DNA of 64,000 bases from Candidatus Bathyarchaeota archaeon (lineage in GTDB: Archaea > Thermoproteota > Bathyarchaeia > 40CM-2-53-6): NCBI GenBank assembly GCA_963833125.1, contig CAWHWX010000004.1, positions 160,001 to 224,000 on the forward strand, written 5' to 3'. The translations under genes and the position numbers were made by a program. This document shows, in pieces, positions 1 to 64,000 of the stretch (within the stretch, counting starts at the first letter, position 1; every line of letters starts with the position of its first letter). The notes under the pieces are model-generated. The model saw only the letters and a list, made by a program, of their open reading frames with translations. It was not told where the DNA came from and searched no databases.

Positions 1-536
1 ATGTACGCTGCGATTCCAGGTGACCTCTCAGCTTCCTCGGATAGGTGTATTGTAATTTTCGCAGCATTCAGTTGAGGTTTTAGTGGGTATCGACTTTTCA
101 GTGCTGTCTTCAGTTTTCCATAATCATTTTCGTCGGCTATGATCTTAATGGAGTTTACAAGCGGAAAGATGTGAGGGCGTTCGTGCAGCTCAGTGGATAG
201 TTCTACTAACCTCTTCAATTCGGTAATGAAAGCTTCTCTCCTAGGGGTAATAGTCACGTCAACCACTCCGCTACTCAACGTCATCTTCGAATTTTTGAGC
301 ACTGACATCGTAGGTGGTAGACCAAGCTTCGACTGTGAATCGGAAAACCTCTTGATAACCACAACCATAGTCCCAACACTCACGTCCCTACCAGTAATCC
401 GATCCACTGTCGGCTTGATTCTTTCAGCTAGTGCATGGTAGTTGATCAACCCCATGCGGAGGTGTTCGTAAACCGGATGGTTTCGACTTATGAGGTCAAT
501 TACCGTTTCGGATATTGTGGGTTTGTTGGGTTTCAT
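1..536 (-). CDS. Archaeal ACT-domain-containing regulator-like protein, runs off the left edge
   Basis: Hand-translated, not in the ORF track: MKPNKPTISETVIDLISRNHPVYEHLRMGLINYHALAERIK...SPGIAAY. Open to position 1. The GLINYxALA and PGIxAY motifs resemble archaeal HTH-ACT proteins. Confidence 0.65.
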   Translation of the reverse strand, partial: MKPNKPTISETVIDLISRNHPVYEHLRMGLINYHALAERIKPTVDRITGRDVSVGTMVVVIKRFSDSQSKLGLPPTMSVLKNSKMTLSSGVVDVTITPRREAFITELKRLVELSTELHERPHIFPLVNSIKIIADENDYGKLKTALKSRYPLKPQLNAAKITIHLSEEAERSPGIAAY

Positions 537-641
537 GGCTGTAGCGTGAATTACGTGAATGTTACAAATATATCTTTGGGTAACAAGTGTTATAAGCGTG
601 ATACGTGTATAACTGCTACTAACAATACTTGGAGTTAGTAG

Positions 642-1166
642 GTGAATACAATGCAAGCAAACAAAATGTTCCCGACTTACGTGTTAGCCAAGGTCCAGCG
701 TGACCATGTCCCACAAGTGGTTGAGGAACTACGCAAGTACAGCGAGATAGAGTTCAGCGCACCAGTGACCGGTCGATACGATATCATCATGCGATTAAAG
801 ACTACCAACCCAGAACAATTAACCAACATAGTCAACAAGATACGCACCATCAACGGAGTCAACACAACTAATACCTTTACTCCGAATGACGGATTCGTTA
901 ACGGTCAGAAACTTGACGCGCAAGGCGTTTGGGGATTCAGTTTACTATCAGTCAACAAACCATTAACGCAAGTTTTACAGAAACTGAAGAGCCTACCAGC
1001 CATTTACGACGCGTGGAGTATCCCAGGTCAGTTCGACATAATCATGAGTTACAAGGCTCAGAACTATGAGCAACTAATGAAAACAACCGTCGAGCAACTC
1101 GGTCATACCGAGGGGATTTCGAGAAGTGAAACACTATTCGCGTACCAGCCTAACCTTAAGGCATAA
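642..1166 (+). CDS. Lrp/AsnC ligand-binding (RAM) domain protein, two tandem domains, no HTH
   Basis: Two copies of the RAM signature (VTGRYDIIMRL...IRTINGV; IPGQFDIIMSY...EGISRSET); GGAG upstream. Confidence 0.85.
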   Translation: MNTMQANKMFPTYVLAKVQRDHVPQVVEELRKYSEIEFSAPVTGRYDIIMRLKTTNPEQLTNIVNKIRTINGVNTTNTFTPNDGFVNGQKLDAQGVWGFSLLSVNKPLTQVLQKLKSLPAIYDAWSIPGQFDIIMSYKAQNYEQLMKTTVEQLGHTEGISRSETLFAYQPNLKA

Positions 1167-1178
1167 ACCGAAAGTAAT

Positions 1179-1216
1179 CTGGGAGACATACGCTCCCAGT
1201 TACCCCCGATTTTTTC
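1179..1216 (+). terminator. Hairpin plus T-tract after the Lrp-domain gene
   Basis: CTGGGAG-7nt-CTCCCAG followed by a T run. Confidence 0.4.
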
Positions 1217-1252
1217 ATCTCCTGTTATCATCACAATGGCTCCAAAACAATT

Positions 1253-1672
1253 CTAAGTGCGCGCTTCGTCGGACTCTCTCATGCGTTGTATACCCTTTTT
1301 GGACGCTGCGTTTTGTAGCTTGGACAATTTGTCAATTTCGTCGAGCAGAACCTTGAGCTCCAGATTGTAATGGCCGCATTTGGGGCAGGTCTCGTCGCCC
1401 TTCAGTCTTTCCCTTTGCTCAATTAGCCTGCTTACAATGCCCTCATGAACTTCCAATTCTTGGTCAGTATGCTTGCGCGGAATAGCTATTTCGAGCTTAT
1501 GTTCTGGATTAGGATCGTCGCTTGTTTTGTATGTGCGAATCAAACACTCTTTGATTACGCAAAATTTGGCCGAGAAAAGATTACAATTCAGAGAGACTGC
1601 GTACGGGTTTGACTTACCCTGCCGCTCGTTTTGCCTTGCCGCCTCGCCAGTTTCTTCTGGCTCTTCCCCCAC
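1253..1672 (-). CDS. Hypothetical protein with CPKC motif; start uncertain
   Basis: 139-aa ORF; the 5' end overlaps the upstream TRASH-like ORF. Confidence 0.4.
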   Translation of the reverse strand: MGEEPEETGEAARQNERQGKSNPYAVSLNCNLFSAKFCVIKECLIRTYKTSDDPNPEHKLEIAIPRKHTDQELEVHEGIVSRLIEQRERLKGDETCPKCGHYNLELKVLLDEIDKLSKLQNAASKKGIQRMRESDEART

Positions 1673-1835
1673 TCACTCGCCCACGTCCACGTGGGGTCGT
1701 GAAGGATTCCCTGCATTGTTGCGAGCAGAAAACGTAGCCCTTGAATCGGATGTGTTTCTCGACTTTCTTGCCGCAGTTCGAACAGTATCTGGCATGCCTG
1801 TAGTTCACGATCTTAGTCAAACTTCTCCACGCCAT
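1614..1835 (-). CDS. TRASH/YHS-like metal-binding small protein
   Basis: YCSNCGKK...GYVFCSQQCRESF; clear paralog at 16026-16148. Confidence 0.65.
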   Translation of the reverse strand: MAWRSLTKIVNYRHARYCSNCGKKVEKHIRFKGYVFCSQQCRESFTTPRGRGRVSGGRARRNWRGGKAKRAAG

Positions 1836-1953
1836 TTGTTTCTGGATGCCTAACCCCTATGCTTGGCTGCCTCTTCAAGCCACACAATTCGGAGTTTAAC
1901 TTCCGGCCCTCTGATACCACGTTAGATTATGATTGAACTGGTCGACCAGAACA

Positions 1954-2217
1954 TTAATTAACATCATAAGGCTTATATAGTATTTGCTGGCCGTGCGCAA
2001 ACATGGTCGGTCCTGAAAGATAGGCCGAACCAAGTTGGTGCACTCGGGAGTGCCTTGTAAAAGGAGTGCATTCGCCTCCGGCCAACAATATACTGTTTTC
2101 ATACACCGCCAGGATTTTGCGTTTCGAGCGTCTAACGCACAAACACTCAATCGTTGAAAGATGCAACCAAACTGGCCCTGTAACGGAGTAAGTGCGATTT
2201 GGAGCAAGCGTTTTCAT
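1954..2217 (-). CDS. Hypothetical protein
   Basis: 87-aa ATG ORF divergent from 2251; no family recognised. Confidence 0.3.
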   Translation of the reverse strand: MKTLAPNRTYSVTGPVWLHLSTIECLCVRRSKRKILAVYENSILLAGGECTPFTRHSRVHQLGSAYLSGPTMFAHGQQILYKPYDVN

Positions 2218-2250
2218 ATCGCACGGGGTTCTCTTTGCTTTGTGTGACTT

Positions 2251-2487
2251 ATGCGCGAGAAAGACAGTTTTCGAAAGAAAAATCTGCTGACGAAGATTGA
2301 AAACCTAATTGCCAAGAATGAAGAGGAAAAAAATAAACTGCCACGCGAGGAATACAACTTGAACGGACAATACATACAAGGATTCCTTGCAGGTCTGGAG
2401 GAAGCGCGACGCATAGTCAAGGGCCTTCCGTCAGGCGGACGACGTCAATCGGAGCTTCATCAGCGCCTCAAGGAGAGAAGAAAGTAG
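2251..2487 (+). CDS. Small charged helical hypothetical protein
   Basis: 78-aa ORF containing YIQGFLAGLEEARRIV. Confidence 0.55.
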   Translation: MREKDSFRKKNLLTKIENLIAKNEEEKNKLPREEYNLNGQYIQGFLAGLEEARRIVKGLPSGGRRQSELHQRLKERRK

Positions 2488-2636
2488 TGGAAAATCCGGA
2501 CAGAAGGAGAAGGATCCCAGATTACTTCCTGACCTCAATCCCCAATCGCTCTCAATGATAATTCCTAGCAGGAAAAACACTTCCACATCGTCCCTTTCGG
2601 CATGGCATTGATGTGACCTTTGTGAAGAGCGCGCTG

Positions 2637-2789
2637 CTATCTGTCGGATGGTACACGATTCTTCTTGCGCTTGCTCCTAACTGGGGTTAGACCAACGCCC
2701 CCCCGTGCCGCTTTGTCTTCAAGAATGGTAAGGTCAAACTCAACCTTCTTCCTTCTCTTACGGCCAATCTTACTTTCCTTCCATACCAA
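2637..2789 (-). CDS. 50-aa basic hypothetical peptide
   Basis: Hand-translated TTG ORF: MVWKESKIGRKRRKKVEFDLTILEDKAARGGVGLTPVRSKRKKNRVPSDR. Confidence 0.3.
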   Translation of the reverse strand: MVWKESKIGRKRRKKVEFDLTILEDKAARGGVGLTPVRSKRKKNRVPSDR

Positions 2790-3165
2790 GATGATTCAAC
2801 AACCTAGTGCACAACCAGAGCAGATTTAGATTCCGGCATTGAGGGACGACGCGCCAAGGTAGATTTAGAGGAAGCGAGACAGAGGAGTACGAGGTCTCAG
2901 TATAAGGTGCAAGGTATGAGCAAAAACCTGAGATGCATCTTCTTTTGGAAGATCGAATCTACTCAACTTCCAGGTGTGATTCTGGTTTTCCTGCAAGCCT
3001 TCAGCAAATCGTTGCATGAGTGCTGATGCTTCGTCCATAGACGGACCGGTTCTTGTGTGAGTGTTAGAAAACCACACACAAAGAAAGATTGCCTGCACGA
3101 ACCCCACTCTTCTACGTTCTGACTAGAGAATAATAGCAGGATCCAACACAGTCTACACGAGAGAG

Positions 3166-4776
3166 ATGGGTGATTCAGGCTCATACTTGAAAGGGGTTCT
3201 TAGCCTATCTGTAGAAACAAACATGAGGCCTGCCCCGCCGACGGTCTCTGCTCTAGACGTAACCTCAACTGTAATGGATCTGATGGCAAAGGAAAACGTT
3301 GGATCCATAGTGGTTGTGGAGAACAGCCAACCCGTGGGGATAGTCACCGAGAGAGACATGCTCTATAGAGTCCTCAAGGCTGGCAAGAATCTTGAACTGA
3401 CGCTTGTTAAGGATGTAATGTCCAAACCTCTTGTCACGATCGATGCTGAGCGAACAATAGCAGACGCCTTGGAAACGATGCACAGGCATGACATCAGGAG
3501 ACTGATCGTAACAAGAAGGGGCGTCTTAGTCGGCCTTACCACGGAAAGAAGACTGCTGGAGATCGCCCACGGCCACTATGTCATGAAAGGTCTTGGTCCT
3601 CTAGAAGCGACAGATGGTTATGAAATCCACAAGATACGAGTCGCGTATGTGAGCACATATCCTCCTCGCGAGTGTGGCGTAGCTACATACACCAAGAATC
3701 TTGTCGATGCCGTCTCCGCGTTTTGTTCGCGAGTTGTGAGGCCTCCAGTGGTCGCGGCAATCAACGATAGAGGCGGACTATACAATTACGAGATTCGAGT
3801 AAAGTCTCAGATCGATGCTAACGACATTCAATCCTATGCGAAGGTCGCTCAGGACATCAACGCATCTGATGTGGATGTTGTGAACCTGCAGCATGAGTAT
3901 GGTATATTCGGAGGAGTATGGGGCGAGTATGTTAATGAGTTTCTGCAAAGAATTGAAAAACCGGTTATTACTACTCTGCACACGGTTCTTGAGGATCCGG
4001 TTCCCGATGCTAGAAGGGTAATGGAAGGAATTCTTGAACGTAGTGACTATGTCATCGTTATGGCAAAGGTCGGCATAGGAATACTGGAACAGCTCTATGG
4101 TAGTTACCCAGACAGGATTCGACACATACCTCACGGGTGTCCAAATGTACCTTACCTTGGAACTACGATGGCGAAACAAAGCTTGGGTTTGAAAGATCAT
4201 GTCGTGCTATCGACCTTCGGATTGCTAAGTCGCGGAAAAGGGATAGAATATGCAATAGAGGCACTCCCACACGTACTGAAAGGCCGTCCAGAAATCCTGT
4301 ATCTGGTTATCGGCGAGACCCATCCAGAGGTCAGGAAACGCGAAGGTGAAGAGTATCGAGAATTTCTGCTTGATCTCGTTGAATCACTTGGGTTAGAGAA
4401 GAACGTCAGATTTGTAAATCGGTTTCTGCCTGAAAACGAGTTGATCAATTACCTTCAAGCATCCGACATCTATGTAGTTCCGTACCCGAATCGAGAGCAG
4501 ATCAGCAGTGGGACACTTACATATGCTCTGAGCACGGGCAAAGCCATTGTTACAACTCCATTTCTTCAAGCCGAAGAGGCGATATCGAACGGCGCCGCCT
4601 TGGAATGCGGTTTCAAAGATGCGGACTCAATTGCTGAATGCGTGAATACACTGCTTAGAGACAAAGAGATTCATGACAGATTGGGCAGGATGGCGTATGA
4701 GTACAGCAGAGCCATGATATGGCCAAGCGTAGCTATGAGGTATGTCAACGTCTTCTACCATGCCCTTGGTCTCTGA
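3166..4776 (+). CDS. CBS-pair domain fused to a GT4 (GT-B) glycosyltransferase
   Basis: N-terminal CBS pair (VGIVTERD, VKDVMSKP, IRRLIV); GT4 motifs VSTYPPRECGVATYT, LQHEYGIFGG, FGLLSRGKGIE, SSGTLTYAL. Confidence 0.9.
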   Translation: MGDSGSYLKGVLSLSVETNMRPAPPTVSALDVTSTVMDLMAKENVGSIVVVENSQPVGIVTERDMLYRVLKAGKNLELTLVKDVMSKPLVTIDAERTIADALETMHRHDIRRLIVTRRGVLVGLTTERRLLEIAHGHYVMKGLGPLEATDGYEIHKIRVAYVSTYPPRECGVATYTKNLVDAVSAFCSRVVRPPVVAAINDRGGLYNYEIRVKSQIDANDIQSYAKVAQDINASDVDVVNLQHEYGIFGGVWGEYVNEFLQRIEKPVITTLHTVLEDPVPDARRVMEGILERSDYVIVMAKVGIGILEQLYGSYPDRIRHIPHGCPNVPYLGTTMAKQSLGLKDHVVLSTFGLLSRGKGIEYAIEALPHVLKGRPEILYLVIGETHPEVRKREGEEYREFLLDLVESLGLEKNVRFVNRFLPENELINYLQASDIYVVPYPNREQISSGTLTYALSTGKAIVTTPFLQAEEAISNGAALECGFKDADSIAECVNTLLRDKEIHDRLGRMAYEYSRAMIWPSVAMRYVNVFYHALGL

Positions 4777-4870
4777 GTTTCGGAGAAATGCGGTAAGTCG
4801 CGGAGAAAGCGTAATCCATACCGGTTCTGTTCTATCAAAGACGCTTCTGACGACACATCCGCAATCATCA

Positions 4871-4906
4871 TATATACCTATATATCCGGATGCATATATG
4901 TATATT
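4871..4906. promoter_or_regulatory. TATA-repeat promoter/operator upstream of RHH copy 1
   Basis: TATA at 4871, 4879 and 4895 (8-bp phase), followed by RBS GGTGA at 4908. Confidence 0.45.
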
Positions 4907-4918
4907 TGGTGATAAGAT

Positions 4919-5095
4919 TTGGGCAGACTCTACATTGTACTCTCAGACGCTGTTGAGCGCCGACTCCGATTGGCAGTTGTTGTGAGACTCGGTGGGAAGA
5001 AAGGAAACCTCAGCGGTGCGATACAAACGGCTGTCCTCGATTGGCTCAATAAGAAGCCGAGAAATCGACTATCGCACAACTTAGCAGTGGAATGA
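4919..5095 (+). CDS. RHH/CopG-like DNA-binding protein, copy 1 (58 aa)
   Basis: Hand-translated: MGRLYIVLSDAVERRLRLAVVVRLGGKKGNLSGAIQTAVLDWLNKK...; GGTGA RBS; two paralogs nearby. Confidence 0.8.
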   Translation: MGRLYIVLSDAVERRLRLAVVVRLGGKKGNLSGAIQTAVLDWLNKKPRNRLSHNLAVE

Positions 5096-5453
5096 GTGAG
5101 CCACTACACGCACGAATAGAGAAACAACGATTCCGATTCGGATGCCCGCAAACATCCCACACAGGCGAAAATGTATGACGAACGAGCTATATCTTCCATT
5201 CAATTGCACCCTCTCGTCCGCGAAACCGCAATTGCAGGCTCTATAGAGCTCAATCTGGATTGAGGGAGGACATTGCCCTCTGCAGGCTCCGTTTGAACAC
5301 GCACCCCCATCAAGCTACGATTCATACGCCGAAGTTTTCTAATGTTCAACTGAAACTCATCGTGTTTCTTTATGGGACTGTCGTTCAACCAAAGGTATTT
5401 TTCTATTAGGCCCGTTCATATGGGTACCCCCTAGGAGGTTATCAGCGACGAGT

Positions 5454-6698
5454 GTGAGGCTCGGAAAAATTATGGGGATTCCGATCAGAATTCATTACAC
5501 GTTGTGGTTCGTTTTCATTCTAATCGCCTGGTCGCTCGCGGTTGGATACATGCCTCATCAGTATCCGGGTCTTAGCACGGTGACCTATTGGGCCATTGGT
5601 ATTGCGTCCGCAATAATCCTCTTCGTTTCCATCCTTGTACATGAGCTCTCTCATTCTTACATAGCGAAGAAGAATGGGTTGCCGATTGCGAGAATTACGT
5701 TATTCTTCTTTGGAGGCGTCTCTGAGATGACTGAAGAGCCTCAAGATCCGGGCTTAGAGGTTCGAATGGCTGCCGCGGGTCCCTTGATGAGCTTCCTAAT
5801 CGGAGGCGTTTTGGGAGCACTTTGGTACCTGGGAGAGTCTGCTCACGCACCAGTCGCGATAATTGCTACACTCGGCTATGCGGCACTGATCAATGGAATT
5901 CTGGGAGCATTCAACCTACTTCCCGCGTTTCCGCTAGACGGTGGCAGAGTGCTCAGGGGAAGCATCTGGAAGAATTCGAACAATTTCGTCGGAGCCACTA
6001 GAACCGCTACAAGAGTTACTGAGGTCATTTCGTTGCTGATGATGTTCGGAGGATTCGCGTTCATAATCTTGGGAGACTTCGTTGATGGAATATGGGTAAT
6101 AGTACTAGGATGGTTCATCAGATCGGGGGCGCAAACCAGTCTCAAGCAAACGCTTGTTGGTGAAGCTCTTTTGGGGGTCTCGGTTGGCGACATCATGAGT
6201 AGTGAAGTGTTGACCGTCCCGCCGGAGATCACAGTTCAACAGCTAGTCTCAGATTATCTCCTTGTGCACCGCCACGGAGGCTACCCTGTTGTGAAGAACG
6301 GTGAGGTTCTGGGCATAGTCACATTGCAGTGCGTACGGGCTGTTCCTAAGGAAAGGCGGGATTCTGTGACTGTTCGTGAAGCAATGGTTCCATTCGAACG
6401 CACGGTAATGGTGCAGTCTTCTGTGAACGCCTTGGATGCGATGCAGAAGATGGCTCGGAACAAAGTCGGACGTGTCTTGGTGATCGACGGGGGCCGACTG
6501 GTCGGCATGGCAACTCGTGAGGACGTTGTCAGGGCGATCCAGATGCGACAAGAACTCGAACTGGGCCCTGGTCCGTCGGGTTTGCCTTCTCCCCAGTATC
6601 CTCGCATTCAAGCAGGGCATTGTGTCCAGTGCGGGGCCCTTTTGCCCGCCGACGTCAAATTCTGTTCTCAATGCGGCGCTAAACAAAACGTATCCTAA
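5454..6698 (+). CDS. Site-2 protease (M50) with CBS pair and C-terminal zinc ribbon
   Basis: HELSH, NLLPAFPLDGG, CBS pair, CVQCG...CSQCG; GGAGG RBS. Confidence 0.95.
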   Translation: MRLGKIMGIPIRIHYTLWFVFILIAWSLAVGYMPHQYPGLSTVTYWAIGIASAIILFVSILVHELSHSYIAKKNGLPIARITLFFFGGVSEMTEEPQDPGLEVRMAAAGPLMSFLIGGVLGALWYLGESAHAPVAIIATLGYAALINGILGAFNLLPAFPLDGGRVLRGSIWKNSNNFVGATRTATRVTEVISLLMMFGGFAFIILGDFVDGIWVIVLGWFIRSGAQTSLKQTLVGEALLGVSVGDIMSSEVLTVPPEITVQQLVSDYLLVHRHGGYPVVKNGEVLGIVTLQCVRAVPKERRDSVTVREAMVPFERTVMVQSSVNALDAMQKMARNKVGRVLVIDGGRLVGMATREDVVRAIQMRQELELGPGPSGLPSPQYPRIQAGHCVQCGALLPADVKFCSQCGAKQNVS

Positions 6699-6963
6699 TC
6701 GGTCACTTCCGGTTGAAATTGACAGAGAAGAAACCACACTACTAAGCTGCCAGAACATTCAGGTTTATCGCATTAAATGCGAACTTCAAACGGCGTTATT
6801 TTTCGTGGAGGTCAGGCCTTCATGTACCTATGAAAGGTTAGGGGCCTTCACTCATGAGAACTCCGCAAATCTGTGCGTCTAACCGCGAAAAGACTCCAAG
6901 AAAAAGCCATTAATCATAGAGTAAGAGGAGACTAGGCTGGAAAATATTGCGCAGGCGATACTA

Positions 6964-7197
6964 TTGAGTGAAGAAGAGTCCAACGAAGAAGATGAAGAAC
7001 AACGTGAAGAAGCGCAGGAAGAAGATGAGCGAGATGAGGAACAGGAGGTAGACCGTAAAAGGGAAGGCGCTGACGAGAGTGCTGAAGAGGAAAGGGACGA
7101 GGATAGACTCGAGCAGGATGAAGAGGAGCGTGAACGGAAAGGGACAGGGCTGAAGGTCAAGACGCCGAAGAAAAAGTCCAACATCAAAACAGAATGA
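6964..7197 (+). CDS. Very acidic low-complexity protein with Lys-rich tail (77 aa)
   Basis: Long E/D-rich stretch followed by GLKVKTPKKKSNIKTE. Confidence 0.55.
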   Translation: MSEEESNEEDEEQREEAQEEDERDEEQEVDRKREGADESAEEERDEDRLEQDEEERERKGTGLKVKTPKKKSNIKTE

Positions 7198-7221
7198 TTC
7201 AGGAAAGGAGCGTTCAGTCGC

Positions 7222-8004
7222 CTAAGAAGATATTGAGGTTACGTTGAGGTAATTGCCTGGACACGCTGCCCCAGTTGAGCTAAAGTTGTGACCCTGATGT
7301 AGTTGTCCCGTCACGGACACCCATGTTCCGATGGTAGGATATGATGCCGGCAACTCCTGCAACGTGTAGTACTGTGAGGACATTAGTCCGATAGGACTGA
7401 CTATTGGAACTACGAGTTCAACACATGAGTTTGGATTCTGGTATAGGTATCCGGCACATTGCACCGTGTCGTTGCTATTTGGTGAATTACAAGAATTGAC
7501 AACCTGAGTGCCCGGACCGCAGTTATTGTTGTAGTAACAACCGGCATAGTTGACGTAATTGTTGTTAGTATTAACCTGCACAGTTTCAACGCTTGTTGTT
7601 AGTGGCGTCCCCGAGCCGTAGCCGTAAAAGGCACCGCTGTAGATGGAGAGTGAAATCTGTAGCGTATGTCCAGTGACTTGGGGTGGAATGCTGAATGCAA
7701 GTTGCCCCGTGTAGATGTTTGTTCCATAAGCGGAGGATAATGTAGCACTTGATGAATCCACGCGAACATTTGTTGAAGGATCGATTGCGTATCCCACAGC
7801 ATATAATTGCCCACCGACGAAGGGGCAGGTCACTGATACAGGGACTATGACTCCATTGGTATTATAGCCGTAGTAAAAGTTCGGGGATGTGTAGGCGAGC
7901 GAACTGGGGTGTATGGCGCACGTTTGGGCTGAAACCTGACTAGTGCCTACCGCAAGCACTGCCAGAACGACTACCAACAGCATGATTCTGAAATAAGTTC
8001 TCAT
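7222..8004 (-). CDS. Secreted Cys/Tyr/Asn-rich protein
   Basis: Signal peptide from ATG 8004 (MRTYFRIMLLVVVLAVLAVGTSQVSA); beta-rich domain, CYYNNNCG motif, Cys-containing C-terminal domain. Confidence 0.8.
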   Translation of the reverse strand: MRTYFRIMLLVVVLAVLAVGTSQVSAQTCAIHPSSLAYTSPNFYYGYNTNGVIVPVSVTCPFVGGQLYAVGYAIDPSTNVRVDSSSATLSSAYGTNIYTGQLAFSIPPQVTGHTLQISLSIYSGAFYGYGSGTPLTTSVETVQVNTNNNYVNYAGCYYNNNCGPGTQVVNSCNSPNSNDTVQCAGYLYQNPNSCVELVVPIVSPIGLMSSQYYTLQELPASYPTIGTWVSVTGQLHQGHNFSSTGAACPGNYLNVTSISS

Positions 8005-8146
8005 GCAAAACCACACATATAGAAGTCGAGTTATATACTTTAATATATATACGTATTGTTTCGAATGAAGCCGCGCGCTTTGGGCCAAAAAGAATAGCAA
8101 AGACTTTTCTACGCGCTAGAGCCTATTACGTTGTGGTGTTCTTTGG

Positions 8147-8335
8147 TTGAAAACATGTAAGTATTGCAACAAACAGAATTCAGACGACAATAATTACTGC
8201 AACTGGTGTAGAACCGTGCTAAGTAATTTTCCAGACCGACCACAACGAGGACAGTGTCTGATTTGCGGAACCCGATGCGCTCCTGACGCGCGCTTCTGCG
8301 GATTATGCAGTTCACCGCTGATAGTATTCAGCTGA
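8147..8335 (+). CDS. Double zinc-ribbon small protein
   Basis: Four CxxC motifs (CKYC, CNWC, CLIC, CGLC) in 62 aa. Confidence 0.7.
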   Translation: MKTCKYCNKQNSDDNNYCNWCRTVLSNFPDRPQRGQCLICGTRCAPDARFCGLCSSPLIVFS

Positions 8336-8651
8336 GCTCTATCCGCACAAATTCCGCTCTAACCCCCTCATTCTTTTAATTCCTCTGCTTTTGATATGCA
8401 AGTTTATTCGAGTCTGACTCGATTTGCGGTAGTCCTTTCTACTGAAATTGGGTTTAGCCGTGCCATGAACTTGAAGAGAAGTGATTACCAGTGGAAACAA
8501 CGCCAAAGGTTTGATGACATCGCGCCTGATCGAAGGCCAAAAACACACAGGTTCGTTTAAGAGAAAACCTTGGAAGGAGTTCGATTGAATGAGAAAAAAG
8601 AGTTCGAGCACCGTCTGTGCTCGGTTTCGTTGGTTTAGTTTCTACGCTTGA

Positions 8652-8834
8652 TTACCAATAGTACGGATATCCATACCAACCGTAGCCGTACCAAGGCCAG
8701 GAATAGTTCCATCCATAGAATGGATAGCTGTACGAACCGTAGCTGTAACCATAGGACGGATAACCGTATGTTGGATAGCCATACGAACCGTGGCCGTAAT
8801 AGTTGTTCCCAGCACATACACATACACATGACAT
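8652..8834 (-). CDS. Tyr/Gly-rich 60-aa peptide
   Basis: GGAGGTGA RBS before the ATG; directly downstream of RHH copy 2; 19 Tyr, 11 Gly, 5 Trp, no D/E/K/R. Confidence 0.7.
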   Translation of the reverse strand: MSCVCVCAGNNYYGHGSYGYPTYGYPSYGYSYGSYSYPFYGWNYSWPWYGYGWYGYPYYW

Positions 8835-8855
8835 TTCTATTCTTCACCTCCGTTC

Positions 8856-9023
8856 TTACATTCCACGAACTCCAAGCCTCTGCCAGTCCTTACCTAACCA
8901 ATCACTGACAGCTTCCTCTATCGCGATGCTAAGATCCCCCTTCTTTCCTCCAAGCCTTTTCACGACTGCAACTCGGAGTCGGCGCTCAATTTCATCCGAG
9001 AGTACTACGTAGATTTTTCCCAA
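8856..9023 (-). CDS. RHH/CopG-like DNA-binding protein, copy 2 (55 aa)
   Basis: Hand-translated: MGKIYVVLSDEIERRLRVAVVKRLGGKKGDLSIAIEEAVSDWLGKDWQRLGVRGM. Confidence 0.8.
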   Translation of the reverse strand: MGKIYVVLSDEIERRLRVAVVKRLGGKKGDLSIAIEEAVSDWLGKDWQRLGVRGM

Positions 9024-9084
9024 AGGATGTTTAGCTCCCCCATATGTAGGGGTAAAGCGAGATATAAGCTTGTATATTTAGCTT

Positions 9085-9106
9085 TATACATATATAACTT
9101 TATAAC
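9085..9106. promoter_or_regulatory. Divergent promoter/operator with three 8-bp-spaced TATA units
   Basis: TATA at 9085, 9093 and 9101; ATATATAACTTTATAA matches ATATATAACCTTATAA at 9661 in 15/16 positions. Confidence 0.55.
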
Positions 9107-9145
9107 TGCCAATACACTATATCAAGTGTCGGAGGGAAATTCAGA

Positions 9146-9214
9146 ATGAGCATAAACATCGGTATTCTTGGGATAATAGTTATTGTTGTAGTTCTCTGGT
9201 TAATTCTTCGTTAA
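9146..9214 (+). CDS. 22-aa single-helix membrane micropeptide
   Basis: MSINIGILGIIVIVVVLWLILR; GGAGG at 9131; TATA upstream; 18-bp perfect palindrome at 9221-9238 downstream. Confidence 0.5.
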   Translation: MSINIGILGIIVIVVVLWLILR

Positions 9215-9385
9215 AACAAACTTCGCTTCGAAGCGAAGCCCCTAACACTCATGCAGAGTTGCCCGTAGTTCTAGAAATGCGTGAAGGGAAGGGGTACACT
9301 CTCAATTACGAGGGGTGATGAGCCGTTATGGCGGAACCTAGAGAGGAGCCCTCTGAGTTTAAGGATGCATGTTGGCCGCAACGAT

Positions 9386-9613
9386 TCAGGAGGACCGTTT
9401 CGAAGTACTGTGTCTTCCTGAGCTTTTTTCACGCAGCTGACCGTACACCCATTTGCTGATGTTAGCTTCTGTAGCATGTTTTTCCAACCATTCTTTGATC
9501 GCCAGCTCGATAGCGCTGCTTAGATCGCCCTTCTTTCCTCCGAGAATTGTGACAACGGCCAGTCGGAGTCTGCGTTCGGTTTCGTCAGAAAGAACTATAA
9601 ACATTTTTCCCAA
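9386..9613 (-). CDS. RHH/CopG-like DNA-binding protein, copy 3 (75 aa)
   Basis: MGKMFIVLSDETERRLRLAVVTILGGKKGDLSSAIELAIKEWLEKH. Confidence 0.8.
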   Translation of the reverse strand: MGKMFIVLSDETERRLRLAVVTILGGKKGDLSSAIELAIKEWLEKHATEANISKWVYGQLREKSSGRHSTSKRSS

Positions 9614-9655
9614 AAATCCACATTCCCTAAGGCTTACTATATTCAGCGTTATCGT

Positions 9656-9676
9656 TATAAATATATAACCTTATAA
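9656..9676. promoter_or_regulatory. Divergent promoter/operator with three 8-bp-spaced TATA units
   Basis: TATA at 9656, 9664 and 9672, between RHH copy 3 and gene 9713. Confidence 0.55.
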
Positions 9677-9712
9677 GCGCAGTTCAACAATGTACGGCCT
9701 GAGTTAATTGAT

Positions 9713-9967
9713 ATGAGCAAAATCTATTCCATGATAGCGCCGTTACTTGGCCTAAGTCTAATTCGAATCCTTAACGCGATAGGTGTGAATCAGAATGCAG
9801 GTACGATGGTTAATTCAGCGTACCAGTGGCTGCTGACTCTAAACCCAATCGTTATGATAATACTAGGCATAATCGTATTCTTTGCGGGCAAGCTAGCGAA
9901 ATGGGTCGGAATCATATTGGTCATCGTGGGACTAATCTTCCTCGCGCTGCCATACCTACACCTTTAG
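9713..9967 (+). CDS. Small membrane protein
   Basis: 84 aa with 2-3 hydrophobic helices. Confidence 0.7.
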   Translation: MSKIYSMIAPLLGLSLIRILNAIGVNQNAGTMVNSAYQWLLTLNPIVMIILGIIVFFAGKLAKWVGIILVIVGLIFLALPYLHL

Positions 9968-9994
9968 ATTTAGAACTCAAAGGGATGATCTTCG

Positions 9995-10312
9995 ATGGCT
10001 AACGCTTCCTTGGGAAAGGCTGCATACTATCTAGCATTAATCGGCGGAGTAATCCTCATAATCCAAGGGATTCTGAGTTTCGTGGGAATGGCTTTCATGA
10101 TGTTCATGCCATCCTTGCTTGGAGCCCTCGGTGGAGCCTTCTGGGGAATCATTGAAATCATCCTCGGCCTTGTTGCCATCTATGGATCCAAACGTCTTCC
10201 CGACCTCATGTGGGATATCATTCTCATAGTGGTTGGCGTGCTCGGAGGCGGCCTTGGCGGTATACTAGTACTCCTGGGCGGCATAGTCGGCTTACTATGC
10301 AAGTTCCTCTAA
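9995..10312 (+). CDS. Gly-rich small membrane protein
   Basis: 105 aa, several TM helices, GxxxG-rich. Confidence 0.75.
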   Translation: MANASLGKAAYYLALIGGVILIIQGILSFVGMAFMMFMPSLLGALGGAFWGIIEIILGLVAIYGSKRLPDLMWDIILIVVGVLGGGLGGILVLLGGIVGLLCKFL

Positions 10313-10389
10313 ATCAGATCACCGTGAAGGAGCACGCACACATTATCTTGTGTATCCCCCTCCCTCGACCGACCGGAGTGTGAAACAAC

Positions 10390-13117
10390 TTGAGCGAAAA
10401 AGGAAGGAGAACTTCACTTCAAGCAGCAGTAATCCTTCTTACAATATTTTCCTTTTCCGTCATGGCGGTAAACGCACAACAACTACTTCCCACATTCGCC
10501 TTAGCCGCTACACCTTCGAGTTTGAATCTAGTCGCAGGCTCGCAAGCGAACGTAGTTGTAACCGTCACTTCGTTGAACGGATTCAGTGATCCAGTGCAAC
10601 TGTTTTTCTCAGTCCTTCCGGTTGGTGTCACAGCTAATTTCAACTCAAATCCCGTTACGCCGCCTGCGGGAGGTACCTTGACTACAACCGCGTCGTTCAC
10701 CGCGGATTCAAATGTGGCAGGTAACACATACTACCTCACACTTGTTGGATCGAGCGGTTCAACTATCCACACATATGCATTTAACCTGCAAGTAACACCC
10801 AAGACTCTCCCGCAGGACTTCGCGCTTTCTCCATCCCCGACAGTTGTCAACATACTGCCTGGCGGACAAGGATCCACCACCGTCACCGTCTTCTCCCTCA
10901 ACGGTTTCTCTACAAGCGTGTCCTTGGTACATAGCGGGGAACCATCCGGTGTGTCTTTGAGTTTCTCGGAAAACCAATTGTTCCCTCCCCCGGGCGTTAC
11001 GAGCCCTTATGTTACATCATCTAGTTCAGTGCTTTCGATCTCCGTCCAGTCGTGGGTGGCCGTTGGACTCTATCCAATCGCCGTAACCGGTACAAGCGGC
11101 CCGTTAGGTATCCCTCAAAGCGTAATCGTTCATTCGACCCAGCTCACTTTGCAGGTGGTTTCAGCTAAGGATTTCAATATCGCAGTTGCGCCTTCGAGTC
11201 TAAGCATTCAGCCTGGCACATCTACTACCGCCACGGTAACCGTGGGCTCTTACAGCGGATTCTCTTCTGCCGTGCAACTAACATCCAATAGTCCTCCCGG
11301 GATTTCTTTGAATTTCTCACCAAATCCGATGACCGAATTATCTGGTGGGGCAGCAACCGCAACCGCGACCGTATCAGTCAGTTCGTCGACTAGTTCGGGA
11401 ACGTATTCGATGCAGATTATTGGGACCAGCGGAGGGTTAACGCACAGCACACCGTTCACGATTATCGTATCTCAAACTGCGAGCCCAGACTTTACTATTA
11501 CCTCTTCGTCCGTTCCGATCGGAGTTAATCAAGGAGCGAGCTCAGGAGGAACTGTTTATGTGTCCTCGGTCAACCACTTTACGTCGCCCATTACCCTGTC
11601 CGCATCCTGGTTTGGCATGTCCCCTCAAGGCCTATCTTTCACTATTCCTGGGTCTGCCACTCCGCCCGACGATGGGTCTTCCCCCGCTGCCGTAACATTT
11701 TCCGCGTCGACTACGACTCAACCAGGAACATATACGCTCAACGTAGTGGGGACGAGTGGTTCGCTTAGCCATTCGGTGAATATCTTGGTCCAGGTCCTGG
11801 TATTCGGAGGCGACTTCAGCGTCTCAGTTTCACCGACACCGATTAGTGTGATTCAAGGTTCACAAGGAACCTCAACTGTTACGGTGCAAGCCTCCGGAAC
11901 ATTCTCCTCTCCTGTCACTCTCACAACAGCCGCTGTGAACGGATTGAGTGTAAGCTTCAATGCGAGCCCTATACCTGTCTCGTTGGCCGGAACCGCAGCC
12001 GCCCAGGTTGTCGTATCGGTCGCAGGATTTACACCAACGGGAACCTACACGATACCGATTATTGCAACAAGCGGATCCCTTTCGCATTCCACAAGCTTGG
12101 CGGTGACCGTGATTCGGGCTGGCTTGCAAGACTTTGCAATTGGAATTTCGTCAGCGACGATCATGATAAATCAGGGAAGTTCAGCGGCGGCAACGGTATC
12201 TGTCTATTCACAAAACGCATTCAGTTCCAGTGTCTCACTGTCAGCTTCCTGGAATAGCATAGTTCCTGGCGGAGTCACGATCAACCTCTACGGGCCTGTA
12301 ACCCCGTTGCCAAACGCAGTTGCCTCCTCGACTCTAACCATAACCACTTCCCCTACGGCCACAACGGGAAGCTACCTGCTACAGGTCACCGGGTTCAGTG
12401 GAGTGCTTGTACACACAGCGAACGTGACTATTCAGATCACGTCACCTTCAGCTACCGTTACAACTGTTAGCGGTACATCCACTAGCGGAACGTCTACTAG
12501 CGGCACATCGACCAGCGGTACATCCACTAGCCCAAGTAGTGCGCCTCCCGCATGCCTCATCGCGACTGCAACATATGGTTCACAAGTCGCACCTGAGGTT
12601 CAGTTGCTCCGCAACTTCCGTGATAACTCTATCATGGAAACCAAATCGGGGTCCAATTTCATGCTAGTTTTCAACGCCTGGTACTATTCATTCAGCCCCG
12701 GTGTCGCCGCATACTTGAACACACACTGGGTTGAACGAACAGCAATGAAAGGCGTCCTCTATCCCCTCGTAGGAATCCTATACCTAACATCAGACCTGTT
12801 CTCGGCAACCTCTTCCTACCCCGAATTTGCTGTACTAATATCCGGCCTCCTAGCAAGTTCCCTAATCGGCGCTTTCTACTTGGGAATACCATTGGCTGTG
12901 TTGAGAGCTAGAGTCAGGCGTCTCCGCAATTGGAAGGGCCAGGCAGATGCTTGAGATAGCGCTCGCTGCCATGCTGTTTGGTGGATTAGGAACCCTCGCG
13001 TTCGGAGAACTGTTCTCATCACAACCAGCCCTCATAATATCGACAACTACGATAGTACTTTCAACACTATTCATGTCCTCAGTAATAGTATCCGAGAGAC
13101 TCGCCAATCGACTCTAG
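10390..13117 (+). CDS. Ser/Thr-rich surface protein: six ~105-aa Ig-like repeats plus CFI-box-CTERM domain; frameshift near 12945
   Basis: Signal peptide; repeats begin TF/DF-x-L/I/V and end GxSG...HS/HT; CLIATATYGSQVAPEVQLLRNFRD; TM tail continues in another frame to TAG 13117. Confidence 0.85.
12469..12528 (+). repeat. 4 x 15-bp coding repeat (SGTST linker)
   Basis: AGCGGTACATCCACT-like units with synonymous variation. Confidence 0.85.
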
Positions 13118-13376
13118 AAATCAGAACCGTCAGAAAACCGCCCGAATGCAAATCCGGTGAGCATCAAGTCTCACTTCATACGCCGAGTTATGTGCCGAAT
13201 TTCGGCGTACCTACGTAACTAGCAAGCAACTAATTGACCTAACGCCCGCGCACGATAAGATCTACCGAAGTTTACCTTTGAGCCCTCGAGTGACTGCGAC
13301 AGAGGTTTACCCGTTCGTGTTCACAACCATCGCTTAGTCTACTTGTGGCATCTCAATGATGCAAAAGGAAAAATGT

Positions 13377-13401
13377 ACGATTAAGCAATCCGCTTAATCG
13401 T
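13377..13401 (-). terminator. Hairpin terminator of the CsbD-like gene
   Basis: ACGATTAAGC-AATCC-GCTTAATCGT 10-bp stem, followed by a T-rich tract on the minus strand. Confidence 0.55.
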
Positions 13402-13417
13402 CAGATAGAAATTCAGG

Positions 13418-13567
13418 TTAAATCGATGCCTTAGCCTTTTGCCATCTTTCGCGAACCTTTCCTACGCGCTGTTGATACTTACCCTTCATCATCTGACCTA
13501 TATTCAATGTCGCTCTGCCTTGTAGTTCGCGAATCTTACCCCTTATCTGCTGGTTTTTACCATTCAT
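13418..13567 (-). CDS. CsbD-like general stress protein (49 aa)
   Basis: Hand-translated: MNGKNQQIRGKIRELQGRATLNIGQMMKGKYQQRVGKVRERWQKAKASI; AGGTGA RBS; CsbD-type GK..E..G and GK..Q..GK..E pattern. Confidence 0.65.
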   Translation of the reverse strand: MNGKNQQIRGKIRELQGRATLNIGQMMKGKYQQRVGKVRERWQKAKASI

Positions 13568-13792
13568 GAGTTCTTTTCACCTTCTTTCCAAATATATAGA
13601 TATCAGTACACATATGTAAGCATTGTTCCGCATAACCTAGGGCTTGAATGTTACCTGTGCAATCCAGCTCTTGCCGCCGTCCCTTCTCAAAAACAGTATA
13701 GCAATTAATTGAAGGCCAGATCCACCGGATGATTTGAGCCCAATCGGTCGTAGAAACCCTTATCGGAGCAAGTCTCTTGTTTTGCTAAACGA

Positions 13793-14470
13793 ATGGTTTT
13801 GTCGACTCAAGCTAAACAAGAGATTAGAATCAAACCGAGTCTTGTGCCATTCGCTTGGAAAGGCTTTGTCATAATATTATTGGGCATCGTGGTTTTCGGT
13901 GTGAGCTTTGTTCTCCAGTTTCCATCACCATCTGTTGGTTCTCTTCTAACCCTTGCAGCCTTGGCATTAATTGGCTTAGGCCTCCTGGTTGTTTTGATTG
14001 GTGTTGTTCGTAGGAATGCATTCACGTATCTGATTACTGACTCGGATGTTGTTGTGAAGAGGCAGTTGTTGCGACGTAGTATTCGTCGTATTCCGTTCTC
14101 GTCTATTAGCGATGTGCAGGTTTCGCAGAGTATTGTGGGTCGATTGGCAAGATTTGGCGACATTGTTCCTGTTACGAAGAGTGGCTACGGTTTAGTTCGC
14201 GGGACGGAACCTGGTGAAAACATAGTCGCAGAAATGGCCAATGTCCCGAACCCGGACAAGGTAGCTGATTTGATCATGTCCAGATTACTGCGCCGGCAAA
14301 GCCGATTAGCACCAGCGACCTTTTCGATCATTGGCGATGGGGAAAGCGGACACGCACTACGTTCGGAACATGACGTGCTCGGGACCTGCCATTATCTCAT
14401 GCCTAGGTTTATTTTCAGAGAAGTGTGTCACGGAACACGATCTCTTATCACCGTATGTATGCTCGTATGA
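13793..14470 (+). CDS. Membrane-flanked PH-like (bPH_2) domain protein; C-terminus may be extended by an indel
   Basis: Two TM helices, then YLITD...IPFSSISDVQVSQSIVGRLARFGDI. Confidence 0.75.
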   Translation: MVLSTQAKQEIRIKPSLVPFAWKGFVIILLGIVVFGVSFVLQFPSPSVGSLLTLAALALIGLGLLVVLIGVVRRNAFTYLITDSDVVVKRQLLRRSIRRIPFSSISDVQVSQSIVGRLARFGDIVPVTKSGYGLVRGTEPGENIVAEMANVPNPDKVADLIMSRLLRRQSRLAPATFSIIGDGESGHALRSEHDVLGTCHYLMPRFIFREVCHGTRSLITVCMLV

Positions 14471-14631
14471 ACTCAACCCGCGGGGGTGACAATTCGGCCA
14501 TGTTTTATTTGTATTTGATCGTTGTTCGAATAGATTGCAGTAACAGCATCGGGCCCATGTTCTTGCGTCTGGCAGTTTGACGATATAGATATGTAGCGCA
14601 ATTCAACTATGTTACGTCCTGAGGCGAATCG

Positions 14632-14787
14632 TTGTTGGACCTATTAGTGGCCATAATCGTGGTTATCGTGATTCTCTGGCTACTGGGACTCATTGCCGGT
14701 ATCGGCGGATTTCTGATCAACATATTGCTCGTCATAGCGGTCATAGTGATAATAGTTAGATTACTTCAAGGCCGTCGGATATTGTAA
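14632..14787 (+). CDS. lmo0937-family small membrane protein (51 aa)
   Basis: Hand-translated: MLDLLVAIIVVIVILWLLGLIAGIGGFLINILLVIAVIVIIVRLLQGRRIL; LWLLG...GG..I.ILLVIA...GRR pattern. Confidence 0.75.
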   Translation: MLDLLVAIIVVIVILWLLGLIAGIGGFLINILLVIAVIVIIVRLLQGRRIL

Positions 14788-14801
14788 TAGGAGTTCTTGT
14801 T

Positions 14802-15020
14802 ATGAGTTATTCGAACAATTACTGCGATAAGTGCGGCGCCAACCTTAAGCCCCAGTTCAAGTTCCGTGGGAACCAGCCCATGCTGTTCTACTGTTTGCAG
14901 TGCAAAGCCCCTAGAACCGTCCCGGCCACAGACCATAAGCAACGAACCGACTACGCAATGGCTGATTGCCCCACATGCGGCTCAAAAATGAGCACATACG
15001 AAGCGAACCCTTCAGGATAG
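14802..15020 (+). CDS. Zinc-ribbon protein (DUF5679-like C-terminal part)
   Basis: YCDKCG, FYCLQCK...CPTCGSKM; GGAG RBS. Confidence 0.7.
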   Translation: MSYSNNYCDKCGANLKPQFKFRGNQPMLFYCLQCKAPRTVPATDHKQRTDYAMADCPTCGSKMSTYEANPSG

Positions 15021-15063
15021 AAGGGACAAAACCTGAAAAACAGATTGAAGAGGTGATTTCAAG

Positions 15064-15192
15064 ATGGCGAAGAAGAGTAGAGGCGGCAGAATGACCGCGG
15101 CGAAGGCTGCGGCGAAGAAGCGTGCCGCTAAGTCGAGGGTTGCGGCGAAAAGGCGTGCCGCTAAGTCGGCTCGGAACATCATGAGGACTTAA
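15064..15192 (+). CDS. Histone-H1-like Ala/Lys/Arg peptide (42 aa)
   Basis: GAGGTGA RBS; MAKKSRGGRMTAAKAAAKKRAAKSRVAAKRRAAKSARNIMRT; 16 K/R and no acidic residue. Confidence 0.65.
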   Translation: MAKKSRGGRMTAAKAAAKKRAAKSRVAAKRRAAKSARNIMRT

Positions 15193-15198
15193 TGGTGG

Positions 15199-15380
15199 TT
15201 ACATCATGCCTGGGGGCATTCCGCCAGGCATTCCTCCCGGCATCCCGTAGCGGCCTCCTGGAGGACCACCTTCCTTCATGCTTTTTGAAGAGAAGGATGT
15301 CATCTATCAGCAGAAGCATGTAGGCGGCTTCTGTGGCGATTTGACGGTTTGCTGTTTCACTCTGAGGGATTCGTCTATGT
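15199..15380 (-). pseudogene. Relic 3' end of a thermosome (group II chaperonin) gene
   Basis: Minus strand with two frameshifts reads ESLRVKQQTVKS/ATEAAYMLLLIDDIL/SSKSMKEGGPPGGRYGMPGGMPGGMPPGMM*, matching the chaperonin EPxxVKxQxxxSATEAAxMxLxIDD plus GGM tail; no upstream part. Confidence 0.8.
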
Positions 15381-16025
15381 TAGACGATCATCAAGTTGTA
15401 ATTTCTATGAATGAGGTAACGGCCTTGACCTAGACTCAGAGGCCTGTTCTTAGAGAGCCTCAAGATTGTGTGGCCTGCGCCACATGGTTTCTGGCTGTTA
15501 CCTCTGGTAACTATATGTCCTCCGCGCTATATTAACACACTAAGCTCTCCCTTTCGAACCCCACTCCGACAACCATAAGATTTCTTACATCCGAAATTTC
15601 ATGCGAACTCATGCGGAAAGACGACTTCCGCTTGAGCAAATTGAGGAGATCGACGGTCGACGTGCACATATCGCAGCGCTCGAAGCAATCCTTGGTTCTA
15701 GTCGTGAGCCCTCGTCGTTTTCCTTCTCTTTCTTCTTTTCGACTTATCTTCTTGATCTTGAGGCAATTTATTTCACGCAGCTAGGAATTTGCGATTCTCT
15801 TTCGTAATTCCTTTTTGTCATAAGATTTCGTGGCCCTCGTTCTGCTGTTCTCTTGTTTTCTTTCCTCTCGTCTCTTCCTTTCTGACTCTGCTTCTCTCCT
15901 TTCCTTTCACAACCGATCCCACACTAGCTACCGATGAGAAAGCCTATCGCCAAATGGACGTTTCACCGAAGTCAAGCGGCGATGCGAATAGAACCTTTCC
16001 TGTTCAGTACCAGAACCGCAAGTAA

Positions 16026-16148
16026 TCAGGGGTTCGGGCCAAGTCGCGGCTGCGTGAAGGATTCTCGGCATTGTTCTGAGCAGAATGCGTACCCCTCGTG
16101 TAGAACAGGTTTGTCGATTTTCTTACCGCAATTTGAACAATACGCCAT
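16026..16148 (-). CDS. TRASH/YHS-like 40-aa metal-binding protein
   Basis: Hand-translated: MAYCSNCGKKIDKPVLHEGYAFCSEQCRESFTQPRLGPNP; paralog of 1614-1835. Confidence 0.7.
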   Translation of the reverse strand: MAYCSNCGKKIDKPVLHEGYAFCSEQCRESFTQPRLGPNP

Positions 16149-16214
16149 GTGAGCTTCCTTTGTCCCTGCAGCCAACTCTCTACACACCATTTGCGATTTC
16201 TAATCATTACCTCT

Positions 16215-16364
16215 ATGTCAAGCGTCTTCTACAAACTTTTTGGATTTGGGGTTCGGCTAGCCAAACGACCCAAAGCATGGTATAGGCGAAGGATCCCCAG
16301 ACAACAAACGGCGACTGTAACTGTCGATGGCGAGAATTACCCTCTAAAGGATGATGGAGCATAA
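16215..16364 (+). CDS. Small hypothetical protein
   Basis: 49-aa ATG ORF divergent from the TRASH peptide. Confidence 0.3.
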   Translation: MSSVFYKLFGFGVRLAKRPKAWYRRRIPRQQTATVTVDGENYPLKDDGA

Positions 16365-16529
16365 CGGTGTGCTTTGCAATTCAAGCAAATATTAACAGGA
16401 AAAGTTCTTCAATTCGCAGCATGTTAGGAATCGATGGAAGGGTCTTGATTTGACGAGGCCAGAATGGCAGAAGAAACGGAAGAGAATGGCGAGTAGAGCG
16501 GGTCAAGCGAGCGGCAGGACGCGGTAGAT

Positions 16530-16677
16530 TTGGCACAAGTTGGGAAAGGCCTCGAAGACCAAAAATGCCCCAATTGCCATCGAATCAACTTACGCCCTCT
16601 GTGGAACCTGCGGGAAATGCAACAAGTGCTGTAATTGTAGCTCCCACACTAACCGCTCGGACACCGAGCCAGGTTAA
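16530..16677 (+). CDS. Possible Cys-rich micro-protein with one indel
   Basis: MAQVGKGLEDQKCPNCHR in one frame, YALCGTCGKCNKCCNCSSH in the next. Confidence 0.35.
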
Positions 16678-16733
16678 CGCACATGCGGGCAATTAATTTC
16701 GATCGACCTTAACAACCCTAGTTTGTTTTGCAA

Positions 16734-17228
16734 TCAGAATCTATGCCGACTCCGATGTCTCCTCGTGAGTCGTCGATTTTCCGCATCCTCGTAAACCTTA
16801 AACCAAGAGGGATGTTTGCCCACAAAGTCAACGAAGCGCTCCATCCGATTTACAGTATCTTTGTGGACGTGATGCTCGATGCCTTCCCGTCCAACTTCGC
16901 GTTGTTCTCTCCTACTCCCAGAATTTGAAGGAATCTGATTATTGTAGACGTGCTTCTGTTTAATGAACCGCGCCATCTCCTCCCCTTTGGCCGTGAGTCT
17001 AAGGCCGCGATAGCGTTCATAGACAATGAGTCCCATTCCATCCAATTTTTGAAGCATGTTCGTGACACTAGGAGTCTTAACGCCCAAACGTTCCGCAATG
17101 TCCGTTGACCCGGCGTAGCCTTTCGTCTGGACGAGGTCGTATACGACTTCAAGGTAGTCTTCAACCCGTGTGAGGTCGAACGCAGGGTTCAGTCGCGAAC
17201 CTTGAGTCATCACATTGACACTTCCCAT
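16734..17228 (-). CDS. mntR: DtxR/MntR-family metal-dependent regulator with internal compensating indels
   Basis: VEDYLEVVY, DIAERLGVKTPSVTNMLQKL, YERYRGLRLTAKG, EGIEHH; missing helix present in the 16850-17164 frame. Confidence 0.88.
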   Translation of the reverse strand: MGSVNVMTQGSRLNPAFDLTRVEDYLEVVYDLVQTKGYAGSTDIAERLGVKTPSVTNMLQKLDGMGLIVYERYRGLRLTAKGEEMARFIKQKHVYNNQIPSNSGSRREQREVGREGIEHHVHKDTVNRMERFVDFVGKHPSWFKVYEDAENRRLTRRHRSRHRF

Positions 17229-17391
17229 ACTGATGAGAAAAACAGGTAGTCATTAGACTGAATAATTCTGACAGGCTGAAACAAGGTTATGACTAGTGCG
17301 ATTCTTCTGTTGACGAATTCTTTCATCAGATTCTCGTAACCTCCTTCTTTCACCATCATTGCCCACGGTCAGTTTGTTCTTAGCAACTAGT

Positions 17392-18723
17392 TTACCGCAG
17401 CATAGCGTAGACAAGGTACAGATGATAGACGCCATAAGCGCCTAGAACTATAGCCTGCAGGTAGACGCTGAATTGGGCCATAAGATAGTATATCAGGTAA
17501 GTGTTTAGCGCCACAATTATCGCCCCGGTTAACACGGCGAGGAACGTGGTTATGCGTTTGTTAACTAACTGCCCCATGAGGTCCTTCTTAGCGGTGAATG
17601 TTAGCAAAGGTATCATGGGTAACGCGATCATCAGGCTGAGGAGTACTTGGCTGTAGACCAGCAGGAGCAGCGGATCGAGACCTAGAAGCACCGCTATCGT
17701 CGTTGGGAAAACGTTGATAACTCTCGTAATAACCCTCCTGACGGTCTTGTTTACCTTTGTTCCCAGTAACCCATCCATGATCGCTTGGCCGGCTAATGTT
17801 CCGGTCGTCGAGGAGGCAAGGCCGGAGCACAGCAACGTCACTGCGAACACAATGGCGGCAAGCGGTCCGTAGATTGGTATCATTATGCGATATGCTTCAT
17901 CTACTGCAGACACGTTGCTGAACTTCGGATAGAACGTCACGGCACTCACGATGAGGATGGCCGCATTGACCATCCCCGCGATCGTGAAAGCAACGATGCT
18001 TTCGCTGGTATGGAGCTTCAACAATCGTTTTTCTTTTCTTGACCGCTCCGGTGCTACCAGTTTGTCTCTCGTCAGCGTGGAATGTACGTACAGTGCATGT
18101 GGCATGACGGTCGCGCCGATGATGCCAACTATCAAGGTGATACTGCTGAGGCCAAAGGTTGGCGAGACAAAGGACTGACCATGCTGGGGTATGTTTAGGC
18201 CGGTAACGAATAACTTCGTAGAGAAAACCGAAACTGATGATCGATACGAACAACATGAAGAAGTACTCAAGTGCCCTGAAACGCCGCCATGTCAGGGCTA
18301 GCAGAATGAGGATGTCGGCGGCTCCGAATAGCGACGCGTAAAGAAGGGGCACGCCGAAAAGTATGTTCAACGCGATAACCGTCCCTAAGTACTCCGCCAG
18401 GTCAGTGGCCGCGGCTGCGGCTTCGGCGCCAATCCAGTTCAGATAAATGTCAAACTTGGATTTAAGAGACTCTCGGACGAGCCCCGCCAAATCCTTGCCC
18501 GTTGCTATCCCTAGCTTTCCTGACAGATACTGAAGGAGCATCGCCATGAAATTCGCCATCCAGACAACCCAAAGCAAACCGTAGTTGAACGCCGCGCCCG
18601 CCTGAATGTCCGTCCCGTAATTCCCGGATCCATGTATGCCATGACTCGGCGGATCAAAGTCACGGGACACCGCCGAAGAGTGAAAAGTGCACGATACCTG
18701 CTAAGGAATCGCCGGAGCTGCAA
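17392..18723 (-). CDS. mntH: Nramp-family Mn2+/Fe2+ transporter, frameshifted in this sequence
   Basis: AYMDPG/GNYGTDIQAG, GATVMPHALY and TGTLAGQ spread over three frames. Confidence 0.9.
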
Positions 18724-18725
18724 AT

Positions 18726-18739
18726 TTAGATGAACCTAA
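18726..18739. promoter_or_regulatory. Candidate DtxR/MntR box
   Basis: TTAGATGAACCTAA, an imperfect TTAG-N6-CTAA palindrome just upstream of the mntH start. Confidence 0.6.
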
Positions 18740-18944
18740 CTAGTCTAGTAGCTGCTATTTTACAGTAGCCAAGTCAAGCTTTAAGTCTTTTAGTTCTTTA
18801 CGGGCATTGGAAACAAATGAAGCGGAGGCCAATGCGCCGGAGAAACTATCCGGCGATCAAAGCCGATCCGGGTTTCGATTTGAAGTATACCTCGACGCCT
18901 CAAAAATGATACTGCGTAAATGAGACACGGGCCGATTGAGTTCA

Positions 18945-20648
18945 CTAGTTCGCTGAACCCTGCTTGAAGGTTTCGGGGAGGGCGGCTTTGACCCAGTCTG
19001 GTATGAACCGCCACGTATTCCTAATCAGTTCCGTGCAGCTTCCATCCACCACATAGAACCTAGCGACATCATCCTCTGCTCTGACTGCGCGGCCGTAGGC
19101 TTGAATAACTTCCAACATCGCCTGATTCAGATACCACTGACGATGCCCTAACTCCAACCGCCTCTTAACCCTCCTATCGCCGATATCCCCGAAAGGAACC
19201 TTAAGCAAAATCTGGGCTTCACATACGTCGTAAGCCCAATCCTGCCCTTCATTGAAGGCTACTGAGACGAAGACTTTGCCCCGAGACCTCATCCATTCCT
19301 GCAACTTCTCCTCCCGGTCCTCGCCGGTGTGTACGATGAGCCTGTGTTTGATTTTGGGGGATAGGTGAGCGACGAGAGCACGTTGATGCCGATATGAGTG
19401 CGAATGGATTGCTACGTTTCCCTTCTCTTTGTTGAGAATTTTCTCGACTGCGGCTACGGCTAAGGGCATGTTCGTGTCCCATTGTTGCATGGTTAGCGGG
19501 CCGACGGTTGCGTCAATTATCGGGCGGTTTTCTGGCGGGAAAGTACTTGGAGCTTCGAGAATCTCGATTTCATCCTCCTTGAGGAGATCGGTTAGGCCGT
19601 TGAGTTTCACGTATTCTTCCGGATCGAGAATGGTAGCAGATGAGATCAGGTAATTCTCCCCTCTCTTCCAAACCAGGTTCTTCATGAACTCTCTCGCGAA
19701 GACTGGTTGGAGGATGAGTTGGTCGTTCCGAACCTCCCAGACCCATTCGGATTTAGAGAACATGAACAGGTTGTAGTTCTCGAGGAACCTCTCCATAAGT
19801 TGCTTATTCTCAGCTTCGATCAGCGAGATCGCGGTCTGCTCGCTTTTGCTATCCAGCCGTCCCAGCATTAGTTTCAGGTAGCCAGCGACTTCTGCGAGGA
19901 AAACTTCCAGCTCGATCCTGCTACCGACATTCTTCAAATTGGGAAGAAGTTTGTGGTAGATTTCGTATGGGACGGAGAAGGGGCTGAATTTCAGGGAGAT
20001 ATGATTGAGGCATTGCTCTTCAAGATTATGTGCCTCATCTAGGACGAGCAGGGGGCGTGTTCCAAGGTAGGTTTCGCTTCCCTCTGTCGTGCCCTCAAAA
20101 ATCAGGTATGCTAAGCTCATGAGGACACTTGACGATTGTGCGGCTAGGTGTTTCTGCATCCAGTAGGGGCACACGTCCAAACGCTCGTTGCATGGATACC
20201 CCTCCGTCACACACTTACCAACATGCACTCCCCGTCGCGGGCTGTAGTAGCATTGGTAGTTTTGGCGACCCTTAATCTCAACAAACCTACCCCTCAAGTT
20301 GGGATCCGCGAGCAACTGATCAATAAGGGCGAGCTGCGGGGTGACGTAGAACGATTTGGTGACCGAAGTAAAGGCGGCGTTGACGAGAGATTTTCCGAAA
20401 CCTGTAGGCGCTATTACGATAACACATTTCTTCCCAGACCGATAGGCTTGTACAGTTTTGGCGACAATCTCCTTCTGGTATTTTCTCATAGTGGGGCTTG
20501 GAAAGTAAGCTAGGACATCCTCAATCGTGAGGCTTGCAATTGGAAGATTAAGCGGTTGAAATTCCTTGACCTGAAGGGGTTTGCAATGAGAACAGGCCCC
20601 CTGCTTAGGAGAGATGTAAGAGCCGCATTCGGTGCAGAAGTCAACCAC
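18945..20648 (-). CDS. XPD/DinG/Rad3-family Fe-S helicase with N-terminal zinc ribbon
   Basis: Q motif RKYQ, APTGFGKS, four Fe-S Cys, DEAHNL, QAYGRAVR. Confidence 0.9.
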   Translation of the reverse strand: MVDFCTECGSYISPKQGACSHCKPLQVKEFQPLNLPIASLTIEDVLAYFPSPTMRKYQKEIVAKTVQAYRSGKKCVIVIAPTGFGKSLVNAAFTSVTKSFYVTPQLALIDQLLADPNLRGRFVEIKGRQNYQCYYSPRRGVHVGKCVTEGYPCNERLDVCPYWMQKHLAAQSSSVLMSLAYLIFEGTTEGSETYLGTRPLLVLDEAHNLEEQCLNHISLKFSPFSVPYEIYHKLLPNLKNVGSRIELEVFLAEVAGYLKLMLGRLDSKSEQTAISLIEAENKQLMERFLENYNLFMFSKSEWVWEVRNDQLILQPVFAREFMKNLVWKRGENYLISSATILDPEEYVKLNGLTDLLKEDEIEILEAPSTFPPENRPIIDATVGPLTMQQWDTNMPLAVAAVEKILNKEKGNVAIHSHSYRHQRALVAHLSPKIKHRLIVHTGEDREEKLQEWMRSRGKVFVSVAFNEGQDWAYDVCEAQILLKVPFGDIGDRRVKRRLELGHRQWYLNQAMLEVIQAYGRAVRAEDDVARFYVVDGSCTELIRNTWRFIPDWVKAALPETFKQGSAN

Positions 20649-20894
20649 TCAAATCACCCAACGCCGGAAACTGCATCTTACCTTGTTCTCCCTGTTGCGA
20701 GAGACGGTTCAATAATAGCTTTGAAGGCTCCCAACGAACCGAAGGATTCAAGTAGGGCGCTTTGGGCGGATGAGATTTTGAGACGTATTTCCCGTCGCTT
20801 TTATTACGAATGACGTCCTACTGCCTGCAAGCGGAGCTGAAACATCATTCCATCGATAGGCAACGTTCCAACGGCTCGGGGTCGGGATCGGGAT

Positions 20895-21242
20895 TTGATT
20901 TACTTGCTTCAACTTGCGAGAAAGCATAACCTGAGCCTTACCGGGTTTCACGATTCCTTACTGGTTGCTGGCCGTCGGGGTAAGGCACATTGCAAGGGAT
21001 TGCAGATCGAAATACGCAGCCGCGGAGAAGCTTCGTCGACCTACATGTTCTCCGTCAAAAGCGGCCCATTAGCGCAGGCGACCATCCAAAACCATTCCAT
21101 AAGGAAATTGAAGAAACTCCCACCGGAGTACTCTACTCTCTGGGAACTAGACAGTTATGGACGGGATGGCAAGCGGGGGGTCGAATTAGCGCATTCCAAG
21201 GGGATGTTTGGGCTTGGTCGAATGGGTAACCCTCTACTGTGA
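20895..21242 (+). CDS. Hypothetical protein
   Basis: 115-aa ORF; no family confidently recognised. Confidence 0.45.
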   Translation: MIYLLQLARKHNLSLTGFHDSLLVAGRRGKAHCKGLQIEIRSRGEASSTYMFSVKSGPLAQATIQNHSIRKLKKLPPEYSTLWELDSYGRDGKRGVELAHSKGMFGLGRMGNPLL

Positions 21243-21641
21243 AAAGTGCCAAGCCGAAACCAAACATGACCTGGCTTGGGAACGGAAGAAACCATCAATC
21301 GGCAAACCCTACCGCGAAGCCACCTGCACCCGCTGCGGGAGGCATCGAAAATACTTCAAACGATGGTGAGCTTCTGGTGTGGGCATTGGGACCTAGGAAA
21401 TCACTCGTGCGGTTTATCTTCCACCCACTTACTACTCTTACTTCGTGATCCAAAACAACTAAAAGTCAAATCGGGGTTGGGGATGACGCCCAACGTGGAC
21501 CTAAACGTGAAATCCCCACAACGATAAGTTCTTCAAATATAACGCCGTAATTTTCTTTTGCCAATGCTCTTGATTGGGCACAACGCAAGTTGAGTAGAAG
21601 CAAATAGTTGGGTGAAGTAACCCCCAAGGGATGATGAGGAA

Positions 21642-21962
21642 ATGAATTGGATATGCGCATCATGCGGTATGGCAGCTAAATCCAATCGGCAGAAATGCTC
21701 TAGATGTGGTGGTGCGATCTGGAGACCTGCGCCCAGAAAGGATTTGATTGAACTCGGCGGCCCGATCAAACGCCTAGCGCCGAAAGGCCTACTCTTAGCC
21801 GGCGCGGGAAAGCAAGCTCCAATTCAAGACCCCAGTGGCATCGAATGTGGAAGCTGCCATGCGGTAATCTATAGGACCGATAAAGGGTTCGATGCAAAAG
21901 CCTTCCAAGAAGCAAAGAGAAACCACTATGCGACTTCTCCGGCTTGTGAAAATCACAAGTGA
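21642..21962 (+). CDS. Zinc-finger hypothetical protein
   Basis: WICASCG...CSRCG and CGSC...H...C motifs; GAGG RBS. Confidence 0.6.
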   Translation: MNWICASCGMAAKSNRQKCSRCGGAIWRPAPRKDLIELGGPIKRLAPKGLLLAGAGKQAPIQDPSGIECGSCHAVIYRTDKGFDAKAFQEAKRNHYATSPACENHK

Positions 21963-22026
21963 TGGAAGCCCTTGACGTTCGGTTTATTGCCTATCGTACC
22001 CTAGTTCGTAATTGGAGTAGGCAAGT

Positions 22027-23118
22027 TTGGGTGTACCTGAGAAGATTAAGGCCATAGAGGAGGAGATGAGCCACACTCAGATCCACAAGCACACCGAACA
22101 CCACATAGGTTTGCTGAAGGCCAAGCTTGCTAAGCTCAAAGCCGAACAGGAACATGCGCAATCCTCCAAACAGAGCGGCGCAGGGTTCGAGCTGAAGAAA
22201 GGCGGTGATTGCACCGTCGTACTGATCGGCCTACCAAGTGTAGGAAAGTCAACGATCCTCAATCACCTTACGAACGCCAAATCCCGGGTGGCCGCATACG
22301 CATTCACAACCCTAACCGTCGTCCCAGGCTTACTCGAGTACCAAGGAGCAAAGATACAGATTCTGGACCTCCCAGGAATCATCTCAGGGGCCGCAACTGG
22401 CTCAGGAAGAGGAAAGCGGGTGTTATCGGTTGCGAAGAACGCCGACCTAATCCTTCTCGTCCTAGACGTGTTCCAACCAGACCAGGTCAACACCCTGGTC
22501 AAGGAGCTCTATGAGATCGGAATTAGGCTCAACACTCGGCCGCCCAATGTTACTATAAACCGAGCTACTCAGGGCGGGTTGGGCATAACCGCCGCCTGCA
22601 AACTAACCCACCTAACCGAAGCGACCGTTCGAGCAATAATGAACATTAACAAAATCAACCACGGTGGCATCATCATCCGGGAGGATATCACCGACGACCA
22701 ACTAATCGACCTGATACTTGGAAACCGCAAGTACGTTCCCTCAATCACCGTACTCAACAAAATCGACCTCGTCAGCCCCAAATACGTAGCCGAGGCGAAA
22801 GGACGAATCGGTCAAGACATAGTTCCGATCTCTGCCGATCACGATGTGAACCTTGATGAATTGAAGCAGGCAATCTTTGACCGCCTCAAGCTGATCAAAG
22901 TTTACTTGAAACCACGCAATGGCTCACCCGACTTCGAAGAACCCCTCATCATCACAGCGGGATCAACTATCCACGACGTGTGCGAAAAAATCCATAGAAA
23001 AGTCGCGGGTGAAGCCAAATACGCTTTGGTTTCAGGGGCGAGTGTAAGGTTCAGTCCCCAGCGGGTAGGAATGGATCACGTAGTCCAAGACCGCGATATC
23101 GTAACTATCGTCAAATAG
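22027..23118 (+). CDS. drg: DRG/Rbg-family (Obg) ribosome-interacting GTPase with TGS domain
   Basis: HIGLLKAKLAKL, GLPSVGKST, AYAFTT, DLPG, NKID, TGS domain. Confidence 0.95.
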   Translation: MGVPEKIKAIEEEMSHTQIHKHTEHHIGLLKAKLAKLKAEQEHAQSSKQSGAGFELKKGGDCTVVLIGLPSVGKSTILNHLTNAKSRVAAYAFTTLTVVPGLLEYQGAKIQILDLPGIISGAATGSGRGKRVLSVAKNADLILLVLDVFQPDQVNTLVKELYEIGIRLNTRPPNVTINRATQGGLGITAACKLTHLTEATVRAIMNINKINHGGIIIREDITDDQLIDLILGNRKYVPSITVLNKIDLVSPKYVAEAKGRIGQDIVPISADHDVNLDELKQAIFDRLKLIKVYLKPRNGSPDFEEPLIITAGSTIHDVCEKIHRKVAGEAKYALVSGASVRFSPQRVGMDHVVQDRDIVTIVK

Positions 23119-23175
23119 CCAGAATTGAACCGTATGTGAGATTTCGGGCGCTTCCCTACCGTCTCACGTACCCCC

Positions 23176-23472
23176 TCATTGAGAAGCATTTTCAGGCATT
23201 TCTAGCCGAGCCGTACTTTCTATGAGGTTTCGTTTCTGTTCATGAGTGAAGGTTTTGATTTGCCTTTCGCGTTTCATCGCCGCACTTCGGGTCTTGAGAC
23301 TTTGGAGGTAGGCGATTCCATTGGGTTTGTGCATCCTTGTATAGCGGGCCCCCCGTCCCTTCGAATGTTCAATGAATCTGTTCGCTGGATTATTCGAGTA
23401 GCCTGTGTAGTAGCTGCCATCGGCGCAGAGAAGAATGTAAACGTAGTATGAACCTCGCTTTCCCTTGTTCAT
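23176..23472 (-). CDS. Small GIY-YIG nuclease (UPF0213/YazA-like)
   Basis: YVYILLCADGSYYTGY...H..G.GARYT...A.KRERQIK. Confidence 0.92.
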   Translation of the reverse strand: MNKGKRGSYYVYILLCADGSYYTGYSNNPANRFIEHSKGRGARYTRMHKPNGIAYLQSLKTRSAAMKRERQIKTFTHEQKRNLIESTARLEMPENASQ

Positions 23473-23635
23473 TCCGACGATGCAAATCCTGTTGACTGAG
23501 TTTATTTGGTTAGCATCTGTCAGCGTGGAATTGGATAATAGAATTGTATACCCGTGAGCACATATTGTATGCCGATCGCAGCTAGGAACATTACCATTAA
23601 CTTGACAATAACAATGGATCTTGTCGGGAAGTTAG

Positions 23636-24703
23636 TTACGGAAGTATTACGAAATATGGGGCATTAACCTGGCTCGAAACTTCCACGACAACCCACATCC
23701 CTTCCTCGACGTGTGGGACTGGATAGTTGAACGCGCACACGACCCAATACTTACCCGGCGCCAATCCACTCACCATTACCGACCCCGACTCGCCGTTCAG
23801 CAGAAAGCCCCCGTTAATGGCATCATGCGGGATTTGGGCGAGAATATTTGCTGAGGGCTCGACTATTGTGGGCGAAGGAGCATTAGCCCTCATTAGCACC
23901 GCACTGTGCGGAAAACCTTCCTTGTTGACAAAGACCAAGCGTATCGTCGAATTTGCGGGAACATAAATCACCAAGTGGCCAAACCGGGTATCATTGAAAT
24001 TGTAGGGTAACATGGGATCAACCACGGCCACTAGAGTCACGAATACTGTTTTGTTCGCTATGTCGTAAGGTAACGGAGACTCCTTCAGCGGAGGCGGCAC
24101 GATCAGAATAGCGTTTGAAGAAGCAGGCAAGGACGCGGACAAAAGCCCAGTTGAGTTCAGGAATATGTACGTGGGCCCCATCCCCATAACAACTACCACG
24201 ATAAGAGCCATTGCGATGATGGTTCGGCGGGTCGGCCACCAATCCAAATGAAACCATCCACTCTTGGCAGGAAGCACTCCCACTAGGGCGGCGGTAGCGT
24301 GGAGGGTGAAGAGGGCGGGAACCGCAAACGGAATCGGGTTTCCGTTCACCCCCAGGAAAAGATACTGAAATGCCTGCCACATGGTAATGGTAGGGTAATC
24401 GGGTGGGAGTTGAAGCATAAACAAGACATCACCCAGTATTGCAAGGATGACGACCAGAGACCAGATAGCCGCTGCACGAACCATGAATTTCTCCCACTCC
24501 CCAAGGGCTGCAGTCAAGAGCACTTGCATTCCCAGTATCGCATCAACCACACAGAAAGTTACTACAACTATCCAATGATAGTTAGGCGTGATTCTGAGCA
24601 AGTCATCATAGGTCAGCATCAAGATCCCGACAAGCGTAGCAAGTAGGAATGAGCAACCAATTACTACGCTCCTAAACGACGACACCACTCCGACCACCAC
24701 CAA
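23636..24703 (-). CDS. Polytopic membrane protein with C-terminal sulfocyanin-like cupredoxin domain
   Basis: About 5 TM helices; PYNFN, FVNKEGFPHS, PGKYWVVC...H....GMW type-1 Cu ligands. Confidence 0.75.
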   Translation of the reverse strand: MVVVGVVSSFRSVVIGCSFLLATLVGILMLTYDDLLRITPNYHWIVVVTFCVVDAILGMQVLLTAALGEWEKFMVRAAAIWSLVVILAILGDVLFMLQLPPDYPTITMWQAFQYLFLGVNGNPIPFAVPALFTLHATAALVGVLPAKSGWFHLDWWPTRRTIIAMALIVVVVMGMGPTYIFLNSTGLLSASLPASSNAILIVPPPLKESPLPYDIANKTVFVTLVAVVDPMLPYNFNDTRFGHLVIYVPANSTIRLVFVNKEGFPHSAVLMRANAPSPTIVEPSANILAQIPHDAINGGFLLNGESGSVMVSGLAPGKYWVVCAFNYPVPHVEEGMWVVVEVSSQVNAPYFVILP

Positions 24704-24772
24704 CCATTACGTGTCGTGTCACATGAACACAAACCCAATTAACGTTAGGCTCATTGCAGCAAATGTCCCGCT

Positions 24773-25291
24773 ATGCCATTGAACAAGTTCCCTCGTCGCG
24801 TAACAATACAGTACAGGCGCCTACCGGGCAGAATCAGACGCTTTCAGGGACTATTGCGAGACGAAAGCCCAAGTCGGCTGGTAATTGAACAGCGGTTACG
24901 AGTGAGAAACCCGAGACGCGAATTCGGCAGGGTAGTGGTTGCCAAAGGCTACATCGCCGAATGGTTCATTTTCAGAGAAAGATGGTACGATATCGGAAAA
25001 TTCTACGATAGAAGACGCAGGTTCACTGGTTACTACTGCGACATAATCAGGCCAGTTTCGAGGCTCCTTACCGACGCCACCAATACTTCGATAATCACTG
25101 ACCTCTTCCTGGATCTGTGGATTACTCCAGAAGGGAAGTGTTTGGTGCTTGACGAAGATGAGTTGCAACGAGCCCTTTCGAAACATATCATATCAATTAC
25201 GTTAGCAAAACGCACTCGAAAGGAGCTGCAAAGTACTAATCCAATTGACAAAATCAGGCAGATTCCCTCCGGCATCGGTGAGAAAGATTGA
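24773..25291 (+). CDS. DUF402 (FomD-like) protein
   Basis: GYYCDII...TDLFLDLWITPEG...LDEDEL. Confidence 0.85.
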   Translation: MPLNKFPRRVTIQYRRLPGRIRRFQGLLRDESPSRLVIEQRLRVRNPRREFGRVVVAKGYIAEWFIFRERWYDIGKFYDRRRRFTGYYCDIIRPVSRLLTDATNTSIITDLFLDLWITPEGKCLVLDEDELQRALSKHIISITLAKRTRKELQSTNPIDKIRQIPSGIGEKD

Positions 25292-25366
25292 GCCAACCCC
25301 CGAGATACCTGCGACATCAGCAAAGTGAAATCATCGAAGCTGCAACGAGGTTATTCGGAAACCTTT

Positions 25367-25985
25367 TCAGAATATGAAAGGTACAAGCTTCCATCGGGTT
25401 CTCCTTGCGTAAGTTCTGTAAGCTCGGTCTTGTTGCAGTAACTGCTCTTCGGCTCGTAGCCGTAGGAGGAGAAATAGAACCGACACTGCAAGTATGAAGA
25501 AGTTAAAGAGCGAGAAATTGTCGAGAACAACTCCAGTTTCGGCTAGGATGTAGCCCAGGTACATAGGATGACGAACTAGCCGATACGCCCCAGCCGTTTT
25601 GATACCTCGGTTCTCGGGAGCCAGTCCGAAACTACGATTCAGCGACAAGAAAGCGACTACAACCAGGACCAACCCAGCGAATTCCAAGAGGGGCCGACAA
25701 ACATTTGTCCGCCATTTGGTGTCGATTGGAACAGTAATGGCGAGCCCAGTCCAAGCAGAGTATAGACGTAGTCAATCGGTTTTTGCGTAAAGGATGACGC
25801 TCTGTTTCTTGCTGCCAGAAGAATCAGAGCGATGAGCAGGTAGGCTATGAAGAACGCTTGCCGAATTACGAACAGCGGCGACTCTGCGTACAAGAGTGGA
25901 AGCGTAGGTAGGTTAGGATGAGGTAGGAAGCGATTAGAACGAATACTAAGTCCGTAATGAGAGGCAGGAGAGGTTTCGGCCGCAC
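25367..25985 (-). CDS. ICMT/PEMT-family membrane methyltransferase, frameshifted
   Basis: GAYRLVRHPMYLG...EE..L...Y..Y; N-terminal part in ORF 25657-25893 and upstream. Confidence 0.8.
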
Positions 25986-26023
25986 CTCACTTACTCTCGC
26001 TTTTCGAGAGCGCTTGACTCCTC

Positions 26024-26897
26024 TCACGTAAGTTTCTTCCATTGCTTGAGAATCTCAAGCATGTTCGTGCAGCCGCGTTCTTCAAGGAACTTCCACGCAG
26101 AAGGGTCGGTGGCTATTTCCTTTTGCAGGCTTCGGGCAATTTCGGCTTGGTATGTTGAGAGGATTATTGTGTCGGCGTAGTTTGAGGCAACCGCTAGCGC
26201 CGAGATCAAATTCTTGGTTGGGGCTCTGGGGTGGCCGGCGTAGAGCTCGATGTGGTAAGGCTTGGAGAGTTTTCTACGAAAGCAGTTCGCGAGTATATCC
26301 AACCAGTACACAATCGAGTAGTCCATGTAGAGTGGGGTCGAGATGAAGTCAACGTATTTCGAAAGCTCAGCCAAGTCTAGGCCGAACCTTTCCCTCCCGT
26401 AGCAAGGGTCAGGTTCTATGGTCAAACCTAGCCCACACGTCGATGTTCTCTCTCACTTCTCGAACAAAGGAACCAATCTGTTCGGCGCGCCAATCAACCA
26501 TGTCTCCTCCACTCTTCCGATGTCCTTCCGTGCAGTATTGGCAGTCACAGTATCCTTCCCTCGGAAAGCATACGCTGTCTAATCTGATCCCAGCAATCTC
26601 TTTAGCTGCAACTTCTCGGATGAACTTCAAACAATAATCCCGATACTCGGGTCTGCTTGGGCAGATCCAATCCCACAGGAAACGCTTTGGAGTTCCTCTG
26701 TGCGCCCTTTCTCCGTTGAAAGTGGCGACGAAGTTTGGTTTTTTCTCGGCCATCGTGTTATCCGCGAAACAGTTCACGACGTTCCAAGCATGTTGGAGCG
26801 GTGGCAGGCTTCTTCCACTAGATGGCTTAACCTCATAGAATACGTAATCAAAACCTGGCAGAATCTTCGGCTCGTCTAGCAGGACACCTACTTCCAA
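26024..26897 (-). CDS. Glycoside-hydrolase-like TIM-barrel protein, frameshifted near 26430
   Basis: WICPSRPEYR...GIRLDSVCFP..YCDCQYC and GLDLAELSKYVDFISTPLY, GHL10/DUF187-like motifs. Confidence 0.65.
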
Positions 26898-26970
26898 CTC
26901 AATACACTGGGGGCAGTAGGCACCGCCGTCCCTAAATTTCTCTCCCGTCCTCTTACACAAAGGCGAGAAG

Positions 26971-27522
26971 TTGGCTCGAATATACACTCGAACAGGAGAC
27001 AAGGGTGAAACAGGCCTCGTAGGTGGGGCGAGAGTGTCGAAGGACTCGTTGCGCGTGGATGCGTATGGGAGTGTGGACGAGCTTAATTCCGTTCTTGGAA
27101 TTGTAAGGGCCTTTCTGACAGATCGGGAGTTAAACGATCTACTAGCGGAACTTCAAAAGGATCTCTTCGTGGTAGGGGCAGATTTAGCTTCCACAGCCGA
27201 GCACCAGCAGCGTAATGTCCCGCGAATCACAGCAGAAAAAATCGCTGCGATGGAGAGGACAATTGACCGGCTTGAAGCCGAGTTGACTCCCTTGAAAGCT
27301 TTCATATTGCCCGGCGGTGGCGTGACAGGCTCATTGCTCCACAATGCGCGCACAGTCGCTAGACGTGCAGAGAGACGCATCGTGACTCTAAGTAAAGCTG
27401 AGAAGGTAAACGAACAAATGCTTCCCTACATTAACCGCCTCTCAGACCTTCTCTTCGTAATGGCACGTGTCGCCAACCACCGGGAGAATAAGGGAGACAT
27501 CGAATGGCATGCGAAACAATAA
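26971..27522 (+). CDS. pduO: PduO-type ATP:cob(I)alamin adenosyltransferase
   Basis: IYTRTGDKGET, YGSVDELNS, FILPGG, ARTVARRAER, YINRLSD. Confidence 0.95.
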   Translation: MARIYTRTGDKGETGLVGGARVSKDSLRVDAYGSVDELNSVLGIVRAFLTDRELNDLLAELQKDLFVVGADLASTAEHQQRNVPRITAEKIAAMERTIDRLEAELTPLKAFILPGGGVTGSLLHNARTVARRAERRIVTLSKAEKVNEQMLPYINRLSDLLFVMARVANHRENKGDIEWHAKQ

Positions 27523-27582
27523 CCTCAAGAGTTCGATTCATTGCTCCAACTTCGAGAAGAGTACCCGGGAGGATAATTCGTA

Positions 27583-28569
27583 ATGCCTGAGGAAGCGATC
27601 GTAACCAAGGCTTTGACGAAGGTCTTCGGTCATTTTCCCGCGGTCGATGGTCTAAGCATAGGGGTAGGTAAAGGAGAGTTGTTTGGTCTGCTTGGACCGA
27701 ACGGCGCTGGAAAAACTACTACCGTCCGAATGCTTTGCACCCTAATCGAACCTACACGAGGAACGGCGAATGTTGTGGGTTATGATATTCGCGAGCAGGC
27801 AGCTGAGGTTAGGCGCCAAATTGGCGTGGTTTCTGAAGGAGTCTCCCTATACAAGGATCTGACGATCCAAGAGAACTTGAAGCTGTTGAGTACGCTCTAC
27901 GAAATCCCTCGCCCCAAAGCAGAGGTTAGAATACGAGAGTTGATGGATATGTTCGCCTTCAGGGAAAAAGCGACCCGACTAGTAGGTGCCCTTTCGACTG
28001 GGTGGGCGAAGAAGGCTATGATCTGTGCCGCTTTGCTTCATAGCCCGCAGGTTCTATTTCTCGACGAAGTAACCTCCGGCCTCGACCCTCAGTCAGCTAT
28101 CGCACTTCAGGATTTCACGAAAAAACAATGCGAACAGGGTGTGACGGTGATCTGGACTACGCACTACATGGGCGAACCTGAGAAGATCTGCGACCGGGTT
28201 GGGATAATGTTCGCGGGAAGGTTAGTACAGGTTGGCACGCCGGACGAACTGAAGCATAGCGTGAGTGAACTTTCGATAGTGGAGGTGGAAACGCCTAACC
28301 TGACCAAGGCTCAACTCGACAAGGTGAAACTCAAACTCAAAGTAATGAATCACGTCTGTAGTGTGAAGTATGTGGATTCGAAACTTCAAGTCAGCTGCGA
28401 GCGAACGGAGACGCTCGCCGAAGAGGTCGCAGCTACTCTGCTTGATGTGGGCGCGAGGATTAGAACGATTAACACCAAGGACCCGACCCTTGAAGAAGCT
28501 TTCATCGCATTGACCGGCGGTGAAGAAGAAATCGACAGATTCCTCGAGAGTGCGGGACAAAAAACATAG
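27583..28569 (+). CDS. ABC exporter ATP-binding subunit (DrrA-like)
   Basis: GPNGAGKTT, LSTGW signature variant, LFLDE, TTHYM. Confidence 0.92.
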   Translation: MPEEAIVTKALTKVFGHFPAVDGLSIGVGKGELFGLLGPNGAGKTTTVRMLCTLIEPTRGTANVVGYDIREQAAEVRRQIGVVSEGVSLYKDLTIQENLKLLSTLYEIPRPKAEVRIRELMDMFAFREKATRLVGALSTGWAKKAMICAALLHSPQVLFLDEVTSGLDPQSAIALQDFTKKQCEQGVTVIWTTHYMGEPEKICDRVGIMFAGRLVQVGTPDELKHSVSELSIVEVETPNLTKAQLDKVKLKLKVMNHVCSVKYVDSKLQVSCERTETLAEEVAATLLDVGARIRTINTKDPTLEEAFIALTGGEEEIDRFLESAGQKT

Positions 28570-28587
28570 AACGCAGTCGATATTCTA

Positions 28588-29754
28588 ATGTCGGTCGGAA
28601 CATTTCTCAGCGATTCCCTAGCCATAGCTGAGACTGAATTTCGGCAATTTCGAAGGAACCGAAGCGCCATACTCATCTCCCTTGTAGTCTTACCCCTATT
28701 CTTCACCGTCTCCCTCGGCGCAGGTCAAGGTGGCGCAGGTTCATCTTTCTCCCCTACGGCAGATATTCCGATCGGCTTTGTAGACAATGACAATTCAATC
28801 GCCTCACTCCGCCTCTGGCAAACGTTAACCAGATCACCGGACTTTCATAACTTGATACAATCATATAATGAGCAGGCCGCCATAGCTGAGCTCGGAACTA
28901 AACGAGTCTACGCCGTGATCGTTGTCCCCAAAGGTTTCCAAAATGAATTGGAAAACGGAAATCAAGCGAGGCTAATACTCTATACCGATGACAGCGAGCC
29001 TGGTGTGTCCGACCAAATCCAGAGCACACTAACGGGCTATGCGCAGAATTTCGACCCGAACGTAGAAGTTCAGCCGCACCTGAGCCAGTTGCAGAAGCAA
29101 TCGGTTGCGGGAGTTGGCGTTGTTCAGAAGGGCGCCATATTCCCCAGCTTCAACGTTGGATTAACCACCATACTAGCGATCGTGCAAATTTTTTCAGCGT
29201 TCTATGAGATTGCAGGCGGAATGGCTCGAGAACGGGATGAGGGAACCTATGCCCGTCTCCTCGCCTCGCCAATTCCAATTGGCGCAATCATGTTGGGGAA
29301 AACACTTTTTGACATTGCCTTGAGCGTTTTGAGAACGTTCATTGTTCTTGGGATTGGCATTTACGGGTACGGGGCGAGACCGAGTACAGATTTCGGCACG
29401 ATCCTCGCGTTGTCTCTTATCGTTGCGCTCGTAACGATGGGAATTGGCTTCGTTGCAGCTGCCTTGAAGATGGGGCAAAGGGCTGTGGTGATCATTACGT
29501 TCTTTCTGATCCTATTTCTTTTCGCGTTCAGCGGGTTGATCATTGACAGCAATTTGCTCGTTGGAATCTCGCAAGCTATCAGTTACTCTCTACCCTTCAC
29601 CTACGCATTCGACGCGTTGAGACGCACAATACTGCTGGGTAGGCCTTTGCTCTCACTGACTTTTGATCTTGAATATTTGATTGGATCCATAATCGTCTCG
29701 TTCGCATTGGCCTTCGTACTGCTTCGCAGCTTCCGAGAGAGGTTGGTTACTTGA
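28588..29754 (+). CDS. ABC-2 type permease
   Basis: ERDEGTYARLLASP; TM pattern with large extracellular loop. Confidence 0.9.
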   Translation: MSVGTFLSDSLAIAETEFRQFRRNRSAILISLVVLPLFFTVSLGAGQGGAGSSFSPTADIPIGFVDNDNSIASLRLWQTLTRSPDFHNLIQSYNEQAAIAELGTKRVYAVIVVPKGFQNELENGNQARLILYTDDSEPGVSDQIQSTLTGYAQNFDPNVEVQPHLSQLQKQSVAGVGVVQKGAIFPSFNVGLTTILAIVQIFSAFYEIAGGMARERDEGTYARLLASPIPIGAIMLGKTLFDIALSVLRTFIVLGIGIYGYGARPSTDFGTILALSLIVALVTMGIGFVAAALKMGQRAVVIITFFLILFLFAFSGLIIDSNLLVGISQAISYSLPFTYAFDALRRTILLGRPLLSLTFDLEYLIGSIIVSFALAFVLLRSFRERLVT

Positions 29755-30878
29755 GCACTTTCGTTAATGACACAGTTGCCATTACCACGAAAGAACTAAG
29801 ACAACTACGCCGCGACCCCGTCTCGTTGATCTTGACGGTTATGTTCCCAATCATCCTCATCAGTATCTTCATAGTAATCGTTGCTGCCTTCAGCGCCACC
29901 ACCCATAATGTTCCAGTGGTCGTCGCTGATCTAGACGGTACGCCAGCCTCGAACGCTATGCTTAACGAATTAACTCGATCACGCTTCATCCACGTAAACC
30001 AACTCGTGCAAACCGAAGACCAAGCCTACCAAGCGGTTGCCAATGGGCAAGCAGTGGGAGCCATAATTATACCTCAAGGATTCGGAAGTGCGCTTCAGGC
30101 TGGAGACGCTTTCGTTATCGTTTCTACTGATAATTCTAAGTTGACCTCTTCGCAGTTCGTGATTGGCGCTGTGAACTCGGGCGCTCAGGATCTCGTTAAC
30201 CAGGTGACCTCAGGTGAAGGCATTAGTTTCGGACTCAAGATTGCCCCAATCGACGTAATCACAAGACCTCTGACGGGGCGTCCGCCTAGCGGGGACCCGA
30301 TCCTGCCCGGCTTCCTGGGCTTAATCGCCATCCTTGGAGGTTTTGATGACATCGTGAACGCGATTAACCGGGAACGGGAACGAGGGACATTTCCACGCTT
30401 GACTCTAACTCCAGTGAGCCTGTTCGCGGTTTACTCCGGTAAAATGTCCGCAACAGTAGTTCTTACGATTCTACGGACTGCGTTGATGCTGGTAATCTTC
30501 AGTCTTTATGGTTTGGTAATACATGGAAGTCTCATACTCATCTTCCTGACAACTATTCTAATCGCGGTCTTCACATTCTCTTTAGGCTTAACGATTTCAA
30601 CGAGAATCCGAAGTACAACGACTCTGACGGTTTTGGAGATAGCGATGACGTTCCCGCTGTTCGCGTTGGCTGGGACCACGAATTCCCCGCTTCTACTTGC
30701 GCCTGGTGGTAGGGCGATCTCCGACAGCCTGCCCTGGACTTATGGTAATGATGCGCTTAGACGTTTGATCTATCTGGGGGCTGGGTTGAACGCGATTAGT
30801 GGCGATCTTCTCGTCCTGTTCATCAGCAGTCTCATACTGATGCCGATCGCGATTCTTCTATCGAAACGGACGATGTAG
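29751..30878 (+). CDS. ABC-2 type permease
   Basis: KELRQLRRD, ERERGTFPRL; overlaps previous stop. Confidence 0.9.
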   Translation: MSTFVNDTVAITTKELRQLRRDPVSLILTVMFPIILISIFIVIVAAFSATTHNVPVVVADLDGTPASNAMLNELTRSRFIHVNQLVQTEDQAYQAVANGQAVGAIIIPQGFGSALQAGDAFVIVSTDNSKLTSSQFVIGAVNSGAQDLVNQVTSGEGISFGLKIAPIDVITRPLTGRPPSGDPILPGFLGLIAILGGFDDIVNAINRERERGTFPRLTLTPVSLFAVYSGKMSATVVLTILRTALMLVIFSLYGLVIHGSLILIFLTTILIAVFTFSLGLTISTRIRSTTTLTVLEIAMTFPLFALAGTTNSPLLLAPGGRAISDSLPWTYGNDALRRLIYLGAGLNAISGDLLVLFISSLILMPIAILLSKRTM

Positions 30879-30880
30879 TG

Positions 30881-33800
30881 TTATCGGCGTCTTCTTCGAT
30901 CCAACATGAACGCTGCGGCTGCACATACGGTTATTGTGGTTAGGGGAATAGTTGCGAGCTCAGGTATCGGGATTTGGCTTTCTTCCAGAATGTAGTTGAG
31001 TGCATCATTCTGTTCTCCTTGGTTCACGTTAAGCGTGAACATGATTTGCTGGTGGCCTTCGGTATGGTTCCATTCGGTAATTGTGGTTTGGTAGGTGCCT
31101 GGGTTTAGGTATCCGTCAAACCATCCGTCCCACGTGTACCAGTAATACTGATACCCAGTACTGTCAACCAGCTCCACCCTTACCCAACTCATCGTTCGGG
31201 TTTGATCGTCCCAATTCATTCCAAGTATGATTCCCTGAATGTACCCTCGTCTGTCTACCTCGAACTCGGCTGAAGCTTCGCCGCTGAGCGGAGCGTTTAG
31301 GATTAGAGTGAATCCATTTTGCGCGTATGGTCCGAGGTGGTTGTACGGGAAGAAGTATGGTGATTCGCCTTGAAGGAGGGCTGGGGCGGGAGGGTACGCA
31401 GCGGTTGGCCTGTACCAGTTCACGAAATCAACCATCACCGTCCACGACCCGAAGTAACTGCCTGCGTAAGCGCCGCTGCCCCATATTCCATGGTCTGGGG
31501 AGAATAGGGTGGCGCTTCGGATGCGGGAAGTTGCGCTGCTGGGTTCCACGTAGCTGAACTCCCCTGCGAGGTCCTTGTAGGTCAATAATGTGGTTCCTGC
31601 CGGAAGCGCTTGGTTGGTGATTTTGTTTCCGTTTGCGAAGAAGCCGACATTTGATGAGCGGAGGAGTATCCCTGCGTCTGAGGTGAATGAGGTTGTCGCG
31701 GCAACTAGCCTGTCTTGGTCATCGAATATGCGGAACCTAACCGACATATTGTAAGGTGTTCCCGAAATTATTTTCTCACTCTTGAAGAGAACACTTACTG
31801 TCAGGTTTACACCAACTATGAGGTTGACGTGTGTGTCAGCCATTTGGGCGAGCCATGGGACGGCCACGTAAACGTTTCCAAGGTCACCGAGCGTGACCAC
31901 GTTCTCTTGCACATACCCATACGTCCACGCATTCAGGGCGTAGGTCCCCGGGTAAATGGCGAGGTTCGATCTGAATGATGGTAGTCGGTATGAGGTGAAA
32001 TTGAATAAGAAACCTTCATGGAAGTTTTCTTGTAGGAAATCAAAGGTGGTCATACTGTTTGCTGGGTCCGTGGAGGGTACATTGGGGAAGTCAGGCCCGA
32101 TGCTATCTACGCGGACACTCCCGTTTGTCACGAGGTAGCTAGATCCTGATCCGTAACCTGTTAACCATCCCGACCATGGGAGGTCCGTGAACCCTGAGTT
32201 CTGTTTAGGTATCATCCATTGCAACTGTTTGGCGTTCCAGAAGTTGATTACGTCAATGAAGTTCTGTGACGAGATGTCGTACACTAGAACATTCACAGAT
32301 GTGTCGTTCCACACCCAGTTCCGTTCGACCCTGGGTCTCTCCCAGTCGGTAGATACTAGAGTGACGTTGATGCTGCCGCCTCTGTACATGTGAGTGCTTG
32401 CTGCCACGAGACAGGTCCCGACCGAGACCGTTACTGATAGTGGTTGGTCTAATTCGTCGAATGACTCTGCTGGCGGAAGGGCCTGGATATAGCCCCGCAT
32501 GAATAAGCGGACCGTGTACGTATCGGTTGGCAGTCCATAGTCGTATGCGCCCCTGTATCTGGCGAGTGAATATTTGATTGGTGCTCGCGGGTCGAAGGTG
32601 GATATGTGAAGCGGGTCACCAGCCATCCCCAAACCGTTCAGGAGTATAGACATCTCAGACTTCGACGATGAGACTTGAGTAAAGTTGAATCCTGCCAAGG
32701 AGTTGTCTCTCGCGAACGCTTCCGCGATCAGATAGCGTGCTGGGTCAGGGCCTCCTATCGGAGCTTCCACTAGCGTGGCTGGGTCGTTATGGAAGTGGAC
32801 TGTGATGTTGACGCCGCATGTTTGTACAATGTCTATTGGTATGTTGGTGTTATAGGGGCCTATGTCTGGGACGGTGAAGGAGTAATCCACGAAAGTTGTC
32901 CCATCAAGAGTAGTCTGAACGTATCCATTCAGGAAGACTCGGATGTAGTAGGTTCCGGGACTCAGGCTGTTCGTCCATGTCGCGAAGACCTCCGGGACCA
33001 TTCCTGAGAACTTCGTTGGCACGCCGTAGACGCCCTCCGACCCAAATTGGAACGTGAACTCCGAGGCTGATGATCCCAGACCGGTGTTTGGGTCGAGATT
33101 GCCGCGTGGGTCGACCCACCAGACCTGCGCCGGTCCCACGCCGTTATACAACCCGAAAGGATCTCTGATGCCCGGGTTCGTGTACGTGTAGTAGCTTGTG
33201 GGACCCTCCCAAGGGAATGCTACCTTTTTCGGGCCCGTTACTCCTGAAATTAACCCGCTAAACCCTGTAGCTGAGAAGAATGTATTTCCGTTAACGAACG
33301 ATGTGTAGGGGGCATTGGTGAGGTTGATGGGGGATTCGGTTTCGATGCTTGGAACGTCGTAGGATTTACTATTGTAAATGATTACTGAGATTGGCCGTTG
33401 GGCTGGCCACGGGATTTCCCCAAACCCTTGTTTGGAGAAAATTGTAGCTCGCAGTTGAAAGCCAACGTCAAGGTATCCATCAACCTTAAGCGACTGCCCC
33501 CGAGTGACCCTTACATTGCTAGCTATCTTCTGTTCGGGAAGCCCAGCCGCTGATGCGTAGATATCATACACTCCTGGGGCGACACCTTCTATCTCATAGT
33601 GGCCCTTAGCGGTTGCGTTGAAGTACCCTCTTGCCTCAACCGCTCGACCCGTCGGCTCGTTTGTCAGCGGATCGTTTGCAATCCCGACCGCTCTAACCAT
33701 TCCTGGTAAGTTGATGGGTTGTCCATAGAGAGTGCTGTTCAGATCTCCATACCTGAGGGTGCCCGAGATTATGGCGGGGTCCACTTCGCCCTTTACGAGG

Positions 33801-34636
33801 AGCACTGGCCAATTCTCCATTGGCATTGTGCCCGCGATCAAATTAGAGGACCCGGTCGTGCATATGCTCGTGCACCCGTGCACGGGGTATGAGTCGTTGA
33901 GGAACATTTTGAAAAAGTATCGTCCAGCGGTGAAAGGTGCTTTCATCTGGTTGATTCGAATGTAATACCAGTTATCAAATTTCTTGTTGAAGTTGAACGT
34001 GATCCCTGAGGGTGGCGCTCGGATGTATATGATCCATGAACCGGGTTCGAATGGATCGTTCATGTCCGCTCGGGTCACGAATATGCTTCCGTAATCGTTC
34101 GTGATTGTGGTGACGATGTTGGTGTTATCACCTTGATCCCAGTTGATTCCGGCGGCGGGTTCGAACCCATCTTGAATTAGTTTGCCTGTTGCATCGAAGA
34201 CAGGTGCGGGGATGTAGATTGCTAAGCTTGTGTAGTTGAATCGGCTTGGGCTAGGGAAAACGTTGGGGTTTGAGAAATTTAGGGCGAAGATCATGTCTCC
34301 TACGCTGTCGTGGTCGGCGGTTGATGTGAGTATTGCGCCCTCAGGGCTGTATGAGTCTCCCGCGGCTTGGAGCGGTTGCTGATCAGTAAAGGGCGACTGA
34401 TAGCCGGGCGGGTTGGTGGCTACCCCCGAGTATGTATTTAGTCCACTACCGGGCCAGACGTATCCTAGGGGGCCAGGGACGTGGTTACCTGGTGGTGATG
34501 TGGTTAGCTCAGTATCGTTTGTTCGGTAGGGGGATGTTCCAGTCAAATCTCCTAGAGTTGTGTGAGCCCATACGGGAGCGACGTATGAGAGTGCGAGGGC
34601 CATCAATAGTAGGACAATGGCCCACCTTCGAGCCAA
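30881..34636 (-). CDS. 1251-aa secreted cell-surface protein with PEF-CTERM-like anchor
   Basis: Signal peptide; carboxypeptidase-regulatory-like beta domains (GHYEIEGVAPGVYDIYASAAG); ends IPEL-TM-RRRRR. Confidence 0.85.
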   Translation of the reverse strand: MARRWAIVLLLMALALSYVAPVWAHTTLGDLTGTSPYRTNDTELTTSPPGNHVPGPLGYVWPGSGLNTYSGVATNPPGYQSPFTDQQPLQAAGDSYSPEGAILTSTADHDSVGDMIFALNFSNPNVFPSPSRFNYTSLAIYIPAPVFDATGKLIQDGFEPAAGINWDQGDNTNIVTTITNDYGSIFVTRADMNDPFEPGSWIIYIRAPPSGITFNFNKKFDNWYYIRINQMKAPFTAGRYFFKMFLNDSYPVHGCTSICTTGSSNLIAGTMPMENWPVLLVKGEVDPAIISGTLRYGDLNSTLYGQPINLPGMVRAVGIANDPLTNEPTGRAVEARGYFNATAKGHYEIEGVAPGVYDIYASAAGLPEQKIASNVRVTRGQSLKVDGYLDVGFQLRATIFSKQGFGEIPWPAQRPISVIIYNSKSYDVPSIETESPINLTNAPYTSFVNGNTFFSATGFSGLISGVTGPKKVAFPWEGPTSYYTYTNPGIRDPFGLYNGVGPAQVWWVDPRGNLDPNTGLGSSASEFTFQFGSEGVYGVPTKFSGMVPEVFATWTNSLSPGTYYIRVFLNGYVQTTLDGTTFVDYSFTVPDIGPYNTNIPIDIVQTCGVNITVHFHNDPATLVEAPIGGPDPARYLIAEAFARDNSLAGFNFTQVSSSKSEMSILLNGLGMAGDPLHISTFDPRAPIKYSLARYRGAYDYGLPTDTYTVRLFMRGYIQALPPAESFDELDQPLSVTVSVGTCLVAASTHMYRGGSINVTLVSTDWERPRVERNWVWNDTSVNVLVYDISSQNFIDVINFWNAKQLQWMIPKQNSGFTDLPWSGWLTGYGSGSSYLVTNGSVRVDSIGPDFPNVPSTDPANSMTTFDFLQENFHEGFLFNFTSYRLPSFRSNLAIYPGTYALNAWTYGYVQENVVTLGDLGNVYVAVPWLAQMADTHVNLIVGVNLTVSVLFKSEKIISGTPYNMSVRFRIFDDQDRLVAATTSFTSDAGILLRSSNVGFFANGNKITNQALPAGTTLLTYKDLAGEFSYVEPSSATSRIRSATLFSPDHGIWGSGAYAGSYFGSWTVMVDFVNWYRPTAAYPPAPALLQGESPYFFPYNHLGPYAQNGFTLILNAPLSGEASAEFEVDRRGYIQGIILGMNWDDQTRTMSWVRVELVDSTGYQYYWYTWDGWFDGYLNPGTYQTTITEWNHTEGHQQIMFTLNVNQGEQNDALNYILEESQIPIPELATIPLTTITVCAAAAFMLDRRRRR

Positions 34637-34684
34637 GCAATATTCTGCTCCAAGCCAACTAGATCGCTATACGCCCTGCATCGT

Positions 34685-35965
34685 CTACTTTTCGTTCGTG
34701 GCGGGTCGCTGTGCGGCCGCCTTTGCCTTTCTTCTTCTCATGTAGAGGAACCCGCCTCCTCCAACCACTACTACGACTACCAACGCGATAAGTGTGACAG
34801 GTGCTGCGGGTGGTTGGACTGTCAAGGATATTGTGTATGTGTCATCTAGGGCGTTGTTGTCTTGAGTCCAGTCGAATCGGAGGTCGATATTGTACTGTCC
34901 CGGTTGAGCTTTACTGTCTATATCAACGGTGAAGAACGCCGACTTCGTCTCATTTGCATACATTGTTCCTAGGAAGTCGGTTAGGGTTCCTGTGAAGAAG
35001 TTGCCTACCATTAACTCCACACGGACCGAGTCTGCTTCTACCGACCCAGCATTTCTCACGTCTACCCTGATCACGTCTCCCGAATCGCCAACACCAACGA
35101 CGGAGGGTGTGACGGTGAGAATGTCGTACTTCACCTTCTCGGCAACATATAATGGAATCTGCCCGATTGGTACGAGCGTGCCGTTTGTAAGGTGCCCCAG
35201 AATTATCGAGTATTGGCCGAAGGTTGCGTTCTTAGACACGTCTACGATGAAATTCGCAACTGTTGTTTGGCCAGGCGGAAGATTCCCTACATAGATCTGA
35301 TCGGATCCGCTTGAGGAAGGGGTGAAAGGCGGCATCAGGTTAAGCTGAAGTTGAAGATCTTTAGCTGTCCCCTGCCCTGAGTTTACGATCGTAACCGCAA
35401 CGGTTACCGCCTTACTATCGGGGTAGACCTTTGTCGGATTCGTCTCAACTCCCTGAACGTGCAATTCTCCCTTCCAAATCGGCACATCTACCTCTACAGT
35501 TGTGTCAATTGCTTGAAGTTCTCTCGCTGACTTGTATGTTAGTTCAAGACTGTTACGATAGATCCCCTCCTTTGCTGAGGGGTCGATGTTCAAGGTGTAC
35601 TTGAGCGTGTATCCTTGCCCCGCTTGCAGGTCACCTGCAGCTTGGGAAACAGAGGTGCCGGAGTATTGAACCCCATTCACATAATATTCGTAAATCAGTG
35701 GCGAGCTAATCATGAGGGTTGCGTTGACGCTACGCGCCACATCGTCGCCAACGTTCGTAATTAGGATCGACAACTGTAAGCTAGTATCGCCTGGGTGGGC
35801 GGTATCGGGGCTCGAAGGGTCACCGCCCCAAAATACGTTGGTCACTACAACATTCGCAACCCCTATCGCCTGTACAGGTTGCGCTCCTAGGTGCAGCAGC
35901 ATTCCAAACGAAATAATGAGCAATAGACCAAATGCTCTTCCGCATCGCATATCTATAATCTCCAC
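34685..35965 (-). CDS. COG1361-type S-layer-domain (CARDB-like repeat) protein
   Basis: Signal peptide, three N-x-G Ig-like repeats, C-terminal TM helix plus RRRK. Confidence 0.8.
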   Translation of the reverse strand: MEIIDMRCGRAFGLLLIISFGMLLHLGAQPVQAIGVANVVVTNVFWGGDPSSPDTAHPGDTSLQLSILITNVGDDVARSVNATLMISSPLIYEYYVNGVQYSGTSVSQAAGDLQAGQGYTLKYTLNIDPSAKEGIYRNSLELTYKSARELQAIDTTVEVDVPIWKGELHVQGVETNPTKVYPDSKAVTVAVTIVNSGQGTAKDLQLQLNLMPPFTPSSSGSDQIYVGNLPPGQTTVANFIVDVSKNATFGQYSIILGHLTNGTLVPIGQIPLYVAEKVKYDILTVTPSVVGVGDSGDVIRVDVRNAGSVEADSVRVELMVGNFFTGTLTDFLGTMYANETKSAFFTVDIDSKAQPGQYNIDLRFDWTQDNNALDDTYTISLTVQPPAAPVTLIALVVVVVVGGGGFLYMRRRKAKAAAQRPATNEK

Positions 35966-36039
35966 CTAACTCGTTTTGCCGTCATTGTACCAGCGGGCTT
36001 TAAAGTTGCGCTCGAAGTTCTGCAAGTCAACGCACCGTT

Positions 36040-36441
36040 CTAATCATTCGCCCTTCCACGTCTCAACAGATCATGAAGGGCTCTCCGTCCGAACACTTCC
36101 GCATACATCGCGAGGATTCCAAGCAATTTCTCCTCCCATTCCTTCTGGGACTCCTTAATCCGTTTCAATTTTTTCACCTGGGCCGTTCGACCTTTCGGTG
36201 TAAGGGCATAGTAGACTCTACCCGACTTCTCATCGCGATTCGATTTGATAATTCCTCTGCGCTCCATGCGTCGAAGGAAAGGATAGATCGTACCAAAACT
36301 GACCTTAATGTGTCCTCCACTCATCTTCCTAAACCGCGAGGCTAGCTCATAGCCATACGCTGGTCCATCCTTCATGGCCAGAAAGAACATTACCTCATAC
36401 GGGCCTGTCTTGAATCCCTTCGCCATTAGCGTTGCCCACAT
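36040..36441 (-). CDS. PadR-family transcriptional regulator
   Basis: GPAYGYEL...GTIYPFLRRME..G....RVYYALTPKG. Confidence 0.92.
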   Translation of the reverse strand: MWATLMAKGFKTGPYEVMFFLAMKDGPAYGYELASRFRKMSGGHIKVSFGTIYPFLRRMERRGIIKSNRDEKSGRVYYALTPKGRTAQVKKLKRIKESQKEWEEKLLGILAMYAEVFGRRALHDLLRRGRAND

Positions 36442-36444
36442 CCA

Positions 36445-36513
36445 TATCGTATCGATACATCAGGCGGCGTATTTTAATATTACACACTATCGATAAGACA
36501 GTATCGTATCGAT
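36445..36513. promoter_or_regulatory. Candidate PadR operator, three TATCGAT units
   Basis: TATCGTATCGATAC 36445, TATCGATA 36488 and TATCGTATCGAT 36502 in the divergent intergenic region. Confidence 0.55.
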
Positions 36514-36599
36514 GTACGAAACCGCACTATAAGGAATGACATGATGGCACCGCTCAACGTCCACTCTGGGACGCAATAAGAATCAACTGAGGCACAACA

Positions 36600-37412
36600 A
36601 TGACACTCCAGAGAACAGAGTTCGCCCCGCTATCTCAATATGCGATTGAGACTCATGGTCTTACAAAGAAATTCGGGAACTTCACGGCCGTCGACCACAT
36701 CGACCTCGCTGTCCGGAAGGGAGAAATCTATGGATTTCTTGGACCGAATGGCGCAGGAAAGAGTACCACCATTCGCATGCTTTGCACCTTACTTAAGCCA
36801 ACTTCAGGCACCGCAACCGTTGCGGGATTCAATATCGATAGCGAAGCAAATGAGGTTCGCAAACGAATTGGATTAGTTTCAGAGAAGCTAATCATGTACA
36901 CCCGGTTGACGGCTGAACAGAATCTGATGTTCTTCGGCAAACTCTACGGAATAGATAATTCGGAATTGAAGTCGAAAGTCGAGGAACTACTGGAGATGGT
37001 CAAGCTTACACCCTTCAAAGATCGAAGCGTGGGTGGCTTCTCAAGCGGCATGAGGCAAAGAATGAACGTAATCCGGGCCCTAATTCACGATCCTGAAATC
37101 ATCTTTCTGGACGAACCAACCACAGCGCTTGACCCTCAAAGCACGAAGTTCGTGAGGGATACAATACTCGATCTGAAGAGAGGAGGACACTCGATCATTC
37201 TGACCACACACATCATGGAAGAAGCAGACGAATTGTCGGATAGGATTTCAATTATTGACCATGGAAAAATCATGGCAACGGGAACGGTTGCGGGACTTAA
37301 GGAACAGTATGGTACGGAGTCAATGCTTGAAGTTTTCCTGACGGTGACGGGCCGAGAGCTACGCGATTCGGCTTCAGACCGCGTTAGCATGAAAGCTGTC
37401 GGGAGAATGTAA
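36600..37412 (+). CDS. ABC exporter ATP-binding subunit
   Basis: GPNGAGKST, FSSGMRQR, FLDEPT. Confidence 0.93.
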   Translation: MTLQRTEFAPLSQYAIETHGLTKKFGNFTAVDHIDLAVRKGEIYGFLGPNGAGKSTTIRMLCTLLKPTSGTATVAGFNIDSEANEVRKRIGLVSEKLIMYTRLTAEQNLMFFGKLYGIDNSELKSKVEELLEMVKLTPFKDRSVGGFSSGMRQRMNVIRALIHDPEIIFLDEPTTALDPQSTKFVRDTILDLKRGGHSIILTTHIMEEADELSDRISIIDHGKIMATGTVAGLKEQYGTESMLEVFLTVTGRELRDSASDRVSMKAVGRM

Positions 37413-37414
37413 AC

Positions 37415-38632
37415 GTGCAAACTAAAACAAGGCAGGTGAGCGGATGGAAAGTTACCGGTGAAATAGCCAAACGCGACCTGCTCGATTTATGGCGAGCAAA
37501 GATGCTCCTCATCTTCTTCATCATGATGCCCCTGCTCTTCATGACAATGTTTGGTTTCATTTACCCACCCTCAGTTCAAGTAAATCCATACAGTGGGCAA
37601 ATACCTTCACCATACCCAAACTTGGAGATAGCCATAATTCAACAAGACAACGGACAGACAGCGCGTAACATTGCAGCTCAATTTATTCAAATCGCTGAAT
37701 CTCAAGGAATATTCAAAGTGGATGAAATAACGGATTATTCAACAGCCAGAAATGGAATTGTCAAGGGCCAACTGTCGGGAATAGTGGTCATACCCCAAGG
37801 ATTCAGCGCTGCAATTCAGGCTGACGCGCAGGCCACGGTACAAGTAACTGTTGACCAAACAAACCCATCGGTAGCCGCTGCTGTTCAAACTGAGGTCACA
37901 GAAATTTTTGGGGCGATTGAAAGCAAAATATCAACACAATACCTTCAAAACTTTGACCCAAAAGTTGACCCAACATTCGTTCTTCAACCAATCACTGTAA
38001 CCAACATTCCATTGATTCCAGGCGTCCCAACGTCCTTCGAATATCTAGCCCCTTCATTCATGGCCTTAACCGTCATTACGGGAGCATTAAACGGAGTCAG
38101 CACCGCCATCTCCAGAGAAAAAGAACAAGGAACAATGGACGGATTACTCGTCGCACCCATCCCCAGGCAATCCGTCATCTTAGGAAAAATCGTAGCGCAA
38201 ACAGTACGCGGATTGATTCAAGGATTTCTAATACTTGGATTATCAATGCTATTGTTCGGAGTAGTGATTTACGGCAGCCCTATCACGATGCTTCTTGTCA
38301 TGGTGCTTGGCGTTGCGAGCTTCATCGGCGTCGGCATAATCATGACCTCTCTTGCTCCTGAACAGGAAACAGCACAGATGATGACAACGCTCCTACAGTT
38401 CCCAATGATGTTTCTTAGCGGGATACTCTTCCCAATTAACCAGCTCCCTGTAGCCGTACAATACATCGGAAAGACCTTCCCTCTCTACTACGCGGCGGAC
38501 GCGCTCAGAAAAGTAGTCATACTGAATGCGAGCGTGAACATCATCATGCCAGATCTGCTCGTGCTCCTAGCATACTCAGTGGTGACTATGGCAATCGCTG
38601 TACCAATCTTCAACCGAGCAATGGCAAGATGA
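37415..38632 (+). CDS. ABC-2 type permease
   Basis: REKEQGTMDGLLVAP, FLSGILFP. Confidence 0.92.
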   Translation: MQTKTRQVSGWKVTGEIAKRDLLDLWRAKMLLIFFIMMPLLFMTMFGFIYPPSVQVNPYSGQIPSPYPNLEIAIIQQDNGQTARNIAAQFIQIAESQGIFKVDEITDYSTARNGIVKGQLSGIVVIPQGFSAAIQADAQATVQVTVDQTNPSVAAAVQTEVTEIFGAIESKISTQYLQNFDPKVDPTFVLQPITVTNIPLIPGVPTSFEYLAPSFMALTVITGALNGVSTAISREKEQGTMDGLLVAPIPRQSVILGKIVAQTVRGLIQGFLILGLSMLLFGVVIYGSPITMLLVMVLGVASFIGVGIIMTSLAPEQETAQMMTTLLQFPMMFLSGILFPINQLPVAVQYIGKTFPLYYAADALRKVVILNASVNIIMPDLLVLLAYSVVTMAIAVPIFNRAMAR

Positions 38633-38939
38633 CTACCCAAGGCAAGACCTAGATATGATGGAGCCGATGGGATCGAATTTCCTTCATTCTCCCTCTTGAT
38701 GCGACTCAAGTTTTCAGGCAATAAGCGAAACGATACCTACAATGAAAGTTAGGCGCCTGCTATTCCCAAAGATTGCAAACCACTCATACTGCTAGGAAGG
38801 ATGCGGCGCTTATCGCGTTCGGTAAATCTGCCGTTCCATATTCAAATTTACACGTTCCTTCGCAAGTGCGTGTCTGAAAAGCTGAAGTCGCAAGTCCAAC
38901 CATTAGTGGGCGACCCATTGGTCGGCTATCGAGATTTGA

Positions 38940-40076
38940 TTACAATCCGCGCCTAAACGCAAGTAACGACAATATCACCATCAAGCCAGTGAACGCCGCC
39001 AAGAAGGCAAAGTCGCCTACGACTGCCCCAAATCCCGCCCCATTGTACATCAATAGCCGTAGGGCATGAACCGCGTAGGTTTCAGGGTTGATTATCGATA
39101 TTTCCCTCATCCAAGTGGGAGCACCATCCAGTGGGTATATCGCGCCGCTTGTATAATACAGAGTCAAGTTGATAGGGAATGATGAAAACCTGTAAACGTC
39201 GGCTGTCGAAAACCTCACCGCGTAAGCGGTCATCATAGCGATAAGTCCTAGTGAGGTGAGCCCCAGTGTGAACAATACCAGTGTCATTCCTATCAGGTCT
39301 AGTGTGGGCCGAACGCCTACCAATAAGATGGCTAAGAAGAATAATGCGAACGCTGAGATGAGCGATTTAACGACTCCTGCAAGCAGGACGCCGATGATGA
39401 TCTCATATTTTTTCAGAGGAGTGACTAAGTATCCTTCGATTATTCCTCTTTCTTTATCGTTTACGAGTTGAACGCCGCCCGCGATAATTGAAACGAACAT
39501 GATTGATTGAACAAATGTTCCGGGCGCCATGAATTCAATGTACAAGAAGGTTCTGTAAGAATTCTCCAAATCAACATCTATCATTGAGCCGGCCGGGGTT
39601 GATGTTTGGATTAGAGATGAGAGCTGTTGACCTGCCTTGGCAATTCCAGGACCAACGGCAGCGGAACTTAATGGATCAGTATTATCTAATGTTACTGTAA
39701 TGATGACGTTCGATTTCTCACTCAATGCCGTGTCAAAACCTTCGGGAATTAGAACTATCGCTTTGACGAGACCCGCTTGGAGCATTTGCCGTGCCGTATC
39801 CATATCGGGAACGTTTGTTAGATGAAAAGAATTCTGGCAATTTATTACGCCCAGTTCACAACTTTGTTGATTCTGCAAAATTTGTACGAAGTTTGCTGAA
39901 AATGGGCCATAGCTTTCTTGTACGATTGCGATTGGTGCATGCGTTATTGTTCCACCAAAAGCGCTCCCGAGCAAGACCAAAGTCAGAAATGGTAAAAAAA
40001 TCGTGGAGACGACGAGGAATGGTTGTCTAAGGAATTTTCGAATATCCCGCTCGCATACGGCTAAGCTGCCTTTCAA
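38940..40076 (-). CDS. ABC-2 type permease
   Basis: DKERGIIEGYLVTP, SGAIYP, NPETYAV. Confidence 0.92.
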   Translation of the reverse strand: MKGSLAVCERDIRKFLRQPFLVVSTIFLPFLTLVLLGSAFGGTITHAPIAIVQESYGPFSANFVQILQNQQSCELGVINCQNSFHLTNVPDMDTARQMLQAGLVKAIVLIPEGFDTALSEKSNVIITVTLDNTDPLSSAAVGPGIAKAGQQLSSLIQTSTPAGSMIDVDLENSYRTFLYIEFMAPGTFVQSIMFVSIIAGGVQLVNDKERGIIEGYLVTPLKKYEIIIGVLLAGVVKSLISAFALFFLAILLVGVRPTLDLIGMTLVLFTLGLTSLGLIAMMTAYAVRFSTADVYRFSSFPINLTLYYTSGAIYPLDGAPTWMREISIINPETYAVHALRLLMYNGAGFGAVVGDFAFLAAFTGLMVILSLLAFRRGL

Positions 40077-41013
40077 TCTCCCAGACTCCGACCTGTAAAG
40101 TTCAGGAAAACGTCATCTAAGGTAAGCTCGCGCAGAGTTATTGTCCGAAGTTTTCCTCCATTCGAGTCAATTAGTCCAACTATCTTCGGAACTGCTTCCG
40201 CACCATTCTTCACTAGAAATCGTTAGGTTGCTGTCCCGCCTTTTGACTTCCAAAACGAATTCTGCCCTTTCTAAGGCCTTGAGAGCAGCATCAGGGCAGG
40301 TTTGAGAAGTTGGCTTCGACTACGTCGCCTCCTGAAACTTGCCGCTTTAGTTCCGTTGGGGTTCCCAAGGCGACTACTTTGCCGTGATCGACAATAGCGA
40401 GCCTATTGCAAAGTTTCTCCGCTTCATCTAGGTAATGGGTTGTAATCACAAGTGTGATTCCGTGCTCTTCATGGATTCGTTCAACGTATTCCAAAACTGC
40501 GGCACGGGCCTGAGGATCGAGACCTGTGGTCGGTTCATCAAGCAATAGGACTTCAGGTTCATGGACAAGGGCCCTCACAATTTCTAGACGACGTTTCATG
40601 CCTCCCGAATAACTTCCGACGGGATTTCTGGCTCGATCCTGTAACTCTACCACTTTGAGAAGTTCCGGTATTCTTTCTTGGCGTTGCTTGCGAGACATGC
40701 CGTAATATTTCCCGTACAGATTCATGTTTTCAAGCGCCGATAACTCATTGTCTAACGTTGACGCCTGTGTAACAACTCCTATGCGCTCACGTACTTTGTT
40801 TGCTTCATGTATAATATCCGCACCTGCGACCGTGGCCGTGCCCTCGGTGGGCACGAGAATTGTTGTTAGCATGCGGGTTAAGGTTGTTTTTCCTGCGCCG
40901 TTAGGGCCTAAGAGACCAAAAACTTCGTGTTTAATTTCGAGATTAATATGATCAACCGCTGTGAAGTCGCCGAATTTTTTCGTAATGTCAAACGTCTGCA
41001 CTGCTAGATCCAT
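40073..41013 (-). CDS. ABC exporter ATP-binding subunit (DrrA-like), frameshifted after about 40300
   Basis: GPNGAGKTT, YSGGMKRR, LLDEPT; tail TLDDVFLNFTGRSL in another frame, ending 40073. Confidence 0.9.
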
Positions 41014-41093
41014 TGTTGGGAACCGTCTGAAATAATTGCCTTAAGAATCGCGCACGCACCGATCCATGCGATAATTAAGACTATCCTGTAATC

Positions 41094-41375
41094 TCAATCT
41101 TTGATGGCTTCGAGTATGCTAACCGCATTCCAAATCTTGACTCGAGTGTATGGTGGCATGTTCGGGTCTTGGCTTATGTCATCTAGAGTGGAGATTGCGT
41201 TTGCCGCCCTGACGCCTAGACTTACGTCGCCGACTTGCAGCATATCCATGGCGCTTTTCGCTGCGCGGCGGATGTTGCGGGGCGTAGTGTTGTCGTTAGA
41301 AACGTCGTTCAGAACAACTAGGGCCTGCTTGATTCGGGCCTCGTATTCTTCCTTGCGTTTGACTTTTGTTGACAT
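41094..41375 (-). CDS. UPF0147 family protein
   Basis: DNTTPRNIRRAA...LDDISQDPNMPPYTRVKIW. Confidence 0.92.
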   Translation of the reverse strand: MSTKVKRKEEYEARIKQALVVLNDVSNDNTTPRNIRRAAKSAMDMLQVGDVSLGVRAANAISTLDDISQDPNMPPYTRVKIWNAVSILEAIKD

Positions 41376-41500
41376 GGCGGAACACCCGCATGACAGGCGA
41401 CCTTTCAACCAAACCATCCATAGGGCAATATCTAAACTCTTTCTCCAACCGGAGGCCTCAGCTTATACCCGGGCTTTCCCTAACTTAACAAAACGTAATA

Positions 41501-41899
41501 GTGGTTGAGCGCATTATTCCACGGTTAACGGCCTTGAGCTTAGAAGTCAAGAAGATGGCTGAACTACTAAAATCCGGGGCAGCTATGCTATCTGAGACTT
41601 GCCCCGAATGTGGGACACCACTCTTTCGCAAGGGCAATGAAACCTTCTGCCCCAAATGTAACAAACCCGTCGTAATCATACAGTCCGCTGACCAAGAAAG
41701 CCGCCTAATTACGGATAGGGTGCTGGAAGATTCTGAGCAAATCTTGCTATCGAAGATTAAAGAGCTGAATTTGGCGATGAAGAACGAAAGGGACCCCGAG
41801 AAATTAATTGCGTATGGAAACGCATTGGCGAGTTGGCTGGGGTCAATGGAGAAACTTCGCCGACTAAGAACTCAAAGCCGGAAGCATAGCACCGAGTGA
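41501..41899 (+). CDS. UPF0148 / Sjogren autoantigen p27-like zinc-ribbon protein
   Basis: MAELLKSGAAMLSETCPECGTPLF...FCPKC. Confidence 0.9.
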   Translation: MVERIIPRLTALSLEVKKMAELLKSGAAMLSETCPECGTPLFRKGNETFCPKCNKPVVIIQSADQESRLITDRVLEDSEQILLSKIKELNLAMKNERDPEKLIAYGNALASWLGSMEKLRRLRTQSRKHSTE

Positions 41900-42141
41900 T
41901 TTCGATGAAATGCAATGATTGTGAGGGCAAGGGCACAACGGACTGTGCAGACTGTGAAGGAATGGGCACGATAGACCTTGATTGCGATAAGTGCGGCGGC
42001 GAAGGAACCATCCGCGAGACGGGAATGACCCTTCGTTGCCCCGAATGCAATGGTGAGGGGAGGATAAGCGAAGATTGCCCAGAATGTGACGGTGAAGGGC
42101 AAAAGGATTGCGAAGCTTGTGGCGGAACCGGTGAAGAATGA
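41896..42141 (+). CDS. Stand-alone DnaJ-type zinc-finger protein
   Basis: Six CxxCxGxG repeats in 81 aa. Confidence 0.8.
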   Translation: MISMKCNDCEGKGTTDCADCEGMGTIDLDCDKCGGEGTIRETGMTLRCPECNGEGRISEDCPECDGEGQKDCEACGGTGEE

Positions 42142-42208
42142 GCCGCAGCATGAATCTCTTGAAGCAGTTTATATTCCCTAACCCATCTCTGCTGCTTGCA
42201 AGTGGTCC

Positions 42209-43101
42209 ATGATGAATCTGGGCGACAATCTTAGCGACAGTTTCGAATATACGAAGAAATTATTCAGTGGCTTTGGCCGTCTAATCATACTCATCGTTCT
42301 CAGTGTTATCCCCATCGTCGACTTCATAGTAATCGGCTACCAAGCCAGAGTGCTGAGGGAGTCACCTGGCACAGGAACCCCTCCGAAGCTGGAAAAGTAC
42401 GGCGAGTTGTTCGTTGAGGGAGCCAAGGTCTTCTTTGCGGCCCTAATCTACATGCTAATTCCAATAATCCTCATAATAGTCGGCGGCGTCTCTATGTCTG
42501 CCGGCCTAACGTCGACGTCAGGCCTGGCGCTTGCAGGTGGACTTATGCTGGGAGGGGCGGGCGCCGTGATTCTCCTTGTCGGCATCATCCTCGTCGTACT
42601 TCTGCTGATCATTCTAGGAGTAGGCATGGCACACATGATTAAGACAGGAAAGTTCGGAAAGGCTTTCGCGTTCGGCGAGATACTGGCCATCATACGCGGG
42701 ATTGGTTGGATGAAGTACATCGGTTGGATAGTTGTTGTGGTGATAATCGGCGTTGTTATTAGCGCAATTTCGGGGCTTATACCCCGTGTTGGATGGGTGA
42801 TCTCCGCAATCCTCCAACCGATCTTAGGCGTCTTCGTTTTCAGGTCCATGGGACTATTGTACAATGACGGCGCTCCACCTGAACTGAAAGCGGTTGCACC
42901 TGTCGTTAGTGGTTTGGCCTGTCCTTCTTGCGGCACGCCGCTACAGCCGCAGCATAAGTTCTGCCCGAGCTGCGGCGCCGCAGTACCCGCTCCTCTCCAC
43001 CTCCAACGGCGCAGAGTGGTACGAAGTTCTGCATCAGTTGCGGCGCAAAGATTCCGACGACGGCAACTTTCTGCGGAGTATGTGGCGCGAAACAAACATA
43101 A
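42209..43101 (+). CDS. DUF4013 membrane protein with double zinc ribbon; frameshift near 42995
   Basis: IIVLSVIPIVDFIVIGY...LFVEGAK; CPSC x2, then KFCISCG...FCGVCG in the next frame. Confidence 0.85.
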
Positions 43102-43257
43102 GCAGCACACATCTCTCGACGCTACTTGGCTCATCCTGCCTTAGAGAGAACTCTAGGGGAATTTCATTCGGGCTACGGGGGCGTGTTATACCCCGTGACT
43201 TATACCCACGTTATGTGCTGTTTTTGATTGTCAATTAGGTAAGAGGGCGCTCCATAG

Positions 43258-45516
43258 GTGTCGTTCGACCTCAGTTCCAACTCGTTACTGAGGTTAGATT
43301 CCATCGAACGCCGCTCTTATCAAGAGTCCATCGCCAAGAACGCCGTGCGCGTCAACACCTTGGTCTGCCTTCCCACGGGGTTAGGGAAGTCAATAGTCGC
43401 TGCCTACGTGGCTGCGGAAAGGCTGCAACGAATTCCAAACAAGGGCGTAGTCATGCTAGCCCCCACAAAGCCCTTGGTCCTTCAACATTTCAAAACTTTT
43501 CAGAAATTACTCAACCTTGATCCCTCATCTATGGTTTGGTTGACCGGAGAGGTTGGTCCTGACGAACGTATCGACTTGTGGCAGAAACGACTCATCTTTT
43601 CCACGCCTCAAGTTTTCATGAATGACTTGCTAACAGGCAAACTCAACCTAGACGCAATTTCGTTGATGATTTTTGATGAGGCCCACAGGGCGGTGGGCGA
43701 TTATCCTTACGTTTTCATAGCCGATCGCTACTCTGCAACCGACGGCCTCATCCTAGGGTTAACCGCCTCACCTGGCTCAAGCGAACAGGATGTTCGAGAG
43801 ATCTGCGACAACCTCCATCTCAAATGGGTCGAGGCACGCTCAATTCAGAGCGAGGACGTAAAACCATACGTTGGCGGAATAGAGATCAGCTGGGTTAACG
43901 TCAACCTTCCGCAAATATTCTATGACGTAAAAAGAGAACTGGAATCCTTCCTACGGGACAAACTGCGGACAATAAGGGATCACGGATACCTTGAGAGCGC
44001 GGCTATGGATAGAGTTCGACTGCGGGACGTGCTAGATGCCCGGCAACGAATACTAAGCGACGCCGCTGGCGGGAACAGGGACGCTAAGATATACTTGGCT
44101 TACGTCTACGCGGCCATTCACGCAATTCGCGCGACAGAGTTCCTGGAAACCCAGGGCTTTCCCGCCCTGAAAGAACACCTAGACGGGTTAAGGGAGAAGG
44201 GACAGACACGGATGACGCCGGGACTGAAAATGCTTCTCGAAGACGACCGAATGAAGCAAGTAGTAACAGTGGTGAATAGCCTCGTGGCGAAAGAGGTTGA
44301 CCATCCCAAAGTTACTGAACTAATCAGATCTGTACGATTGGGGTTGGGTAAGGGCGCACGCCGCATCATGGTTTTCACAAATTACCGCGCGACCGCGGCG
44401 AGGCTTGTGGAGGTCCTCAACAAGGTCGAAGGAGTTTCAGCCGTTCGACTAGTCGGCCAAGCTTCCCGCGCCAACGACCGTGGCCTGACTCAGAAAAAAC
44501 AATCCATGGTACTGGATGACTTCAAGGCGGGTACGTTCAATGTGCTCGTTGCGACGCAGATAGGGGAGGAAGGGCTTGACATCGTCGAATGCGATCAAGT
44601 CGTCTTCTACGATACCGTCCCAAGCGCGGTTCGGTACATTCAACGTCGCGGGCGAACCGGCCGAAAAGGTCCTGGGGCAGCGGTCATATTGATCGCGAAA
44701 GGAACGAGGGACGAGGCGTATTATTGGATCTCACAGCGCAGGGAGCGCGAGATGAACAGCGCTATCAAACAGTTCGTCGCGGCTCGGAGGGAGTACGCCC
44801 CCGACCAGTCAAGAATAGAGAAATTCATGTCATCAAGTTTGAAGGAAAAGAAATTGGTAGAACAAATTGTCGTAGTCGCCGATTCAAGGGAACTCGGCGC
44901 TTTGGTTACGAGGGAACTCGCCAAACTCGGCGCCCTCGTCAAATCCGAAACATTGCAAGTTGGAGATTTCGTTCTCTCCGACAGGGTTGTCGTAGAGCGA
45001 AAGGAGGTTGACGACTTCGCGTCCTCAATAATTGACGGCCGCCTATTCCAGCAAGCCGCGAAACTCAAGGACGCTTACATGAAGCCGGTGATAATTGTGG
45101 AAGGGGAATCATTGACTGGATCGGGACGCGTTCGGCCTGAAGCTATGATGGGCGCCTACGCTAGCATTCTAATGGATTATGGGATTCCGATAATCTTAAC
45201 GCAGAAACCCTCAGAGACAGCACAGTTAATGTTCGCCATCTGTCGCCGCGAACAGATCCAAGACAAACGAACCCCAAGAATAATGACAGTCGCCAAACCC
45301 AAAACACTCCAGGAAGAGCAGGAATTTGTGATCTCCAGCCTACCCAACATAGATAGAACCCGAGCCAAGAGGCTACTAACCTCATTTCACACACCCCAAC
45401 GCGTCTTTCAAGCGTCCGAAGAAGAACTCATGTCAGTATCCGGAATAGGTGAGAAGATCTCCGAAGAGATCAGGCGGGTTCTGACAACGAATTACAAGGC
45501 TGAACCACTAGTCTAA
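43258..45516 (+). CDS. hef: Hef: SF2 helicase fused to ERCC4 nuclease
   Basis: LPTGLGKS, DEAH, QRRGRTGR, GDF...VERK, HhH tail. Confidence 0.96.
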   Translation: MSFDLSSNSLLRLDSIERRSYQESIAKNAVRVNTLVCLPTGLGKSIVAAYVAAERLQRIPNKGVVMLAPTKPLVLQHFKTFQKLLNLDPSSMVWLTGEVGPDERIDLWQKRLIFSTPQVFMNDLLTGKLNLDAISLMIFDEAHRAVGDYPYVFIADRYSATDGLILGLTASPGSSEQDVREICDNLHLKWVEARSIQSEDVKPYVGGIEISWVNVNLPQIFYDVKRELESFLRDKLRTIRDHGYLESAAMDRVRLRDVLDARQRILSDAAGGNRDAKIYLAYVYAAIHAIRATEFLETQGFPALKEHLDGLREKGQTRMTPGLKMLLEDDRMKQVVTVVNSLVAKEVDHPKVTELIRSVRLGLGKGARRIMVFTNYRATAARLVEVLNKVEGVSAVRLVGQASRANDRGLTQKKQSMVLDDFKAGTFNVLVATQIGEEGLDIVECDQVVFYDTVPSAVRYIQRRGRTGRKGPGAAVILIAKGTRDEAYYWISQRREREMNSAIKQFVAARREYAPDQSRIEKFMSSSLKEKKLVEQIVVVADSRELGALVTRELAKLGALVKSETLQVGDFVLSDRVVVERKEVDDFASSIIDGRLFQQAAKLKDAYMKPVIIVEGESLTGSGRVRPEAMMGAYASILMDYGIPIILTQKPSETAQLMFAICRREQIQDKRTPRIMTVAKPKTLQEEQEFVISSLPNIDRTRAKRLLTSFHTPQRVFQASEEELMSVSGIGEKISEEIRRVLTTNYKAEPLV

Positions 45517-45533
45517 GCATTCGAGCGAAGTGG

Positions 45534-46293
45534 TTGGGTTCATTGATGAATCGGTATGACATCGAGGCTGCGTTCTACGATATCCTCTATGACCCAACTG
45601 ATGACATCCCACTTTACCTTGAATACGCGTCGAAGGCAGGAGGGACTGTCCTCGAATGTGCCTGCGGAACGGGTAGGGTCCTTCTGCCCTTGGCTCGCGC
45701 CGGTCACGAGGTCACAGGTCTAGATGCCAGTTACAAAATGCTCGAAGTCCTCAAAACCAAACTGAAAAGAGAAAAGCCCGAGGTCAGGAAACGAGTTCAT
45801 CTAGTCAAGGGGGATATGCGAAACTTCAAGTTACCCAAGACCTTCGCTATGGGATACATCGCGTTTCGCGTCCTTCCTTCACAACCTGACCGTCCAAGAC
45901 GAGTAGGCTTGCGTCAGACGCATGTTCGAGCATCTTCGGCCCGATGGTTGGTTCGTTATGGACGTTTTCAATCCAGACCTTTCAAGGCCTCAACATCTGG
46001 CAAGACTCGACAAAGTGAAGCAGCATGGTAAGGAGACAGTCCTCCGCTTTAACGCACAGGAAATGAACTTCAAGAATCAGACAATCAACGCCACAAATCT
46101 CTATGATTTCGTTAGCTCATCAGGTTCCGTCAAGAGGAAAGTGGTCAACTTCCAGTTACGGTACATCTTCAAAGACGAACTCGTTAGACTATTGGAAAGA
46201 ACCGGTTTCCGCGTTCAAACGATCTACGGTGGGCTAAATCATGAATCGTTCAATGAGAATAGTCCTAGGATAGTTTGCGTTGCACGAAAGTAA
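45534..46293 (+). CDS. Class I SAM-dependent methyltransferase; frameshift near 45870
   Basis: VLECACGTGR, GDMRNF; continues HLRPDG.F..D in ORF 45922-46293. Confidence 0.88.
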
Positions 46294-46316
46294 ATCAGTC
46301 AAGCAATTATTCTGAA

Positions 46317-47187
46317 TCAAGCGCCGCCAAGCGTGACAATTAGGTCGGTTAAGAAACCTGCCGTTATTCCAATAAAGAATCCTAGCATTAGAATATCATT
46401 CGTAACTTGACGTCTTCCAGAATTGTACATTAGCATTGTCACGTAAACTAAGGCCCCTCCTGCGAGGGCGAGGAAGAATATGTAGGCGATTGGCGATGCC
46501 CAGAGGCTCCCTAATAGGGTTCCAATGAATGTGGGCCCACCACCAACTAAACCCGCCGTTAAGAGAAAACGGTTACTCGGCCTCTTAGCTAGGCCGCTAA
46601 GAGGTGCTGCGATTCCGAAACCTTCAGTGGTGTTGTGGGCCGCGAATCCGATAATCAGCATGACAGCCAACCCTATAGCACCTGAAGCATAGGACTGCCC
46701 GATCGCCAAACCTTCACTGAAGTTGTGCGCACCGATTCCTATTGCGATCATCATTGATAGTCTGTACGCATCCACTTGCTGTATCAGTTGTAATTCTTGA
46801 CGAGCCCGACCTCCGGTTCCGCTCTCCAATTTCGTAACTTGTACGCGTCACTGCCGAGGGCGAACTGCCGGCCCTCATGTATCTTCTTCCGTACCACGTG
46901 AGACCTAGGAGACCTATTCCGATTCCTCCAAGCATCGCACCCAGGTCAACGACGGCAACCCAAAGAGGTGCAGTGCCTGCAAAAGCACCGGTCGCTGCGT
47001 CCGCTGTAGTGGTCCAGGCGTGACTAAGGACGTCGACTATGAGGAATATCAAAATGCCAGTCGCGAATGCGTTCAGGAACCCTTTCTTTTTCAAGCTGAC
47101 TTTCTGAATAATTGCAAGCGGCATTCCTAGAAGAATCGTGAGGCCCGCGAACGCACCAAGAATTAGGACTTGAACATACGCTACCAA
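46317..47187 (-). CDS. ZIP (ZupT-like) metal transporter, frameshifted
   Basis: GIGAHNFSEG, AAHNTTEG; N-terminal half in ORF 46714-47187. Confidence 0.9.
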
Positions 47188-47453
47188 GAATGAGCACTTC
47201 CAATGTGAACGGACCGTAGGTTACGGGTTGGGCACTCAATTACTCCGTTGCAGTTTGCTGTGAGGCCCGGCAATCTTGACACCGTTTGAGTTTGTAGTTT
47301 CGTCTTAGAGCGAACGTGCGATTATTCCATACGTCATATATAACGCTCTCTCCTGACTCAACTTCGAAGTGAAAATAAATTGAATCACCTACACTCAAAC
47401 TAGTCGTTAGCCTGAGGAGGGTTGAAGAACAACAAACGACATTCAACGGCAAC

Positions 47454-48444
47454 ATGAAATCTGCTCTGGAAATTCTAGGCGAATACAAAGGCGTCGTTGA
47501 AGCTGAAATTGAACGTCATATACCCAGAACCGGGGAACCACAGGAATTCTACGCTCCGGTCTGGGACCTGCTCGATCGTGGAGGAAAACGGCTCAGACCC
47601 GCCATAACTTTCTTGGCGAGCGAGTGCGTAGGCGGTCGGAAGGAAGATGCGCTCGGCGGGGCAGCTGCAGTTGAACTTCTACACAATATGACACTGGTCC
47701 ACGACGACATCGAGGACAGGAGCGAGCTTCGCCGTGGTAAACCATGCATCCACATAATCTACGGCATACCCACTGCCATCAATGTTGGCGACTCCATGCT
47801 CATCAAGGTATTCGAGATCGCTAACTCAAGCCATATACCCCAAGACAGGTGTCACCGGCTAGTATCACAAGTCGCAAAACGCGCATATGACATAACATGG
47901 GGTCAACAATTCGAATTCAGCATGTGGAAACGCAAACACTTCACCGAAGATGAAGTAATCCGCTTATTGAAGAATAAGACCGGCGCGCTAACGGCATTAT
48001 CATCAGAGGCAGGAGGAATTGCTGGAGGAGGTAGTGAAGAGCAAATCAAGTTGCTTGGTGATTTTGGTGAGACAATCGGAGTCGGTTTCCAAATAATAGA
48101 TGATACGTTAAATGTTTCGGGCGACGTGAAGGAGTATGGCAAGGAAATTGGTGGAGACATTCGAGAAGGAAAGAAAACTCTACTCACAGCCCACCTCCTA
48201 AGAACCGCCAACCCACTGGATAGAAAGACATTCGCACGCCTTCTTGGCAAGAGCAGCATCACGAAAAAGGAAACTCAAAAAGCAATTCTACCTACTAGAG
48301 AAATACGGATCGATTGATTACGCGAAAAAAGAAGCCGACTCATACCTCCGCACCGCTCTGAACCTGCTAAACAAGCTCCCGGCATCCGACGCCCGAAATA
48401 ACCTAGTGTCGGTGGCGAAATTTCTGGTATCACGATCATTCTGA
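47454..48444 (+). CDS. Polyprenyl (GGPP-type) diphosphate synthase; frameshift near 48295
   Basis: GGKRLRP, LVHDDIED...RRG, KTG, FQIIDD. Confidence 0.93.
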
Positions 48445-48615
48445 GAGCTGAAACGTGAATTAGATTGACGATTCTGGTTCTGTATTGAGAGCCGATGTAT
48501 TGGTGCCGTGGAGTCGTGGGTGCACCAATGGTGAACATAAAGTCGTTAGATTGGTGTCCGAAACAACCATTAAATTGAACTACAAACCGTAGCTGGCCTA
48601 AATGAGGCTCCATGT

Positions 48616-49752
48616 TTGAAGTCTAGATCAAGATCCAAGAAATCAGTCTGGCCCCGAACAACCATCGCGGTTCTTCTAGTGGTAATTGTAGTCTTAGGAT
48701 TTGTGGCATTATACTATAGTCCCGTGCTTAATGGACTCCAGCCGAGAACTCTCACTCCTGACCAAATCTACGCAACTGCAAGCCAAAGCGTAGTGACCAT
48801 ACAAGGTGTGGTGAAAGATATGACACTAAGCACCTACCCCAACGGAACTCTAAGCGCAGTTTTAGGGACCGGGTTTGTGATAACCTACGGTGGCTCTTAC
48901 TATATCATCACGAACTATCATGTAATCGACGGCCTACTAGACTCGACTGTGACGTTTTCGAATGGCGACTCCTACCCAGCCAAAGTCTTGGGTTCAGACG
49001 CTTACAGCGACATAGCAGTAGTATCAGTCAACGCTACACCCAGCGAGTACCACCCGCTTCAACTAGGTTCTTCTGCTGAACTCAAAGTTGGCGAAACAGT
49101 TGTGGCCATTGGCAACCCCTACGGCCTATCCAACACCGTAACCGTGGGCGTCGTAAGTCAGGTCGGAAGAGCGTTGCAGACCGATACATTAGGCGGTTTC
49201 GCGATCCCAGACACGGTCCAATTCAGCGCCGCAGTTAACCCAGGCAATTCCGGAGGCCCCGTAATCGCACCCGACGACACAGTAGTGGGAATTACTTCTG
49301 CCTCTGTAACTAATTCGGAAGGACTTGGCTTCGCCATCGCATCAGACACAATCACTCGAGAATTACCATCTCTCATTACGCAAGGTAAGTACACCAAACA
49401 TCCGTACCTAGGTCTCGGCCTTATCGATATGACCTATCAACTGTCGCAATCGATGGGAACGAACGTCACCTATGGGGTCCTGGTAGAGAGCATAGTTCCA
49501 GGCGGCCCCGCAAGCACCTCCGGACTTAGGGCAGGAACCCAAAATGCCACAATCGATCAACAAGAATACATCGTGGGGGGCGACATTATAGTTTCAATTA
49601 ACGGAAATAAAATCACTAATTACGACTCGTTCTCCGCATACCTAGAGCAACATGCTGTAGCAGGACAAACCATTCAACTAGGAATAATTCGAAATGGACA
49701 GTACATGGTAGTCTCAGTGCTGCTCGGTTCGAGACCCCCTCTATCAGCGTAA
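48616..49752 (+). CDS. htrA: HtrA/DegP-like serine protease with PDZ domain, membrane-anchored
   Basis: TNYHV, SDIAV, NPGNSGGP, PDZ domain. Confidence 0.93.
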   Translation: MKSRSRSKKSVWPRTTIAVLLVVIVVLGFVALYYSPVLNGLQPRTLTPDQIYATASQSVVTIQGVVKDMTLSTYPNGTLSAVLGTGFVITYGGSYYIITNYHVIDGLLDSTVTFSNGDSYPAKVLGSDAYSDIAVVSVNATPSEYHPLQLGSSAELKVGETVVAIGNPYGLSNTVTVGVVSQVGRALQTDTLGGFAIPDTVQFSAAVNPGNSGGPVIAPDDTVVGITSASVTNSEGLGFAIASDTITRELPSLITQGKYTKHPYLGLGLIDMTYQLSQSMGTNVTYGVLVESIVPGGPASTSGLRAGTQNATIDQQEYIVGGDIIVSINGNKITNYDSFSAYLEQHAVAGQTIQLGIIRNGQYMVVSVLLGSRPPLSA

Positions 49753-49845
49753 GACCAACTACCCAACTACGGGCAATGAACAATAGTTCCACTTACATTA
49801 TTAACAACTACAGCCTGTAGTTTCCACTCAACTCAGGGAGCACTC

Positions 49846-50040
49846 ATGAACCAAGCATACCAAGCCTATGGAGCCAATGACCCAAACGGCGGTTTACCCG
49901 TCATCGGGTTGTTCCCCTGCCTTTATTGTACTCGACGATTCAGTATCAAGCGACAGCTGAAACTCCACTACCGTCAACGTCACTCGAGAAGTATTCCAAG
50001 CTATGAAGGTAGGAAGATCTCACAACTTGACCACCCTTAA
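49846..50040 (+). CDS. Small C2H2 zinc-finger protein
   Basis: FPCLYCTRRFSIKRQLKLHYRQRH; GGGAG RBS. Confidence 0.6.
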   Translation: MNQAYQAYGANDPNGGLPVIGLFPCLYCTRRFSIKRQLKLHYRQRHSRSIPSYEGRKISQLDHP

Positions 50041-50139
50041 CTATTCCTGACGCCGTGAACGTGCGATGCTAACAATACGAACAGTCATTGTTTTTAGAAA
50101 GCAAGTTCGATTCTCCCGTAACACAGGAGTCTAATCAAA

Positions 50140-50325
50140 ATGGCCACGGCCCCCGCGGATTCTGGAAAGGGAAAATGGAGGTTTTCACACGTAAGCCTCT
50201 ATTCGGAGAACGTTTGCGAAACCTTCAGCGACGAAAAAGGGCAAATGCATTACAGATGGATTTATCCGGACGGCAAAATGGAATACATTTGTGCCTGCCA
50301 CCGTTTCCTGAACAAGCTACAGTGA
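50140..50325 (+). CDS. Small hypothetical protein
   Basis: 61 aa, AGGAG RBS. Confidence 0.5.
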   Translation: MATAPADSGKGKWRFSHVSLYSENVCETFSDEKGQMHYRWIYPDGKMEYICACHRFLNKLQ

Positions 50326-50359
50326 AATTGGAACTCCTCTACCACGTGAGGAACTCGTT

Positions 50360-50461
50360 CTAGCTTGGTTTTCTGCTAGAACCAGTTCGTTTCCGCATTC
50401 TTTGTTTTCTTTTCTGACGTCTGCGAATCCTGAAATCGGTCCTGCTAAGTTTATGGGGCAT
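50360..50461 (-). CDS. 33-aa Arg/Lys-rich peptide
   Basis: MPHKLSRTDFRIRRRQKRKQRMRKRTGSSRKPS; AGGAG upstream. Confidence 0.5.
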   Translation of the reverse strand: MPHKLSRTDFRIRRRQKRKQRMRKRTGSSRKPS

Positions 50462-50626
50462 CCCGCCAATACTCCTATGATTAACTGACTCCGAAGGGTA
50501 ATTGCTATATCTCTTTCTACCGATCAAGCTCCCTCGTTTAGGAGTCGTTGTCTTCTGTCGATCGAAGAACTTTCCAGCAAAGGCAGCCCTGCTTGCCAAG
50601 ATGCGTTCACCTATCTCAGGGACCAG

Positions 50627-50938
50627 TTGAAATCGGAGCAGGATGTGGTTGAGAGTGTAGAGTATGAACCACTCAAGGAGATTGAGGCACCCAGCTACAA
50701 CGTGCGAGAAACTCCGAGGGTCAGGGTCTTCTTCGGCGAAAAACTTGAACTATTTCTTTTCATACCCGAAAAATCAGTTTCGAAGATTAAGGCGGACGCG
50801 AGTGTCCCTGAGGCGTTGAGGGCTTGGGTTGACAAGGCGCAGCTCGGTGGAATGAGCCGCTTGCTCAGGGTTCAACTGGGTTCAAGGAATGATGTGGAAG
50901 TCTTGATGCCCCTCATCAAATCCGTGATCCGGCAATAA
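50627..50938 (+). CDS. Hypothetical protein
   Basis: 103-aa ORF with normal globular composition. Confidence 0.6.
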   Translation: MKSEQDVVESVEYEPLKEIEAPSYNVRETPRVRVFFGEKLELFLFIPEKSVSKIKADASVPEALRAWVDKAQLGGMSRLLRVQLGSRNDVEVLMPLIKSVIRQ

Positions 50939-51325
50939 TCAGACTACCTCGTTGTATTTCTGGATCAGTTCTTGATCAACGACCCCTGAAACGACTCTCT
51001 CAGAACCATCGGGCAGGACTACACTCATCCCGGCGGCGTGGTAGGGTAGTTCGAACCTCTCGAGTTTTTCGAGAGCATCAGTTTCGTACACCTTCATCCA
51101 ATTCCCATCCGCCTGCCTGAAACAATAAGCCTTCGCTATTCTTCTCTCCCCTAACCCACCAATCCGTCCACCGGCCGCACCAGGTGCTGAACCAGGTAAT
51201 TCGAGTACGAAGACGCAGTTACGCCCGATGTTCGCTCTGAGGTCGATTGGCATTTCGGCAACGAACAGCCGTCGGCTCTTCTCCCGTGCGAGTTGGGCGA
51301 GTTCCTCTAAGGGGTTAACAGACAT
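50939..51325 (-). CDS. Hypothetical protein
   Basis: 128-aa ATG ORF. Confidence 0.65.
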   Translation of the reverse strand: MSVNPLEELAQLAREKSRRLFVAEMPIDLRANIGRNCVFVLELPGSAPGAAGGRIGGLGERRIAKAYCFRQADGNWMKVYETDALEKLERFELPYHAAGMSVVLPDGSERVVSGVVDQELIQKYNEVV

Positions 51326-51359
51326 AGCAGATCGATCCGTGAGCGGTTTCTTACTTTGC

Positions 51360-51740
51360 CTACTTGGTGAAGTCTCTCTTGTCGACGTTTACATTGAGGG
51401 CTTTGAGATAGGCTGGGGCTTGCTCTGAACCTGTAAGATTGAATTGGGCGTCGACTCGGAACTTGAAATGGGCATCCTTTGATGCTCCAGCAAATGTCAT
51501 TAGGATTTCGCCAGGTCTACCTTTGTCGCTCTTTTCATGCTTTACACTGATGTTTTTGTCCCTCCCCGCGAACCAAGCTTCAACCTCCTTCCGCATAGTA
51601 GGTTCAACAGATTCGAATGGGACACCTTTGTGCTCTTGTTCGAACTTGCTCGTGAGAGCTTTACGGCATTCCCTGCTCAGGTTCGTCATGTAAACGAAAG
51701 TCTTCTCGACGAGTTGTCGACCAGATGGTGAATCTGTCAA
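51360..51740 (-). CDS. Hypothetical protein
   Basis: 126-aa ORF. Confidence 0.65.
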   Translation of the reverse strand: MTDSPSGRQLVEKTFVYMTNLSRECRKALTSKFEQEHKGVPFESVEPTMRKEVEAWFAGRDKNISVKHEKSDKGRPGEILMTFAGASKDAHFKFRVDAQFNLTGSEQAPAYLKALNVNVDKRDFTK

Positions 51741-51861
51741 ATCCGTTCCCTATCAATTAACCAGGTGCGACCTTCTAAAGTATTGTTCGAAGAGAATGTG
51801 TGAGGCGCGGAGAGACGTAGTTGGTAGAAATTATCGAGATAGTTCGTTTCCGAGTGACATT

Positions 51862-52953
51862 TCAGGTCTGCTTTTGCGGCCGGTGGTAGTATACCAAACA
51901 GATTGCGGCACAAGCTATTAGCCCAAGGAACATGTCGAAAGCTGGTGCGGGAAACTCCGCGACAGAGAACCCTTGCGGGCTTAACGCAAGACCAATCCTT
52001 TGCCCTTCCAAGTTGCTGTACCCATCATAGAACATCATGAAATTGTTCCCGGCCTGAACTACGCTTGGTTGTTCCACTCCGGCGGAATCCCAACTACCGG
52101 GAGGCCCAGGAGTTAGAATAGGGTTGCTTGACGATCGTGTCCAGGTAGCGCCATCAGGAGCCGTTGCAAATCCGATACGTGGGACGACGGCGGTTTGGTT
52201 TATTCCGGAATACCAAAGGCCGAAAATTGTTCCGTTATAGAACACTGCTGGAGAGTAAACCCCATTTGCGTCCCATGCTTTGGGGTCGGATGCCGGTGCT
52301 AATACTGGGGACGGCCACTTCGTCCACTTGATCCCATCAGTCGATGTCGCGTAGAGGATTCTGTTAATGTTTGGCGTGGCAGCGCTTTTCCCGCTGTACC
52401 ACATGTTGTAAGTGAGGTTCAACCTGAGAACATAGGGCGCGGCAACGTACCTCTGATCGTTTCCCAACTCGGAGGGGACCAAGACTGGATTGCCCGCGTA
52501 TTTGACCCAATTGAGTCCGTCATTGGATACTGCGAACCCGACTGCCCCTCCCGGGTAAGTAGTAGCGTTGCTGCCGGTATACCACATCAGGTATGCGGTG
52601 CCATTCCAAGTTACGGATCCTAATGCGACGGAGGAACTATCCCACTCACCGGGTTGGCCAGGCGACAGAACTGCGCCGTGTTTTAACCAATTTATTCCAT
52701 TAGTTGAGGTAGCGTATCCGATTTTGCTGACACCGGAGAGACCGCCCTGGTACCACATCCTAAAGGTAGTGCCATCGTAAAGCACTCTTGGGGTAGTTAC
52801 GTAGTCTCCATCCCAACTACCCGCGGTAGGGAAGAATACAGGATTGCCGGCGTACTTTACCCACTGCCCAGACGTGGCGTATGCCGAAGGAAACAGGGAG
52901 AGAGCGGGGATGAGAATAATCAGGATAAGGATTGATGTTGTTCTGGAAGCCAA
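51862..52953 (-). CDS. Secreted five-bladed beta-propeller glycosidase-like protein with PEF-like C-terminal anchor
   Basis: Repeated WD...P.V...MWY.G...IGYATS.DG..W.K...NPVL blades; signal peptide; AEFP-TM-basic tail. Confidence 0.85.
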   Translation of the reverse strand: MASRTTSILILIILIPALSLFPSAYATSGQWVKYAGNPVFFPTAGSWDGDYVTTPRVLYDGTTFRMWYQGGLSGVSKIGYATSTNGINWLKHGAVLSPGQPGEWDSSSVALGSVTWNGTAYLMWYTGSNATTYPGGAVGFAVSNDGLNWVKYAGNPVLVPSELGNDQRYVAAPYVLRLNLTYNMWYSGKSAATPNINRILYATSTDGIKWTKWPSPVLAPASDPKAWDANGVYSPAVFYNGTIFGLWYSGINQTAVVPRIGFATAPDGATWTRSSSNPILTPGPPGSWDSAGVEQPSVVQAGNNFMMFYDGYSNLEGQRIGLALSPQGFSVAEFPAPAFDMFLGLIACAAICLVYYHRPQKQT

Positions 52954-52987
52954 GATCGAAACGTGCCCTGATCGAAGAAAACAGGGT

Positions 52988-53513
52988 TTAGAAAAGAAAA
53001 AGGTTTGGTTGTGCGCGTCTTTGTTCTAGGGTTGATACACGGGTTGAGCGAGGGCGTGTTGGCGTGCAATCGGGGATGCGGATACTGCTGTATGCCGTAG
53101 AGAGAAGCAGCACGATTCCTGCGACCAGTATCAGAATTGCACTTAAGGCGGTAAGCAGAGTAGCCGTACCGGACGCTAGACCACTCGTACCGGACCCGCT
53201 CGCACTCCCAGCAAAGCCAAAACTGAAGATCAATAGTAGGGCGCCGAAGACCAATCCTCTTACGCCTGCCTCGGAGAGCATACGTTTGCTTGCTAGCGAG
53301 AAACAGTGGATAGCTCCCAAGGAGCAGATTAGGCTTACACCCAAGACTACAATCGAAGTGATTGTCAAGCTGGTCAGGGTAGTACTGATGAGGGCTGCTG
53401 ATGTTGATGGGTAAGGCTAGAATTGTCATTGCGAGGCTAACTACGCCGCCTACGACAAACAGTATGGCTGCTAGGTCAACAAAGCCGTGCTTCAGTGGTG
53501 AAGCTCCATTCAT
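52988..53513 (-). CDS. Membrane protein; frameshift near 53390
   Basis: Hydrophobic helices split across ORFs 52920-53546 and 52988-53368. Confidence 0.6.
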
Positions 53514-53578
53514 TTTTCCATGACCTCCATATGAATGTACAACCAATGCAGGTTAAGACTAGGTGGACCGGGTAGAAA

Positions 53579-54392
53579 TCAGAGGGGCCCGGTAGAAAAC
53601 TCGACGAAGTCTTCGTTATTCGGCCTAGGTTTCTTGGTAGCCATGTTCTCTTGGAAATCGTAATCCGAATCTATTAGCTTCGTCAGTAGGTTTTCAAGTT
53701 CAAAGAATTCAATTCTATATTTGCATTGCAGTTTGGGCATGATTCTTCGGTGCTTGACTCCTATTGAAACTTCAGCAAGTTGAAATGCGGGGTCATCTGC
53801 TTCCGAGTCACCCAGAGTACATTACTGCGCCGGTGACTCCTAGCTCTCGTTTCAGTTTGTTGAACGCCTCCCCCTTATCGACCTTCGTGGGAAAGACGTT
53901 TGCGAAGGGGCTTGCGTCGGCTTCGACGACATACAAACCTTGTTCTTTACAGTAGGTTAGCAGAGGAGCAGCCATCCGCTTGGCCTCGTCCCAGTTACGC
54001 GACATCCTCCAATCGATGCAGAACGCGATCAGGTTCTCGTCGTCGGATTCCTTTCTCTCAATAACCAGATTGTCCTTAGCTTGTAGAATTTTCTTGAGAA
54101 CCTCTTGGTATGTCTTCTCAAAGGGTTCATTCCGCTGCCGGACCCTTTCATCGAGAAATGTTTTCTCGCCCACTTGCATCTCCAAACCGCAACTTGCAGA
54201 GATACCGTGTGCGAATGGAACCCTTTCTCGAATGAAAGCGAGATCTTTGGTGGTAACGATTCCAAATGTGACATGTTTGCTTACCTTGGTAAGCATTCGA
54301 CGTAGCATCGGAGAGAGGACTGCATCTTCACGTCGAGCCTCTAATGGGGACAGCGTCCCATCGTAATCCGAGAAAAGCGCAGCTATCTTCAC
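53579..54392 (-). CDS. HAD-IIB phosphatase (trehalose-6-phosphate-phosphatase-like); frameshift near 53815
   Basis: FSDYDGTL, KVDKG, then GDSEADDPAF in the next frame to TGA 53579. Confidence 0.85.
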
Positions 54393-54582
54393 TTTAACTC
54401 CTCCATTTACTCGGTGTCGACAGACTTGCTGTTATAACAATGGTGCTAATTTGCCTTGTTGGAAACAGTCTACCCGACCCCGCCACCAAAAAGCCCCATA
54501 TCGGTCTTCGTGGAAAACGGCGTAGACTTTAGCAATACCCCAATACTATCTATCGCTAATCACGGTTGAGGCGACTTCCTGT

Positions 54583-56400
54583 ATGAAGAAGCGTATCGGT
54601 GTAATAATGTACCAGACGAGTAGGACAAAGGGGCAGGAACTCGTCGCCCAACGAATGGTCAGATACTTCAGAGACCTCGGAAACGAGTCATACCTGATCA
54701 CCAGCGTATACCACGACGGGAAGGAAACCGTTAGCGAACAACAGATGGGAGAAAAAGGCTACTTTCTAGTTAATGACCTTGAACTCAACATCCCAGTTAT
54801 CCGCATCGCCAGCCTAGTAACAAAATGGCCGCCCCGCCGAGTCGGGTTCAAAGACATAGTCCACACCTTAGAGAGAATAGTCAACGACTTTCAACTCAAC
54901 GTATTGATCACACATAGCACACTTTGGAATGGCCCAGAGGAAGTAGCCAAATTCGTCGAGTGGAGGCGCAACATCAAGGCCTTGGGCGGATACCAAGCCC
55001 CACTCATATTTTGTCACATGTCCCATTTCCAAGAACCTTCTCCCAGACGATATTCTATCGCCGAACGCTCTTTCAGAATGGCCTGGAACCGTCTCTCTCT
55101 AAGAACAATACTCCGGGTAGCCAACCTCATCCTAGTGGTGACGCCGTACGAGGAACAAGCCAAGGTAAAAATGGGCGCACCCAAGAATAGAATTTTGTTG
55201 TTTCCTGGCGGGATCGATGACGTATCCTTCAGTCAATTTTCGTCATCAGACCCACAGGAGTTCCTCAAACAACTAGGGATCCCAATAGACTCTAAGATTG
55301 TTGCTTTCCTGGGAACGATCGAGAATAGAAAGAATCCGGCCGCGATTGCTGCAGTCGCGGAGAGGTTGACTAACAGAAACGATATTCAGTTCGTCATTTG
55401 TGGCAGGGGCGATTCAGAATATGCGGATACGGTGAGGAAGAAGACTGAGGGACTGACTAACGTCAAGTATACCGGCGAGCTTAGCGAGAAAGCAAAGGTG
55501 CAATTAATCAAAAACTCCTACCTGAATATCATACTCAGCAGAATGGAAGCACTGGGCCTAACCCAGCTTGAGTTTATGTTTGAAGGAGTCCCAGTGATTA
55601 CTTCAGGTGTCGGGGGACAATCTTGGATTGTTAGAGACGGAGAGGAAGGTATCCAAGTCAAAGGGCCCGACGATATCGACGGTGCGGTTAACGCCGTCAT
55701 CCAGCTCGTCGACGACAAGTCAAAGTGGCAAAAACTCTCGTCCAACGCAAAGGAGAGAGCAAGCAAATACACACTGACGAATCTCATGCAGCAACTTGAC
55801 TCCGCAATTACGAAGGAAATCGAGAATGAGTGCGGATTATCGACGCTACCCTCGGAAGTTAGGTCCACCATTTCTGAACCCGAGTATGTGGTTCGCACAT
55901 GGTCGCATGGGACTCTCAAGGTCGCGGCAACCAAGAGGAGGATGTTTATTCAGCGAGGCCGCTTCTCGAGGAGCACCCTGGAATTACCCTACTCCAGTAT
56001 TCATTCGATAGAACACGTCAGGCAGTATCGCTGGAAGGCGCTTATCACAGGCGGAATCCTTTCCACGCTATTGTTGATTCAACACTACGTTTCTCCCATC
56101 ATATCCCGCACACTAACTTCAAGAATTGTACTTCTTGCCTCGAGCTTAGTTCCGAACGCTGGAACGAGAATGGAAGCAGCCATCGGCAATCTATGGGTGG
56201 TCCCTATCTCTATTGCAGCGGTCCTGTTTTTGATTGGAGCTCGCAAAGGCTACGCTTTGCACGGTGCAACTCTAGAGCCAATCTACCTACCAGCCTCATT
56301 CAGCGAAGCGATTCAATATGTCCGGGAGCAGCAGAGTCGACCATGGGACAATCGCGGAAACCCGCCGAACTACCCAGAAGAATCTGAGGAGCAGAGATGA
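54583..56400 (+). CDS. GT4 glycosyltransferase with C-terminal membrane-associated extension
   Basis: FLGTIENRKN, EALGLTQLEFM..GVPVITS; C-terminal TM helices. Confidence 0.88.
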   Translation: MKKRIGVIMYQTSRTKGQELVAQRMVRYFRDLGNESYLITSVYHDGKETVSEQQMGEKGYFLVNDLELNIPVIRIASLVTKWPPRRVGFKDIVHTLERIVNDFQLNVLITHSTLWNGPEEVAKFVEWRRNIKALGGYQAPLIFCHMSHFQEPSPRRYSIAERSFRMAWNRLSLRTILRVANLILVVTPYEEQAKVKMGAPKNRILLFPGGIDDVSFSQFSSSDPQEFLKQLGIPIDSKIVAFLGTIENRKNPAAIAAVAERLTNRNDIQFVICGRGDSEYADTVRKKTEGLTNVKYTGELSEKAKVQLIKNSYLNIILSRMEALGLTQLEFMFEGVPVITSGVGGQSWIVRDGEEGIQVKGPDDIDGAVNAVIQLVDDKSKWQKLSSNAKERASKYTLTNLMQQLDSAITKEIENECGLSTLPSEVRSTISEPEYVVRTWSHGTLKVAATKRRMFIQRGRFSRSTLELPYSSIHSIEHVRQYRWKALITGGILSTLLLIQHYVSPIISRTLTSRIVLLASSLVPNAGTRMEAAIGNLWVVPISIAAVLFLIGARKGYALHGATLEPIYLPASFSEAIQYVREQQSRPWDNRGNPPNYPEESEEQR

Positions 56401-56457
56401 CCAGGGCGAAACAAACGTAGGAAATTTGGCAGGAAATCCTAGCAGACCCTAGCGAAC

Positions 56458-56559
56458 CTAGTATTCTACATCAAACTCCTGCCATGTCATGTAGGGGTAC
56501 ATACCGTACCAAGGGTTGTATGCGTAAGCATAGGCAGGAAGCAAGATTCTTTGTTTCAA
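56458..56559 (-). CDS. 33-aa Tyr-rich peptide
   Basis: GGAGGTGA RBS, then TTG: MKQRILLPAYAYAYNPWYGMYPYMTWQEFDVEY. Confidence 0.55.
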   Translation of the reverse strand: MKQRILLPAYAYAYNPWYGMYPYMTWQEFDVEY

Positions 56560-56683
56560 CTATCAATTCACCTCCCCATACAACCATTACATCGCACGAC
56601 TAGCTACCGCTTACGGACGGTTAGGGTTGAGTGGAAGATTCTACCCCGCTGTTCTGCGTTCTACCATGTGTACGGGGACGGGA

Positions 56684-57070
56684 CTACGCACCCCACTGCA
56701 TCAGGACTAGCTCCTTTATTTCTGAAAATATTAGAGCCATGACAATACCTACCAACACCGGACCAAACCAAAGACGCCAGTACAAGGCAATGAATGTGAT
56801 CGGCATCAGAAGCATTCCGAAGACGAAGTGATGGATGTGGCTTGTAGGGGCGGTTTCCTTTCCTCCGAACATTTTCGCGTTCAATTTTTGAACCTTATTC
56901 GTGGCCGCAGTCGTGGGCGGCAGCCGTGTAATCTTGAATTTTCGGTCTTTGAAATCGATGAAGATCCTTAGTCTCACAGAGTCTGCTAACAGTCTGATTA
57001 GAATGTAAGCTACCCATCCCGTCATGAGGAAGAGTTCCAAGTCTGTAAACGTAGGAATTTGCATCGACAA
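56684..57070 (-). CDS. Membrane protein with HIHHF motif
   Basis: 128 aa, three hydrophobic helices. Confidence 0.65.
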   Translation of the reverse strand: MSMQIPTFTDLELFLMTGWVAYILIRLLADSVRLRIFIDFKDRKFKITRLPPTTAATNKVQKLNAKMFGGKETAPTSHIHHFVFGMLLMPITFIALYWRLWFGPVLVGIVMALIFSEIKELVLMQWGA

Positions 57071-57283
57071 GCACCTGCCCCTTACGTCAGCAACTATCTC
57101 CTTACTAAAAGTTGCAGTATCGCGACCGCCAAGAAGGCGGTTCCTGCGTAGCGCAAGATTCCCGTATGAAGTGGATTACGGCGGATAGAACGAGAATGAT
57201 GGAATCAGTAATTCGAGCAACTCAACTCACAAGTCACAAACATTTCATGGAAAAAAGGAGAGGGAGGTTTTTGGTGTTTTCCC

Positions 57284-58184
57284 TCACTTGGTCTTTGCCT
57301 GTTGAGTCTGAGTATTTGATGGCGGGGTTTGTGATTTGCTCTTTCCTCTGTAGTGTACTGCGAAAGCGCCGAAGATTATGGCGAGTATTCCAAGGCCGCC
57401 TGCAGCTGCTTCTAGCGTTGTATTCGTGTTTTGGTTTGTGCTGAGTTGCTGGTTCAGGTTGGCGATTGTTGCGTTCCTTTGTGCGATTGTGTTTTGGGCG
57501 TTCTGGAGCTGTTGTTGAAGTTGTTGGTTCTGTGCTTGGGTTTGGTTCAATTGCTGTTCGGCTGTTTGGTACTGTGATTGAAGGGCTACGTATTCAGGGG
57601 TTTGGGCTTTGATGTATGATAGCGGGTGCTACTCCGCTGTCTGTCGCGGTGGAGTAGGAGTTTGATGGGTAGGCGTAGTAGCTGGACGAGTATGGGTAGT
57701 AATTGTAACCGTAACCGCAGTATACGTCGTAATAGCAGTAGGCGCTAGAGGAATTGTAGTTGGCCGGGTAATAGTAGTAGTTCGCGTAGGCTGTCTGGAC
57801 ATTCTCAGTTATGGATGCGAAAAGTGAGGTTCTCGGAGCATTTTGTGGGACCGTGAACGTAATCTGCTTGTTGAGAGCACTCCCACTGTTCACGTATCCG
57901 TTATTGTTTAACGTCGCCGATGTCAGCTGATGAAGGGTGTTGCCATCTACGTAGAAAATCTGCGCCGTTAAACTGGCGCTACTGAAACTGTTTTTCGCAT
58001 TGGCTTGCATGTTGACCGTCACAACGTCACCTGGATTAACCTGCGAAGGGAAGGTCATTTGAACGGTGAAATAACTCAAATTCACTGTATAGCTAGTTTG
58101 AGCTGCTTGGGCATGCGCAACAACTACAACTGATAGAGCCACCATCAGAATCGGAAAAGCAAGTATTAGCCGCGATGATTTCAT
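57284..58184 (-). CDS. Secreted, membrane-anchored protein: beta domain, Tyr-rich segment, Gln coiled coil, TM; frameshift near 57620
   Basis: Signal peptide; YANYYYYP...YCYYDVYCGYGYNYYPY; continues into ORF 57284-57550. Confidence 0.8.
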
Positions 58185-58245
58185 TCTCTTACTTCTCCTG
58201 ATTGTCTAGTTTGTTACCTCCAGTAACAGTAGGATATAAATATTG

Positions 58246-58253
58246 TTACGTAA
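58246..58253. repeat. Left 8-bp target-site duplication TTACGTAA
   Basis: Identical copy at 61321-61328, each abutting the GG/CC ends of the TIRs. Confidence 0.8.
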
Positions 58254-58314
58254 GGTAACGTTACGTTGTCGGTTGATGAACGAAATTCTTGTGGGTGTTA
58301 CCGTTCGGTTGATG
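58254..58314 (+). repeat. Left TIR, bipartite
   Basis: GGTAACGTTACGTTGTCGGTTGAT (22/24 match to right end) plus inner TGTTACCGTTCGGTTGATG (19/19). Confidence 0.9.
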
Positions 58315-58324
58315 TGGTGTGGTA

Positions 58325-58842
58325 TTAGGGTAGGAAATATTGGACTTGAAACGTAATCGGGTAAAAGTATGAGGCACCGAAATCCTTGGTACAGGGAACG
58401 GTGTGACCTATGACCCAACCTACAGCCCCCGCAAAGCTACTGCTCGGAAAAGCCGTGACATCAATCAGCCGATAGATGTTGCCATCAGACGCATGCAAGA
58501 GTACGCAGCCTCCACTCGTCTGTTCATAAGGCTGAGCCCCAAAATCTAACGTGCCTGAGATGCACCTCTCCCCAGTTGACACTGTTACATTAGCGCATGA
58601 AGGCGCTAGAGTCTGGATCCAGATTCAGACGGAAGCAGATAACAGTTTTCTCCGTAGCTCGCTGTCTGCATGGTTTGGGTTACTGTAACAAAACCCGTAA
58701 CATAGTTTTGTCGAGTTTGCGTCTGGGTCGAAAAAATAGACTGAGTAACAAAGACTGGATGAGTTGAAGAATATCCGGCGTATCCGAGACTGGCTAATGC
58801 AACCACAAGAAGAGTTATCGTAACGAGAATGCTGGACTTCAA
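58325..58842 (-). CDS. Cargo: signal-anchored Thr-rich/Cys protein; frameshift near 58610
   Basis: N-terminal hydrophobic helix and T-rich linker (58606-58842), then GTL...GCVLL...YRL domain (58325-58582). Confidence 0.65.
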
Positions 58843-58871
58843 GGTACGCTAAGAGTTAACCTTGTTTCTTC

Positions 58872-60021
58872 TTAAGATTTCTTGATATCCTGTTTCGCAT
58901 TCTGAATTATGGTAAGCCATTTGTCTTTGCCCTTGACTTCTATTCCTGCTCTCTCAGCAGGGGTTTGACCTTTCAACGCCATGTGTGGGCGTATGTAGTT
59001 GTGGTAAATCCGCATACCTATCAAGATTGGTGTGTCGGGTGTTTCTAGGGTTCGCATAACCTTCTCTCTATCGCGAATTTCTCCGTTGAAGCGTTCCATT
59101 TTGTTGTTGTGAACTTGACCGTTCATGCGGATTTCTCTGATGTGTTCGGTTCCGTTGCCGTCGTGTCCAGAACTCTTTCGTGTACGCTTCGTGAAAGTTC
59201 GGTGCACCATCGGTTATTAGGGTCTTAGGCTGTTTGTCTGCAATCGCTTTTCCTAACTTGAATAGTGGGCGTAGGTCGGCAGTGAATTTAGTGTCAGCTA
59301 CTTCCTGAGCTATCCAGAATCTTGTTTGGTCGTCCATGAGAGCGTAGAGGTACTTGAGGTTACCTTTCACTTTCAGAAACACTTCATCCGCACGCCAAGT
59401 GTCACTAACATTCGGTGTGATCTTGTCGAGATACTTCTCCATAAGTGCGGAGTATTTCTTTATCCACATGAACACGGTCTTGTAGCTAACTTGAACTCCA
59501 AGCAGCTGCAACGATCTAGCAGTATTCCGTAGGCTCTCACCTGAGAAGTAGAGTTGCATAGCCGTCGTAATTCCCTGTGGACTATGCTTCATACGCTCGA
59601 ATCCAATGTTCACGCTGAAAGTCCGGTTACAATCAGCGCATAGGAATCGCTGTATGTCACCGTATTTGTTGTGTCTGATTCCGAACCTTTTCAATTCCTT
59701 ATCGGAGTGACAGTAGATACAAGCAGTGATCTCGACAGGTTGAATGACTACGTTTTCTCTTACCTTTTCTCGTAACTGTTCTCGTATCTGGCAAGCTATG
59801 ATATGCTTGCACCGATGGACTTGATGTTGCTCTAAGACTCGGTAGTGGAAGTCTAAGCAGTTACACAGCCAATAGCCGCTTTCTCTCTTGACCACATCAT
59901 AACAACCATCCCTACTTTGTGAAGCAACTTTGTAGTGTTGCTCATCCATCTGTTGAATTTGGCTCGGATTCTCAGCGATCAATCGCCCCTTTTCTTCACG
60001 GGAGAGAACGGCTTGCATCAC
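58872..60021 (-). CDS. tnp: IS6/IS240-family DDE transposase with N-terminal SWIM and zinc ribbon; frameshift near 59160
   Basis: CNC...CKH (SWIM); CIYC...QRFLCADCNRTF; WRADEVF, ITDGAP, NNKMERFN, YHNYIRPH. Confidence 0.9.
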
Positions 60022-60032
60022 TCTTTTCCTCT

Positions 60033-60084
60033 GTTACGATATAGTAACGCAACATAAATATAAGGCTTGTTACCATATGGTAAT
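60033..60084. promoter_or_regulatory. Divergent promoter: two GTTAC-N6-GTAAY palindromes flanking a TATA
   Basis: GTTACGATATAGTAAC 60033, ATAAATATAAG, TTACCATATGGTAA 60070 (perfect palindrome). Confidence 0.6.
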
Positions 60085-60094
60085 ATGAAGCATC

Positions 60095-60283
60095 TTGGTA
60101 CGAAAAGAGATTCTCGGAACCAGCGAAAGGAAAACTCTGGAAGCGTACTTGAAAGGGGAACGATTGAAGGGCTACAATGTCCTACTATGGCGCATCCGTC
60201 AATTAGGTCTTAAAGCAATCATTGAGGGTTGCGAGAAAGACCTAACTCTACTCAAGAAGCTCCTGCATAATGGTAAGTCGTGA
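60095..60283 (+). CDS. Small basic helical protein divergent from the transposase
   Basis: 62-aa ORF; regulator role is inferred from its position only. Confidence 0.6.
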   Translation: MVRKEILGTSERKTLEAYLKGERLKGYNVLLWRIRQLGLKAIIEGCEKDLTLLKKLLHNGKS

Positions 60284-60292
60284 AATCTCACT

Positions 60293-61054
60293 ATGGATAG
60301 CGTGACCCAGAAGAACAACAATCAACAAGTCAAGGGCAGTCGTCTTGTTCTCGCAATCGACCTTGCGATTCTTGGCATCTTCTTATTTTCGCTTCTCGCA
60401 GCAGGATACAGCTATACCGCATCCAGCACTTATGTTCAAAGTCTGGCTCAAGGTGAGGCTAATGCCGCGAACATTCCAACTTGGGTTATTGCTTACAATT
60501 TCACGACCCAAGATGTGTTCAGTGCATTGAACCCGATAACTGTGGACGTAATTGTACATGTTTATCCCACTTATTTCAAATCCTACCCAAATGAAACATT
60601 TGCAAACTTCCCTCGTATTGTGTACGTCTACTTTCCAGCAGCCATACCAATTACTGTAACTTACCCTCTAACCGGCCCTGTAACCGTCACTCAAGCACGA
60701 TATTCTCAGTACGGCGAAATTCTTGGGGCTCCAATGGAGTTAGTGAAAAGACCCGACAACACTTGGAGAAACAGCACAAAAATAATGTACGCTCAAGAAG
60801 GCCAAACTTGTGCATTCCTAAACGTGGAGCAATTGTACTCTGTTAGTTGCGTAGGTTCTGCCCCTCTTTTGACAATTTCCAGCGTTGCCGCACTCTACCA
60901 ATTTCAAGCGAACAGGCTAACACTCAGTTTGACATGGTTAGTTTTCGCATTCACTGTGATTCTCTGCCGCGACTTCTACCCTGAGTTCGCACGGAACTTT
61001 CAGCGGGTCTTGCGAGATCGGCGCGAAAAGACACTACAAGTACTCCCAACATGA
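60293..61054 (+). CDS. Cargo: two-TM membrane protein with extracellular domain
   Basis: 253 aa, N- and C-terminal TM helices, several NxT/S sequons. Confidence 0.75.
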   Translation: MDSVTQKNNNQQVKGSRLVLAIDLAILGIFLFSLLAAGYSYTASSTYVQSLAQGEANAANIPTWVIAYNFTTQDVFSALNPITVDVIVHVYPTYFKSYPNETFANFPRIVYVYFPAAIPITVTYPLTGPVTVTQARYSQYGEILGAPMELVKRPDNTWRNSTKIMYAQEGQTCAFLNVEQLYSVSCVGSAPLLTISSVAALYQFQANRLTLSLTWLVFAFTVILCRDFYPEFARNFQRVLRDRREKTLQVLPT

Positions 61055-61259
61055 TTATCAAACCAAAACTGAAAGTTCCTAGACCCAAGCACAGCACAAC
61101 GGTCGAATAGGCTGCAAGCCAAGGAGTAATTACGAAACCGACCCACAACACCATTACGAGCGTACCTAGACATATAGTAAACGGCGCAATTTCACCAAGA
61201 TTTCGCTCAAACAGCGACCGAGTATTTTTCGTTCACTTTTACGCTTCTCGCGGACGTTC

Positions 61260-61320
61260 CATCAACCGAACGGTAACAGTCGGATTCTATCCCGCTATCA
61301 ACCGTGAACGTAACGTTACC
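61260..61320 (-). repeat. Right TIR, bipartite
   Basis: Reverse complement of the left TIR with the same 42-bp offset of the inner block. Confidence 0.9.
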
Positions 61321-61328
61321 TTACGTAA
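61321..61328. repeat. Right target-site duplication TTACGTAA, shared with the next element
   Basis: Lies between CC of element 1 and GG of element 2. Confidence 0.8.
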
Positions 61329-61615
61329 GGTAACGTGAAGTTGTCGGTTGACCGTTTCCTTTGTGAAAAATCGGTTGATTTGCTACTTCACGGATGAAAT
61401 CAATCCAGAACCCTTTAGGCATCGGATCAGGATCAGACGACAAACAAGCTCATGAATTCCACATGGCGATAACATCCTTTTGAACGCTTAGGCAAGAGAA
61501 GTCAGCGGACGGTTTGTTACAGCCCCAAGAAATGAGCATAACAGACGAGGACGTTAAGTTACCTTATACTTTCCGGTCCTAATCCAATCGTTTCAGTAGC
61601 TCTTGAGGAACGGCC

Positions 61616-62491
61616 TCATCTCAAGAGCGACCGAGTTTCGACGGAGGAGTTCGGCCTAGTTCTCCGTCTAAGGACTCCGTACGCGAGCACGGTGAGGACT
61701 GCGATTAGCGGTAATCCTAACGGGTATTCAGGGATCGGCGCAACGGGTGCGCTGAAGGCGGCTCCTACCTCCACCCAAAAGTCGGAGCCTGTTGACCCGC
61801 TAATAGTAATTGTTCCCGGGAAAGTGGTTGGAGATGAGAGGGGGTCCGCAATCTCCACGGCAGAACACGTGTTCGATGGATTGGGGGCGGTGACGTAGGA
61901 GAATCCAGAACCCGGGTTAATTGCTTCCATCCCACACAATCCGAGTCCTACAACCGCGATTAGGAAAGCAGGAGGCGTGAAAGAGGTTGATGAGGTTGCA
62001 ATCGACGACGATGGGGGCGGACCCGAAGTTCCAGTCCCGGTCGATACGCTTGGGGGAGTTACTCCGGAGACCTCGAAGAGGTAGACATCAAGAACATTTG
62101 CAGCTGGGCCTATGCTCACCGTTACAGTGTCAGAACAAGGACAACCTCCAGAAGAGATAGTGGCGTAATAGATGGCGGAAGTGAACAACGTCAAAGTACT
62201 ATCGACAAGCTCAACAGCCTTATTGTAGGAAGAACCGAGGCTGTCCGTAACAGAAGAGACGGTTTCTAAACTATTTTGAATAAGGATCCCCACGACAACT
62301 ACATCCCCGCTGGTTACAGGCATCACGAACGCCTTAGAGGCGGTGGTAACGAAGGTGGGAATACCACTTTCTTGAGTTGTCTGCTGAACGACCGAAACGC
62401 TGGCATGAACTTGGGTAGCCAACAGTACGGGGCCGAACCCAGCTATCAACAATGCTGCGAAAATTAACCGAATTATTTGCGGATAGGCCAA
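61616..62491 (-). CDS. Cargo: Ser/Thr-rich secreted protein with PEF-CTERM anchor
   Basis: Signal peptide; ends IPEYP-TM-RRR. Confidence 0.85.
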   Translation of the reverse strand: MAYPQIIRLIFAALLIAGFGPVLLATQVHASVSVVQQTTQESGIPTFVTTASKAFVMPVTSGDVVVVGILIQNSLETVSSVTDSLGSSYNKAVELVDSTLTLFTSAIYYATISSGGCPCSDTVTVSIGPAANVLDVYLFEVSGVTPPSVSTGTGTSGPPPSSSIATSSTSFTPPAFLIAVVGLGLCGMEAINPGSGFSYVTAPNPSNTCSAVEIADPLSSPTTFPGTITISGSTGSDFWVEVGAAFSAPVAPIPEYPLGLPLIAVLTVLAYGVLRRRTRPNSSVETRSLLR

Positions 62492-62586
62492 ACCCAGCTG
62501 ACTAATGAATCTAGGTTACGCGTTGCGTATATAAGCCCATGTCTCCGCTGCCGAAGAATCAAGGTAACGGTACTGTTGCATTCTAG

Positions 62587-63088
62587 TCAGTTCTTACGCT
62601 TACTGGCGTTCTGAATCAGAGTCAACCACTTGTTTTCACCTTCAATCTTGATTCCCGCAACCTCAGCAGGAGTTTTTCCTTTCAACGCTTCGTGCGGTCT
62701 AATGTAATTGTGAAAGATTTGCATACCTGAAAGAATGGCCGTATCAGGCTTTTCTAAAGTTCGCATGACCTTCTCTCTTTGACGTAATTCTCCATTCATT
62801 CTGTCCATCTTGTTGTTGTGGCGAACTCCGTTGAATGCAATCTCTCGGATGTGCTCTGTTCTGTTTGCGATCTTGTTTGTTCGAAATTCTTGTTCGTAGG
62901 CTTCGTGAAAGTTCGGCGCTCCATCGGTTATGAGAGTCTTAGGATTCTTCTCAGCAACTCGTTTACCTTGTTGAATAGAGACCGTTAGGTCGGCTGTGAA
63001 TTTGGTGTCAGCTACTTGCACTATCCAGAAACGTGTTCGTTCATCTATCATGGCATAAAGATACCGAGTCCCGTTTGACCTTGAGGAA
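62587..63088 (-). pseudogene. Truncated IS6-family transposase (C-terminal half)
   Basis: Homology begins at FLKVK, just after the first catalytic Asp; ITDGAP present; third acidic residue is D (NNKMDRMN). Confidence 0.85.
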
Positions 63089-63130
63089 TAGCAAGAGAAA
63101 CTGGATACTCGGCTAAGTCAATTTAAATAA

Positions 63131-63604
63131 TTGACTGAGTCAAGCATTTTTGAACGAATAATGTCTAGACAGTCAAATCGAGTTCTCTCCGGAGTGAGGC
63201 GGAGTTTTCGCTCTCAAGGAATCATGAAACGTCTGGGCGCTCATATTACGCGGCTCAACAAGGGTCTTGTTGAGATTTCAGCGCAGAATCGTCCAGACCT
63301 TAGGCAACAAGATGGTTTTGTGCATGCCGGCGTTCTAGCGACGTTACTCGACAGCGCTGGCGGTTATGCAGTCCTATCTTTGCTGCCGCGCGGCTCTAGA
63401 GTGCTTGCCGTTGAGTTCAAGATCAATTTCACGAGACCCGCCGTAGGAGAGAGAATGCGTGTTGTTGGAAGAGTCCGGAGGCTAGGAAGAAGGATAGCGG
63501 TTTGCGAGCTCGAGGCATTCATGAACGAGAAGAGAAAATGGGTGTCTTGCGCGTGGGGATCCCAAACGGTCTACTGCATTAGGCCAGATGGCACCCATGA
63601 TTGA
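63131..63604 (+). CDS. PaaI-family hotdog thioesterase
   Basis: QQDGFVHAGVLATLLDSAGG...EFKINF. Confidence 0.9.
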   Translation: MTESSIFERIMSRQSNRVLSGVRRSFRSQGIMKRLGAHITRLNKGLVEISAQNRPDLRQQDGFVHAGVLATLLDSAGGYAVLSLLPRGSRVLAVEFKINFTRPAVGERMRVVGRVRRLGRRIAVCELEAFMNEKRKWVSCAWGSQTVYCIRPDGTHD

Positions 63605-64000
63605 CACCGAGTTTAACCAGGACGCTTCGGCGTTTCGTCACTTCAACCGATTCTACACCCAAAAGGTCGGTGTGCTAGAGGAGGATTACCTATGTAGTCC
63701 ACTCTCTCTCAGCAAAGTACGAGTGTTATACGAGCTTGCTCATCGACGAAAGGCCACTTCGACCGAGATTGGGAAAGTGTTGGGGCTAGATGCGGGCTAC
63801 TTGAGCCGTATCGTCAATAATTTTGCTCAAGAGGGGCTTATCGATAGCAAACCTTCCAAAACGGACGGTCGGCAAACCATTTTGCGGCTCACGAAGCAAG
63901 GCCTCAAGATATTCGCAACTCTCAACGCACGGGCAGAAGAAAAGGCCTCGACAATCCTAAATCCGTTAGCGACGAACGACCGAAACCGCCTCTTCAACGC
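63597..64000 (+). CDS. MarR-family HTH protein (MarR-GNAT type N-terminus), runs off the right edge
   Basis: Hand-translated: FRHFNRFYTQKVGVL...LSLSKVRVLYELAHR...LGLDAGYLSRIV...DGRQTILRLTKQG. Confidence 0.88.
   Translation, partial: MIDTEFNQDASAFRHFNRFYTQKVGVLEEDYLCSPLSLSKVRVLYELAHRRKATSTEIGKVLGLDAGYLSRIVNNFAQEGLIDSKPSKTDGRQTILRLTKQGLKIFATLNARAEEKASTILNPLATNDRNRLFN

What the first reader, a model, noticed from the sequence alone, without database searches (positions are those of the whole stretch)
61313..61379. Tandem stacking of cargo transposons at a shared palindromic target (cassette-array behaviour)
Seen: ...GTTACC|TTACGTAA|GGTAAC..., so element 1's right end, one 8-bp target copy and a diverged left end of element 2 abut. 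Together they form a perfect 24-bp palindrome (61313-61336). Both elements have the same orientation, paralogous but non-identical transposases and different cargo. Inference: site-specific or end-targeted insertion regenerates the target each time and builds an integron-like array with a DDE enzyme. This is the best candidate for an undescribed system here.
Basis: partly seen in the sequence, partly recalled or inferred. Interest (0 to 1): 0.78.

Follow-up and report, generated by a model that had tools for sequence, protein, structure and literature searches.

The report
Archaeal cargo transposons stacked end-to-end
The palindrome is the seam between two IS6-like, gene-carrying transposons, and comparison with related archaeal genomes shows that this transposon family often lands exactly beside the end of a resident copy, re-copying the same 8 bases each time and so building arrays of up to four or five different units.

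Summary
Window 61313-61336 is a perfect 24-bp palindrome made of element 1's right end, the 8-mer TTACGTAA and a second element's left end. Element 1 (58254-61320) is a 3,067-bp IS6-like unit with passenger ORFs, 22/24 inverted repeats and TTACGTAA on both sides. Its transposase is frameshifted. Element 2 is a truncated relic.

The junction recurs. In 41 related genomes, 29 of 33 end-to-end junctions have a spacer of exactly 8 nt. Arrays of three to five boundaries share one 8-mer, and that 8-mer differs between loci and species (TTACGTAA, TTACGCCA, TGTAAGAA, GTGAAGGA, AAATATCA, CTGTTGAG). Among 53 transposase-bearing units with perfect duplications, 18 abut another family end at 8 nt (about 0.2 expected by chance). 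The other 35 are solitary with unrelated duplications.

TTACGTAA is therefore not a specific target. It is the local 8-mer of a conserved site upstream of hsp20, of which the window holds a duplicated copy.

My best reading (0.68) is end-adjacent targeted copy-in insertion that re-uses the resident's target duplication. This resembles IS26, IS30 and IS911 end-targeting but gives a different product. My searches found no description of it. I rate it a new variant of a known kind, interest about 0.65.

The parts
58182..58245 (-). Copy of the hsp20 upstream region, with a TGTTACC-N3-AGTAACA palindrome and a TATA-like ATATAAATATT. It forms the outer flank of the array and sits directly in front of ORF196 (57594-58184).
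   Evidence: Window 58182-58278 is 82.8% identical to G000 C16:135858-135760, which lies upstream of the true hsp20. The same flank borders the arrays in G016, G017, G021, G011 and G013.
58246..58253 (.). Left copy of the 8-bp target duplication, TTACGTAA.
   Evidence: (D6, I1).
58254..58277 (+). Left terminal inverted repeat (IRL) of element 1, GGTAACGTTACGTTGTCGGTTGAT.
   Evidence: Identical 24-mers occur at G000 C16:407713 and C19:230035.
58325..58582 (-). Passenger ORF85 between the IRL and the transposase. No family assigned.
   Evidence: The region has no other copy in the genome.
58872..60021 (-). IS6-like DDE transposase gene of element 1, split into 317-aa and 112-aa frames by a 1-nt insertion near 59161.
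   Evidence: PF13610 DDE_Tnp_IS240, E = 2.4e-10. The frameshift was located against the intact 85%-identical copy in G019. It is the only near-full-length copy in G000.
60293..61054 (+). Passenger ORF253, with hydrophobic N- and C-terminal segments. No family assigned.
   Evidence: Unique in the genome and absent from the closest related unit.
61297..61320 (-). Right terminal inverted repeat (IRR) of element 1.
   Evidence: (I1); 22/24 match to the IRL.
61321..61328 (.). Right copy of TTACGTAA. It is also the 8-nt spacer of the junction.
61313..61336 (.). The reported 24-bp perfect palindrome: IR tip, 8-mer, IR tip.
61329..61352 (+). Left terminal inverted repeat of the second, older unit, GGTAACGTGAAGTTGTCGGTTGAC.
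   Evidence: 21/24 to IRL1. The same IR type starts a unit in the hsp20 arrays of G016 (third unit) and of G021 and G013 (second unit).
61616..62491 (-). ORF291, a predicted secreted protein with a C-terminal PEYP, hydrophobic and RRR tail. It is probably a passenger of unit 2.
   Evidence: Tail paralogues lie next to other family IRs or transposase relics (C30:42788-43588, C16:407841-408290, C19:230103-230549). No Pfam or NCBIfam hit.
62587..63051 (-). Relic of unit 2's transposase: the C-terminal 154 aa only. Similarity to intact genes ends near 63092, and no right end was found.
   Evidence: (PF13610 at 21 bits, below the 27-bit cut-off). The next gene is a 4HBT thioesterase starting at 63131.

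Best explanation
The palindrome is the seam between two members of a divergent, cargo-carrying IS6-like transposon family of Bathyarchaeia and Nitrososphaeria. The transposase has a SWIM zinc finger, a zinc ribbon and a DDE_Tnp_IS240 domain. Units are 2-6 kb, have about 24-nt inverted repeats and make 8-bp target duplications. Element 1 inserted into the 8 bp immediately flanking the left end of an older resident unit. Like any insertion it duplicated those 8 bp, so the same 8-mer now lies on both sides of element 1 and separates the two facing ends.

This is a family habit. The transposase appears to choose, far more often than chance allows, the 8 bp directly abutting a resident family end. 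Every such event regenerates an end-plus-8-mer target, so heterologous units, including transposase-less ones, pile up into arrays that share a single 8-mer.

Inferred chemistry: a transposase bound to the resident end presents that end's own scissile phosphate (the IR/flank boundary) to the 3'-OH of an incoming end. The second incoming end attacks the other strand 8 bp away. Replication and cointegrate resolution then leave a simple insertion.

What is shown: the structures, the exact 8-nt spacing, the shared 8-mers, the mixed orientations and the recurrence across lineages. What is inferred: the targeting mechanism and the copy-in route.

TTACGTAA is simply the local 8-mer of a conserved docking site upstream of hsp20. 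The window carries a duplicated copy of that site.
For: (1) Spacing is exact. 29 of 33 ACGTTACC-N(0-24)-GGTAACG sites in 41 genomes have N=8. 19 of 26 GTTACC-Nk-GGTAAC sites in 76 named loci have k=8, and the reversed-word control gives 0 at k=8. The same holds for GGTTCT-type ends, 4 of 6 at k=8.
(2) Among 83 full-length transposase hits, 53 resolve to units with IR >=14/24 and a perfect 8/8 duplication. 18 of these 53 abut another family end at 8 nt. The chance expectation is about 0.23 (106 sides x 9/4096).
(3) Arrays share one 8-mer at all boundaries, and the 8-mer differs between arrays: G017 TTACGTAA x5, L029 GTGAAGGA x5, L084 (Nitrosotalea) AAATATCA x4, L025 CTGTTGAG x4 with mixed IR types, G021 TTACGCCA x3.
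(4) At the syntenic hsp20 site the 8-mer varies by species (TTACGTAA, TTACGCCA, TTACGACA, TTACGTCA), and the inner junctions carry that species' own variant. The 8-mer was therefore re-copied within each lineage.
(5) Repeated polarity: a younger unit with a perfect duplication abuts an older relic in the window, in G000 C30 and in G011 C3.
(6) G017 holds two 100%-identical 2,644-bp units in opposite orientation at positions 1 and 4 of one array, each bounded by the 8-mer. This indicates a recent replicative hop into another boundary.
(7) Both orientations occur with direct 8-mers (L084, L025), as expected for transposition.
Against: No direct observation of an insertion event, an intermediate or a polymorphic array was obtained. 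Public reads did not cover the junction. Species-level genomes share no unit at the hsp20 site, so no precise single-unit gain or loss was seen.

Most units outside the GGTAAC-type clade are solitary: 32 of 40, against 3 of 13 in the GGTAAC-type loci. All 14 MITE-size pairs of about 186 bp in G000 are solitary. Targeting is therefore a bias and not a rule, and it may depend on the subfamily or the locus.

30 of the 83 transposase hits could not be resolved and are not counted. Loci from one genome or genus are not independent. Some array units have inverted or non-matching 8-mers (L004 2533-6294, L012 6396-10696, G000 C19:3401-4615), which requires later rearrangement. In the window both transposases are defective, so nothing is active here now.
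Confidence: 0.68

Rival explanations
1. Cassette-like conservative exchange. Units excise as circles carrying an IRR-8mer-IRL joint and re-integrate by a transposase-mediated reciprocal exchange at the boundary of a resident end. This would be IS26 'targeted conservative' chemistry with the translocatable unit shrunk to one element plus 8 bp.
For: It is formally equivalent to IS26 TU integration next to a resident IS26 (PMC7986276 sections 21-23). It would explain why transposase-less units (1,325, 717, 586 and 459 bp) sit in arrays and why unit content turns over completely between species.
Against: Abutting ends are heterologous (different IR types in L025 and L029), whereas the review reports that IS26-type conservative targeting needs identical reacting ends. 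Units occur in both orientations (L084, L025, G017). Units arriving from elsewhere would bring foreign 8-mers, yet arrays are uniform and species-specific. No circle junction could be looked for.
Confidence: 0.12
2. Host-site-directed stacking, as with Tn7 at attTn7. The enzyme recognises a host feature of the hsp20 upstream region, for example the TGTTACC-N3-GGTAACA palindrome that resembles two IS tips, and always inserts at the same 8-mer beside it, pushing older units outward.
For: All 18 hsp20 loci found in 23 genomes of the genus have a TTAC-type 8-mer followed by GGTAAC at the same position. Relics tend to lie distal and intact units proximal (window, G016). The palindrome resembles family ends (k=3 hits).
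Against: Arrays with unrelated 8-mers and flanks occur elsewhere (G019 C18, G011 C3, G000 C30, L025, L029, L084, L032, L033, L043, L052, L063, L085). A similar palindrome-plus-TATA site at G000 C16:238156 carries no element. Continuous occupancy since one ancestral insertion would explain the conserved position equally well.
Confidence: 0.1
3. Sequence-specific insertion into the palindromic octamer TTACGTAA, the first reader's 'shared palindromic target'.
For: TTACGTAA recurs at junctions in G000, G011, G013, G016 and G017. Several other junction 8-mers are 1-3 changes away from it.
Against: All those junctions lie at one syntenic locus or its copy. 27 of 30 TTACGTAA sites in G000 carry no family end. 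Other arrays use at least 12 unrelated 8-mers. The 35 solitary units and the 14 MITE pairs have unrelated duplications.
Confidence: 0.04
4. No targeting at all. The pattern is neutral accumulation of insertions in a tolerated region, tandem duplication of one element, or an assembly artefact at repeats.
For: Insertion sequences commonly cluster. MAG assemblies can misjoin repeats. G000 is 88% complete with 7% contamination.
Against: Neutral accumulation predicts nested insertions at many offsets, not 29 of 33 at exactly 8 nt. The abutting units differ in transposase (about 70% DNA identity) and in cargo. The junction type is present in at least 14 independent assemblies. These include a contig of more than 1.3 Mb (G017 C4) and two records titled 'chromosome' (L032, L033).
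Confidence: 0.03

Closest known systems
IS6/IS26 family, including IS26 'targeted conservative' insertion next to a resident IS26 and the resulting IS26 arrays
   Same: It has a DDE_Tnp_IS240 catalytic domain, 8-bp duplications and short terminal IRs. It prefers to act at the end of a resident family member and produces multi-unit arrays. Signs of replicative and intramolecular events are present (identical inverted copies, inverted 8-mers).
   Different: Units are 2-6 kb with passenger genes inside the IRs. The review gives 700-890 bp for the majority of members and a single known passenger-carrying member. The transposase is about 380 aa with SWIM and zinc-ribbon N-terminal domains and scores below NCBIfam's IS6 cut-off. 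In IS26 arrays the cargo lies between IS copies and no duplication is made. Here the ends face each other across exactly 8 bp, the 8-mer is duplicated, the reacting ends are not identical and both orientations occur.
IR-targeted insertion and tandem dimers of IS30, IS21, IS3/IS911 and IS256 (abutted IRR-IRL 'reactive junctions')
   Same: [quoted passage not shown] The transposase uses a resident end as a guide for strand transfer.
   Different: Those junctions join two copies, or the two ends, of the same element and serve as copy-out/paste-in intermediates in other transposase families. Here the junctions join different elements, persist in genomes across species, and belong to an IS6-like enzyme for which the review contrasts TU structure 'in stark contrast' with abutted ends.
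Tandem stacking of Tn7-like elements at att sites, casposons at ef-2 or tRNA genes, and 'double insertion' of eukaryotic transposons
   Same: Re-use of one target position regenerates the duplication between neighbours and yields head-to-tail arrays. Examples are the casposon tandem in Krupovic et al. 2019 (PMC6563490) and hobo or R1 tandems in McGurk & Barbash 2018 (PMC5932611).
   Different: In those cases re-use is explained by recognition of a host sequence or a strong site preference. Here ordinary insertions have unrelated 8-mers and the common feature of re-used sites is a resident family end.
Integron cassette arrays
   Same: A chromosomal platform at a conserved position accumulates small, heterologous, often promoter-less gene units, and the content differs between related species.
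   Different: No tyrosine recombinase or attI/attC sites were seen. Units are bounded by transposon IRs and an 8-bp duplication, many carry their own DDE transposase, and orientation is not fixed.

Membership tests
IS6 family (ISfinder sense) | Transposase with the IS6-type DDE domain (Pfam DDE_Tnp_IS240) | tested here: met
   PF13610 E = 2.4e-10 for the window's 317-aa frame. E = 2.9e-14 and 5.6e-14 for intact relatives.
IS6 family (ISfinder sense) | 8-bp direct target duplication | tested here: met
   Element 1 has TTACGTAA on both sides. 53 units have perfect 8/8 duplications.
IS6 family (ISfinder sense) | Score above NCBIfam's curated IS6 equivalog cut-off (NF033587, 125 bits) | tested here: not met
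   97.0 and 111.3 bits for two intact relatives. IS6 is still the best-scoring family.
IS6 family (ISfinder sense) | Compact element (700-890 bp for most members) with a single transposase ORF of 220-250 aa | tested here: not met
   Units are 2,031-6,415 bp with passenger ORFs and the transposase is 373-393 aa. Reference values come from PMC7986276 sections 4, 8 and 16.
IS6 family (ISfinder sense) | Transposition through cointegrates (replicative) | not testable with these tools
   Indirect evidence only: 100%-identical inverted copies in one array and inverted 8-mers around some units.
IS26-type targeted conservative arrays | IS copies separated by cargo DNA, with no new target duplication | tested here: not met
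   Cargo lies inside the IRs, ends are 8 nt apart, and the 8-mer is present on both sides of inserted units.
IS26-type targeted conservative arrays | Identical sequence at the reacting ends of the two elements | tested here: not met
   Abutting IRs differ: 21/24 in the window, and different IR types in L025 and L029. The requirement is taken from PMC7986276 section 23.
Reactive-junction tandem dimers (IS30, IS21, IS3, IS256) | Two copies of the same element joined IRR-spacer-IRL | tested here: not met
   Neighbouring units differ in transposase (about 70% DNA identity) and cargo. The spacer does equal the duplication length.
Integron | IntI tyrosine recombinase with attI, and attC-bounded cassettes | tested here: not met
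   None of the 10 ORFs scanned around the junction is a tyrosine recombinase. Units are bounded by transposon IRs. No genome-wide search for IntI was made.
Tn7-like att-site stacking | Insertion at a fixed position beside a conserved host gene, directed by a target-selector protein | tested here: inconclusive
   A fixed position upstream of hsp20 is seen in 18 of 18 hsp20 loci found, but arrays also occur at unrelated sites. No TniQ/TnsD-like protein was looked for.

The most novel reading that the evidence does not exclude
This IS6-like family is a DDE-transposase-based gene-capture platform in archaea. A conserved chromosomal docking site, upstream of hsp20 throughout a Bathyarchaeia genus, would serially capture and exchange heterologous cargo units, including transposase-less ones carrying housekeeping-type genes such as a type II methionyl aminopeptidase. 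Neighbouring units would fuse into larger cargo transposons when inner ends decay. That would make it a transposon-built functional analogue of the integron, and a natural system displaying the 'end-to-flank' strand transfer proposed for IS26.
Probability: 0.2. Interest if true: 0.85.

Novelty: new variant of a known kind. Interest (0 to 1): 0.65.

Why it matters
Target choice is the least understood step for IS6/IS26-type elements, which drive the assembly of resistance regions in bacteria. Here a natural, widespread archaeal relative leaves a clean genomic record of insertion exactly at the flank of a resident end. The spacing is exact, the 8-mers are re-copied, and the units are heterologous.

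This gives a sequence-level prediction that can be tested biochemically: strand transfer at the resident end's own scissile phosphate and 8 bp away.

It also shows how cargo-carrying insertion sequences can assemble multi-gene arrays at one chromosomal site without a site-specific recombinase. Finally, it expands the IS6 family picture to 2-6 kb passenger-carrying members with SWIM zinc-finger transposases across Bathyarchaeia and Nitrososphaeria.

Tried and rejected
(1). My first de novo palindrome histogram used a filter that reassigned junctions with partly palindromic spacers to shorter spacer classes. The result is discarded and replaced.

(2) Public reads. One soil-metagenome run held 10% of the sampled words. 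Only three contigs of 161-225 nt were laid and none covers 61197-61510. There is therefore no information on the junction, on circles or on polymorphism.

(4) 'Empty site' test. G002 and G003 have only about 485 bp between hsp20 and the TPR/RtcB genes. Homology to occupied loci ends just after '8-mer + GGTAAC', and the rest is an unrelated CxxC-rich small ORF. I cannot tell whether this is the ancestral state or a remnant.

(5) Unit-by-unit comparison of hsp20 arrays from 15 loci found no unit shared between species at more than 60% coverage. No precise single-unit gain or loss could be shown.

(6) A possible 235-bp MITE at 61329-61563 is rejected as unsupported: IR match 15/24 counted by eye, flanks match 3/8, and there are no homologues.

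(7) The IR-like GGTAACGGTAC at 62563 is not an abutted junction. The preceding 8-mer is AGAATCAA with no GTTACC before it. It may be the relic's own old IRL, in which case ORF291 would not be its passenger. This remains unresolved.

(8) Weak single hits of the loose end-motif search are not counted as junctions: L053, L056, L081, L001 GTCACCTA, L052 TCTTCAAA. I estimate that about 8 chance hits are expected in 1.6 Mb.

(9) G000 C25:18622 (N7) and the two degenerate C16 junctions are not counted among the N8 sites.
Full report
**Observation.** The window reads ...AACGTAACGTTACC|TTACGTAA|GGTAACGTGAAG... The stretch 61313-61336 is a perfect 24-bp palindrome. It lies inside a 54-bp imperfect inverted repeat with 27-nt arms that are 85% complementary (I3). 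The left arm is the right end of a sharply delimited element. A 32-nt inverted repeat joins 58246-58277 to 61297-61328 (94%, I1). This gives 24-nt terminal repeats that match at 22/24 and TTACGTAA on both sides (58246-58253 and 61321-61328). Element 1 therefore spans 58254-61320 (3,067 bp). The right arm (61329-61352) is a third copy of the repeat, 21/24 identical to element 1's left end.

**Anatomy of the two units.** Element 1 carries three genes:
- ORF85, on the minus strand.
- A transposase, on the minus strand, in two overlapping frames of 317 and 112 aa.
- ORF253, on the plus strand.

The transposase has the IS6-type DDE domain (PF13610, E = 2.4e-10). Compared with an intact copy that is 85% identical in DNA (G019), it has one extra base near 59161. 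That position is not in a homopolymer run, so the gene is frameshifted unless the assembly is wrong there. The passenger regions on either side of the transposase are unrelated between these two close copies, and they are unique in this genome.

Unit 2 consists of its left repeat, ORF291 and only the C-terminal 154 aa of a paralogous transposase. ORF291 is a predicted secreted protein with a PEYP, hydrophobic and RRR tail. Similarity to intact transposase genes stops near 63092, and a thioesterase gene follows at 63131. In the whole 3.07-Mb genome, element 1 is the only near-full-length copy. All other transposase matches are fragments.

**The junction recurs in this genome.** A search for the terminal repeat allowing up to 5 mismatches found 41 copies. 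GTTACC-N8-GGTAAC occurs three times: the window, C19:4610 and C30:42706. I estimate about 0.2 per spacer length from 12 fixed bases. The C30 locus has the same architecture as the window. A 1,222-bp repeat-bounded unit with a near-perfect duplication (CAATTGA shared, one base out of register) is followed by 8 nt. Then comes the left repeat of an older unit, which carries a secreted-protein gene with the same kind of tail and a transposase stump.

**The junction recurs across relatives.** The pattern ACGTTACC-N(0-24)-GGTAACG was searched in 41 genomes: the window's own genome, 22 of its genus and 18 more distant. It matched in 14 genomes, 12 of them among the 22 of the genus. Merging both strands, I count 33 sites. 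29 have N=8, two have N=7, one has N=1 and one has N=3. The same pattern read backwards gave 4 hits in all.

I fetched thirteen of these places and mapped them. They contain arrays in which every boundary carries the same 8-mer:

| Genome / locus | 8-mer | Structure |
|---|---|---|
| G017 | TTACGTAA | five boundaries, four units |
| G016 | TTACGTAA | three boundaries |
| G021 | TTACGCCA, then TTACACCA | three boundaries, then one |
| G013 | TTACGTAA, then TTACGTGA | two boundaries, then one |
| G019 C18 | TGTAAGAA / TTCTTACA | three junctions |
| G019 C57 | TGACGTAA | two boundaries |
| G004 | TTACGACA and its inverse | two junctions |
| G011 C3 | CTTTCGGC | one intact unit abutting a relic |

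Units are 1.3-5 kb. Most carry a transposase of 373-393 aa plus other ORFs. Some carry cargo only. One example is a 1,325-bp unit in G017 whose single gene is a type II methionyl aminopeptidase (TIGR00501, 292 bits).

**The family and its wider behaviour.** Intact transposases combine three parts: a SWIM zinc finger (PF04434, in the G017 protein), an IS1/IS1595-type zinc ribbon, and the IS6 DDE domain. NCBIfam's IS6 model is the best hit, but at 97-111 bits it stays under its 125-bit cut-off.

A scan of one genome per species found 181 relatives, and 76 loci were kept. By record title, the window's genus is Bathyarchaeia from peat and soil MAGs. Relatives at 53-60% identity occur in Nitrososphaeria (Nitrosotalea devanaterra, Nitrososphaera sp. 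AFS, Nitrosocosmicus) and others.

In these 76 loci, GTTACC-Nk-GGTAAC has k=8 in 19 of 26 cases. The reversed-word control has none at k=8. The more distant members have GGTTCT-, GGCTCT- or GGTGCT-type ends and show the same junction: AGAACC-Nk-GGTTCT has k=8 in 4 of 6 cases. Further arrays appear:
- L029: GTGAAGGA at five boundaries.
- L084, a Nitrosotalea MAG: AAATATCA at four boundaries.
- L025: CTGTTGAG at four boundaries, with different repeat types abutting.

I then defined units strictly as a full-length transposase hit enclosed by repeats matching at 14/24 or better, with a perfect 8/8 duplication. 53 of 83 hits resolved and 30 did not. 18 of the 53 abut another family end at exactly 8 nt on at least one side, where chance predicts about 0.23. 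The other 35 are solitary with unrelated duplications. By clade, 10 of 13 are abutted in the GGTAAC-type loci and 8 of 40 in the others. These loci are not independent samples, because several come from one genome or genus and some repeat arrays already fetched.

**It is not a sequence-specific target.** Three results show this:
- The 8-mers of arrays and of solitary units have no common sequence.
- In G000, 14 MITE-size pairs of about 186 bp have different duplications. 6 are perfect, 10 are 7/8 or better, and none is abutted.
- TTACGTAA occurs 30 times in G000 and only 3 sites adjoin a family end.

The TTACGTAA-like junctions of different genomes all belong to one syntenic locus. On one side lies an Hsp20-family gene (PF00011) with a peroxiredoxin gene beyond it. 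On the other side lie TPR, HAD-hydrolase and RtcB genes.

The outer flank of every array there is the hsp20 upstream region: a TGTTACC-N3-RGTAACA palindrome, a TATA-like ATATAAATATTG, then the 8-mer and the first repeat. An hsp20 match was found in 18 of 23 genomes of the genus. All 18 show a TTAC-type 8-mer followed by GGTAAC at that position. In 16 the sequence continues as a family repeat, read by eye. In G002 and G003 it continues differently and no array is present.

The 8-mer differs by species: TTACGTAA in 7, TTACGCCA in 2, TTACTACT in 2, single cases of TTACGTCA, TTACGACA, TTACGGAA, TTACATGA and TTACTAAA, plus two shifted forms. Wherever inner junctions were available, they carry that species' own variant (G021, G004, G019, and the TTACGTAA genomes). 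Independent mutation of inherited junctions cannot produce that pattern. The 8-mer must have been re-copied within each lineage.

The palindromic nature of TTACGTAA, and hence the perfect 24-bp palindrome, is therefore a local accident of this site.

**Where the window fits.** G000's true hsp20 is on C16 (135856-136461). Its upstream region shows the flank, TTACGTAA and a decayed repeat with a transposase stump. The window holds a second, 83%-identical copy of that flank (58182-58253). It runs exactly up to the start codon of an unrelated secreted-protein gene, ORF196. Unit 2's repeat type (GGTAACGTGAAGTT...) also starts a unit in the hsp20 arrays of G016 (the third unit) and of G021 and G013 (the second unit). 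The window's array thus looks like a displaced or duplicated piece of the hsp20-site array. How it moved is not resolved.

**Mechanism.** What is shown:
- Exact 8-nt spacing equal to the family's duplication length.
- The same 8-mer on both sides of inserted units.
- Heterologous neighbours.
- Both orientations with direct 8-mers (L084, L025).
- Repeated 'young unit next to old relic' polarity (window, C30, G011 C3).
- Two 100%-identical 2,644-bp units in opposite orientation at positions 1 and 4 of G017's array, each bounded by the 8-mer. This is what a recent replicative hop into another boundary of the same array would leave.

What is inferred: new copies are inserted by ordinary DDE chemistry with an 8-bp stagger. 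The target is chosen because a transposase bound to the resident end places that end's own scissile phosphate (the repeat/flank boundary) in position for attack by the incoming 3'-OH. The partner end then attacks the other strand 8 bp away. Those two positions are exactly the ones needed for an insertion into the flanking 8-mer.

The IS6 review (PMC7986276; I read sections 21-23 and passages of sections 4, 8 and 16) describes this first step for IS26 targeted integration. [quoted passage not shown] In IS26 the reaction is completed conservatively, and the review states that it needs identical reacting ends. With non-identical units that route would be blocked, and a copy-in insertion abutting the resident is the expected outcome. 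That link is my inference.

**Rivals.**
- A conservative circle-integration (cassette) route cannot be excluded. It is disfavoured by heterologous ends, mixed orientations and uniform species-specific 8-mers.
- Recognition of the hsp20 upstream region may help explain that one locus. It cannot explain arrays elsewhere, and a similar palindrome-plus-TATA site at C16:238156 is unoccupied.
- Neutral clustering, tandem duplication and mis-assembly do not fit the exact spacing, the heterologous units or the recurrence in independent assemblies. Those assemblies include a contig of more than 1.3 Mb (G017 C4) and two records titled 'chromosome' (L032, L033).

**Comparison with what is known.** The review gives these figures for IS6 elements:
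- 700-890 bp for the majority of members.
- One known passenger-carrying member (ISDsp3).
- Zinc-finger extensions in clostridial clades.

It contrasts IS26 translocatable units 'in stark contrast' with the abutted-end circles of IS3, IS21, IS30, IS256 and ISL3.

McGurk & Barbash 2018 (PMC5932611, passages) describe double insertion at one target site with the duplication preserved in the joint. They cite bacterial tandem dimers. Krupovic et al. 2019 (PMC6563490, passages) report tandem casposons and 244 IS of 13 families in Thaumarchaeota. The passages I saw say nothing about stacking, and their supplements were not opened. A 2026 survey of archaeal IS (PMC13343696, term search only) never uses the words tandem, passenger or nested.

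Four full-text searches returned no description of IS6-type elements abutting at 8 bp or of such arrays in archaea. The library does not hold most subscription journals.

**Verdict.** The 'palindromic target' and the integron analogy do not. I file the elements as IS6-like rather than as standard IS6 members. I rate the stacking behaviour as a new variant of known end-targeted transposition. Confidence that end-adjacent targeting underlies the arrays is 0.68, and interest is 0.65.

Noticed in passing
window 58182-58253 and ORF196 (57594-58184); G000 C16:135785-135858: An 83%-identical second copy of the hsp20 promoter and leader, running exactly up to the start codon, sits in front of an unrelated secreted-protein gene. 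This suggests the array flank was duplicated or relocated together with the array. It may put ORF196 under heat-shock-type control.
   Followed up: partly
L001 (G017:C4) 7794-10437 and 15458-18101: Two 100%-identical 2,644-bp units, each with a 393-aa transposase and a 265-aa ORF, lie in inverted orientation. They bracket two other units in one array, and all are bounded by TTACGTAA. This looks like a recent replicative intramolecular event.
   Followed up: partly
L001 (G017:C4) 10446-11770: A transposase-less, repeat-bounded unit has a type II methionyl aminopeptidase (TIGR00501, 292 bits) as its only gene. That is a housekeeping-type gene as transposon cargo. Whether it is the genome's only copy was not checked.
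   Followed up: no
G000 C30:42788-43588, C16:407841-408290, C19:230103-230549; window 61616-62491: Secreted proteins ending in a PEYP(L/F)GL, hydrophobic helix and RRR tail repeatedly sit between the left repeat and the transposase. This looks like a recurrent passenger family. The tail resembles archaeosortase-type sorting signals, which I recall from memory. No NCBIfam or Pfam hit was obtained.
   Followed up: partly
G000, 14 places (e.g. C12:129237-129422, C18:132321-132506); also just past the window end at C4:224599: A MITE family of about 186 bp has the same type of terminal repeats, different 8-bp duplications at each copy, and no abutted copies.
   Followed up: partly
hsp20 upstream regions; G000 C16:238156; L015:8684, L076:7038: A TGTTACC-N3-RGTAACA palindrome lies next to a TATA-like box. 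It is a candidate operator of a heat-shock regulon, and its half-sites resemble the transposon's terminal hexamer.
   Followed up: no
L108 (G002:C5) and L109 (G003:C22), hsp20 to TPR-gene intergenic region: These two genomes lack an array. After '8-mer + GGTAAC' comes a small ORF rich in CxxCxGxG repeats, like a DnaJ-type zinc finger. This is either an ancestral end-mimicking site or a remnant.
   Followed up: partly
L083 (contig titled 'uncultured Acidobacteriota bacterium'): The contig carries the Bathyarchaeia-type hsp20 flank and a TTACGCCA array like G021 and G018. It is probably a mis-binned archaeal contig.
   Followed up: no
L001 14385-14900, L005 8377-8901, L008 1164-1712: V4R-domain ORFs (PF02830 in the first two; the third only by its similar C-terminal sequence, not scanned) lie directly downstream of the transposase in several units. 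This is a second recurrent passenger.
   Followed up: no
window 62563-62586: An IR-like GGTAACGGTAC lies 24 nt beyond the stop of the transposase relic. It is possibly the relic's original left end, which would make ORF291 part of a separate captured segment.
   Followed up: partly
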